Made by a program: the position numbers and the translations under genes. Shown here in pieces: positions 1 to 43,938 of a DNA stretch of 43,938 nt. Each line of letters opens with the position of its first letter. Within the stretch, counting starts at the first letter, position 1. Source of the stretch: an uncultured Gammaproteobacteria bacterium (GTDB taxonomy: Bacteria > Patescibacteriota > Patescibacteriia > CAIXNZ01); contig CAZHFK010000002.1 in the NCBI GenBank assembly GCA_964531215.1, positions 1-43,938 on the forward strand. Reading direction: 5' to 3'. The notes beneath the pieces were generated by a model, which saw only the letters and a list, made by a program, of their open reading frames with translations, was not told the origin of the DNA and did no database searches.

Positions 1-57
1 AGTTTACCACTATCTTTTTGTTTTCCACCACACTAATTATTATACAGCCTACAAATC

Positions 58-86
58 TTGACTAATTTTATTAAATATGATATACT
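58..86 (+). promoter_or_regulatory. sigma70-type promoter (TTGACT-17 nt-TATACT)
   Basis: TTGACT at 58-63, a 17-nt spacer and TATACT at 81-86. An intrinsic terminator follows within about 50 nt, with no ORF between. Confidence 0.45.
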
Positions 87-92
87 CTTTAT

Positions 93-164
93 AGATGTAA
101 GGGTAATATACTCTTTTACAAAGGGAAAAAATTCCAGGCTCTATGCCCGGGATTTTTTCTTTTT
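93..164 (+). ncRNA. putative small RNA 1, unknown family
   Basis: Non-coding unit bracketed by a promoter and a terminator. 5' hairpin at 97-119 (gtaaggg/cttttac with G-U pairs). Terminator hairpin at 130-154 (aattccaggc/gcccgggatt, one mismatch) followed by a T-run to 164. Confidence 0.35.
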
Positions 165-178
165 AAAATAATATAAGA

Positions 179-207
179 TTGACATTTGATATTTTTTTTG
201 ATACAAT
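179..207 (+). promoter_or_regulatory. sigma70-type promoter (TTGACA-17 nt-TACAAT)
   Basis: TTGACA at 179-184, a 17-nt spacer and TACAAT at 202-207. Confidence 0.5.
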
Positions 208-213
208 TCAAAT

Positions 214-304
214 TGACAGGGGAGTTGACACCCTTACATCTACTTTGTAATCGGGGTTAAATCCTCTCCTGTCATTAAAAAACACCCTGGCCAGGGTGTT
301 TTTT
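214..304 (+). ncRNA. putative small RNA 2, unknown family
   Basis: No ORF. A 10-bp stem (gacaggggag 215-224 with ctctcctgtc 264-273) encloses about 40 nt. It is followed by a perfect hairpin at 283-298 and a T-run. The region is locally GC-richer than its surroundings. Confidence 0.4.
277..304. terminator. bidirectional intrinsic terminator (small RNA 2 on +, topA on -)
   Basis: A-run at 277-282, palindrome caccctggccagggtg at 283-298 and T-run at 299-304. It can function on both strands. Confidence 0.7.
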
Positions 305-371
305 AATACCTAACAGCCCCCCCCCTCAGCGACCAAATGGAGCTGGGGGAGTACATCATTTATTTTTATAA

Positions 372-2495
372 TTATTTTTCTATTTCTTTGGGTTTTTCCC
401 AGGAAGCATAATCACAATCAGGATAAAGGTTGCAAGCCCAAAATATTTTACCTCTTTTGGTTTTTTTTACTACGACTTCACCCTTTTTGCATTTGGGACA
501 GGTTTGTCCGGTTGTTTTTTGAATTTGTTTGGTAAATTTACAGTCAGGATATCCAGAGCAAGCTAAAAATTTGCCAAAACGACCAGTTTTTACAAGCAAT
601 GGTTTATTACATTCTGGACATTTTTCTTTTGTTTCTCGGGCTTCTTGCTCTTCTTTGGTAACAAAAAGCGGTTGGGTATTTTTACAGTCAGGATAATTAG
701 AGCAAGCCAGAAATTTACCAAAACGACCCATTTTAATAACCATGGGCGAACCGCATTTTTCACATTTTATATCAGTTGCTTCTTCGGTTAATTCTTTTTT
801 GGTTATTTCTTTTTCTTTAATTTTTAAATTATCAATAAAAGGATCATAAAAATTTTCAACTATAGGCTGCCAATCTTTTTTCCCGGCTGCTATTTGATCC
901 AAATTTTTTTCCATTTGGGCAGTAAAATTGTAATTAACTATTTGTGGAAAATGTTCAACCAAAAGTTCATTAACCAACGTCCCTATTTCAGTCGGTTGTA
1001 ATTTTTTATCGTCGTTTTTGATAACATAATTCCTTTCTTGAATCGTAGATAAGGTGGGCGCATAAGTCGAGGGACGGCCAATGCCGTGTTCTTCTAAGGC
1101 TTTAATTAAGCTAGCTTCTGAATAACGAGCAGGTGGTTGAGTAAAATGCTGGAGCTTTTTTAATTCAATTAAATTTAATTCATCTTTTTCATTTAAATTC
1201 GGTAAAGTATTTTCCTTAACAGTTGTTTGATAAATTTTTAAAAATCCGTCAAATTTTATAACCGAACCATTGGCTCTAAAAGTATAATCATTAGCTTTGA
1301 TATCGATTTTAGTCTGATCAATTACAGCGGGTTGCATTTGACAAGCTACTGTTCTTTGCCAAATTAAATTATATAATTTATATTGTTTTGGATCTAAGTA
1401 TTGTTTTATTTTTTCCGGAGCATTATTAATATCAGTGGGCCTGATCGCTTCATGTGCCTCTTGGGCACCTTTAGATTTGGTTTTATATATTCTGGCTTTG
1501 TCCGGTAAATAATTTTTACCAATTTGTTCGGTAATGTAATGCCTAATATTATCCAGTGAATAATTGGAAAGATTTAAAGAGTCGGTTCTCATATAAGTAA
1601 TTAAACCAACAGAGCCTTGGGTGCCAATCTCAATACCTTCGTATAATCTTTGAGCCAGCATCATTGTTTGTTTGGCTGAATAGCCCAATTTGCGAGAAGC
1701 TTCTTGTTGCAATGTGCTGGTAGTAAACGGGGTTGGCGGTTGTTTTTTTGCCTCTTTCTTTTCAATTGATTCTACTTGATAATTTGCGTCTTTTAAATTA
1801 TTTAAAATAGTTTCCGCTTGTTTGCCGTTTTGAATATCTAATTTTTTTAAAGTTTTATTTTTTTGTTTGATTAATTGAGCAGTAAAAGTTTGTTTGTTTT
1901 TTTCCAGGTCAGCTTCAATGGTCCAATATTCTTCTTGTTTAAAGGCTTGAATTTCTTTTTCTTTTTCACACACTAAACGTACCGCTACAGACTGAACACG
2001 TCCGGCGCTTAAACCTCTGGCAACTTTTTGCCATAAAAAAGGTGAAAGTTTATAACCAACCAAGCGATCTAAAATTCTTCTGGCTTGTTGTGCGTCTACC
2101 ATGTTCATGTTTATTGATTTTGGGTTGCCTAAGGCTTGCTGAATTGCCTTTTTTGTTATTTCATGAAAAGTAATTCGTTCAATTTTTTTATCTTTTAATT
2201 TTAAAGCTTTGGTCAAATGCCAAGCAATAGCCTCTCCCTCTCGGTCTTCATCAGTTGCCAGAATTATCTTTTCATTTTTATTAGCCAATTCTTGTAGTTT
2301 TTTAACTTGTTTGTTGGCTTTGGTCGGAATAACATATTGGGGCTCAAAATTTTCTTCAATATTAACACCTAGTTTGCTTTTGGGTAAATCCCGGACATGT
2401 CCAAAAGAAGACTCCACCTTGAAGTCTTTAGGTAAAAATTTTGTAATTGTTTTGGCTTTGGTTGGTGATTCAACAATAACTAATGATTTGGACAT
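372..2495 (-). CDS. topA: DNA topoisomerase I with three C-terminal zinc-ribbon repeats
   Basis: 707-aa ORF. N-terminal Toprim motif LVIVESPTKAKTI, and DEDREGEAI. Three C-terminal repeats of the form CxxC...GRFGKFLACSxYPDC. Confidence 0.97.
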   Translation of the reverse strand: MSKSLVIVESPTKAKTITKFLPKDFKVESSFGHVRDLPKSKLGVNIEENFEPQYVIPTKANKQVKKLQELANKNEKIILATDEDREGEAIAWHLTKALKLKDKKIERITFHEITKKAIQQALGNPKSINMNMVDAQQARRILDRLVGYKLSPFLWQKVARGLSAGRVQSVAVRLVCEKEKEIQAFKQEEYWTIEADLEKNKQTFTAQLIKQKNKTLKKLDIQNGKQAETILNNLKDANYQVESIEKKEAKKQPPTPFTTSTLQQEASRKLGYSAKQTMMLAQRLYEGIEIGTQGSVGLITYMRTDSLNLSNYSLDNIRHYITEQIGKNYLPDKARIYKTKSKGAQEAHEAIRPTDINNAPEKIKQYLDPKQYKLYNLIWQRTVACQMQPAVIDQTKIDIKANDYTFRANGSVIKFDGFLKIYQTTVKENTLPNLNEKDELNLIELKKLQHFTQPPARYSEASLIKALEEHGIGRPSTYAPTLSTIQERNYVIKNDDKKLQPTEIGTLVNELLVEHFPQIVNYNFTAQMEKNLDQIAAGKKDWQPIVENFYDPFIDNLKIKEKEITKKELTEEATDIKCEKCGSPMVIKMGRFGKFLACSNYPDCKNTQPLFVTKEEQEARETKEKCPECNKPLLVKTGRFGKFLACSGYPDCKFTKQIQKTTGQTCPKCKKGEVVVKKTKRGKIFWACNLYPDCDYASWEKPKEIEK

Positions 2496-2534
2496 TATTT
2501 TAAATTTAATATTTTATTAAGATAATTAATATTA

Positions 2535-2563
2535 TTAATAACAGAGGGGGTAATTTTTGTCAA
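2535..2563 (-). promoter_or_regulatory. candidate topA promoter (TTGACA-17 nt-TATTAA on minus strand)
   Basis: The reverse complement of 2558-2563 is TTGACA, followed by a 17-nt spacer. The reverse complement of 2535-2540 is TATTAA. It lies about 40 nt upstream of the topA ATG. Confidence 0.4.
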
Positions 2564-2566
2564 ATT

Positions 2567-3664
2567 TTAATTTAAAACAATATAATTATTCATGCCTAAA
2601 TTTTTAACCAAGCCTTTCATTTCCATTAAACTTAGAGTACTGCCAATTTTAGCCGCTGGTAAATTGGTTTTTTTGATAATTTGATCAATATGAATTGGTT
2701 CTTTTGATAAATTTTGTAAGATAATTTTTTCTTCTTCTGTTTCCGGTAATATTTTTTGATTGGATACATAATTTTTAACCTCTTGTAAATTTAATTCTTC
2801 TAAAATATCCTGATAATTCGTGACCAGTTTGGCCCCCTTTTGAATTAATTTATTGGTACCAATGGATTGTTGATTATAAAGTGAACCAGGTACAGCAAAA
2901 ACTTCTCTATTTTGCTCAAGTGAATGCCAGGCAGTAATTAAAGAGCCAGAACTGGCAGCCGCTTCTATTACTAATGTGCCCAAGCAAAGTCCGGCAATAA
3001 TTCTGTTTCTGGTCGGGAAATTATGTTTTAAAGGCAGGGTGTTTATTGGAAATTCAGAAATAATTGTACCATTATTATTTAATATATTTTGAGCCAGATA
3101 ACGATTACTACTGGGATAAATGCTTGACTGGTCAATACCGCTGCCTAAAACAGCAATTGTTTGACCATTAGTTTCTAAAGTCGATTGATGAGCTAAAGCA
3201 TCAATACCGAGAGCCAGACCACTGGTAATAGTAAAACCGTTTTTCACCAATGGTTTAATAATTTCCGGGGTAATTTGTTTGCCGTAATTAGAGATTTTTC
3301 TGGTACCCACAACAGCTAAATTAAATTTTGAATTTAGATTTTCCAAGTTACCTTTAATATATAATAAGGCCGGCGGATTAAAAATCTCTTTTAAAAGTTT
3401 CGGATAATTTTTATCGGCAATGGTAATAACTTGAATATTTTCGGCTTGTAATTTTGCCAATTCTTGCTTTGGATCAATTTGTTGTTTGACAGTTAAAAAT
3501 TCCTCTATTAAGTTATTTTCCAAACCGGCTTTTTGTAATTCTAAAAAAGACGCCTGCCAAGCCGCTTGCATGGTTGAAAAATAAGTATACAATTTTTTAA
3601 ACCGGTTAGCGCCTATTTTGGAAAATTGCGAAAAAGCCAACCAGTATTTTAAATCATGATTCAT
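2567..3664 (-). CDS. dprA: DNA processing protein DprA/Smf
   Basis: The ORF track gives 2567-3706. The Rossmann-like core VVGTRKISNYG...GLALGIDALAHQ...AVLGSGID...FPTRNRIIAGL is typical of DprA. I prefer the ATG at 3664 (MNHDLKYW) because the longer form overlaps a strong divergent promoter at 3700-3728. Confidence 0.88.
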   Translation of the reverse strand: MNHDLKYWLAFSQFSKIGANRFKKLYTYFSTMQAAWQASFLELQKAGLENNLIEEFLTVKQQIDPKQELAKLQAENIQVITIADKNYPKLLKEIFNPPALLYIKGNLENLNSKFNLAVVGTRKISNYGKQITPEIIKPLVKNGFTITSGLALGIDALAHQSTLETNGQTIAVLGSGIDQSSIYPSSNRYLAQNILNNNGTIISEFPINTLPLKHNFPTRNRIIAGLCLGTLVIEAAASSGSLITAWHSLEQNREVFAVPGSLYNQQSIGTNKLIQKGAKLVTNYQDILEELNLQEVKNYVSNQKILPETEEEKIILQNLSKEPIHIDQIIKKTNLPAAKIGSTLSLMEMKGLVKNLGMNNYIVLN

Positions 3665-3699
3665 AAATAATTTATTTAAATATAGCATACAAACATGGC

Positions 3700-3728
3700 T
3701 TGACAAAGCTTTTTAAATATGCTATATT
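3700..3728 (+). promoter_or_regulatory. sigma70-type promoter (TTGACA-17 nt-TATATT)
   Basis: TTGACA at 3700-3705, a 17-nt spacer at 3706-3722 and TATATT at 3723-3728. It drives a non-coding, GC-rich region. Confidence 0.6.
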
Positions 3729-3734
3729 GTGATA

Positions 3735-3917
3735 ATATAAGTTTGAAAATTTAGTATTCAGTGATCTACTTGCCAGTCGGCGGGTGAATGAGGCACCCTC
3801 CTTCCTCTTAGTAATCTGCCATAAGTTAGGGCCAGAAGTCTTGTGCTTCGAGTCCTACACTGGTGGGTAGTACTCTGGATATTAAAAATAAAAAACTGGG
3901 TTAATGCCCAGTTTTTT
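3735..3917 (+). ncRNA. putative structured small RNA (rod-like, about 180 nt), family not recognised
   Basis: No ORF. Markedly GC-richer than its flanks. 12-bp helix 3766-3777/3859-3870 (ctacttgccagt/actggtgggtag, three G-U pairs). Outer helix 3751-3761/3875-3885. Inner helix aggcac 3791-3796 with gtgctt 3843-3848. Ends in the terminator at 3890-3917. Confidence 0.55.
3890..3917. terminator. bidirectional intrinsic terminator (sRNA on +, pth on -)
   Basis: A-run, hairpin actggg-ttaat-gcccagt at 3895-3912, then a T-run. It lies between the convergent sRNA and the pth stop at 3933. Confidence 0.75.
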
Positions 3918-3932
3918 ATTAAATATATATAT

Positions 3933-4460
3933 TTAATTTTTCAAGATTGAATTTAATTCTTCAATTGTTTTTTGAGGCAAATCCCGAGCTTTAGTCAGAT
4001 CTTGTTTTGTAAACTTTTGTAAAACAAATTTTTCAGTTGGGATTTTTGTCCTGATCATTTCATTGGCTACCCCGATTTTTATCTGCCAGAAATTATTGGA
4101 TTTTAAATGGTTGATAATTGATTGAATGCCTTTATGTCCGGCCCCACTCGAACCTTTTTTAGATTTTATTTTACCTACTTCAATATCTACATCATCACGG
4201 ATGATAATAATATCAGAAGTTTTAATTTTATAATATTTTTTTATTGCTACAACTGCTTCACCCGAATTGTTCATAAAAGTTTGCGGCTTGGCTAAAATAA
4301 TATTTTTATTTTTGGCAATTTCAGCTTTTAGTTTTTTATCCAATTTAAATTTAGGCAAATCAAAATAATCTTTTAAATAATCAAGAGCTTGCCAGCCAAT
4401 ATTATGGCGAGTATTTTTAAATTTTGGTCCGGGATTGCCTAATCCCACGATTAGTTTCAT
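3933..4460 (-). CDS. pth: peptidyl-tRNA hydrolase
   Basis: LIVGLGNPGPKFKNTRHNIGW and GHKGIQSI motifs. The ATG at 4460 (MKLIVGLGNPG) is preferred over the TTG at 4472 used by the ORF track. Confidence 0.93.
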   Translation of the reverse strand: MKLIVGLGNPGPKFKNTRHNIGWQALDYLKDYFDLPKFKLDKKLKAEIAKNKNIILAKPQTFMNNSGEAVVAIKKYYKIKTSDIIIIRDDVDIEVGKIKSKKGSSGAGHKGIQSIINHLKSNNFWQIKIGVANEMIRTKIPTEKFVLQKFTKQDLTKARDLPQKTIEELNSILKN

Positions 4461-4488
4461 ATACTTTAGCAAATGGCATATGCCATTA

Positions 4489-5355
4489 TTATGATTTTTT
4501 AGCGATAATTTTTAAAGCTTGGGGGAGAATTTTAACATCCAAGTGGGTTAATTCTACTACTTCACCGTCTATTTGTATAGGGGTTTTTTTATAAAAAGGC
4601 AAGACATAGATTTCTTTGGCAGTATAATATTCATAGCGCCAGTCTTTAGGATATTTTTTTAAAAAAAAACGATGAATTAAAATGCCCAAATCCCTTATAT
4701 TTAAGGTGTTTAAAATGCTGATATTAAAATAACCGTCATTAATTTTTGCTTTGGGGTTTAAAGTTAGATTAAAAAAACTGGCAAAATTGGAAATAAAAAT
4801 ACTTTGAGCTTTGACTGTTTTTTGCTGATCATTGATTTTAATAAAAAATTTATTGGCCTTAGTGCTAAAAAAACTAAAAATCAAACTAAAAATATAAGCA
4901 ATCCAGCCCCAGGTTTTTTTCATTTTTCTGGAAGCATTTTTGATTACTTTGGCATCAAAACCAATTCCGGTGGCTATTAAAAAATAATGACGATTATTGA
5001 CCAGACCAACATCTATTTTTTGAGTTTTGGCAGAGAAGCCAAATTTTAAAGCCCTTTTTGTTTCTAAAGGAATTCCCAGCGATAAAGCTAAAATGTTGGC
5101 ACTGCCAATAGGGATAATAGCTAGAGGCGAGTTGATATTATGGTCAATTATCCAAGAAGCAACTTCTTTAATGGTTCCGTCACCGCCAGTAACAAAAATA
5201 CGGTCAAATTCATTGAGTTTTAATTTAGTAAAGCTACCTTCTGTCGTATAATGCCAGTTGACTTCCAAATTATAATTTTTTAAAAATTTTTTAATTGACT
5301 TGTCTTTTTTATTTTTTTTACCGGCCAGCGGATTGTAGATTATTAAAATTTTCAT
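4489..5355 (-). CDS. YegS/BmrU-type lipid kinase (diacylglycerol kinase catalytic-domain family)
   Basis: 288 aa. N-terminal IIYNPLAGKK and the GGDGTIKEV nucleotide-binding motif. Its start overlaps the der stop by 4 nt. Confidence 0.85.
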   Translation of the reverse strand: MKILIIYNPLAGKKNKKDKSIKKFLKNYNLEVNWHYTTEGSFTKLKLNEFDRIFVTGGDGTIKEVASWIIDHNINSPLAIIPIGSANILALSLGIPLETKRALKFGFSAKTQKIDVGLVNNRHYFLIATGIGFDAKVIKNASRKMKKTWGWIAYIFSLIFSFFSTKANKFFIKINDQQKTVKAQSIFISNFASFFNLTLNPKAKINDGYFNISILNTLNIRDLGILIHRFFLKKYPKDWRYEYYTAKEIYVLPFYKKTPIQIDGEVVELTHLDVKILPQALKIIAKKS

Positions 5356-6719
5356 TGTTTTAGTTTTATTTGGATCGGCGTACCAGTTAATTGAAATTTT
5401 TCACGTAATGAATTGGCTAAATATTTAAGATAGGCTTGGTTTAAACTGTCATTTTTACCAATTCTTAATTCAAAACGAGGCGGATCGGTTTTTACTTGTT
5501 TGAGATTTTGCAAATAAGGCGGTTTTGTGCCTTTAGCACTTTGAGGTCGATGTTTTTTGATAGCTTTTTTTAAAAATTTATTCAAAGCGTTTTCACTAAT
5601 TTGAATTTGACGATTTTGATAGATTTGAATTGCTAAGTCAAGAATTTTTTTTGTATTTTTATTGGTTAAGGCAGAAGTGAAAATTATGGGAGCCCAAGTT
5701 AGATAAGGGAAATTTTTATAAATATATTGTTCGAATTTTTTTTGCGTATTGGTCTCTTTATCTTTTATTTTATCCCATTTATTGGCAACAATAATAATGC
5801 TGATATTGGCTTCTAATAATAGTTTACTTAATTTATTGTCTTGGACAGAAATCGGCTGGGAAATATCAAGAACCAATAAACAAATATCAGATTTTTGAAC
5901 ATTTTCCAGGCTTTTTTTAACAGAAATTTTTTCCAATTCTAGATTAATTTTAGCCTGTTTCCTGATGCCCGCAGTATCAATTAAAGTGAAAGGTTGATCT
6001 TTATAAATTATTTGGATATCAATCGCTTCTCTGGTGGTAAACGGTTTTGGCGAGACAATAACCCTTTCTTGCCCGAAAATAGAATTTAATAAGGATGATT
6101 TACCCACATTTGGTTTACCAATTATGGCAATTTTAATACCGGGTTCTATTTCTATTTTGGCGGCTTTTTTTGATTTTTTGATTTTTTTTAATTTACTGAC
6201 TACAACATCTAATAAATCACCAGTGCCCGAACCATTGAGAGCAGATACAAAAATAGGCTCACCCAAGCCTAGTGTGAAAAATTCAGCAGCTTTTTCTTGC
6301 TGTTTTCGGGAATCAGTTTTATTGGCAACCAAAATTATTTCTTTATTTAATTTTTTGAGATTTTTGCACAATTCTTTGTCTTGTGGCAAGAGTCCTGTTT
6401 TTATATCAACTACAAATAAAATTAAATCAGCTTGTTTTAAAATAGTTTGAGTTTGATTAATAATATCCAGAGCAAAATCTTTATTTAAGTCCGGTGACAG
6501 TTTTTGAAGTTTTTTACTGGCAATAATTGTTTCAATACCACCGGTATCAATTAATTCCAAATTAATACCCTGCCAATAAACTTGTCCGATATTAATATCG
6601 CGGGTTGTGCCGGCTTTTTTTGAAGTTAGAGCCTTGGGTTTTTCAATTAAGCGATTGAAAAGTGTTGATTTACCCACATTAGCTCTGCCAATAATAATAA
6701 CTTTAGGCAAAGTTTTCAT
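5352..6719 (-). CDS. der: ribosome-associated GTPase Der/EngA (tandem GTPase domains plus KH-like C-terminus)
   Basis: Two P-loops (GRANVGKSTLFN, GKPNVGKSSLLN), two DTGG/DTAG motifs and two NKxD motifs. Confidence 0.95.
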   Translation of the reverse strand: MKTLPKVIIIGRANVGKSTLFNRLIEKPKALTSKKAGTTRDINIGQVYWQGINLELIDTGGIETIIASKKLQKLSPDLNKDFALDIINQTQTILKQADLILFVVDIKTGLLPQDKELCKNLKKLNKEIILVANKTDSRKQQEKAAEFFTLGLGEPIFVSALNGSGTGDLLDVVVSKLKKIKKSKKAAKIEIEPGIKIAIIGKPNVGKSSLLNSIFGQERVIVSPKPFTTREAIDIQIIYKDQPFTLIDTAGIRKQAKINLELEKISVKKSLENVQKSDICLLVLDISQPISVQDNKLSKLLLEANISIIIVANKWDKIKDKETNTQKKFEQYIYKNFPYLTWAPIIFTSALTNKNTKKILDLAIQIYQNRQIQISENALNKFLKKAIKKHRPQSAKGTKPPYLQNLKQVKTDPPRFELRIGKNDSLNQAYLKYLANSLREKFQLTGTPIQIKLKQ

Positions 6720-6724
6720 AATTT

Positions 6725-8113
6725 TTATTCTAATCTTGAGATAGAGATTGGACCCTGATCTTGGCCTAAAATAATTAGAAAATCAATATTAGAAGCAGTA
6801 TTTAAATCAGTATTATTTTTAGGAGCGACATTGGCATTTAATTGTTTTTTTAAATCTTCAAGCGCGTCATTTTTTTGTCCATCGGTGAGATCATAAATAA
6901 CGGTTTTTTCATAATCTTGAGCTTGTGCATTACCTATTTTTAAAACTTTATAGCCGTTTTTTTTAAGATCTAAGGAAGTACGGTAAGCCAATCCTTCTAT
7001 CCTGGTGCCATTTTGAATTTCAACCTTGGTAAATTCTCTGGCTTGTTTTTGTTTGTCCGGTTCAAAAGCATATTTAAATATTTGTTGTAATTGAAAAAAT
7101 GACATATCTTTAGGTAAAAGCAAATAAGCACCGTTAATATTAGTAGAATAAAGCGGGCCAGTGGCACCGTTATCAAGAACAATATTGGTAATGTCTTCTT
7201 CATTAAATTGGCTAGCCATTTTTGCAAATTTGAAAATTTCCCAAGTTTTTAAGTTGGTGGAGATATTGTCATGATATAAATCAAATAAAGTCGAGATTTT
7301 GTTATAACTTAAGAATGTTGTAAAAGATAATGCTTTATCTTTTACTGCTTGTAAGACTTTTTGCTGTCTTTTACTTCTGGCAAAATCAGAATTTTCTCCA
7401 TTCGTGCCATGTCTTGATCGGGCAAAGTTTAGAGCTTCTTGCCCGTTCATTTTTTGCCAGCCTTCTGAAAAAGAAACAGCCTGATAGCCGTAATTATCAG
7501 TAGGGAATTGATTGTCAGTAAAACCGTTATCAACATAAACTTTAATACCTCCAAGTTCATCAATTAATTGTTCAAAACCGGAAAAATCAACTCTTACATA
7601 ATAATGAATCGGTATTTCAAAAATTTGACTGATTGTTTCAGCGGCAAATTTAGGACCTTGGCCTTGGGTTTTCATTTCACCAAAATGATTGGCATTATTG
7701 ATTTTACGCCAGCCATAACCAGGAATCGGTACTGATAAATCACGAGGAATTGAAATTAAGACAACTTTATGGGTTGATGGTTTGACAGAAGCGACTATAA
7801 TCGTATCAGTTAGATACGGGCCGGGATGTCCTTCCCCCCCCATACCCAAAAGTAATATATTAATTCTGTCTTCTGCTTCGCCTTGGAGTGGTTTGTCTGG
7901 ACTTAAAGATAAACCATAGCTGCTAAAAAGATTAATTTTTTCAAAAGTTTCCGTTAGACTGTCACCGGATAAAATAATTTGAAAAGAAAAGACAAAAATA
8001 AAAATCAAAATAAAAATCAAGGGATAAAAAAACAATTTAGGGATTATTTTTTTATAATCCTTTTTCTTTTTATCAAACAAATTGTTTAAAAAATTAATTT
8101 TGGGGACTTCCAT
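6725..8113 (-). CDS. LytR/CpsA/Psr (LCP) family cell-envelope phosphotransferase with LytR_C-like tail
   Basis: N-terminal TM helix, then INILLLGMGG...YLTDTIIVASV...ISIPRDLSVPIPGYGWRKINNA. The C-terminal segment VEIQNGTRIEGLAYRTSLDLKKNGYKV resembles a LytR C-terminal domain. Confidence 0.88.
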   Translation of the reverse strand: MEVPKINFLNNLFDKKKKDYKKIIPKLFFYPLIFILIFIFVFSFQIILSGDSLTETFEKINLFSSYGLSLSPDKPLQGEAEDRINILLLGMGGEGHPGPYLTDTIIVASVKPSTHKVVLISIPRDLSVPIPGYGWRKINNANHFGEMKTQGQGPKFAAETISQIFEIPIHYYVRVDFSGFEQLIDELGGIKVYVDNGFTDNQFPTDNYGYQAVSFSEGWQKMNGQEALNFARSRHGTNGENSDFARSKRQQKVLQAVKDKALSFTTFLSYNKISTLFDLYHDNISTNLKTWEIFKFAKMASQFNEEDITNIVLDNGATGPLYSTNINGAYLLLPKDMSFFQLQQIFKYAFEPDKQKQAREFTKVEIQNGTRIEGLAYRTSLDLKKNGYKVLKIGNAQAQDYEKTVIYDLTDGQKNDALEDLKKQLNANVAPKNNTDLNTASNIDFLIILGQDQGPISISRLE

Positions 8114-8285
8114 TTTTTGAATAATTTAATCAATATGAAAATAAGAAGAGTAATAGCTTGTACTCTAATTACTATATATTTAACCATTAAAATAAAAAAA
8201 AATCAAATTGTATAAATTTGCTTTTAATTATTTTTTATGCTATTATTTTTATAATCTTAATTTTTTATTATTAATTTTTCTAAAA

Positions 8286-8921
8286 ATGTTTAATGGGAGC
8301 AGTAAGCAAAATAATGATCAATTTGAATGGAAAACCAAATCAACCTATGATTCTGTTTGGCGAACTTTAGGAGAATTTTTTGTTGAAATAATTAAAGTAG
8401 TAATTATTTCATTGGCAATTATAATACCAGTCAGATACTTTTTAATCCAGCCTTTTTATGTCAAAGGAGCTTCAATGGAACCGAGTTTTCATGATCATGA
8501 ATATTTAATTATTAATGAAATAGTTTATCGTTTTGAAGAACCGCAAAGAGGTGATATTGTTGTTTTTCGTTATCCCAAGGAGCCCAGTCAATATTTTATA
8601 AAAAGGATAATTGGTTTGCCCGGGGAAAAAATTAAAATTAAAGCCGGTGAAATTATAATTTATAATGATGAATTCCCAGAAGGAATTACTTTAAATGAGC
8701 AAGTTTATTTATTTGAAGATGAAGAAACGCCTCACTTGGGCAAGACAGAATTTATTTTGGAGCGAGATGAATTTTTTGTTTTAGGTGATAATCGCGACGC
8801 CAGCCTGGATTCCCGTAAGTTTGGGCCTGTTAATCAAAGATTGATTATTGGCAAGGCTTGGGTTCGTGGTTGGCCTTTGGAAAAAGTAACAATTTTTGAT
8901 ACACCGGAATATAATTTATAA
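8286..8921 (+). CDS. lepB: signal peptidase I
   Basis: Catalytic boxes VKGASMEPSF, RGDIVVF and GDNRDASLDSR. The ATG at 8286 (MFNGSS) is preferred because the ORF-track 5' extension (8208) is low-complexity and AT-rich. Confidence 0.9.
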   Translation: MFNGSSKQNNDQFEWKTKSTYDSVWRTLGEFFVEIIKVVIISLAIIIPVRYFLIQPFYVKGASMEPSFHDHEYLIINEIVYRFEEPQRGDIVVFRYPKEPSQYFIKRIIGLPGEKIKIKAGEIIIYNDEFPEGITLNEQVYLFEDEETPHLGKTEFILERDEFFVLGDNRDASLDSRKFGPVNQRLIIGKAWVRGWPLEKVTIFDTPEYNL

Positions 8922-8946
8922 ATTTTTAGTTTAATCATTTAATAAT

Positions 8947-10380
8947 ATGCCAAGGACTACAAAAAAGGCAAAGCCGCAAAAGAAAGCAACAACTGCTAAA
9001 AAAACAGTCAAGAAAGACAAGCCAAGTAAAAAGAAACCAACAAAAACAACCATTAAAGCGGCGCCTCAAAAACAACCGGTCAAAGTTTCTAAAAAAACGC
9101 CCCAATTATTAAGAGGTTTTAAAGATATTCTGCCGGGTGAACAAAAATATTGGGATTTGATCAGAGAAAAAGGTGAAAATGTTGCTTATGATTATGGGTT
9201 TGAAAGAATTGATTTGCCTTTTGTTGAAGACACTTCTTTATTTATCCGTTCCGTAGGTAAGGAAACCGATATTATTGATAAAGAGATGTTTTCTTTTGAA
9301 GATCGGGGCGGGGAAAGCGTTAGTTTGCGACCAGAAGCAACAGCTTCAGTTGCCAGAGCTTATATTAACCACGGTATGTTAAATTTAGCTCAACCGGTTA
9401 AATTATATTATATAGGTCCGATGTTTCGTTATGATCGACCGCAGTCCGGACGTTATCGTCAGTTTAATCAGTTAGGTTTTGAAGCTTTGGGTGATCTGCA
9501 TCCGGTACTTGATGCGCAAATAATAATTTTAGCTTATAATTTTTTTAAAGAATTGGGAGTGCCGGTTAACATTCAAATTAATAGTATTGGTTGTCCAGAA
9601 TGCCGCAAAGAATATAAAGTTCAATTGGTTAATTATTATAAAACACAAAAAGCCGATTTATGCGATGATTGCCAGGGCAGATTAACCAAAAATCCTTTAC
9701 GATTATTAGATTGCAAACAAGAAAAGTGTAAGACAATCAGTGAAGACGCCCCGCAAATTGTTGATTGGTTATGTGACGAATGTAAAAACCATTTTGTCAA
9801 AGTTTTGGAGTTTTTGGATGAAATAGAGATTCCTTATAATTTGGATCCGACATTGGTCAGGGGTTTGGATTATTATACCAAAACAGTTTTTGAGATTTGG
9901 CCGGCGCCACAGGATAATTCAGAAAATAGTAATAAAAAATCCCAAAATGCTTTAGGTGGCGGCGGACGTTATGATAATTTAATTGAATTATTGGGCGGCC
10001 GGCCTACTCCGGCAGTCGGTGCTTCAATTGGTATTGAAAGAGCCATTTTAAAAATTAAGGAATTAGAAATAGAAGTACCGGAAAAAGAAGCACCGGATAT
10101 TTTTATCGCCCAATTGGGTGAAGCAGCCAAAAGACAAAGTTTGGATTTTTATGAATCATTAAGGGCTGAAGGTATAAAGATTGCTGAAGGTTTTTCTAAA
10201 GACGGATTAAAAAATCAATTGGATATTGCCAATAAATTAGGCGTTAAATATACTTTAATTTTGGGCCAAAAAGAATTATCAGAAGGCACAATTTTATTAC
10301 GTGATATGGAGGGAGGTGTTCAGGAAACAATTAATTATAATAAGGCAATCAAGGAAATAAAAAAACGCTTAGGCTTGTAA
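8947..10380 (+). CDS. hisS: histidine--tRNA ligase with a lysine-rich N-terminal extension of about 53 aa
   Basis: Class II motifs LRGFKDILPGE, SLRPEATASVAR, MFRYDRPQSGRYRQFNQ and GGGGRYDNL, plus a C-terminal anticodon-binding domain. There is no in-frame ATG, GTG or TTG between 8947 and the conserved core. Confidence 0.95.
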   Translation: MPRTTKKAKPQKKATTAKKTVKKDKPSKKKPTKTTIKAAPQKQPVKVSKKTPQLLRGFKDILPGEQKYWDLIREKGENVAYDYGFERIDLPFVEDTSLFIRSVGKETDIIDKEMFSFEDRGGESVSLRPEATASVARAYINHGMLNLAQPVKLYYIGPMFRYDRPQSGRYRQFNQLGFEALGDLHPVLDAQIIILAYNFFKELGVPVNIQINSIGCPECRKEYKVQLVNYYKTQKADLCDDCQGRLTKNPLRLLDCKQEKCKTISEDAPQIVDWLCDECKNHFVKVLEFLDEIEIPYNLDPTLVRGLDYYTKTVFEIWPAPQDNSENSNKKSQNALGGGGRYDNLIELLGGRPTPAVGASIGIERAILKIKELEIEVPEKEAPDIFIAQLGEAAKRQSLDFYESLRAEGIKIAEGFSKDGLKNQLDIANKLGVKYTLILGQKELSEGTILLRDMEGGVQETINYNKAIKEIKKRLGL

Positions 10381-10404
10381 TTTTGTTTTTTAAACATTTT
10401 TTTA

Positions 10405-10436
10405 GAAAAAACGCCTTAAACGCAAAAGGTGTTTTT
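10405..10436 (+). terminator. intrinsic terminator after hisS
   Basis: Stem acgcctt 10410-10416 with aaggtgt 10425-10431 (one G-U pair), flanked by an A-run and T-run 10431-10436. Confidence 0.6.
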
Positions 10437-10461
10437 TGTTTATAACTGGCTTTATTTTTAT

Positions 10462-10490
10462 TTGACGAAATTTAATTTTATTGTTATTAT
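10462..10490 (+). promoter_or_regulatory. candidate promoter of the rpsU-led operon (TTGACG-17 nt-TATTAT)
   Basis: TTGACG at 10462-10467, a 17-nt spacer and TATTAT at 10485-10490. It lies about 40 nt upstream of the rpsU ATG. Confidence 0.5.
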
Positions 10491-10528
10491 TAAATCAAAT
10501 TTATTAAAAAGGAGATGGAAATAAAATA

Positions 10529-10747
10529 ATGGCAGAAGCAAAAAGAAAGAAAAACGAAACTTTTGAAAGTTTGCTTAGACGCTTTAATAAAAAATTAATG
10601 CAAAGTGGCAAACTGTTGCAAGCCAAAAAAATTAGGTTTTTGACTAAAGAACCTAATAAAAATTTAAGTAAAGATTTGGCTTTAAGGAGAAAAAGAATCA
10701 AAGAAAAAAAAGATTATTTGAAGAAAATTGGCAAATTAGAAGATTAA
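10529..10747 (+). CDS. rpsU: 30S ribosomal protein S21
   Basis: 72 aa and very basic. ESLLRRFNKKLMQSGKLLQAKKIRFLTKEP resembles the S21 core. AGGAG lies upstream. Confidence 0.85.
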   Translation: MAEAKRKKNETFESLLRRFNKKLMQSGKLLQAKKIRFLTKEPNKNLSKDLALRRKRIKEKKDYLKKIGKLED

Positions 10748-10765
10748 TTTTTTAATTTAAAATTA

Positions 10766-11206
10766 ATGTCAATTTTAGATCAAATTGAAAAAGATTATGA
10801 GCAAGCTTTCAAAGCAAAAGAACAAGACGTAGTTTCTACATTACGGATGCTTTTAGTTGCGTTAAAAAATGAAAAAATTAAGAAAAAAGAGCATTTAACA
10901 GATGAGGATATTATTAAAGTTATAAAAAGTGAAATAAAAAAAAGAAAAGAAGCAATTGAAGAATATAATAAGGCTGCTCGGCAAGAATTAGCCAGTTTAG
11001 AAGCTAAAGAATTAGAAGTTTTGCAAAAGTATTTACCCGAACAAATGTCAGAAGAAATGGTTCGTCAGAAGGTTCAGGAAATTTTAAAAGGAGTCAGTGA
11101 TAAAGAAAATTTTGGCAAGGTAATGGGTGTAGTTATGTCTCAGTTAAAAGGCTCGGCTGACGGTGCGTTGGTTAAACAAATACTGGAAGAAGAAATCAAT
11201 AAATAA
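10766..11206 (+). CDS. GatB/YqeY domain-containing protein
   Basis: 146 aa. LRMLLVALKNEKIKK...IKSEIKKRKEAIEEY...FGKVMGVVMSQLKGSADGALVKQIL is typical of the YqeY family. It directly follows rpsU, as in Firmicutes. Confidence 0.85.
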   Translation: MSILDQIEKDYEQAFKAKEQDVVSTLRMLLVALKNEKIKKKEHLTDEDIIKVIKSEIKKRKEAIEEYNKAARQELASLEAKELEVLQKYLPEQMSEEMVRQKVQEILKGVSDKENFGKVMGVVMSQLKGSADGALVKQILEEEINK

Positions 11207-11227
11207 AATTCAATTAAATAAATTCCC

Positions 11228-13996
11228 ATGCTAAGAAAAAAACTCTTGGTGAATAAAAATGACCAAGAGAAAAAAAATAAAATTTTTGTCAGTAAGGCTG
11301 CCAAGGTATTATTGATAGTTGTTTTGGTTTTGGCAGTTTTTTTGTTTGTTTTTCCTGTTTTGGCGCAACCGGATGTCGGGTTTGAAGCGATTGAAGAGGA
11401 AATTGAATTAGGTACTCAAGATATTAGAGTCACGATTGCCAGAATAATTAGGGCTTTTTTGGGGTTTTTGGGCGTGATTGCTGTGGTAATTATTATTTAT
11501 GGCGGTTATTTATATATGACTTCGGCTGGTAATCCGGAACAAGTAACCAAAGCTAAAAAAGTTTTAATTAATGCTACAATCGGTTTAATAATAATTTTAA
11601 GTTCTTTTGCTATAGCTAGTTTTATCTTGAATTATTTAGTTGAAGCGACCGGTGGTGATGGCGGAGTGCCTGGGCGGCCGTCTTATGGGGCTGGTGGCGG
11701 AGCTTTGGGTAATGGTATTATTGAAAGTCATTATCCGGAAAGAAATGCCTTTGATATCCCCAGAAATACCAGTATAGTGGTAACTTTTAAAGAACCGATA
11801 GAAGTAACTAGTATTGTGATTGATGCCAATGAAAATGGTGAATATGGTGATTGTTTTGATGCCGATGGTAATAATCAGTTTGATATTGTTGATAATAATG
11901 ATGACGGGCAATTTAACATAGCTGACGGAGATTTCGCTGAATGCGATTTGATTAACCGTGATAGCATTCGAATTAGAAGAACCGATGAGACTCAGGGACC
12001 GTTTGTGGAATTGGTTAAGGCAACATTTACTGATGATCATAAAACATTTGTTTTTAAACCCGTGGAATTGTTAGGCAGTTCGGATCAGGCAATTGATTAC
12101 ACAGTCAGTTTAACTGAAAATATACTTAAAGAAGATGGCAGTCAGGCTTTTGGTAATTTTGGTAATTATTCTTGGAATTTTGAAGTGTCTAACAGAATTG
12201 ATAATACGCCTCCTCAAGTTGATTCGGTTATACCAAGTTATTCAAATAATCCTAATGATACTGTTCCCCGAAATCATATTGTCCAAATTAATTTTAATGA
12301 ACCAATTAATCCAATGACAATCAGGGGAATCGCCAGGGTTGAGGGGGGCGGTACAGTCGGTCAATTAGAAACCGATACTTTTAATAATATAATGGTTTCA
12401 ATCCCGGGCGATCAGTATGTTGCCGGCGAGTTTTTGTATAGTAACGGATATCAAACAGTTGAATTTGTGACCAATGATCTTTGTGGTAAAAATACTTGTG
12501 GCGGTGATGTTTTTTGTTTACCAGGAGAAGAATATATAAATGTTTTAATTAAAGCCGCCAGTTTTTCCGGGTTTGGCGGAGTGACTTTTCCTTATGACGG
12601 CATTGTAGATATGGCTGATAATTCTTTAGACGGTAATAAAGATAAACAGGCCAAGGGACCGGTTGATGATCCTTATAATATTAATTTTAGTAATGATCCG
12701 ACTTATGAAGCTGAGTTATACGGAGATAGTGCCGAATGGAGTTTTTATACCAGTAATGAAATAGACTTGGCGCCACCTGAAATAGAGAGTTATAGTCCGG
12801 AAAGTGGTGAAATAGGTGTTGATCCAACGACTGATTATGAAATTACTTTTAATAAGATTATTATGTCTTCTACAATTAAGTCAGGCGGAGAAGGTTATTG
12901 TTCTTGTTTAGCTGATGATCAGTGCGGTAATAATATTTGTGATGTTACTAATAATTATTGTATTGATAATGATAGTGAGCAATATGTTTGCTCAACCCCA
13001 TGTCCAGACGGCCAGCCTTGTAATATTGAAAAAGAATATTTTATTTTAAATCCGCCACCGCCAGATTTAATGCCGCCACAATATCCCGCAGGTGGTTGGG
13101 CATATTGGCTGCGAAGTTCAAATTATGGTGGTAAAACAACAGCTAAAATTAAGCATGAAGATTTGGGTGAAAATATAAATTTTGATATCAGGGTTGGTTC
13201 TGGTATAAAAGATATTACTCAAAATTGTTATCAGCCTTGTGCCGGTCCAGAATGTTCCAAAGTTGAAATTCAGCCGGGTGAATATGAAGTTCAGCCAGGT
13301 GAATGGGAGCCAAATGATGACAGTTTCCCGACTTGTGATTTGACTGATGTACAATATAGTGCGACTGGTAATTTTATTTTAAATTATGTTGATGCTAATG
13401 GTAAGCCTCAAACTATTGATTTTAGTGCTTATAGTTTGCCAAAATCAATAGAAGATTTTTATTTATATAGAGATGATGGCGCCGGTGGCGCAGGTCCCAG
13501 AACATTTTTAGACGGTTTTGGCGGTGTTTTTAATACTTTCATGAAACCCAATAGAACAATGTCATTTATTTATCATGACAGTTTAAATAATTTATATTAT
13601 TTGGTTAATGTTCATGGCGCTCCATTAGTGGGGGGCGGAACTTTTCAAGGTTCAATAACTAATGCGGCTGATGAATTTTATTTTGCGATAAGGGATGATA
13701 GCGGCAGGGATCATGATTGCAATAATGTGCCAATAACTTCTGGTGGTGATCGCTATGCTGATTGCGGTAATGCTTTATATAATCATCAAGGATGGATTGT
13801 GCCTTGGGCGGATGGCGAGGCTATTTATATTGGTGATGGTAGCCAAGATATTAATTTTGATATAAATGTAGAATCATTTGCGCCAACAAGAACAACAGAA
13901 GATCCAGAGTGGGTGTTTTTCATGACACAAAGATCCATTAATGTGGCTAATAGTTTTCCGGCTTCGGTTTCAATTATTTATTTTGCTAATCAATAA
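11228..13996 (+). CDS. large surface protein: pilin-like (VirB2/TrbC-like) N-terminal membrane module, Gly-rich linker, three SbsA-type Ig-like segments and an unknown C-terminal domain
   Basis: 922-aa uninterrupted ORF. Signal-peptide-like h-region ending VLA/QPD. Two hydrophobic helices flank YGGYLYMTSAGNPEQVTKAKK. Ig-like segments begin near IPRNTSIVVTFKEPI, VPRNHIVQINFNEPI and YEITFNKII. Confidence 0.85.
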   Translation: MLRKKLLVNKNDQEKKNKIFVSKAAKVLLIVVLVLAVFLFVFPVLAQPDVGFEAIEEEIELGTQDIRVTIARIIRAFLGFLGVIAVVIIIYGGYLYMTSAGNPEQVTKAKKVLINATIGLIIILSSFAIASFILNYLVEATGGDGGVPGRPSYGAGGGALGNGIIESHYPERNAFDIPRNTSIVVTFKEPIEVTSIVIDANENGEYGDCFDADGNNQFDIVDNNDDGQFNIADGDFAECDLINRDSIRIRRTDETQGPFVELVKATFTDDHKTFVFKPVELLGSSDQAIDYTVSLTENILKEDGSQAFGNFGNYSWNFEVSNRIDNTPPQVDSVIPSYSNNPNDTVPRNHIVQINFNEPINPMTIRGIARVEGGGTVGQLETDTFNNIMVSIPGDQYVAGEFLYSNGYQTVEFVTNDLCGKNTCGGDVFCLPGEEYINVLIKAASFSGFGGVTFPYDGIVDMADNSLDGNKDKQAKGPVDDPYNINFSNDPTYEAELYGDSAEWSFYTSNEIDLAPPEIESYSPESGEIGVDPTTDYEITFNKIIMSSTIKSGGEGYCSCLADDQCGNNICDVTNNYCIDNDSEQYVCSTPCPDGQPCNIEKEYFILNPPPPDLMPPQYPAGGWAYWLRSSNYGGKTTAKIKHEDLGENINFDIRVGSGIKDITQNCYQPCAGPECSKVEIQPGEYEVQPGEWEPNDDSFPTCDLTDVQYSATGNFILNYVDANGKPQTIDFSAYSLPKSIEDFYLYRDDGAGGAGPRTFLDGFGGVFNTFMKPNRTMSFIYHDSLNNLYYLVNVHGAPLVGGGTFQGSITNAADEFYFAIRDDSGRDHDCNNVPITSGGDRYADCGNALYNHQGWIVPWADGEAIYIGDGSQDINFDINVESFAPTRTTEDPEWVFFMTQRSINVANSFPASVSIIYFANQ
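11366..11650 (+). other. pilin-like two-helix module, copy 1 (paralogous to 14098-14385)
   Basis: It aligns without gaps to copy 2. By my hand count, 66 of 96 positions are identical, for example RVTIARIIRAFLGFLG, YGGYLYMT, KAKK and FAIASF. Confidence 0.8.
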
Positions 13997-13998
13997 TT

Positions 13999-16900
13999 AT
14001 GTTAAAGTCAGTTAAGAAAAAAATTAGCAGAAAAAAAGTTTTTTTAGGCTTAATAATATTTTTAAGTTTATTTTTAGTATTTAATCAAGTTAATGCGCAA
14101 CCTGATGTTGGTTTGCAACCGGTTGGTGAAGAAATACAGCTAGGTACAGCTGATCTAAGGGTAACAATTGCCAGAATAATCAGAGCGTTTTTAGGCTTTT
14201 TAGGTATAGTTGCCGTTAGTTTGGTAATTTACGGCGGTTATTTATATATGACGGCTCAGGGTGTCCCGGAAAAAATTGATAAAGCTAAAAAGACTTTGGT
14301 TGCAGCAGTAATTGGATTAGTGATTGTGTTATCAGCTTTTGCTATAGCCAGTTTTGTTTTAAATCAATTATTACAAGCAACCGGGCCAGGGGGCGGTGAT
14401 GGCGGTAATGGTGACGGGCCAGGGCCCGGTGGTGATATCTCCGGCGGGGTAGAAGAATTTTGCGCCAACCCTTCAACTGATGTAGCACCTTGGTTATGTA
14501 TTAAAGAACAGGATCAGACAGCTCAAAGTGATAGCTTGATAACTTTATATGGTGGAAATGTCGGTGATACTCCCGGTCGGATTTATTTTACAGACAGGGA
14601 TCAGGTTAATCAGTATGATGCCGAAATCGTTACATGTAAAGATGATGATGTTAAATGGTTTAAAGCTATATCCAACAGTGATTTACAAAAAGTCAAAGTC
14701 AGGGTGCCCCAAGAATTGGATTTGGCTGAAAATGATTATTGGGTTGTGGCAGACACAGCCAATGGTTTAACTGTTAATAAAGTTTGGCAAGGTTATGTTG
14801 ATGATGATCGCTTGGATCGGTTTACTTATGAAGCCGGTGATAATAATGCGCCTAATATAATTTGTTTTACAACCGAAATAGCTGATAATGGCGGTTTTGC
14901 TGAAGGGCCGGAAATTGATTTTGCCAGTCAAGGCGATCGAGTCAGAATTAAAGGCGAAAGGTTTGGCACAGACGGCACAGTAGTTTATAACAGTGGCGAT
15001 ACCAATGATTCAGCCACAATTAATGACTGGCAGGAAACTTATGTCAGCACAGTTGTCCCGCCGACAGCTTCAGGTGATGTCCGGATAACCAGAGATGATA
15101 ATGAGTCCGATGAAGATTATTTGGGTATTTTATGCGATACGAATTCTGATTGCGGTACTAATTGTTGTCAGCAGCGCCAAGGTCGTAATGTTTGTGTGGC
15201 CGAAGAAAATTGTTTAAATGATGAAGGTGAGGCTTGTTTTGACGGCGTAGCTTGTACTGACGCTGAATTTGGCTGTCGTTCCGATTTATTTTGTGATCCG
15301 ACCGATTGTATTTGTAAACGTCGCGGAGAGGGAGCTCCTTGTGATGCAATGCCTGAAACAGCTAGTTGTCAAGCCGATGACACTTTATGTGGTGATGAAT
15401 TTTATTGTTCAATAACCGAAGCTTGTACTTGTCGGTATTTACCGCGAATTGACGGGTTTGATCCTGAGGCAGGTGGTCCTGGTAATTTTGTGTCGGTTTA
15501 TGGTCAGGGCTTTGGGACAGAAATAAATACTAATTCAAAAATAATATTTTTAGGCGCTGATACTGACGGTGATCAAAATCCCGAAGGCGACGACGATGAT
15601 TTAGAAGCTATTTTACCAATGAATTGCGGTGCTGAAAATGTTTGGCAAGATAATCAAATTATAATTGAAATACCGGATGGCGCGGTTTCAGGGCCTTTAA
15701 AATTAATAAATTCTGACGGGCTGGAAGAAACAACCATGGATTCAGATGGAATTGTGGCTGATTTTGAAGTTGACCCCGATATTAATTATCCCAGCTTATG
15801 TAGTGTTGATCCTGATCAAGGAGAATTTGGTGATTCAGTTAATTTAACCGGTAAAAATTTTGGTGATGGGGCTGATGGGCAAGTCTTGATTGGTGGGCTG
15901 GGATTTTCACAAGGTGATAATTGGGATTGGTCTTATGATCCGGGTGATGAATTGGATAAAATAACTGATGCCGTAGTACCCAATATTGAACCTGATGAAA
16001 ATTTACCGGTTCAAGTCAGAAGCGGTGATACTTATAGTAATTCATTTAATTTTACTGTTATAGAATCAGGTAAAGCGCCAAGAATCGATTACATTGATCC
16101 TGATCGGGCGCCGGTTGGTCAGTATGTTACTATTTATGGTTCTAATTTTGGTCAGGATGAAGGTTTGGTTAAATTTAGAAATGCCGGCGGTGATTTTGTT
16201 GAGGCTGATTTAAGTTTTCCTGAACAATGTTTAAATAATTTATGGCATGATACTTATATTATTGTTAAAGTGCCGAGTCTGGGGCAGGGTAATCCTTTAG
16301 CCAGTGAAGTTATTGTGGAAACCCAAAATAGCGGCAATACTAATACGGTTGATTTTGAAAGATGTGTTTTGAATGAAAATACTTGTCCTTTAAGGCCTGG
16401 TATTTGCTTGATAGAGCCCAATCAAGGACCGGTTGGTACTGAAATAAATTTTTATGGCGATAATTTTGGTGAATATAATACTAATAATTCTCAAGTGGTT
16501 TTTTGGGATAATCAAGCAATTACACCATCTTTAGCTAATTGGTCGAATCAAAATATTGGGCCGATTAATGTGCCGGATCAAGCTAGTACGGGGCCAGTTG
16601 AAGTCGTTTCTGGTTTGGGATTAACTAGCAACCAAATGCCGTTTACAGTAGCTGATTGTCGGGATAATCCTGATATTTGTGATACTGCCAATACCGGTAA
16701 TATTTGTTGTGAATTTGATGGTATTTGCAAAACAGAAATTGAATGTTATGGTGAAAAACCGCCAATGTGTTTTTATTCCTGGGCTTTTGCGACCGGCCAG
16801 GTGCCTCAAGAATTCAGACCGCCGCAAGTAGTGGAAGATATTGAATGTAATGAGAATACGCAATCACCCTCACCTTGGAAAGATTATGAATCAAATTGTG

Positions 16901-19900
16901 TAAATGCCAATATTTCGGCTCGGTTTAATCGTTTAATGAATGCAGCAACATTTACAACTGATAATATTATTGTCAGAGAATGTTGGGCTGAAGATTATTT
17001 TGATGAAGAATCGGGTTCTGAATGTGAAATACCCAGTTGGCATAATCAAGATAGAAATATTTATCCGATTAACGAAGAAAACGGATTTTATAGAGGATTT
17101 ATTTATGAAGCACCGGTTAATGCTTTGCAGCCGGGACGTTGGTATGAAGTTACTTTAAAAAGCAGCAATGGTGATTATATAAAATCACGTGAAGGACTTT
17201 GGCTGGATGGTGATTTTGATTCTGATCCGGGTGGTGATTATCGCTGGTATTTTAGGATTAAAGATGGTGCTAAAGAATGCAGCTTGGAAAAGATTGTGGT
17301 AACACCGAATGAAGCAATAATTGAAACAATAGCCGATAATCAGGAATATAGCGCTACAGCTTTGGCGGTCAATTGTAATATATTAAATGGCAATTTTTAT
17401 AATTGGGAATGGTATAAACTTTATACTGACGGGACCAAAGAGGTTGGTCCAGTTGCTGATCCGCAAGCTTGCGATCGCCGGTATTGTATTGCTGAAATCA
17501 GTGAAAATGATGAAAACAATGACGGTAATATTGATTGGCGCCAAATGGCATCCCCATTAAAACAAGGTTTTACTTTTGTTGGTGCAGCGGCAGAAAATAA
17601 AAGTGATGAAAACAATGAATTAACAATAGATTTGAATATCCCGGAAATTTATCGGATTTATCCTGATAACGGTTTAATTAATCCGGATGTTAATTCTTAT
17701 GTGACAATTTACGGTAATAATTTTGGCAATCTTCAACGTGATAGTAAAGTCTTTTTTGATAATGTTGAAGCAGAAATCGCTCCTGATTGTCCGGCAGCTT
17801 GGACTGATTCGCAAATTCAAGTAATTGTGCCTAATCCGACACCAATTGAATCAGCCAATGAACCCACTTATGATTTAACCGGCATAAATGAAAGCGATGA
17901 TATGGTAATTTTTTATGATATGGATGAAGATTCGGACGTTATTTTACAAGATAAAGCCGACAATAATGATGGTGAAATTTTTGGAGCTGATAAAGTGGCA
18001 AGCACTTTTGGCAATGCTTTAAGATTTAACGGCCAATCTGATTATGTGAAATTGCCTAATAATTATAATTTATCAACCGGTAGTGTGGAATTATGGTTTA
18101 AGCCTAATTTTACATCAGATCAAAGGCAAACTTTATTTAGTATTTCTGATGGTACGGCTGATAATATTTTAGCTTTGGAAATTGATCCGGCTGATCAGGA
18201 TACTGCTAAATTTGTTTTAACTTTAAATACCGCCAATGGTCAAGCTAATAATAGTACGGTTTTTAATGTTTTGGAAAACGACAGCTGGCATCATTTGGTT
18301 TTTACTTATGATGGCGATGAATATTATTTTTATATAAACGGCCGTAAATTTTATTATTTTAATAATAGCAATATAGTAGCTTCGAATCAGACAGATTTTT
18401 GGTTTAATGCCAATACTGAAGCTACCAATATTTTACTTGGCGCTAAAAATACGGGTCAGTTTATTGATTATTATGACGGTTTGATGGAAGGTTTTGCGAT
18501 TTATGATTCGGTTTTAAGCGAGGATCAGGTCAGGTCACGTTATGGTTTGCAAGCCGGTCAGATTTTACTATTAAATTTTGAAGGAATTGGTGATGAAATA
18601 ATTGATTCGTCATCCAATAATTTTACAAATTTAAATGTCCAAGATTCTGATTTTAGAATTGATGAAGGCCGTTATGGCAAAGGTTTTGACAATAGCGTAA
18701 TTGAAGTAATTGATAATCCTTCATTAAATTTCAAAGATCAGATTTCAATAGAAGGTTGGTTTAAAGTTCCTGATTTTAATCAGTCTTTTACCATCTTTGA
18801 ATCGAATCGAATAAGTTTAGGCAATTTAAATAATAATTGTGGCTCTGGCTTGAACTTTTGTTTTAAATTAGATTTGGTTAATGAAAATAATTTAGCTGCT
18901 GGTGGAGCTCGCTGGGCTAGTTTGGATTCTAATAAAATAAGAAACAATGCCTGGAATTATTTTGCCGGAGTTTATGACGGCCAGACCATTAAACTGTATT
19001 TAAATGATGAAGTACCGGCCCAATGGCAATTTGACGGCAGAATTTATCAGCATGCGGATTTTGGTCGCGCAACTATTGGCAGTACCACAGGTAATGCGCA
19101 ATTTGATAATTTGGCAATTTATAGCCGAGCCTTAACAGAATCAGAAATTAATGATCGAGTCGGAGCTAAAAATGGGTCTAATGTTATAGTCCAAACCAAA
19201 TTTGGCTCTGATGATAGTTTGAGCGGTACTAATCAACTTTTTTATCATAGTGATATTGTTTATCCTTTTTTATGCCAGTTAAGACCGAATATAGGGTTAG
19301 AAGGGACTTCAATTGCAATTGGCGGTGATAATTTTGGTGATTCCAATAAAACAATTTATCAAGGTTTGGAATATGATCTGGGCAGTCTGGTTTATTTTGA
19401 TATGTTTAATTTGTCAGATGAAAACATTGACAACTGGACAAATAGTTTGGTTGATGCGATTAATCCGTTTAGTGATATTGGTACGCAAGAAATACCAGTT
19501 TCAATTTCTATAGATCCTTTTGCTGAACCGTTTATTGATGAAGATGATTCTGGTATTTATAATAGCGGTGAACAATATGCTGATATTTTAGAACCGTTTG
19601 GTGCATATAATCAAGGATTTTATGAAGTTGAAAAATTTGACCCCGAAGATATTAGTCAAACCGGTGTTATTGAAACAGAAACCGAATTAGTCAGCAATAC
19701 TCTGCCATTTTATTTTTCACCGGTTATAACGAAAATTACACCCGATAACGGACCCGAAGGTCAATGGGTGACAATTCATGGTTATAATTTTGGTCATAAT
19801 CCAGGCGAAGTTTACTTTTTTAACGATTTAGTGTCTGAATTTCCGCCAGAACCTTGTGAAAACTTTTGGACTAATACGCAAATTATTGTTGTGGTGCCTG

Positions 19901-22900
19901 AAGGAGCGCAACCCGGCGATGTTTATTTGATTACTGAACAAGGCTTGGAAAGTAATCGCGTAGCGTTTGAAGTTAATGATAATCCAGTGGGAGCCGGTAT
20001 TTGTCAGATAGAACCCAATATGGGGATTGCCGGCAGTAATATTATTGTTAAAGGTGATCGTTTTGATGAAGAAGGTGATGGTCAAGGTGAAGATCAATTA
20101 TTATTTAATGATAATAAATCAGCCAGTGTTTCTAATTGGCAAAATAGAACATTAAACGCAACTGTGCCAACAGGTGCGATTGATGGTAATGTAGTTATAA
20201 CCAAAAAACGAGAGGTTGACAGACAATGTGCCGGTTTTAGTATTGGTTCTTGGTGTCCAAGTGATCAGTATGACATTATTTATGAAGATATCCCTAGTAA
20301 TCCCGTTTATTTTAATGTTTTCTTGGGTTGTGAGCAGGCTGGAACCGGAGAAATTTGCACCGATCAAGCTGAAGAGCCTGGTTTTCCGATTAGACCTTAT
20401 TACAGTCAAGGCGATGTTCGTAATTTAAATGTTGATGTTGGTGTTTTAGCAACTGACGGCACATATTTATATGCCAGAAATTGGGCCGGTGAAAATTATA
20501 GTTATGGCGGTAATATTAGCGGAGTTGACGGTTCAAATATAATTTATAAAATCGGTACTGGTTATAATGGTACTGAATTGGGTAAAATTTATAAGGAATA
20601 TGTTTGGCGAGACCGAGAGGGAGTTAATCCTTTAGTAGCGATTTCCATGACTTATCATTCTGATAATAATTTTTATATCGGTCATAATATAATTCAAGAT
20701 TCTCAATATTTTATACCTAGAATTATTTTTGATGATGCAAATGATGAATTTTATTTGGAAAATGTTGAAATAACTGATTATTTGTTTAATTCTGGGAATG
20801 CTGATGCGGAGACCAATCATAAAGAAGCTTTAATTAGTTCTAATGGTCGTTTTATTTTTAATGTGGCTTTATATGGTGATGCAGCCAATCCTGACGGATA
20901 TCGAATTAAAATATTTGATCCGCAAAATAATTGGCGCAAAGTTAAAGAATTTGACGTCTCTAATAGTGAACAGATTAAAGCAATGCCTTTATCTAATGGC
21001 TTAGTCGTGGCTGGTGATATTATTTATATAATGAGCAGGTTTAATGATATAGTGGCAATTAATTGGCAAAATGAAGACTGGGTAGAATCTTGGGAAACTC
21101 ATAATAGCTCAACTTTTGAAATTAACGGGCAATATGATTGGCTTAATAATGTTTTTTGGATTGGTGAATTGGCTTATGAACTTGATCCTGCTAATCCAAG
21201 TAATCATATTCATCGTTATCCGGCCTGTCCCTTGGAAGGCGAAGAATTCTGCCGTGCGGATACGGATTGTGAAAAATGCGGGCCCGGTACCAGTTCTTGT
21301 GTTAATGGTCGTTGTACTCCTTATATAATGTCTTTTATACCTGATCAGGGGCCGGTTGGCAGCTGGGTGGATTTATACGGTTGTTATTTTGGCTGTGATC
21401 AAGGCAACATCCTTTTTACTGATAATAAGCCGGCTTTATTGATTAATGATCCTGAATGCGCTGATTCTTGGCAATGTGATACCAGTCCGTTTGATTGTCC
21501 CGGGATTGGGCCTGGTTGCGACCGCGTTCAAGTTGAGGTGCCTGATCAAACTACACCATTTGATGACACTGACGACGCAGAGACCGGTCCGGTGACTTTA
21601 ATAACAGCTTTAGGTTTAAGAGCAGAAACAGATTTTGATTTTGTAGTAACTGATGAAGAATTGGGTCATCAAATGTGCAGTTTAATTCCTGATTATGGTA
21701 ATCGCGGTATTACGGTCAGAATTCATGGAGCTAATTTTGATGATAATGGCGGAGATATTAATAATGGCGATTATGTTTATTTTGGTTTGGGTAATGGTTT
21801 AACAGCGCGTGAACCATGGTCTGACAGTAATGACGACGGTAGTTTTACTGCCGGAGAAGCGTTTATTGATTTTGATAATAATGGCCAATACGATATAAGT
21901 TTAAATGATGATGAGTATTCTTTTAATATTGATAATTATGTTTCTAATGCGACAGGTTGCCCGGATGATGGCTGGAGTGATAAGGATATTTGTTTTACTG
22001 TTCCTAATAATGCGGCTGGGCAGGGTAATAATAATTTGCAGGCAATTAATAATGTTAAAGTTTTTAAAAATAATGAAGATAATAATAATAGAGAAGCTTT
22101 TGCTTTGAATTTTGGTCATTGCGGCAATCAAATTATTGAATTAAATAAAGGCGAACAATGTGATGGGATTAGTTTGCCAAATATTAGTTGTTGCCAATTG
22201 GGTTATGTTGCCAATAAAATTTGCCAAAATAACAGTGAGCCTTGCATAGATGATGCGGATTGCCCCGGGAGTGTTTGTGTTGATGCTTGTCAAATAAATT
22301 GTACCAATCAATGCGGTTTAGAGGTTTGTGACGGGATGACTGGTTTATGTAGTTCATTAGATCAAGTATTGTGCGGTAATGGTGATATAGATACTGTTTG
22401 CGAAGAGGTTGAAGGCCAGGAATGTTTGGAGCCGCCTGTTTGTAAACAAGATAATCAAGGTAATGATATCATAATTTATGAAGAAGAATGTGATGACGGT
22501 AATACGGTTTCCGGTGACGGTTGTGATAATATGTGCCGTTTGGAAGCGCCAGAGGTAATTGAAGTTGAGGGGCCACAAGTTGAAGCAACCGTGCCGGTTC
22601 ATGGTGAAGAAAGTTTTTGCCGTAATGGTATTATTGATATTTATTTTAATAGTTTAATTGATTCGGCAACAATTACTAGCGATAATATTAAATTACAGGC
22701 TTGTACCAGCCCAATAACTAAAGAGAAAAAAGGTTTATTAGCTAATTTTTGGTATAATTTAAAAGACGTGTTCAAAAAATTAATCGGTATTGATCGACAG
22801 GCTTTAGCTCAATTGAATTGTGGTTCGTTTGTTGATATTACGGATTTAGATTTTAAAATTAAAAATAGAAAAGGCAGAACTATTTTATCTATTTTGCCAA

Positions 22901-24390
22901 ATGAACTTTTGGAAAGAAATACTATTTATCAGGTTCGTTTAACACCGAATATAGAGAATTTAACCGGCGGGAGTTTGGATAATTTGGCTGGTGAACTTGA
23001 CGGTACGCCGATTGATGACGGTTCTGGCGATTATATATTTAATTTTAAAACTTTAGGCGAAGCAGGTGATGAATTAAGCGGTATTTGTAATGTTGAATGG
23101 ATCAATATTAATGTTTATCGCCATGAATATGCCGGTACTGATCCACCGTTAACAGAACGTGAATCAGAATTAAGAACCAATGATTTGTTTATTTGCGCGG
23201 GGCGTGATGATTGTAATTTGGAAGTTGATTATGATCAGGATTCTACTACTTCGGGCAATCAACATATTTATGAAGCAATTGCCAAATATAGCGGAGGATA
23301 TAGTTTAAAAGCCGAGTATCAATGGTCTAAAACAGCTTCATCTGATCCGCAAAATGTGCTTACTTTATATAATAATCAAGAAGATTTGGAAGCTGATCCT
23401 GATAGAGTCAAAAATAATAGCGGGATTGTTTATACTACGTCCGAACCAATAAAAGAAGCCAAAGCTCAATTAGTTGTAGAAGCACAGGCGGCAGGCAGCT
23501 GGACAACACCGGCACAGCAAAATTTTTTGGTTTATGTTTTATTATGTGAAAATCCATGGCCGTCAATTAATGAAAAGTTTCCTATTTCCAGCTTAATTAA
23601 TGCATATAATTTTCAGCTTTATTACTGTCGTGATGCCGGTCGGCCAGGTGATCAGTCTGATGATTTACCGGCAGCCAGATGGTTATTCCCTGAAGTTGCA
23701 GATTTAACTATTTTAGAAAATACTGATTTTGAATTTGGCAGTTTGCGTCATTGGGTGGCTGACGACGGCAATGCTTTTATGAGGCAACCGGTTTTTGGCG
23801 ACATTACTTTGGCCAGAGACGGTATTTCCAGTAGGATTCAGGGCAATTGGTGGATTGGGACCAAAGAAAATTATCATGGTTATGATTGGGAAGATATTAA
23901 TTCAGCCGGTCAAGGTCTTAGCCCGACAGGTATTTTACATTCTCAAGCCTTTTTAATTGAGGGCAATGAGATCCGATTTTTAATTGGTGGTAGTCAGACT
24001 GATAGTGTGACTTTGGACAGTTTTACTGATATTGAATTGCCACCGAGCGATTTGACAGCAGTGGTTTTGGCAGTAAAAGATGATCCGCAAGAAATAGCCA
24101 GTGAAGAAATCGTCAGAAAAATAACAGGCCCAGGCATTACAACCATGCAGCAAGCCAGTTTTGATACCAGTCAGTTTATGACAGGCAGAACTTGCCAGGC
24201 CGACGCCGACTGCAATGATTATGGTACTTGCGAGTGTGATGGTGAATGTGGTCCGGAAAATAGTGGTCAATGTTCCCCTGTAGCTGGTATAATATATATA
24301 TATGATAATGATGCGTCCGGATATATTAATTTTGATGATTTAAATCAATACAAACAAGGTGTAGAAATTCCTATTAGATTTACTGATTAA
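13999..24390 (+). CDS. giant surface protein (3463 aa): pilin-like N-terminal module, about 12 IPT/TIG repeats, two LamG-type domains, Cys-rich repeats and Ig-like and jelly-roll-like modules
   Basis: Uninterrupted 10.4-kb ORF starting 2 nt after the previous stop. The IPT/TIG signature P-x-I-x-x-I-x-P-x-x-G-x-x-G-x-x-V-x-I-x-G-x-x-F-G recurs near 14539, 14941, 15442, 15791, 16078, 16396, 17641, 19264, 19720, 19993, 21318 and 21667. LamG-like segments lie at about 17896-18545 and 18550-19160. A CGNG...EECDDGN-type Cys-rich repeat region lies at about 22110-22550. Confidence 0.9.
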   Translation: MLKSVKKKISRKKVFLGLIIFLSLFLVFNQVNAQPDVGLQPVGEEIQLGTADLRVTIARIIRAFLGFLGIVAVSLVIYGGYLYMTAQGVPEKIDKAKKTLVAAVIGLVIVLSAFAIASFVLNQLLQATGPGGGDGGNGDGPGPGGDISGGVEEFCANPSTDVAPWLCIKEQDQTAQSDSLITLYGGNVGDTPGRIYFTDRDQVNQYDAEIVTCKDDDVKWFKAISNSDLQKVKVRVPQELDLAENDYWVVADTANGLTVNKVWQGYVDDDRLDRFTYEAGDNNAPNIICFTTEIADNGGFAEGPEIDFASQGDRVRIKGERFGTDGTVVYNSGDTNDSATINDWQETYVSTVVPPTASGDVRITRDDNESDEDYLGILCDTNSDCGTNCCQQRQGRNVCVAEENCLNDEGEACFDGVACTDAEFGCRSDLFCDPTDCICKRRGEGAPCDAMPETASCQADDTLCGDEFYCSITEACTCRYLPRIDGFDPEAGGPGNFVSVYGQGFGTEINTNSKIIFLGADTDGDQNPEGDDDDLEAILPMNCGAENVWQDNQIIIEIPDGAVSGPLKLINSDGLEETTMDSDGIVADFEVDPDINYPSLCSVDPDQGEFGDSVNLTGKNFGDGADGQVLIGGLGFSQGDNWDWSYDPGDELDKITDAVVPNIEPDENLPVQVRSGDTYSNSFNFTVIESGKAPRIDYIDPDRAPVGQYVTIYGSNFGQDEGLVKFRNAGGDFVEADLSFPEQCLNNLWHDTYIIVKVPSLGQGNPLASEVIVETQNSGNTNTVDFERCVLNENTCPLRPGICLIEPNQGPVGTEINFYGDNFGEYNTNNSQVVFWDNQAITPSLANWSNQNIGPINVPDQASTGPVEVVSGLGLTSNQMPFTVADCRDNPDICDTANTGNICCEFDGICKTEIECYGEKPPMCFYSWAFATGQVPQEFRPPQVVEDIECNENTQSPSPWKDYESNCVNANISARFNRLMNAATFTTDNIIVRECWAEDYFDEESGSECEIPSWHNQDRNIYPINEENGFYRGFIYEAPVNALQPGRWYEVTLKSSNGDYIKSREGLWLDGDFDSDPGGDYRWYFRIKDGAKECSLEKIVVTPNEAIIETIADNQEYSATALAVNCNILNGNFYNWEWYKLYTDGTKEVGPVADPQACDRRYCIAEISENDENNDGNIDWRQMASPLKQGFTFVGAAAENKSDENNELTIDLNIPEIYRIYPDNGLINPDVNSYVTIYGNNFGNLQRDSKVFFDNVEAEIAPDCPAAWTDSQIQVIVPNPTPIESANEPTYDLTGINESDDMVIFYDMDEDSDVILQDKADNNDGEIFGADKVASTFGNALRFNGQSDYVKLPNNYNLSTGSVELWFKPNFTSDQRQTLFSISDGTADNILALEIDPADQDTAKFVLTLNTANGQANNSTVFNVLENDSWHHLVFTYDGDEYYFYINGRKFYYFNNSNIVASNQTDFWFNANTEATNILLGAKNTGQFIDYYDGLMEGFAIYDSVLSEDQVRSRYGLQAGQILLLNFEGIGDEIIDSSSNNFTNLNVQDSDFRIDEGRYGKGFDNSVIEVIDNPSLNFKDQISIEGWFKVPDFNQSFTIFESNRISLGNLNNNCGSGLNFCFKLDLVNENNLAAGGARWASLDSNKIRNNAWNYFAGVYDGQTIKLYLNDEVPAQWQFDGRIYQHADFGRATIGSTTGNAQFDNLAIYSRALTESEINDRVGAKNGSNVIVQTKFGSDDSLSGTNQLFYHSDIVYPFLCQLRPNIGLEGTSIAIGGDNFGDSNKTIYQGLEYDLGSLVYFDMFNLSDENIDNWTNSLVDAINPFSDIGTQEIPVSISIDPFAEPFIDEDDSGIYNSGEQYADILEPFGAYNQGFYEVEKFDPEDISQTGVIETETELVSNTLPFYFSPVITKITPDNGPEGQWVTIHGYNFGHNPGEVYFFNDLVSEFPPEPCENFWTNTQIIVVVPEGAQPGDVYLITEQGLESNRVAFEVNDNPVGAGICQIEPNMGIAGSNIIVKGDRFDEEGDGQGEDQLLFNDNKSASVSNWQNRTLNATVPTGAIDGNVVITKKREVDRQCAGFSIGSWCPSDQYDIIYEDIPSNPVYFNVFLGCEQAGTGEICTDQAEEPGFPIRPYYSQGDVRNLNVDVGVLATDGTYLYARNWAGENYSYGGNISGVDGSNIIYKIGTGYNGTELGKIYKEYVWRDREGVNPLVAISMTYHSDNNFYIGHNIIQDSQYFIPRIIFDDANDEFYLENVEITDYLFNSGNADAETNHKEALISSNGRFIFNVALYGDAANPDGYRIKIFDPQNNWRKVKEFDVSNSEQIKAMPLSNGLVVAGDIIYIMSRFNDIVAINWQNEDWVESWETHNSSTFEINGQYDWLNNVFWIGELAYELDPANPSNHIHRYPACPLEGEEFCRADTDCEKCGPGTSSCVNGRCTPYIMSFIPDQGPVGSWVDLYGCYFGCDQGNILFTDNKPALLINDPECADSWQCDTSPFDCPGIGPGCDRVQVEVPDQTTPFDDTDDAETGPVTLITALGLRAETDFDFVVTDEELGHQMCSLIPDYGNRGITVRIHGANFDDNGGDINNGDYVYFGLGNGLTAREPWSDSNDDGSFTAGEAFIDFDNNGQYDISLNDDEYSFNIDNYVSNATGCPDDGWSDKDICFTVPNNAAGQGNNNLQAINNVKVFKNNEDNNNREAFALNFGHCGNQIIELNKGEQCDGISLPNISCCQLGYVANKICQNNSEPCIDDADCPGSVCVDACQINCTNQCGLEVCDGMTGLCSSLDQVLCGNGDIDTVCEEVEGQECLEPPVCKQDNQGNDIIIYEEECDDGNTVSGDGCDNMCRLEAPEVIEVEGPQVEATVPVHGEESFCRNGIIDIYFNSLIDSATITSDNIKLQACTSPITKEKKGLLANFWYNLKDVFKKLIGIDRQALAQLNCGSFVDITDLDFKIKNRKGRTILSILPNELLERNTIYQVRLTPNIENLTGGSLDNLAGELDGTPIDDGSGDYIFNFKTLGEAGDELSGICNVEWININVYRHEYAGTDPPLTERESELRTNDLFICAGRDDCNLEVDYDQDSTTSGNQHIYEAIAKYSGGYSLKAEYQWSKTASSDPQNVLTLYNNQEDLEADPDRVKNNSGIVYTTSEPIKEAKAQLVVEAQAAGSWTTPAQQNFLVYVLLCENPWPSINEKFPISSLINAYNFQLYYCRDAGRPGDQSDDLPAARWLFPEVADLTILENTDFEFGSLRHWVADDGNAFMRQPVFGDITLARDGISSRIQGNWWIGTKENYHGYDWEDINSAGQGLSPTGILHSQAFLIEGNEIRFLIGGSQTDSVTLDSFTDIELPPSDLTAVVLAVKDDPQEIASEEIVRKITGPGITTMQQASFDTSQFMTGRTCQADADCNDYGTCECDGECGPENSGQCSPVAGIIYIYDNDASGYINFDDLNQYKQGVEIPIRFTD
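14098..14385 (+). other. pilin-like two-helix module, copy 2
   Basis: See 11366-11650. It is preceded by a signal-peptide-like segment ending VNA/QPD and followed by the Gly-rich linker GPGGGDGGNGDGPGPGG. Confidence 0.8.
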
Positions 24391-24407
24391 AAATATAAAA
24401 AATATTT

Positions 24408-27400
24408 ATGATCATAAAAAATAAAAATAAATATTTTATATTCATTCTATTTTTGGTAATATTTTTAATTTTGCCAATAATTGGTTTTGCTCAATCTGAA
24501 GATTTTTTAAGTGAATTTAGCCAAGACGTTTTATTAAAAGAATATTTATTTCCAATTAGTTCTTATACTGAAGCCGGCAATCCTATTACCAGACAAGGGC
24601 TAGAATGTGAAGGCTATAAACAATATGCCAGTCCTACAGATTGGCAGGCTTGTTTTGATTTGTCGGATTTTAATGAAAATGATATTAGCCAGTGGGTTGA
24701 TGGCAGCAGCCTTTATACTCCGGTGCAAGCCGAGCTAAGCTATAAATTTAATGTTTTGAATCAAGGTAATTATGTTTTTAAAATTAGCACCTCTAATAGC
24801 GTTGATAATTTAGCTGCCTTGACCAAGGAGCAAATTAATTATTATTTGAATAATCAGGGTGAAACAATGGACAGTATTTTGAATAATTTAGGTGAAGGAT
24901 TTGAAGCACCTGAAACTGAAAGTGAAAAGTTGGAATATTTAAGGAGTATGATTTTTAGTGTTTATGTTGATGGTCAGTCAGAAGAAAATAGAAAAGGCTA
25001 TTTAATTATCAAAAATACCGATCAAAGTGAGGTTCAAGAAGGCTCAGTTTTAATTGGCAATTTAAAACCAGGCGATCATACTATTTATTTACATTTTTTA
25101 TATGATTTTTACTGGGATTTTTCCGGTGTAATTGAAGATTTACCCGCTTATTTTGATGAATTTGCCAATGCCGATTTAAATAATGATCAAATCCTTGATT
25201 CTAACCCGGTAATTTATTCAGCCTCAATTGATCAGACAAAACCAGCTGATGATATAATCGGAGTTAGGATTTATTCCAATAAAATGAATCAAGATCCATT
25301 ATCCTGGTATCAGGAAAATGTGTTTAATGCTTCGGCTAATGTAATTCAAACAGAAGTTGATGGTTATCGGGCGGTTAGAGATGATCGGACTGTTTATGTC
25401 GAAGCAGCTAATGTTACAGACGCTGGTCGTTTTTATACCAATATTTATGTGATTGCTTATAATCTGGGGGCGACTGCTTCAACTGTTAATATTTTTAATC
25501 AAATGATGAATAATTGGACTTTTAATAAAAATATAATGGAAGAGGATCCGTTTGGCGCAGAAGAAATAAAAGATCAATTACGCCGAGACACGATCAGGTT
25601 ATCTGATTTGAATGATATGAGAAATTTAATAGAAAATTATAAAGCTGTTAATGGCAAGTACCCGACTTTAGAAGCAGGTACTTTTGTGGCTGATCATACT
25701 ATTTCAGTCTGGCCGTCCTGGCAAGCTAATTTGGGTAACCAATTAGGAGCCGGGTTGCCGGTTGATCCTTTAAATATTATGTCAACAGAGGTAAGAGGTA
25801 CTTATAATTGTCAGAGTAGTGATCCTAATGAATATGAAAATTGTGTCAATATTTGTACCAGAGATAATGCCGGTAATGCTTTGACTGGTTGTCCGGCCAA
25901 TCAACAATGTGTTGATGATGAATATTGCAGTATTTGTCCGCCTGGGTATGATCCGGAAACTTGCTGGGATGAAATAAATTCAGATTTTGCTTATGACATT
26001 CATCAAGGTTGTGATGAATCAAAAAAAATAAACGGTTCTTTTAATCTTCATCCGGATGATCCTGATACTTCGGAAAGAGAAAATTTGTGTGGCAATGAGG
26101 GAGCGTTTGTTTATCAATATACTGCGTTAAATGACGGACAAAACTATGCTTTAAATTATCGTTTAGAATATACTGCACCTCAATGTAGTCCCGGCCAGTG
26201 TTATTTTGAAAAAACAGGTACCTGTTATCCGTCGGGCGCTTGTTTGGCTAATTGCGCTATGGTGGACACAGATGGAGACGGGACAGAAGATGAAATGCAA
26301 TGTGAGTATCCAGAATATAAAAATGTTTATTGTTATTTGGGTAATTGGCGTCAATCATGCGGTGACGGTTTTGTTCAAACAGGCTGTGGTGAAGCTTGTG
26401 ACGGTACCAGTACCAGTTTACAAACAGGTGAATTGTCCTGGTGTGATAACATGTATAATCCTGGATCTAATCGCGATTGGTATAATGAAGATAATATTAC
26501 CGCCTCTTGCAATAATGTATGTCAGTGGCAAGGTTTTGATGATTTGGGTTATACTCCCTTGCCTTATACACCTGATACCGATGATATTGATTGCGGCGGC
26601 TATTGTGGTGATCAGATTAAACAAGCTTTGTATGGCGAGCAATGCGATATGGGTTCAACGCCAGGCGTTAGAATCCCTACGCCGGCTGATAATGGCTCGG
26701 GCGGGATTAGTCGGATTTCTCAATATTTATGTTCTGGTTCGGCTGGTTTGCAAGCCGGTGAGCCAATAGTCTCAGAAGCAGCTGCTTGTGAATATTTTGC
26801 CAATAGTTATAATGAACCGATTAATAACGATAATCTTTGTGAAGATTTAACTTCAGAAAGTGTAGGTGATGATTGGCTAAATCTTTATGAAGAAACTGCC
26901 TTGATGGCTAAAGGCGGGTTTAAAGTTACTTATGATTTTACAATTGATCAAGCGCAAAGCGGTTTTTATAATTTTAGACTCAGAACTGCCAATCAAGATG
27001 ATAAAATAAGCAGTTTGTCCAATGAGCAATTAGCTTATATCATCGGACAAAAAGAAGCTGAGGATAATTTACATAATATTACGACTGACGGCGGACTTAG
27101 TATTCCGGAATATGGAGAGGTTGCTGCTGATGATAATCAAAAATATAATTTATTGCGCAGTTTAATTTATGCTGTTTATTTGGATGGCGATGATCCGGAA
27201 AATTTAGCTGATTTTATTATTACCCCTGCCAGCGATCAAATACAAGAACGCAGTATTTCTTTGGGCAATTTGTCTGCCGGTGAACATACTATTTATTTGC
27301 ATTTTGTCGGTGATCACTTTTGGTATCAATTTGATCCGGCTGATTTACCCGATTATTTGGATGATTTCAGCAATGCTGATTTGGATAATAATGATATTTT

Positions 27401-29693
27401 GGATATTAATCCGATATTAGATTCGGTTTCATTGTTTTCGCCGGAATTAGACGTGGGCAATTGTCAAAGTTATGGCGGTTGGTGCGGTGACGGTGAAGTG
27501 CAATTGGCTTATGGTGAAAAATGCGATATTAGAAGCTATGTTACGCCTTCATCTGTCCAAACAGTTAATGTGATTAAAAACGGTAGCTTTGAGGAAGTTT
27601 TTACACCTTGGCAGATTAGTGAAGGCGAGGTTAGTTTGGATAATAATATTTCTTTTGCCGGAGCTTCTAGCCTTAAGATTAGTTCTGGTGATTTCGCTGA
27701 AACTGAAAAAACACTTTGGCTGGAACAGTCTAATACTTTGTTTAAAGATAAAGTTTATAATATTTCTTTTAAAGTTAATTTAATTTCCGGAAAATTGAAC
27801 AATAGCAGTTTTGAAATTGGCGGTAAATCAGCTGATGAGTGGTTTGGCGGAGCCCAAACAATTAGTTTGGAAGACGAAGCAAGTGCTTGGAGTTATTATC
27901 AATCAGGGGTTACCCCGACTGAATATGGTTATAAATTTAGGCTTAATTTTACTGTTGAACCTAATACTGAATTTTATATTGATGATATTAAATTAGTGCC
28001 CAATGATCCAAGTATCCGGCCACAATATAAATGCGGTAATGAACCGATTACCGGCGAAATATGTCAGTTTAGAGGCGGGTTTTGTGGTGATGGTGTTGTG
28101 CAGCTGGAATTCGGTGAAAGTTGTGATGATCGCGTAGGTTTAAGCTGCGCTAATGGTGAAGGTTGCGGGGCTAATGGTTATTGTGATGATGATAATATTT
28201 GCCGCAGTGTTGATTGTAATGATGTTTGTCGCAGTACTTTTTGTGGTGACGGCATAGTGCAAAGGCCTAATTCTTTTGGTGTTAATGAAGTCTGTGATTG
28301 GGGCAGTGATCCTTTATGTTCTTATAATTGTCGCCAGATTAGAATGGGCGGAGATTGTACTAATGATTTAACTAATCCGTGTGATCCGGATACTGATGAA
28401 AATTGTTTTATGTGTGAACAAAGCTTATCATGTACGGTCAGAAATTTCGGTGATACTGAGACAAGATGTTTGGGGGCCAGAGGCAGTTATGGTTGTGACA
28501 GTAATAATGATTGTATCTTGGGTTATTATTGTGATACTAATACTTCAAAATGTGAGCCGGAAATTTCAACTTATTTAAAATATCATCCCAAAGAAGAAAC
28601 TCAATTAACTTTGCCAGCAACTTCAAGTGTTTCTTATGATATTAATATTAGTAAATGTCCTGACCTGCGCTATATAACAGCTGAAGATGATAGATATATT
28701 TTGGATACATGTACTAGTATAAATTGGAATTTATTTGATAATATTTCCAGGCCGACTTGGACTTATCAATCAGCTTTAGAAGATGCTTGTGGAGGCGCTT
28801 TTCGTTTGCCTACAATTTTAGAGCTTTATAGTTTGGTTCGGCAAACCAATCAAGGTTTATTGTATGCTGATAAACAAGGTTTGAATTTATGTCCATTGAG
28901 TTGTGAATATGACGAAAATGATCCCGAAGATTTATGCAATGATCCTTGTGGTGATGATAATTATTTATATTGGTCTTCAACTTGTGTAGAAAAAGCGCAA
29001 ATTTGTGACGGTGGTGAATATGACGGCCAGGCTTGTCGGGCTGATTCTGATTGCGGTAGCGATTCAAGTTGTGTTTTGTCTGACCAGGATATTTGCGCCA
29101 AAGCTTTGGCAGTGAATTTCAGATATGGCAGTATTGAAGAATACCCGGTAATTAATTTTGCCGGCACTGATTATAATGAACAAACAGTTTTAAAAACACG
29201 CTGTCTTAAAGATACTGTTTGCGGTAACGGCGAAATAGAAGAAGGCGAGACTTGCGAGTTTTTTAAAGCAGCAGACGGTTCATTAATTGAACAGGAAATT
29301 ACCAGACAATGCAGCGAATTTGGTTATGATGAAGGGTTTTTGCATTGTGATCCTGTCAGCTGTACTTATGTTTTTGATAATTGTTATTTTTATTCGCGAG
29401 TCGGTCAGTCATGTGAAGATGTTTGTCAGGGAGAAAAAGCTTTGGCTTGCCAGTCAGTCGGTTTAAATGATACTGACAATCAAATAGCCGGGCAATGGCG
29501 GATAGCCAATGATGGAAATTTAATGGATGTTGATCAGGAAGGGAATTGTTTAATGCAGGAAATCCCAGGTGATAATCAGTCAGCTTATTGTAATTATGAA
29601 TTTTTTAACAGGGATAAAGCTTGTTTTGATACTTTGACTAATGAATTTGCGCCGGCTAATTCCCAGTTTTCGTATTGCAATTGCGATGAATAA
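24408..29693 (+). CDS. giant secreted Cys-rich protein (1761 aa) with a duplicated unknown domain of about 170 aa, a pilin-globular-like segment, a CBM4_9-like module, CGDG-type Cys-rich repeats and a DUF1566-like lectin module
   Basis: N-terminal signal peptide (IFILFLVIFLILPIIGFAQSE). CGDG/CGNG...E.CD repeats near 26349, 26600, 27484, 28084, 28243 and 29221. NGSFEE...FYIDDIKLV at about 27560-28010. W..A...C...FRLPTILELYSL...YWSS...RCL at about 28690-29220. Confidence 0.88.
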   Translation: MIIKNKNKYFIFILFLVIFLILPIIGFAQSEDFLSEFSQDVLLKEYLFPISSYTEAGNPITRQGLECEGYKQYASPTDWQACFDLSDFNENDISQWVDGSSLYTPVQAELSYKFNVLNQGNYVFKISTSNSVDNLAALTKEQINYYLNNQGETMDSILNNLGEGFEAPETESEKLEYLRSMIFSVYVDGQSEENRKGYLIIKNTDQSEVQEGSVLIGNLKPGDHTIYLHFLYDFYWDFSGVIEDLPAYFDEFANADLNNDQILDSNPVIYSASIDQTKPADDIIGVRIYSNKMNQDPLSWYQENVFNASANVIQTEVDGYRAVRDDRTVYVEAANVTDAGRFYTNIYVIAYNLGATASTVNIFNQMMNNWTFNKNIMEEDPFGAEEIKDQLRRDTIRLSDLNDMRNLIENYKAVNGKYPTLEAGTFVADHTISVWPSWQANLGNQLGAGLPVDPLNIMSTEVRGTYNCQSSDPNEYENCVNICTRDNAGNALTGCPANQQCVDDEYCSICPPGYDPETCWDEINSDFAYDIHQGCDESKKINGSFNLHPDDPDTSERENLCGNEGAFVYQYTALNDGQNYALNYRLEYTAPQCSPGQCYFEKTGTCYPSGACLANCAMVDTDGDGTEDEMQCEYPEYKNVYCYLGNWRQSCGDGFVQTGCGEACDGTSTSLQTGELSWCDNMYNPGSNRDWYNEDNITASCNNVCQWQGFDDLGYTPLPYTPDTDDIDCGGYCGDQIKQALYGEQCDMGSTPGVRIPTPADNGSGGISRISQYLCSGSAGLQAGEPIVSEAAACEYFANSYNEPINNDNLCEDLTSESVGDDWLNLYEETALMAKGGFKVTYDFTIDQAQSGFYNFRLRTANQDDKISSLSNEQLAYIIGQKEAEDNLHNITTDGGLSIPEYGEVAADDNQKYNLLRSLIYAVYLDGDDPENLADFIITPASDQIQERSISLGNLSAGEHTIYLHFVGDHFWYQFDPADLPDYLDDFSNADLDNNDILDINPILDSVSLFSPELDVGNCQSYGGWCGDGEVQLAYGEKCDIRSYVTPSSVQTVNVIKNGSFEEVFTPWQISEGEVSLDNNISFAGASSLKISSGDFAETEKTLWLEQSNTLFKDKVYNISFKVNLISGKLNNSSFEIGGKSADEWFGGAQTISLEDEASAWSYYQSGVTPTEYGYKFRLNFTVEPNTEFYIDDIKLVPNDPSIRPQYKCGNEPITGEICQFRGGFCGDGVVQLEFGESCDDRVGLSCANGEGCGANGYCDDDNICRSVDCNDVCRSTFCGDGIVQRPNSFGVNEVCDWGSDPLCSYNCRQIRMGGDCTNDLTNPCDPDTDENCFMCEQSLSCTVRNFGDTETRCLGARGSYGCDSNNDCILGYYCDTNTSKCEPEISTYLKYHPKEETQLTLPATSSVSYDINISKCPDLRYITAEDDRYILDTCTSINWNLFDNISRPTWTYQSALEDACGGAFRLPTILELYSLVRQTNQGLLYADKQGLNLCPLSCEYDENDPEDLCNDPCGDDNYLYWSSTCVEKAQICDGGEYDGQACRADSDCGSDSSCVLSDQDICAKALAVNFRYGSIEEYPVINFAGTDYNEQTVLKTRCLKDTVCGNGEIEEGETCEFFKAADGSLIEQEITRQCSEFGYDEGFLHCDPVSCTYVFDNCYFYSRVGQSCEDVCQGEKALACQSVGLNDTDNQIAGQWRIANDGNLMDVDQEGNCLMQEIPGDNQSAYCNYEFFNRDKACFDTLTNEFAPANSQFSYCNCDE
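24729..25236 (+). repeat. intragenic duplicated domain, copy A1 (protein-level repeat)
   Basis: Shared blocks with copy A2: LRS(M/L)I(F/Y)xVY(V/L)DG, GNLxxG(D/E)HTIYLHF and DLPxYxDxFxNADLxNNxILDxNP. Confidence 0.75.
26920..27441 (+). repeat. intragenic duplicated domain, copy A2
   Basis: See copy A1 at 24729-25236. Confidence 0.75.
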
Positions 29694-29727
29694 GTAAAAA
29701 TAATTTTTAAATTTATATATAATTACT

Positions 29728-32700
29728 ATGAAAAATTCATTATTTTTCAAAATTTATATCGTTTTGATTATAATAGTCAGCCTGGCTTTTATTGGTTTTA
29801 ATATTTTAGCCCAAGTTGAAACCGAGACTGATTTGAAACAATATATTAAAGAAGGGGCTTGCCCCAATTTTGTTGATTTGACCGAATTAACCATGAAAGA
29901 TGAATGTACTGGTTTGGTTTGGGCAAGAAACGAGCTGCCGACTTATCATGGCGCAGATAAGCCGGGTTATGCTTGGCAGCAGGCGGCTGACAGTTGTGAT
30001 AATTTTGTTGAACCTGGTTTATTTCGCTTGCCAACAGTTGAAGAATTATTAAGTTTGGTTAAATATCAATGTGATCAAACCGGTTGTGAAGCCGGTTTAA
30101 AGAGAGATATAAATGGAGACGGTCAGGCTGATTTTGCCCCCCCATTTTTTTCTAATGGAATTTATTGGTCAATTAATGATTTTAATGAGTCACCGGCCTG
30201 GACTGACCCTTCAGCTATTCCTAGCCCGGGACATGAGGACAGGGATTATAAACGTTCGGTTAATTTATTAAATGGCGAGGTTGATTCCCCGGTTTTTAGT
30301 AAAAAGATGCGTTTAAATGCCTGGTGTATTATGGATCGTGATCCGGAGATTATTGAACGAAAATTTACTGACGTAAGTACGGCTTCTATTCCCCATGGCA
30401 CGGCTGCAACAGGTGGACAATTAAAAACCGTTTATAATCGTCAATGCAATACTAATGATGATTGCAGTGCTTTGACTGGCACGGTTTGTGACAATGGTTT
30501 TTGTGCTGACACGCCTACCACTAATAATATTGATTTAAATGACAACCCCGTACCTGTTAGTTGTGATCCGGATTATCATTTAGAATATGTAGCAGAAGAA
30601 GATGCTCTACAATGTGTTAGTAATCCAAATACATCAACCGAAGATTGTCCTAGTCCAGAAATAGCGGCGCAAGGCATAGAAGCTTATGAAGCTTGGAAAG
30701 GTAATAGTTTTAATGGTTATAGGATTTGTCGGATAGAAACTTGTTCCAGTTATTGTTCGGGCGGGGAAAATAATGGTTTGGCCTGTGATGAAGCTAATGG
30801 GGATGCTGATTGTCCAGGCGGAATTTGTATGACTTATCATGTTGATCCTGATACTGAATTATGCGTTGCTAATAGAAGAGACTGTCTTTTACCTAGCGAC
30901 AGAGATGCTAATGGCTGGACTGAGCGGGCCGTGCAGGATTGGGATACTGATCGGGAAAACGACTGGGGTCCTTGTTATGCTTTGGAATGCAGTTATGCGG
31001 CTGAACCGGTTGATGATCCCAATACAGCTGAATTTGATCCGGTATGTCAGTGTGATGAAACAGTTAATACCATAAGAGAAGGCATTTGCAGTGGTTGCGC
31101 CGATGATGAACATTATGAAAACGGGGTATGTGTTTCTGATTGTTTAAAAGGCAGTTTTAGTTTGGCTGATTGTTTGGATGGTGGTTGTGATTTTGGGATA
31201 AATATTAACCAAGCATGTACTGATACCAATGATTGTCCTGTCTGTGAATCTGATGCCCAATTTTGTCAAAACAATGAAACTAATCAAATAACCGATATAA
31301 GCTGTACCGCTGATAGCGAATGTGTTAATGAATGCAATAGTAATATTTGCACGATAAGCGGAGATGATTGTGATGTAGAAAATCCTTGTCCTGCTGTTGA
31401 CAGTTCTTGCGTAGTGGCCGGTGATTGTTCCAATCAATTTTGTAAAATTGATACCAATAATATAATAACCGATATAAGTTGCTCTGCCGATAATGATTGT
31501 CTTAATGAATGCAGTAATAATACTTGTACCATAAGCGGTGATACTTGTAGTGATGATAATCCTTGTCCGACGACTTCTTGTCAGGTCATAGATAACAGAA
31601 AACAAGTTTGGCAGGGCGGTTTATTTGAAGGATTTTATGATTGTATTTTTCAAGGCTGTGATTTGACTTATACTCATGAAAGTCTTACAGAAATAGGCAC
31701 TTGCGAGTCAAATTCTTTAAATTGTTTGGTTAATGATGTGTATGGCTGGGTTTTGTCTGCAATTAAAAATTGGGATGAAACCAATGAGACTTGGGAGGTT
31801 TGTAATGCCACTAATTGCGTACCGCAGTCAATTTTAAGTACTCCTGATCCGGATTGTAATGGTTTGGACCAGGAAGCCTGTAGTAATCAACAAACTTGTT
31901 CCTGGAATGAACAAGCCGGTCAATGTCAGGCGCCGGTTATGTGCGTATGTGAAAACAATGGTATTTATGAAGGGGATCCGATTATTAGGGACGGTCAATG
32001 TGATTATTGCGGTAATGGTATAACCGATGGCGTTTGTTATGATGATAATAATGATGATATTACCGATACTTTAAATACAAGTAATTGTGAAACAGATTGC
32101 GGTGATGATGATATTTGTCAGGGCGGTTGTAAGCGTAAAGTTTGTGAAGATCTAGATTATACTTGGGATGGTGAAGCTTGTGATAGTGGTATTTTTAATA
32201 TTATTGATACCGGGGTTGATTGTTTAAATGATGAAGAGTGTCTTGATATAACTGAAGTTCAAGAGACAACAACTGCTTGTGATATTGATAGTGATTGCAG
32301 TACCATTTCAGACGATGCTTATTGTGAAGAAAGTATTTGTAAATTAGAAGTGCCTAAATATTCTGATCCTTATTGTGAAGAGGGTACTTGCAAGGTCAGA
32401 GAGACTAAGTATGTTTTGCCTTTAAGCGAAAGAAAGGCTGACGTGGTATTTATTTTTGATACTTCTGGTTCTATGTCTGATGAGCAGGCAACTATTTGTA
32501 GTGAATATAATTCAGTGATAACGACTTTGTTAGGCCAGGACTATTATACAGAAATTGCTTATGATATGTTTAGTTTGCCCCCTGAATTTTCCGACTATAG
32601 CGTCTTTCCTTCTTGCCAGACCGGTCTTTTAGGTACAAGAAATAAAGCATCTAGCCGTTATATTGAGCCACCACAAGTTAGTTGTGACATAGTAGATGAT

Positions 32701-33573
32701 TGTTACAGTATTTATGAAGAAGATAGCGGCGTGAATTGTACTAGTAATATTTGTACTTTAAATAATGATTGCAATGAAGATGCCGATTGTGTTGCCAAAT
32801 ATAAAAGGTATACTTATTGTGGGGAAATAACTAGTGGCCAGTGCGCTTTAGAAAATGCAGCTTATTATCCCAATTGTGATTTTTATGAAGAAGCTGAGGA
32901 TTGTAATTATGTTTATAATTGTATTACTGAAAAACCGCAATCTTGTACAGGTGATGATGGTTGTTCTGATTTATTGGAAAAATCCAGTTGTCTTGATCCG
33001 GCTGATAGTTTGAGTTGTTCTTGGACTCCAGCTAATTGTATTGATGATCCAGAAGTATCTGGTAATTCACCTAGAACAATTGACGGAACAGATTATCAGA
33101 CTTGGGAAGATTGGGGAGAAGGTATTATTGATGTTATTAATAATCGAAAGAATCGAGCCTGGCTAGAAGGTAATGTGAAATTAATTATTCCGGTTTCTGA
33201 TGAGGCTCCACAAAATGGAAGTAAAAGAGATCCTACCGGGTCGCTCTCTGGAGGGCCGAATGGATATTGGCAAAAAGAAGATTATGATATTTTACAGCAG
33301 ATTTCTAGTTTAGCTCAAGCTGAAGGAGTGATTATTTCACCAATTTATACTAATGACAGTTATAGCACTCAAACAGTAACTGTAGACGGAACCGATTATA
33401 ATGTTAGCGATTTATTGAATGATTTGGCTAAGGAGACTGGCGGTACAGCGATTTTAGGTACGCTAACAAATGCTGATGAAAAAATTAAAAGTTTAATTAC
33501 CGGTGCTGGCGCGTTATGTGATGATTTTACTGGTGATAAATTAATGGATTGTGAATTTACACCAGTTGAATAA
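29728..33573 (+). CDS. large secreted Cys-rich protein (1281 aa): N-terminal DUF1566-like module, Cys-rich modules and a C-terminal vWA domain split by a Cys-rich insert
   Basis: Signal or anchor segment IYIVLIIIVSLAFIGFNILAQ. GLVWARN...WQQAADSC...FRLPTVEELLSLV...IYWS...AWCIMD at about 29880-30345. MIDAS motif VVFIFDTSGSMSDEQ at about 32437. Later vWA strands KLIIPVSDEAP and GVIISPIYT. Confidence 0.88.
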   Translation: MKNSLFFKIYIVLIIIVSLAFIGFNILAQVETETDLKQYIKEGACPNFVDLTELTMKDECTGLVWARNELPTYHGADKPGYAWQQAADSCDNFVEPGLFRLPTVEELLSLVKYQCDQTGCEAGLKRDINGDGQADFAPPFFSNGIYWSINDFNESPAWTDPSAIPSPGHEDRDYKRSVNLLNGEVDSPVFSKKMRLNAWCIMDRDPEIIERKFTDVSTASIPHGTAATGGQLKTVYNRQCNTNDDCSALTGTVCDNGFCADTPTTNNIDLNDNPVPVSCDPDYHLEYVAEEDALQCVSNPNTSTEDCPSPEIAAQGIEAYEAWKGNSFNGYRICRIETCSSYCSGGENNGLACDEANGDADCPGGICMTYHVDPDTELCVANRRDCLLPSDRDANGWTERAVQDWDTDRENDWGPCYALECSYAAEPVDDPNTAEFDPVCQCDETVNTIREGICSGCADDEHYENGVCVSDCLKGSFSLADCLDGGCDFGININQACTDTNDCPVCESDAQFCQNNETNQITDISCTADSECVNECNSNICTISGDDCDVENPCPAVDSSCVVAGDCSNQFCKIDTNNIITDISCSADNDCLNECSNNTCTISGDTCSDDNPCPTTSCQVIDNRKQVWQGGLFEGFYDCIFQGCDLTYTHESLTEIGTCESNSLNCLVNDVYGWVLSAIKNWDETNETWEVCNATNCVPQSILSTPDPDCNGLDQEACSNQQTCSWNEQAGQCQAPVMCVCENNGIYEGDPIIRDGQCDYCGNGITDGVCYDDNNDDITDTLNTSNCETDCGDDDICQGGCKRKVCEDLDYTWDGEACDSGIFNIIDTGVDCLNDEECLDITEVQETTTACDIDSDCSTISDDAYCEESICKLEVPKYSDPYCEEGTCKVRETKYVLPLSERKADVVFIFDTSGSMSDEQATICSEYNSVITTLLGQDYYTEIAYDMFSLPPEFSDYSVFPSCQTGLLGTRNKASSRYIEPPQVSCDIVDDCYSIYEEDSGVNCTSNICTLNNDCNEDADCVAKYKRYTYCGEITSGQCALENAAYYPNCDFYEEAEDCNYVYNCITEKPQSCTGDDGCSDLLEKSSCLDPADSLSCSWTPANCIDDPEVSGNSPRTIDGTDYQTWEDWGEGIIDVINNRKNRAWLEGNVKLIIPVSDEAPQNGSKRDPTGSLSGGPNGYWQKEDYDILQQISSLAQAEGVIISPIYTNDSYSTQTVTVDGTDYNVSDLLNDLAKETGGTAILGTLTNADEKIKSLITGAGALCDDFTGDKLMDCEFTPVE
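31258..31581 (+). repeat. 177-nt (59-aa) tandem duplication inside the 1281-aa gene
   Basis: Unit 1 starts at 31258 (caattttgtcaaaac...) and unit 2 at 31435 (caattttgtaaaatt...). Peptides: QFCQNNETNQITDISCTADSECVNECNSNICTISGDDCDVENPCP and QFCKIDTNNIITDISCSADNDCLNECSNNTCTISGDTCSDDNPCP. Confidence 0.85.
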
Positions 33574-33602
33574 TTTAAATTATTAGCAATAATATATAAT
33601 TT

Positions 33603-34253
33603 ATGAATTCTAAAACCATAATAATTTTACTGATTATTATAATAATTTTGCTGGGCGGAGTGACTTATCTTTATTTTGCTTTTTATTTGCCGGACGCAGA
33701 CCGGCAGTCGGAACAGAATTTAAATGTGTCTGAGTTGGCACCCAGTCCGACACCAGCGGACGTGGGCTTAGCGCCTGAAGCCGATTATGAACCGCAGCCG
33801 CAAGGTTCTTTTCGTTATTTTTTAAATTTGGCTAAAAAATATAAGCAAAGAGATTATTGTTTGAAAATTGAAGATACTGATCAGCAAAATAGTTGTTTGG
33901 TTATAATTGATGATATTATAAAGCAAAATCCGCAGTTACCCAAAGATTGTCTGGCAATGGGCAAGCAAGATAAAATTGATTGTTTGGAAAATTTGGCTTT
34001 GGCTGAAAATGATCCTGAATTTTGTGATTATTTAACCGGACAAGATCAGAATGTTTGTCGTAAGACTTATGTTTATGATAGGATTGATAGTGGAGATGTT
34101 GGTTTGTGTGATTTATTGCCAGGAGAGGAACAGCAAAGATGTCTGGATATAGGTTATTTAAATCAAGCGCTGCAAACCGAGGATTTAAGTTTGTGTAATA
34201 ATATTAGTGATGAACAATTAAAAAATGTTTGCACTGAACCCGAGTTTTTATAA
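33603..34253 (+). CDS. membrane-anchored protein with five C-x(9-10)-C repeat units, unknown function
   Basis: 216 aa. N-terminal TM helix IIILLIIIIILLGGVTYLYFAFY. Repeats DYCLKIEDTDQQNSC, KDCLAMGKQDKIDC, EFCDYLTGQDQNVC, GLCDLLPGEEQQRC and SLCNNISDEQLKNVC. Confidence 0.7.
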   Translation: MNSKTIIILLIIIIILLGGVTYLYFAFYLPDADRQSEQNLNVSELAPSPTPADVGLAPEADYEPQPQGSFRYFLNLAKKYKQRDYCLKIEDTDQQNSCLVIIDDIIKQNPQLPKDCLAMGKQDKIDCLENLALAENDPEFCDYLTGQDQNVCRKTYVYDRIDSGDVGLCDLLPGEEQQRCLDIGYLNQALQTEDLSLCNNISDEQLKNVCTEPEFL

Positions 34254-34290
34254 ATTGTTTCAAATAATTAAAAATTAACTTATAGATCTT

Positions 34291-35040
34291 ATGTTTGATA
34301 AACCAAATCAACAAGCAGGGGGACAACCAGAAGAAACTCCTACTCAACCGCAATCAGCCGGTTCAAGCCCGGCAGCTAATCAGCCGGAAACATCAACAGC
34401 GCCTAGCCAGGCAACCGATTCAGGCCAACAGCCCGGCCAGCCAGCCAATGAGCCCGAAGATATTTTTGCCGGTATTAATACTGGCGGGGTAACAGGTCAA
34501 GGTCAGCCAGACCAGCCAACTCCGCCGCCACCACAGGAGCCCAAGGGCGGTAAAGGCAAAAAAATTATTTTAATAATTTTAATTGTGGTAATTGCCATAT
34601 TAGTGATTGCCGGTGGTGTTTTAGCTTATTTAAGTTTTATGGGGCAGGATCAAGATGTTGATACTAATGTTAATGCCAATACGAACGTTAATGCCAACGC
34701 TAATGTAAATACTAACGCTAATACTAACGCTAATACTAACGCTAATGTAAATACTAACGCTAATACTAATGCCAATGTTAATTTAAATGCGCCGGCTGGG
34801 CAGGATTCTGATAATGACGGTTTGACTGATGCTGAAGAAGAAGATTTGGGTACTAATGAATTAAATCCTGATACTGATAACGACGGTTTGTTGGATTATG
34901 AAGAAGTTTATATCTATGAGACTAATCCATTGGATCCTGATACTGACGGCGACGGCTATAGTGACGGTGATGAAGTTAGTGCAGGTTATGATCCTAATGG
35001 CTCGGGTAAATTATTAGAAGTACCGGCTGAGGAAGAATAA
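34291..35040 (+). CDS. single-pass membrane protein: Pro/Gln-rich N-terminus, TM helix, Asn-rich (N-x-N) spacer and thrombospondin-type-3-like Ca-binding repeats
   Basis: 249 aa. TM helix IILIILIVVIAILVIAGGVLAYL. Spacer NVNANTNVNANANVNTNANTNANTNANV. Ca-binding-like repeats DSDNDGLTDAEE, DTDNDGLLDYEE and DTDGDGYSDGDE. Confidence 0.75.
   Translation: MFDKPNQQAGGQPEETPTQPQSAGSSPAANQPETSTAPSQATDSGQQPGQPANEPEDIFAGINTGGVTGQGQPDQPTPPPPQEPKGGKGKKIILIILIVVIAILVIAGGVLAYLSFMGQDQDVDTNVNANTNVNANANVNTNANTNANTNANVNTNANTNANVNLNAPAGQDSDNDGLTDAEEEDLGTNELNPDTDNDGLLDYEEVYIYETNPLDPDTDGDGYSDGDEVSAGYDPNGSGKLLEVPAEEE
34663..34788 (+). repeat. Asn-codon microsatellite-like repeat with 42-nt periodicity
   Basis: gctaatgtaaatactaacgctaatacta occurs at 34699 and again at 34741. 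The whole tract is built from aat/aac-nnn hexamers. Confidence 0.8.
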
Positions 35041-35092
35041 ATAATAAGTTAATAGCAAAATAGTTTTTAAGCTTTATAAATTTTGGAATTGT

Positions 35093-36160
35093 ATGATTTT
35101 TGGTAAAAAACAAAAAAAAGATAAAGAGCCTGAAGAAAAGACAAAACAACCTAAGAGTTCAAGCTCTGAACCTTATGAAATAAGGGTAATGCCGCCCAAG
35201 TTTCATCAGTATTTGGTTAAATCAGGTGGTGGTTTACCTAAATGGTTAATTTTTGGTTTGATTGGTTTTGTTGTAGTAGTTGGGCTCGGGATCGGCGCTT
35301 ATTATTTGCTTATTTCAAGCAGACCGCCTAGTCAGCCACCGACCGGAACCAATACTAATCAGCCGGCAGTTAATACTAATCAGGCTAATACCAATACCAA
35401 CGCTAATGAGAATATTAATGTTAATGTTAACGAGAATGTTAACGCCAATGAGAACACCGATGTTAATGTTAACGAGAATGTTAACGCCAATACTAATGCC
35501 AATACCAATATAAATCAGCCGTCGGAAACTGACTTGAATTATTTTTCCAGTCAGGATTCTGATCGTGACGGGTTGACTGATGTGGAAGAAAAGTTATATG
35601 GGACAGAAATTAGGCGGCCTGATACTGATGCTGACGGGTTTGTTGACGGGCAGGAAATAATTAACGGGTTTAATCCCAAGGCAGCCGGCTCATCGCTTTT
35701 GAAAAATTCAGGCCTGGTTAATACTTATTCCAATCCGATTTTTAATTATCAGATTTTATATTTGGCGACTTGGGTTGCCAGACCGACTGACCAAAGTTTA
35801 CAGGAGATAATTTTTCAGTCAGCTACAGGTGAACGAGTAGTGGTTATGGTGGAGGATAATCCTGATAATTTAGGTTTGGCTGAATGGTATTTACAGCAGT
35901 CGCAGTTATCAAATATTTCTGATTTGGAAACAGAAACTACCAGAAAAGGTTACCAAGCTTTAATTAGTCCTGATAAGTTAACTTATTATTTGGTTGATCA
36001 GCAGGATTTATCAACCGTGTATATTATAAATTATCAAATTGACAATAAAACAAGTATTAATTTTTTAACTACTTTTGAAATGATGGTTAACAGTTTTGAA
36101 TTGGTGGAAGCCGCAGAAACCGAAGAAACTGAAGAAATTGTCCCTGAAACCGAAGGTTAA
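35093..36160 (+). CDS. paralogous single-pass membrane protein: TM helix, Asn-rich spacer, TSP3-like repeats and an unknown C-terminal domain of about 150 aa
   Basis: 355 aa. TM helix WLIFGLIGFVVVVGLGIGAYYLLI. Spacer NTNANENINVNVNENVNANENTDVNVNENVNANTNANTNIN. Ca-binding-like repeats DSDRDGLTDVEE and DTDADGFVDGQE. Confidence 0.75.
   Translation: MIFGKKQKKDKEPEEKTKQPKSSSSEPYEIRVMPPKFHQYLVKSGGGLPKWLIFGLIGFVVVVGLGIGAYYLLISSRPPSQPPTGTNTNQPAVNTNQANTNTNANENINVNVNENVNANENTDVNVNENVNANTNANTNINQPSETDLNYFSSQDSDRDGLTDVEEKLYGTEIRRPDTDADGFVDGQEIINGFNPKAAGSSLLKNSGLVNTYSNPIFNYQILYLATWVARPTDQSLQEIIFQSATGERVVVMVEDNPDNLGLAEWYLQQSQLSNISDLETETTRKGYQALISPDKLTYYLVDQQDLSTVYIINYQIDNKTSINFLTTFEMMVNSFELVEAAETEETEEIVPETEG
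35348..35515 (+). repeat. Asn-codon repeat with 42-nt periodicity
   Basis: gttaatgttaacgagaatgttaacgccaat occurs at 35420 and again at 35462. Confidence 0.8.
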
Positions 36161-36172
36161 TTTTAAAAGATC

Positions 36173-36625
36173 ATGATTTGTAATTATTATCAAAAATTTA
36201 AAACCGAAAAATTTTTAAATCAGCGATTGGTGAAAAAAATAATCAGTTTAATCGCTCAAGAATTAAACTTATCAAATGATTTTAGTGTCACGGTTTTATT
36301 GGTTGGTGATAAAAAAATTCAAGCCTTAAATAAACAATACCGCAATAAAGATAAAGTAACAGATGTTTTGTCTTTTAGCGCCCAAGAAGGGATGCAATTG
36401 TCCAAAGAGGAAGATAATAATTATCTAGGCGAAATATTTATTTGTTATCCGCAGATTAAAAGACAAGCAGAAAAATTTGATCAAACAATCAAGCAAGAAT
36501 TTTGTTTGTTATTAATTCATGGTTTTTTACATCTTTTGGGTTATGATGATCAGCAGCAAAAAGATTATCAGCAGATGAAAAAAATACAGGATAAAATTTT
36601 TTCAAAAATTTATGATAAAGTTTAA
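36173..36625 (+). CDS. ybeY: rRNA maturation endoribonuclease YbeY
   Basis: 150 aa. Metal-binding motif LLIHGFLHLLGYDD (H-x3-H-x5-H). Confidence 0.92.
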   Translation: MICNYYQKFKTEKFLNQRLVKKIISLIAQELNLSNDFSVTVLLVGDKKIQALNKQYRNKDKVTDVLSFSAQEGMQLSKEEDNNYLGEIFICYPQIKRQAEKFDQTIKQEFCLLLIHGFLHLLGYDDQQQKDYQQMKKIQDKIFSKIYDKV

Positions 36626-36980
36626 ACGTTTAGCTAAAAGTTTTAAATATGCCTTATCAGGCTTGAAAAAAGTTTGGTTGGAAGAACAAAATTTTCAGGT
36701 TCATTCAATAATAACCATTATAGTATTATTAATGGCCTGGTATTTTCAGGTAGCAATTTGGCAGCTGATAATTTTGATTTTATTGATTGCTTTGGTTTTG
36801 ATTTTGGAAATCATTAACAGTATTATGGAAAGATTTATTGATTTATTAAAACCTAGGATTCATGAATACGTTAAAGATATTAAGGATATGGGTGCGGCTT
36901 TGGTTTTTGTCGGCGCAATGACGGCAGTAATAGTCGGTTTAATAATTTTTCTACCTTATTTTATTGAATTATTAAGTTAA
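36612..36980 (+). CDS. dgkA: DgkA-family membrane lipid kinase (diacylglycerol/undecaprenol kinase)
   Basis: 122 aa with three TM segments. FKYALSGL...EEQNFQVH...ILEIINSIMERFIDL...KDMGAALVF matches the DgkA family pattern. It overlaps ybeY by 14 nt. Confidence 0.88.
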   Translation: MIKFKRLAKSFKYALSGLKKVWLEEQNFQVHSIITIIVLLMAWYFQVAIWQLIILILLIALVLILEIINSIMERFIDLLKPRIHEYVKDIKDMGAALVFVGAMTAVIVGLIIFLPYFIELLS

Positions 36981-37010
36981 ATTCAGTTAATTACTAATAA
37001 TTAATATATT

Positions 37011-38255
37011 ATGTCTCAAGAAGAAATTATCGTTGGGCTGGATATTGGTTCAACTGCAATCAAAGTGGCAGTTGGGCAAAGAACGGTTGGTGATGATAAA
37101 AAACAAAAATTACATATTATCGGCGCTGTGGCTCAGGAAGCCGAAGGCATTAACCGTGGTGTTATTACCAATATTGAAGATGCGGTTGAGAGCGTCTCTA
37201 AAGCTTTGGATAAAGCTGAAAAATTAACAGGTATTCCGATTGAACAGGCCTGGGTCAGTATTTCCGGCGGTCATATTAATTCCGAAGTAAGTAAAGGCGT
37301 GGTGGCTGTTTCCAAAACTGACGGTGAAATCAGAGAAGAAGATGTTGAAAGAGCGATTGAAGCTGCCCAGACAGTTACTTGCCCGCCTAATTATGAAATA
37401 TTGCATGTGATACCGCGTAGTTTTACCGTTGACGGTCAGGGCAATATTAAAGATCCGGTGGCTATGACCGGTGTGCGTTTGGAAGTTGAAACGTATATTA
37501 TTGAAGGGTTAAGTTCTCAGATTAAAAATTTAACCAAATGCGTGTATCAGACGGGTTTGGATATTGAAGATTTGGTTTTGGCAATTTTGGCTGCTTCTGA
37601 AGCGGTTTTAACCAATCGTCAAAAAGAATTAGGGGTGGCAGTAATTAATATTGGCGGAGCCACGACTTCAGTTTCGGTTTTTGAACAAGGTGATTTATTG
37701 ACAACAGTAGTTGTGCCGATCGGCTCAGAACATATTACATCTGATATTGCTATTGGTTTAAGGACTTCAATAGACGTAGCTGAAGAAATAAAATTAAAAT
37801 ATGGTCTTGCTACAGCCAAAGGGGTTGATAAAAAAGAAGAAATTGATTTGGCTGAATTTGATGAAAATGAAGAAGGTTTGATTAGTAAAAAATATTTGGT
37901 TGAAATTATTGAAGCTCGGGTAGAAGAAATAATGGATAAAGTTGATGAAGAATTGAAAAAAATAGACCGAAGCGGTGCTTTGCCAGCCGGTGTTATTTTG
38001 ACTGGTTCAGGTGCCAAACTACCGAAAATAATCGAAGTAGCTAAAAAGAAATTAAGATTGCCAGCAGCTTTGGGGTACCCATATGATATTGTCAGTGTAA
38101 TTGATAAAGTTAATGATTTATCGTTTACAACCGCAATTGGCCTGGTTAAATGGGGTAATCAAATGGTTAAACAAAGAAAAGGTTTTTCCAAATTCAAAAG
38201 TGTTAATGGCGTAACAAGTAAAATGAAAAAATGGTTCAAATCTTTGATGCCCTAA
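37011..38255 (+). CDS. ftsA: cell division protein FtsA
   Basis: Actin-fold phosphate motifs VGLDIGSTAIKVAVG, INIGGATTSV and ILTGSGAKLP. Basic amphipathic C-terminal tail. Confidence 0.95.
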   Translation: MSQEEIIVGLDIGSTAIKVAVGQRTVGDDKKQKLHIIGAVAQEAEGINRGVITNIEDAVESVSKALDKAEKLTGIPIEQAWVSISGGHINSEVSKGVVAVSKTDGEIREEDVERAIEAAQTVTCPPNYEILHVIPRSFTVDGQGNIKDPVAMTGVRLEVETYIIEGLSSQIKNLTKCVYQTGLDIEDLVLAILAASEAVLTNRQKELGVAVINIGGATTSVSVFEQGDLLTTVVVPIGSEHITSDIAIGLRTSIDVAEEIKLKYGLATAKGVDKKEEIDLAEFDENEEGLISKKYLVEIIEARVEEIMDKVDEELKKIDRSGALPAGVILTGSGAKLPKIIEVAKKKLRLPAALGYPYDIVSVIDKVNDLSFTTAIGLVKWGNQMVKQRKGFSKFKSVNGVTSKMKKWFKSLMP

Positions 38256-38414
38256 ATTTCAATGAATACAAAATGTATGCAAAGGTGTGTAAAAGATGTT
38301 TTACTATTTAAGGATTAGTTGCTACAATAAAAATAGTTTATTAGTTAAAGTATTTTTAGGCTTCAATTTTTAATTGATAAACCAAGTCTATTAATTTATT
38401 AATAAATTTAATTT

Positions 38415-39629
38415 ATGGAAGTCAAGCCGGAAATAGAAACTTTTGCCAAAATTAAAATAGTCGGTATTGGTGGCGGAGGAGGTTCAGCACTTAACAGAAT
38501 GGTTGATTCTGAGATTAAGGGAGTAGAATTTGTTAGTGTTAATACTGATGTGCAGGCTTTGCATTATTCTAAAGCAGGTAAAAAATTACATATTGGTAAA
38601 ACAATTACTAAAGGCTTGGGTGCTGGCATGGATCCTGAAATGGGTTATAAAGCAGCTGAAGAGTCACAAAATGAAATCAGAGAGGATTTAAAAGATGCTG
38701 ATATGGTTTTTTTGACTTGCGGTTTAGGTGGCGGTACTGGCAGTGGGGCTGCTCCAATGGTGGCTGATATTGCCAGAGAATTGGGTGCTTTGACGGTGGC
38801 TGTTGTAACCAAGCCGTTTTCTTTTGAAGGCGCGCAACGTAAAGTAATTGCTGATCAATCCTGGGAAAAATTATCAGAAAAAGTTGATACGATTATTACT
38901 ATTCAAAATGACAGATTATTGCAAATAATTGATAAACAAACTTCTTTACTGGAAGCTTTTGATATTGTTGATGATGTTTTACGTAATGCGGTTCAAGGTA
39001 TTTCAGAATTGGTTACTGTGCCCGGTTTAATTAATGTTGATTTTGCTGATGTTCGTTCAATTATGTATGAACAAGGTACAGCTTTAATGGGTATGGGAGA
39101 AGCCAGTGGCGAAAATAGGGCAGTAGAAGCAGCCAAGGCAGCGATTTCCAGTCCTTTGCTTGAATTATCAATGGAAGGTGCGCGTGGTGTTTTGTTTATA
39201 GTATCGGGCGGTCAGGATTTAGGTATGCATGAAGTTAATGAAGCAGCTAAGGTGATTACTGCTTCAGCTGACTCGGAAGCTAAAATTATTTTTGGTGCTA
39301 TTTTGGACGAAGATTTAGGTGATAAAGTTAAGTTAACAGTGATTGCCACAGGGTTTAGCGATACACCGGTTAAAAGCCGAGAAAATGAAGTTAAAGCACC
39401 GCTTAATAAAGAAGAAGAATCTTATAAACCAAGTAATTTTTTGGTCAAAGAAAGTGTTAAAGAAGAAGAGGAAGAAGAAAAAAAAGAATCTGAAAAATCA
39501 AAATATGAAGAGCCAAAGCCGCAAAAACCGCAGAAAGAAGATTATAAAGTCTCGGCTAGTGGCAATAAAGAAGATAGTGATGATGAAGATTTGGATATTC
39601 CGGCTTTTATCAGAAAAAAAATGATGTAA
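38415..39629 (+). CDS. ftsZ: cell division protein FtsZ
   Basis: [17 protein letters not shown], tubulin signature [10 protein letters not shown], a long charged linker and the conserved C-terminal peptide [11 protein letters not shown]. Confidence 0.97.
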
Positions 39630-39646
39630 ACAATATTTATTCAAAT

Positions 39647-39675
39647 AAAAAAACAGCTTTATTAGCTGTTTTTTG
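39647..39675 (+). terminator. intrinsic terminator after ftsZ
   Basis: A-run, hairpin cagct-ttatt-agctg at 39654-39668, then a T-run. Confidence 0.7.
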
Positions 39676-39745
39676 TTTTATTAATTTTATGATATGCTAA
39701 AGATAGACTTTTAAAAGTTTATTTAATAAATAATTTATAAATTTT

Positions 39746-40402
39746 ATGAAAAAATTTTTAGGTTTGTTTTTCGTTTTAGTTTTTTTAACAGCCGGCTGTA
39801 CTCAGCAAGCTGATTCACCCCAAAAAGATAAAGCCAGAGAGATTTCCGGGTCAATTGAAGATTTATTGGCGCAAAATATTGATTTGAAATGTGAAGTTAT
39901 GGCTCAACAAGACAATCAAATTGTTGAAGGTACAACTTATATTGCCGATGATCGGGCCAGAAGTGATTTTCAAGTTAAACTTGATGATCAGCAGACAATG
40001 ACCAGTCATATGATTGATGACGGCACTTGGTTGTATACTTGGAGTGAACAGTTTCCGCAACAGGCGGTTAAGATTAAATTAGAAACAATGCAAAGTGAAC
40101 AATTTGAAACAGAAGAAATCCAAGACGAGGCAACTGATTATGGAGTTGATAATTATCAAGCTGAAGTGGATTATAAATGTTATGAGTGGAATAAAAATGA
40201 ATCAATGTTTAATCCGCCGGCCGATATTAATTTTATGGATTTTAGTCAAATAATGGGACAATTCCAAGATACTTTGGAAGGGCTACAAACTGGTCAAATT
40301 GATCAGCAAATACCTGATTCAGATGACCTTTGTGCTCAGTGTGAGGCAATTAATGATGCTCAGGCTAGAGAGATGTGTAAACAAAGGTTAGGCTGTAATT
40401 AA
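39746..40402 (+). CDS. putative lipoprotein, unknown function
   Basis: 218 aa. Signal peptide with lipobox FLTAGC. Acidic and Gln-rich, with paired cysteines. Confidence 0.7.
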   Translation: MKKFLGLFFVLVFLTAGCTQQADSPQKDKAREISGSIEDLLAQNIDLKCEVMAQQDNQIVEGTTYIADDRARSDFQVKLDDQQTMTSHMIDDGTWLYTWSEQFPQQAVKIKLETMQSEQFETEEIQDEATDYGVDNYQAEVDYKCYEWNKNESMFNPPADINFMDFSQIMGQFQDTLEGLQTGQIDQQIPDSDDLCAQCEAINDAQAREMCKQRLGCN

Positions 40403-40407
40403 AATTT

Positions 40408-40911
40408 ATGTTTAAATGCCCTCAGTGCGATAAAAAGATTCCTAAAGATGCGGGGATTTGCCCGTTTTGCGGTTATGAATTAGAGCCAGATGAGAAAATT
40501 ATCAAAACCTCGGAAGAACATGGTTTTAGAGTTTCTTTAACAGCAATAGTTTTTTTGGCGTTGTTTATTGGTATAGCAGTGGCTTTTTATTTTGTTTATC
40601 AGGCAGTAACAAGTAATATTTTGACTGAGCCAGAAACTTTGCCGGCTGATTGTGTTTCAGCTACAGATTGTGAGTTGCCCGGTGAATATGCTGCCAAATC
40701 AGATTGTCCGTATCAGATTTATTGTTGGCAAGGGCAATGTGCGGTTGGTTGTCCGATGAGTAAAACCGTTGATGATAGTTTGTTTGTTAATATCTATCCT
40801 TGTCAGACTGATAAGGATTGTGATTGTACTGATTGGGATCCACAAGATAAATACCCGTGCCAGTGTCTAAATGATCAATGTGTGGCAATCGTGGATGTTA
40901 TTAGAAAATAG
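40408..40911 (+). CDS. zinc-ribbon membrane protein with a Cys-rich extracytoplasmic domain
   Basis: 167 aa. CPQCDKKIPKDAGICPFCG zinc ribbon, TM helix LTAIVFLALFIGIAVAFYFVY, then a C-terminal domain of about 90 aa with 11 Cys. Confidence 0.7.
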   Translation: MFKCPQCDKKIPKDAGICPFCGYELEPDEKIIKTSEEHGFRVSLTAIVFLALFIGIAVAFYFVYQAVTSNILTEPETLPADCVSATDCELPGEYAAKSDCPYQIYCWQGQCAVGCPMSKTVDDSLFVNIYPCQTDKDCDCTDWDPQDKYPCQCLNDQCVAIVDVIRK

Positions 40912-40913
40912 AT

Positions 40914-40942
40914 TTGACAATAAATAATTTATAATGTAAAAT
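40914..40942 (+). promoter_or_regulatory. sigma70-type promoter (TTGACA-17 nt-TAAAAT)
   Basis: TTGACA at 40914-40919, a 17-nt spacer and TAAAAT at 40937-40942. It lies upstream of the SD-led ORF at 40977. Confidence 0.5.
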
Positions 40943-40976
40943 ACGGTTTTAATATCAAATAAAAAAAGGAGGGGAA

Positions 40977-41201
40977 ATGTCAGTAAATAAAAAGGAACAA
41001 TTTTATGTTATTTGTGAAAAAGTGGAACATGGTTATGCTTTGGATATTGTTGAGTTTCCTGACGGATTGTATCATATAGTTTCTAAATTCAATGATAAAT
41101 CTTCTGCCCAGGAATGGTCCGAGCGAATGGGTCCAAAGTTTAAAATCGCTTTGGTTGATTTTTCCGGTAAAAAGCCCCGGTTTGTTGCCTGGATTGACTA
41201 A
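40977..41201 (+). CDS. small hypothetical protein (74 aa)
   Basis: ORF preceded by AAGGAGGGG at 40966-40974, with its own promoter and terminator. I recognise no family. Confidence 0.55.
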   Translation: MSVNKKEQFYVICEKVEHGYALDIVEFPDGLYHIVSKFNDKSSAQEWSERMGPKFKIALVDFSGKKPRFVAWID

Positions 41202-41211
41202 TCTTTAATAA

Positions 41212-41241
41212 CGTCCTTTTGTTTTTAAAAGGGCGTTTTTA
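41212..41241 (+). terminator. intrinsic terminator
   Basis: 10-bp stem acgtcctttt/aaaagggcgt (one G-U pair) followed by a T-run. Confidence 0.7.
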
Positions 41242-41366
41242 GTACAAAAACGCCCAATGGGCTTTTGGGGGTGTGCTGGGAATAAGTCATTGGTTTGACA
41301 TTAAGCATGATAGATAATAAATTTAAATAAGTTGTTTGAAAAAAATTAAAAAGGAGGCATAAAATA

Positions 41367-42071
41367 ATGTTGGATCTAATTATTTTTATTATATTACTTC
41401 TTGTAGCTATTTTTTGTCTATTATCATTTTTTGTTGCTTTATTTTTGGACAGTTACGAATATGATAGGTTTTCTAAAATTATTGTTGCTTTATTTTTTTT
41501 AATTGTTGGTTTTGTTTTACCTGTTTTTTTAGGTTTTAATAACTGTGATACGGGGAGAAAAATAATTAAATGGAAGTTTGGACATAAAGCACAATTAGAA
41601 AAGCAAGTCGAAGAATTAAATGAACTTAGTAATAACTTAAGAAAGAAAAAAAATGAAATTAATGGTTTGCGAATTGAATATAGGCAAGATATAATTTTTC
41701 TTAAAAATGAAATTAGAAGTGAAAAAAGAAAGCATAAGATAAAAACATATCAGCAGGCTAAGAATAATTCGCACATTAGTTATGATTTAGCTTTAATTCA
41801 AAGAAAAATAGCATATATTAATAAATTGGATGAAGTTTTTTTACATATCCAGCTTGGTGTTCTGGAATTAGAATATTTACAGCGACGAGCTGAAGATGAT
41901 TTAAAAATGGTAAAAGTTATGGATGAGCAAGGTATAAAAAAGCTTTCTAATGATATTAATGTAGGTATTGAAAAATACTCGCCCGAAGCTGATAAATTAG
42001 TTATTGAAATAGATGATAAATCTTTGCAGTCACAAAAGAAAATTTGGCGGGAGATTATTAAAAATAATTAA
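41367..42071 (+). CDS. membrane protein with two N-terminal TM helices and a long coiled-coil region, unknown function
   Basis: 234 aa. AGGAGG at 41352-41357, 9 nt before the ATG. Hydrophobic N-terminus, then a heptad-like charged region (QLEKQVEELNELSNNLRKKKNEINGLRIEY...). Confidence 0.65.
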   Translation: MLDLIIFIILLLVAIFCLLSFFVALFLDSYEYDRFSKIIVALFFLIVGFVLPVFLGFNNCDTGRKIIKWKFGHKAQLEKQVEELNELSNNLRKKKNEINGLRIEYRQDIIFLKNEIRSEKRKHKIKTYQQAKNNSHISYDLALIQRKIAYINKLDEVFLHIQLGVLELEYLQRRAEDDLKMVKVMDEQGIKKLSNDINVGIEKYSPEADKLVIEIDDKSLQSQKKIWREIIKNN

Positions 42072-42083
42072 TTTTTAACAAAG

Positions 42084-42116
42084 GTGCCCTTATAAAGTAA
42101 TGAGAGGCACTTTTTT
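42084..42116 (+). terminator. intrinsic terminator
   Basis: Stem gtgcc 42084-42088 with ggcac 42106-42110, extendable with one bulge, followed by T-run 42111-42116. Confidence 0.55.
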
Positions 42117-42209
42117 ATTGACTTGTTTTAAAAAAATTTGTAAGCTAAGGTATATAAATAAATAATTGTTATTTACAATTTAAAATTTGAAAATAGGGAG
42201 GATTGAAAA

Positions 42210-43007
42210 ATGTTTGGTCAAATAATTATTTGGGGCATTGTTTTATTGTTAATTTTTATTCTTCTTTATAATATATTTTATATTTTAAGTATTTTATTTA
42301 ATAAAGAAGAAGATATTGAGGATAGACATTATAAAGTTAAGAAAAATTTTTATGATCTATTTTTGGCTTTATTGCAAAATTTCCGACGATTTTTAGATGT
42401 AGGACAATATCGTAGACAACATATCGATCCAAATCGAGTTGTGGCAAGTACTTTTCTTGGGCATACTATTGATAATATTAAAAAAGCTGACCCGGCTTTA
42501 AAAGTTAAGCGAGAAATTGAAAATAAGATAAGCGAGGCAATTGAAGAATTGGAAAATGCTCTTGAGAACGCCCAAAAACATAAATCTTTGGAAGCCGAAT
42601 CATATATCATTGAATGTTATGAAGAGTTAAAAATGATCAGGCAAGGTTTTAGTCAGCAAGATTCTTTTTCTCAAATCAAAGAAAGAATCGGCATGATTAT
42701 TGAGCAGGCTAGGATAATAGCTGAAGCTAATACTTTTGATGACGCAGGATCCGAGACTTCGCAGGAAAATATTCCACCACAATCAAGAAATTATTATGAG
42801 ATTTTGGGTTTAGACAAAGATGCGTCCCAAGAACAAATAAAAAAAGCCTATCGTGATTTAGCCAAAAAATATCATCCCGATCGTTATGCTGATTTGGCGG
42901 ATGATTTGCGAGATCAGGCTGAACAAAGGTTTAAAGAAATTAATGAAGCCTTTTCAGTATTATCAGATACACAAAAACGAGCAGAATATGATAGCCGGCT
43001 TAGTTAA
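42210..43007 (+). CDS. membrane-anchored J-domain protein (DjlA-like topology)
   Basis: 265 aa. GGGAGG lies 8 nt upstream. N-terminal TM helix [27 protein letters not shown]-terminal J domain [32 protein letters not shown] with the HPD motif. Confidence 0.85.
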
Positions 43008-43019
43008 AGGAGGTATTTA

Positions 43020-43838
43020 ATGAGCGATAAGATAGAAAAAAAAGATGCTGACAAAAGCCTTATTAAATCTAATGGCAGTCCGGATTTTTCAGTCATGAGA
43101 AAAAAGATTGGGATAAAAAAAGGGCAATCTTTGGGTGAATTAAAATCAGGGACTAGTTTACAGGTTGTATTTATGTTTGATATTACTGGCAGTACTTTTG
43201 CTTATTTTGAGGTTATTCGTGAGAAACTTCAGGAGATAATAGGGTCGGTTAAAAAGGAAAGTCCTGATGCCCAGTTTGCTATCTTTGCTTTTCGTAATCA
43301 TGGTGATGAAGACCGGTATCTGCAAATTTATTATACTTTCCCATTAACAGAGGATTTACAAGAAATACGAGATTATATTGTTGAGATTGAAAGAGGGGGG
43401 GGCGGTCCTGATGGTTTGACTTGTATGGAAGAATGTTTTTATGAAGCCAATCTTCTTGATTGGGAAATAAAAGCTTCTAAAGCAGTTGTTATAATAGGTG
43501 ATATGCCTCCTCATGGAGTTGTTGACCCAGTAAGTAAATGTTATGCTAATATTGATTATAAATTAGAGATTTCTAGTTTAAGAGAAAAAGGTGTAAAATT
43601 TTATAGCGTTTTTTGCCCTACACATAAAAATGATCAGATTTATCGTTTTTTTCAGTCTTTGGCAGAAGATGGTGATGGAAAGTTTATGGAAATTTCTGAA
43701 ATAGAATTGCTCTGTGAAATTTTGATTGGTATTTGCCTTAAAGAAACAGGGCAGTTTGATAAATTTGAAAAAAGGGTGAGTAACAACCCAAAATTATCAG
43801 CTTCACAAAAGACAAAACTTTTGGCACTTAAAAGTTGA
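43020..43838 (+). CDS. cytoplasmic vWA-domain protein
   Basis: 272 aa. AAGGAGG lies 6 nt upstream. MIDAS-like VVFMFDITGST, GGGGPDGLTCMEE and VVIIGDMPPHG. Starts 12 nt after the J-domain gene stop. Confidence 0.75.
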   Translation: MSDKIEKKDADKSLIKSNGSPDFSVMRKKIGIKKGQSLGELKSGTSLQVVFMFDITGSTFAYFEVIREKLQEIIGSVKKESPDAQFAIFAFRNHGDEDRYLQIYYTFPLTEDLQEIRDYIVEIERGGGGPDGLTCMEECFYEANLLDWEIKASKAVVIIGDMPPHGVVDPVSKCYANIDYKLEISSLREKGVKFYSVFCPTHKNDQIYRFFQSLAEDGDGKFMEISEIELLCEILIGICLKETGQFDKFEKRVSNNPKLSASQKTKLLALKS

Positions 43839-43840
43839 TA

Positions 43841-43869
43841 AAAAAAGCCCGTTTTAAAAACGGGCTTTT
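43841..43869. terminator. bidirectional intrinsic terminator
   Basis: A-run, hairpin gcccg-ttttaaaaa-cgggc at 43847-43865, then a T-run. It lies between the vWA gene and a convergent partial ORF. Confidence 0.75.
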
Positions 43870-43938
43870 AAAATTGACAAAAGTTGTTACAATTGCAGCA
43901 ATTAGGGTTACATTTGGGATTTCGTTCACATGTGGTAT
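43868..43938 (-). CDS. 3' end of a convergent ORF encoding a Cys-rich C-terminus (partial, runs off the window)
   Basis: Minus-strand frame reads ...TTCERNPKCNPNCCNCNNFCQF, with the stop being the reverse complement of 43868-43870. The stop abuts the bidirectional terminator. Confidence 0.35.
   Translation of the reverse strand, partial: TTCERNPKCNPNCCNCNNFCQF

What the first reader, a model, noticed from the sequence alone, without database searches (positions are those of the whole stretch)
11228..14385. VirB2/TrbC-pilin-like two-helix module duplicated and fused to giant adhesin-like ectodomains
Seen in sequence: the 922-aa and 3463-aa ORFs are separated by only 2 nt. Both start with a basic N-region and a signal-peptide-like helix ending VLA/QPDVG or VNA/QPDVG. 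A 96-aa module follows that aligns without gaps (66/96 identical by hand count). It consists of an amphipathic stretch RVTIARIIRAFLGFLG running into hydrophobic helix 1, a polar loop YGGYLYMT(S/A)xGxPExxxKAKK, and hydrophobic helix 2 ending FAIASF(I/V)LN. A Gly-rich linker comes next, after which the two proteins diverge completely. Established knowledge: a long signal peptide followed by two hydrophobic helices joined by a short polar loop is the topology of conjugative T4SS pilins (VirB2/TrbC). From memory, small stand-alone proteins of this kind are abundant in CPR genomes, but I cannot verify this here. Inference: the module is fused here to ectodomains of about 0.8 and 3.3 kaa. Either a polymerising pilin-like anchor displays huge adhesins, or the module has been co-opted as a membrane anchor. 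The window contains no VirB4/VirD4 ATPase, prepilin peptidase or sortase, so assembly would depend on unlinked or unknown factors. I consider this the strongest candidate for an undescribed surface or attachment system, plausibly for host-cell contact in an episymbiont.
Basis: partly seen in the sequence, partly recalled or inferred. Interest (0 to 1): 0.85.

Follow-up and report, generated by a model that had tools for sequence, protein, structure and literature searches.

The report
Pilin-anchored giant surface protein pair
Two adjacent genes of an ultrasmall (Patescibacteria) bacterium each begin with the small membrane hairpin of a conjugation-type (VirB2-like) pilin and continue into very large Ig-like and lectin-like surface domains, and dozens of related genomes keep this pair in the same place, which suggests an undescribed way of mounting giant adhesin or coat proteins on the cell.

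Summary
ORF A (11228-13996, 922 aa) and ORF B (13999-24390, 3463 aa) lie 2 nt apart. They share a signal peptide plus a 96-aa two-helix module (66/96 identical) and nothing else.

The module belongs to Pfam PF18895 (T4SS_pilin), scoring above the gathering threshold, and lies just below threshold for TrbC/VirB2. Charge, cysteine content and hydrophobicity put both ectodomains outside the cell.

The pair is not a one-off:
- 41 tandem pairs turned up in genome and metagenome contigs. Wherever upstream flank is present and recognisable, it reads SPase I-HisRS-YqeY.
- No T4SS gene was recognised nearby.
- The ectodomains are ancient orthologues (A-type always first, B-type second).
- The two pilin modules of one genome resemble each other more than their orthologues elsewhere, so they evolve in concert.
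- The A ectodomain models confidently as a string of Ig-like domains, closest to the S-layer protein SbsC and to adhesin stalks.

Best reading: these are modular VirB2-family pilins whose hairpins anchor, and probably co-assemble, giant surface proteins. Whether they polymerise into a fibre is untested. VirB2-like pilins and pilin arrays in Patescibacteria are published; I found no description of this fusion or of the conserved pair. Verdict: a new variant of a known kind.

The parts
11228..13996 (+). ORF A, 922 aa: signal peptide, PF18895 pilin hairpin, Gly-rich linker, then an Ig-like (Big_5) ectodomain
11228..11365 (+). A signal peptide (aa 1-46), ending V-L-A. The Ala at -1 is invariant in 14 aligned modules
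11366..11425 (+). A mature N-terminal acidic segment (aa 47-66), predicted extracellular. This is the part most strongly matched between A and B of the same genome
11426..11638 (+). A pilin core (aa 67-137): amphipathic lead-in plus helix 1, the loop MTSAGNPEQVTKAKK (predicted cytoplasmic or lumen-facing), and helix 2
11639..11722 (+). A Gly-rich linker (aa 138-165)
11723..13993 (+). A ectodomain: a string of Ig-like beta-sandwiches (3 Big_5 hits) plus a C-terminal beta-domain. The AF2 model (built on aa 151-922) has pLDDT 87.7. Closest solved folds are the S-layer protein SbsC and adhesin stalks
13999..24390 (+). ORF B, 3463 aa: signal peptide, PF18895 pilin hairpin, Gly-rich linker, then a giant acidic ectodomain with 102 Cys (5 TIG, 2 Laminin_G_3, Big_5, Cys-rich acidic repeat)
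13999..14097 (+). B signal peptide (aa 1-33), ending V-N-A
14098..14385 (+). B mature pilin module (aa 34-129), 66/96 identical to aa 47-142 of A
14371..14454 (+). B Gly/Pro/Asp-rich linker (aa 125-152)
8208..8921 (+). Signal peptidase I (TIGR02227, 153 bits; not TraF). It is a conserved neighbour three genes upstream of the pair and the inferred enzyme that removes the pilin-type leader. Whether the linkage is functional or only conserved gene order is unknown
34291..36160 (+). Two single-pass membrane proteins (249 and 355 aa) with Asn-rich low-complexity regions and TSP3 Ca-binding repeats. They are conserved downstream of the pair in many loci. Whether they belong to the same surface system is uncertain

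Best explanation
A and B are modular members of the patescibacterial VirB2-like pilin family (PF18895).

Proposed mechanism, with what is shown and what is inferred:
1. Each protein is exported by Sec. Its long leader is cut by signal peptidase I after the invariant Ala (inferred).
2. The mature N-terminus stays outside, helix 1 crosses inwards, the Lys-rich loop faces the cytoplasm and helix 2 crosses back out (inferred from charge and hydrophobicity).
3. The Gly-rich linker and the whole ectodomain are therefore extracellular.
4. A carries a roughly 770-aa rod of Ig-like domains. B carries a roughly 3300-aa acidic, Cys-rich array of TIG, lectin and Ig-like domains (shown by profile matches; the AF2 model covers A only).
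5. The two hairpins of one genome are kept alike while their ectodomains are unrelated and anciently orthologous (shown). I infer that the hairpins pack against each other, or against one common partner, in a pilin-type helical bundle in or on the membrane.
6. This bundle roots a two-component surface coat or adhesin, plausibly for contact with a host cell.

My probability estimates:
- module homologous to T4SS pilins: about 0.9
- ectodomains outside the cell: about 0.85
- A and B co-assemble through the module: about 0.55
- extraction by a T4SS into a true extended fibre: about 0.25
For: - Profile membership. All 14 modules from 7 genomes match PF18895. Ten of 14 match PF04956 TrbC/VirB2 (best E = 2.4e-6). 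NF045849 is above its cutoff for both isolated modules (and for full-length A, but 35.2 vs 40 for full-length B).
- Fold. AF2 gives two long helices in a hairpin, with pLDDT 80-93 over the helices.
- Topology. There are three hydrophobic segments. The mature N-terminus is acidic and the loop is KAKK. There is no C-terminal anchor or LPXTG. The ectodomains are acidic and Cys-rich: B has 102 Cys and D+E 556 against K+R 204.
- Cleavage. The Ala at -1 of the predicted cleavage site is invariant.
- Recurrence. 41 tandem pairs were found. Wherever upstream flank is present and recognisable, it reads SPaseI-HisRS-YqeY-[A][B]; F, G and YbeY-DgkA-FtsA(-FtsZ) follow where the downstream flank reaches them.
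- Orthology. 37/37 first genes have an A-type ectodomain. 29/37 second genes have a B-type ectodomain. There is never a swap.
- Concerted evolution in 38 non-redundant pairs. Own-pair A-B identity is 0.58 against 0.32 for the exposed N-segment, and 0.67 against 0.52 for the core. For the signal peptide it is only 0.30 against 0.24. The genome's own B ranks first of 38 in 23 (exposed segment) and 28 (core) cases. No shuffle in 10,000 reached the observed value.
- Selection rather than recent conversion. Several pairs keep 63-77% amino-acid identity while synonymous codon identity is at background level. The window's two modules are only about 68% identical in DNA.
- Distinct subfamily. For 105 of 111 fused modules the nearest neighbour outside the locus is another fused module. 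They carry an extra conserved GLGTxDIR lead-in.
- A ectodomain. AF2 gives pLDDT 87.7. Foldseek top hits are S-layer SbsC (E = 2.6e-7), the Ig-like domains of PrgB, and large adhesins.
- A T4SS exists in the lineage. The four Buchananbacteria assemblies whose rows I could read in Table S1 of PMC12102498 are all marked as having VirB4.
Against: - No T4SS gene was recognised within 10 kb of the pair in any locus (neighbours were labelled only by homology to the window's own proteins). The neighbours are housekeeping and cell-division genes.
- No solved pilin matches by sequence or discriminates by fold. tblastn against 72,556 plasmids finds nothing.
- PF04956 is below its gathering score.
- No T4SS pilus has yet been seen in any patescibacterium, so the 'pilin' function of PF18895 is itself inferred.
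- Gene conversion between adjacent paralogous segments could produce concerted evolution without any physical interaction. A few pairs (L005, L039) show raised synonymous identity.
- Topology rests on simple hydrophobicity and charge rules, not on a dedicated predictor.
- A 370-kDa ectodomain on every subunit would be hard to fit into a pilus lattice.
Confidence: 0.55

Rival explanations
1. A and B are true pilus subunits. They act as minor or tip pilins that an unlinked T4SS (VirB4/VirB6) extracts from the membrane and incorporates, sparsely or at the tip, into a fibre built mainly of small stand-alone PF18895 pilins. They would display adhesin modules in the way modular type IV pilins do.
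For: - The module is homologous to VirB2/TrbC.
- VirB4 is reported in Buchananbacteria and other ABY1 assemblies.
- Small pilin arrays are abundant in related genomes.
- L029 has a 122-aa pilin between A and B.
- In solved conjugative pili both pilin termini lie on the fibre exterior and the loop lines the lumen (my recollection of published F- and T-pilus structures), so a C-terminal fusion could point outwards.
- The pilin array is essential in S. epibionticum.
- PrgB-like Ig domains appear among the Foldseek hits.
Against: - The pair was never seen next to a recognised T4SS gene, whereas small pilins lie near virB4 in 1135 of 1948 assemblies.
- Fused modules form their own subfamily, distinct from the small pilins.
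- No patescibacterial T4SS pilus has been observed.
- The 1:1 conserved pair and its core-genome position look more like a constitutive envelope component.
Confidence: 0.25
2. The hairpin is only a co-opted membrane anchor with no pilin-type contacts. The within-genome similarity of the two modules comes from repeated gene conversion between adjacent paralogous segments.
For: - There is no linkage to a T4SS.
- The module sits on unrelated ectodomains, including a C39-like peptidase domain in L015.
- Synonymous identity is raised in some pairs (L005 0.78, L039 0.73).
Against: - A single uncleaved signal-anchor would do the job, yet a cleavable leader plus a two-helix module with invariant Gly, Met-Thr and Ala-Lys positions is conserved.
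- Homogenisation stops at the signal peptide boundary.
- Several pairs keep 63-77% amino-acid identity with synonymous sites at background level.
- The window's modules show no identical DNA run longer than about 20 nt.
Confidence: 0.15
3. The pilin module is a carrier or leader that is cleaved off in the Gly-rich linker. The ectodomains are then released to form a detached S-layer or secreted adhesins.
For: - The A ectodomain resembles the S-layer protein SbsC.
- Gly-rich linkers are exposed and flexible.
- TrbC and VirB2 pilins are processed at the C-terminus in RP4 and Ti systems (my recollection of the literature).
Against: - No SLH or other wall-binding domain was found that could hold a released layer on the cell.
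- The only S26 peptidase nearby is the housekeeping signal peptidase I, not TraF.
- The linker sequence is not conserved.
Confidence: 0.05
4. The fusion is an assembly or gene-calling artefact, such as a missed stop codon or a chimeric contig.
For: None.
Against: The same architecture and gene order occur on more than 40 independent contigs from many samples. 433 protein clusters match the A ectodomain, and almost all of the best 120 carry PF13205 plus PF18895.
Confidence: 0.01

Closest known systems
Patescibacterial VirB2-like pilins (Pfam PF18895), for example the essential six-gene pilin array in the T4SS locus of Ca. Southlakia epibionticum ML1 (PMC10633639, PMC12102498, PMC12857230)
   Same: Same protein family by profile. 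Same layout of leader, two hydrophobic helices and a short polar loop. Same phylum. Occurs in tandem copies.
   Different: The known ones are stand-alone proteins of 100-200 aa, often next to virB4, with only 25% mean identity within an array. Here the module carries ectodomains of 0.8 and 3.3 kaa and forms a fixed two-gene pair in a housekeeping neighbourhood. The two modules are 60-70% identical and evolve in concert.
Classical conjugative pilins VirB2/TrbC (PF04956)
   Same: Long Sec leader cleaved by signal peptidase I, an N-out/C-out hairpin and a basic loop. The profile matches at E = 4e-5 over the whole model.
   Different: The score is below Pfam's gathering threshold. There is no head-to-tail cyclisation context, no TraF and no neighbouring T4SS. 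The host is a monoderm. A giant C-terminal extension is present.
Modular type IV pilins PilB and PilC of Streptococcus sanguinis (PMC8179133, PMC9934059)
   Same: Same design principle: a pilin module with an adhesive module grafted onto its C-terminus (vWA or lectin).
   Different: Unrelated pilin superfamily, with a class III signal peptide, a prepilin peptidase and a single N-terminal helix. The grafted modules are far smaller. Incorporation into the filament has been shown experimentally.
PrgB adhesin of the Enterococcus pCF10 T4SS, and the VirB5 tip adhesin of Gram-negative T4SS
   Same: Adhesins that act with a T4SS. The Ig-like domains of PrgB are among the structural matches to the A ectodomain.
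   Different: PrgB is LPXTG-anchored and has no pilin module. VirB5 is a small helical protein. According to PMC12102498, no PrgB homologue was found in Patescibacteria.
S-layer proteins SbsA and SbsC of Geobacillus (Big_5 / SbsA_Ig domains)
   Same: Best structural match (4uic, 4uj6; E about 3e-7). Pfam Big_5 is the SbsA Ig-like domain. Both are elongated strings of Ig-like domains on a monoderm surface.
   Different: SbsC binds secondary cell-wall polymer through its N-terminal domain and has no membrane hairpin. Lattice formation by A or B is untested.

Membership tests
Pfam PF18895 T4SS_pilin (patescibacterial / monoderm VirB2-like pilins) | Profile match above the curated gathering score | tested here: met
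   A scores 43.8 bits and B 36.3 bits against a cutoff of 26.6. All 14 modules from 7 genomes match.
Pfam PF18895 T4SS_pilin (patescibacterial / monoderm VirB2-like pilins) | Cleavable leader followed by two hydrophobic helices joined by a short polar loop | tested here: met
   Hydropathy and charge analysis. AF2 hairpin with helices at mature residues 20-52 and 57-94. Invariant Ala at -1.
Pfam PF18895 T4SS_pilin (patescibacterial / monoderm VirB2-like pilins) | Small stand-alone protein (about 100-200 aa) ending soon after helix 2 | tested here: not met
   A is 922 aa and B is 3463 aa. Small pilins have a median tail of 9 aa after the module.
Pfam PF18895 T4SS_pilin (patescibacterial / monoderm VirB2-like pilins) | Encoded within or next to a T4SS gene cluster (virB4 and others) | tested here: not met
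   No T4SS family among the window ORFs. None was recognised in the flanks (up to 10 kb, where the contig allows) of the pair loci (neighbours labelled by homology to the window's proteins only).
Pfam PF04956 TrbC/VirB2 conjugative pilins | Profile match above the gathering score | tested here: not met
   24.3 and 23.8 bits against a cutoff of 27.9. The E-values of 4e-5 and 5e-5 are significant, and 10 of 14 modules match at E <= 0.01. This indicates homology but not curated membership.
Pfam PF04956 TrbC/VirB2 conjugative pilins | Fold superposes on solved pilins from conjugative pili | tested here: inconclusive
   Foldseek of the hairpin against PDB gave no hit at E < 0.001, only generic helical hairpins. 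An HMM search of PDB sequences found nothing.
Pfam PF04956 TrbC/VirB2 conjugative pilins | Polymerises with phospholipid into an extracellular pilus by way of VirB4/VirB6 | not testable with these tools
   Needs multimer modelling, cryo-ET or biochemistry.
Modular type IV pilins (type 4 filament superfamily) | Class III signal peptide cut by a prepilin peptidase, with a single hydrophobic N-terminal helix | tested here: not met
   The leader is of type I with A-x-A-like sites VLA|Q and VNA|Q, and there are two helices. No prepilin peptidase is in the window. This is an analogy only.
Sortase-anchored (LPXTG) Gram-positive adhesins such as PrgB | C-terminal LPXTG motif, hydrophobic segment and basic tail | tested here: not met
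   The C-termini of A and B have no hydrophobic segment or sorting motif. No sortase is in the window.
S-layer proteins (SbsA/SbsC type) | Elongated chain of Ig-like domains | tested here: met
   Three Big_5 hits. AF2 pLDDT 87.7 and top Foldseek hits to SbsC 4uic and 4uj6.
S-layer proteins (SbsA/SbsC type) | Cell-wall-binding domain (SLH or SCWP-binding) and self-assembly into a 2-D lattice | tested here: not met
   No SLH or similar Pfam hit in A or B. Lattice formation cannot be tested here.

The most novel reading that the evidence does not exclude
The A/B hairpins, alone or with small pilins, polymerise independently of any conjugation-type function into a membrane-rooted pilin lattice. 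This could be a short bottle-brush fibre or a two-dimensional raft, and its every subunit, or every second subunit, would carry a giant Ig-like or lectin arm. That would be a previously unseen class of surface organelle, built from T4SS-pilin chemistry and serving as the host-attachment coat of ABY1-class Patescibacteria. The matched evolution of the two modules would reflect lattice contacts.
Probability: 0.2. Interest if true: 0.85.

Novelty: new variant of a known kind. Interest (0 to 1): 0.62.

Why it matters
Patescibacteria make up a large share of bacterial diversity, and most are thought to live attached to other cells. How they attach is known only for a few Saccharibacteria, through type IV pili. 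Their VirB2-like pilins are essential in the one species tested, and no one knows what those pilins build.

A widespread, core-genome pair in which this pilin module carries giant Ig-like and lectin ectodomains matters for three reasons:
1. It provides concrete candidate attachment or coat proteins for the uncultured ABY1 lineages.
2. It shows that the T4SS pilin fold can act as a modular carrier, as type IV pilins do.
3. It supplies a natural handle for asking whether monoderm T4SS pilins polymerise at all: two co-evolving hairpins with huge epitopes that are easy to label.

It also warns that counts of 'VirB2 homologues' in genome surveys mix small pilins with giant fusion proteins.

Tried and rejected
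- A sequence search of PDB with the module profile returned only chance hits to Pumilio at E about 1.
- Foldseek of the AF2 hairpin against PDB returned only generic helical hairpins, including ATP synthase subunit c, so it cannot support or refute the pilin fold.
- tblastn of the mature module against 72,556 plasmids found no match.
- An attempt to fetch plasmid R388 (BR000038), to build a reference alignment of true VirB2 proteins for hhalign, failed because the accession is not held.
- An exact look-up of ORF A in the assembly collection found it is not on record. The closest relatives are 91% (Ca. Buchananbacteria Bin_492) and 85% identical.
- The first homologue search with the module alone returned only 'short' proteins. 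These proved to be mostly contig-truncated fragments of fusion proteins, so 'the fusion is rare' was rejected.
- I considered the idea that the neighbouring S26 peptidase is a TraF-like pilin-maturation enzyme and rejected it. It is the housekeeping signal peptidase I.
- I rejected recent gene conversion as the cause of the similarity in this window. DNA identity is about 68% and the longest identical run is about 20 nt.
- Promoter and terminator scans around the pair were uninformative.
- Ten neighbours of small-pilin arrays were tested for T4SS genes, and none was one.
Full report
**1. The observation**

The window has ORFs at 11228..13996 (922 aa, 'A') and 13999..24390 (3463 aa, 'B') on the + strand. 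They are separated by TAA-tt-ATG. Both start with a basic stretch and a hydrophobic helix ending VLA|QPDVG or VNA|QPDVG. BLASTP of the whole proteins finds only this N-terminal match (76/127 identities, E = 6e-42) and nothing significant in the remaining 800 and 3300 residues. Gly-rich linkers follow the module.

**2. What the module is**

- Both modules match Pfam PF18895 'T4SS_pilin' above the gathering score (43.8 and 36.3 bits against 26.6).
- Both match PF04956 'TrbC/VirB2 pilin' over the whole model, leader included, at E = 4-5e-5. That is just under its gathering score (24.3 against 27.9).
- The isolated modules are above the cutoff of NCBIfam NF045849 'Mbov_0395 family pilin-like conjugal transfer protein' (49.8 and 41.9 against 40; full-length B scores 35.2).
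- In an alignment of 14 such modules from seven genomes, all 14 match PF18895 and 10 match PF04956.
- AlphaFold2 on the mature module gives a disordered acidic N-segment of about 19 residues, followed by two long helices in a hairpin with pLDDT 80-93.
- Neither a profile search of PDB sequences nor Foldseek singles out solved pilins, because a helical hairpin is too generic. The homology therefore rests on the profile matches.

**3. Topology**

Hydropathy shows three hydrophobic segments: the leader, helix 1 and helix 2. There is no C-terminal anchor or LPXTG motif. The mature N-segment is acidic and the inter-helix loop is Lys-rich (KAKK). The ectodomains are strongly acidic and Cys-rich; B has 102 Cys and D+E 556 against K+R 204. 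The residue at -1 of the predicted cleavage site is an invariant Ala. By the positive-inside rule this gives N-out/C-out, the topology I recall for VirB2, with the whole C-terminal region outside the cell. A dedicated topology predictor was not available.

**4. The ectodomains**

- A has three Big_5 (SbsA-type Ig-like) hits. B has five TIG hits, two Laminin_G_3 (ConA-like lectin) hits, one Big_5 hit and a Cys-rich acidic repeat.
- An AF2 model of the A ectodomain, built on 65 homologues, is confident (pLDDT 87.7, pTM 0.71). It is an all-beta string of Ig-like sandwiches.
- Its best PDB matches are the S-layer protein SbsC (4uic, 4uj6; E about 3e-7, probability 1.0). Next come the Ig-like domains of PrgB (the pCF10 T4SS adhesin), large bacterial adhesins and titin.

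**5. It is not a one-off**

- A scan of GTDB representative genomes found the closest relative in Ca. Buchananbacteria Bin_492 (95% identity in the module). It also found the same two-gene arrangement in Falkowbacteria, Magasanikbacteria and unnamed Patescibacteria.
- A metagenome scan added 79 loci. An HMM of the module run over all ORFs of the 96 sequences separates two kinds of locus. One kind is a tandem pair of fusion proteins: 41 pairs, with A of 525-1163 aa and B of 1800 to more than 3489 aa. The other kind is an array of 2-11 small stand-alone pilins.
- Wherever the contig reaches far enough upstream and the neighbours are recognisable, the pair sits in one conserved neighbourhood: Pth(-) Der(-) LytR(-) | SPase I, HisRS, YqeY, [A], [B], variable giant secreted proteins, two TSP3-repeat membrane proteins, YbeY, DgkA, FtsA, FtsZ. 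A few short or divergent loci (L033, L044, L047, L054) show no recognisable neighbour.
- No T4SS gene was recognised in the window or in those flanks, where neighbours were labelled by homology to the window's own proteins.
- The A ectodomain alone retrieves 433 protein clusters. Almost all of the best 120 carry PF13205 plus PF18895. Sources name them 'hypothetical protein' or 'Ig-like domain-containing protein'.
- The 'short' hits of the first search are largely contig-truncated fragments of such fusions.
- Family-wide, the module profile hits 95,503 representatives at E <= 1e-3. Among the best single-copy hits, 8 of 15 are N-terminal fusions of 618-2362 aa, with TIG, Big_5 and fn3 domains.

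**6. An ancient pair with modules that evolve in concert**

- In 37/37 pairs the first gene has an A-type ectodomain and never a B-type one. In 29/37 the second has a B-type ectodomain and never an A-type one. The pair therefore predates the divergence of these genomes.
- Yet the two pilin modules of one genome are more alike than orthologous modules of different genomes. In 38 non-redundant pairs, own-pair identity is 0.58 against 0.32 in the exposed N-segment and 0.67 against 0.52 in the helical core. In the signal peptide it is only 0.30 against 0.24.
- The genome's own B ranks first among 38 in 23 cases (exposed segment) and 28 cases (core). No permutation in 10,000 reached the observed mean. 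In 17-20 genomes the own B is closer than any A from another genome (first seen).
- Recent gene conversion is not the general cause. The window's modules are about 68% identical in DNA, with no identical run beyond about 20 nt. Several pairs keep 63-77% amino-acid identity with synonymous codon identity at the between-genome background, although a few (L005, L039) do look recently converted.
- Fused modules form a distinct subfamily. For 105 of 111 the nearest neighbour outside the locus is another fused module. They have a conserved GLGTxDIR lead-in that small pilins lack.

**7. Interpretation**

- Shown: a PF18895 pilin module, a Gly-rich linker, large Ig-like and lectin regions predicted to be extracellular, a conserved core-genome pair, and matched modules.
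- Inferred: Sec export, then cleavage by signal peptidase I. The gene three positions upstream is the housekeeping enzyme, not TraF. The hairpin inserts N-out/C-out.
- The matched evolution of the mature modules, but not of the leaders, is best explained by packing of the A and B hairpins against each other or against one shared partner. I therefore read the pair as modular VirB2-family pilins that root a two-component surface coat or adhesin.
- Whether an unlinked T4SS extracts them into a fibre is open. VirB4 is reported in the Buchananbacteria assemblies whose rows I could read, and T4SS components are reported in ABY1.
- Against fibre formation: there is no linkage to a T4SS, whereas small pilins lie near virB4 in 1135 of 1948 assemblies. 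The ectodomains are also very bulky.
- In favour of it: the homology itself, and, from my recollection of published pilus structures, the fact that pilin termini lie on the pilus exterior.

**8. Comparison with what is known**

- VirB2-like pilins, and tandem arrays of them, are published for Patescibacteria and are essential in Ca. S. epibionticum.
- None of the papers I could search mentions fusion to large ectodomains or this conserved pair. The library does not cover all journals, so an existing description cannot be excluded. The domain combination is visible in precomputed Pfam annotations.
- The nearest functional analogy is the modular type IV pilins PilB and PilC of S. sanguinis, which belong to an unrelated pilin superfamily.
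- Verdict: a new variant of a known kind. It is of real interest for CPR surface biology and for the question of what monoderm T4SS pilins build.

Noticed in passing
L007, L008, L011, L012, L043, L050, L062, L064, L065, L069, L076, L078, L087, L090, L093 (for example L064:7289-8692 followed by the array at 8697-14121): The arrays of small stand-alone PF18895 pilins closest to this module lie immediately downstream of an extracellular solute-binding protein (SBP_bac_1) in 15 of 25 array loci. The order is often 'unknown 460 aa, NTP_transferase, SBP, array'. None of the ten neighbours tested is a T4SS gene. This raises the question of whether some 'pilin' arrays work with an uptake system rather than with a T4SS.
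   Followed up: partly
P0035 (552 aa), P0044 (1775 aa) and most of the top 150 hits: 'Polypilins': single ORFs with one N-terminal signal peptide followed by 2-17 concatenated PF18895 hairpins. They dominate the top of the family-wide search. I do not know whether they are processed into monomers or act as polytopic proteins.
   Followed up: partly
L015:9761-10963 (Saccharibacteria RGIG6027): A 400-aa protein combines the PF18895 pilin module with a Peptidase_C39_2 domain. The module therefore also carries enzyme-like cargo, not only Ig-like arrays.
   Followed up: no
L029:11872-12240: In one locus a 122-aa stand-alone pilin lies between the A-type (576 aa) and B-type (1978 aa) fusion genes.
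   Followed up: no
window 24408-29693, 29728-33573 and 33603-34253: Three more secreted Cys-rich proteins follow B (1761 aa with CBM_4_9; 1281 aa with Lcl_C; 216 aa). Each has only an N-terminal signal or anchor helix and no pilin module. This segment varies between genomes, whereas A, B and the genes after it are conserved.
   Followed up: partly
window 34291-35040 and 35093-36160: Two single-pass membrane proteins with a disordered cytoplasmic N-terminus, Asn-rich (NTNANVN) low-complexity spacers and bacterial TSP3 Ca-binding repeats. They are conserved between the giant-protein block and YbeY-DgkA-FtsA-FtsZ in many loci.
   Followed up: partly
window 8208-11206: Signal peptidase I, HisRS and YqeY are conserved directly upstream of the pair wherever the flank is available and recognisable. 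HisRS has a Lys-rich, low-complexity N-terminal extension of about 50 aa.
   Followed up: partly
L016:4576-8102: A smaller pilin-fusion pair (674 and 448 aa) lies next to RecG and a RadA-like ATPase. The published survey reports these genes near T4SS loci in class ABY1.
   Followed up: no
window 8001-43938: GC skew is strongly positive (0.15-0.32) across the whole block of + strand genes and near zero in the - strand block before position 8000.
   Followed up: no
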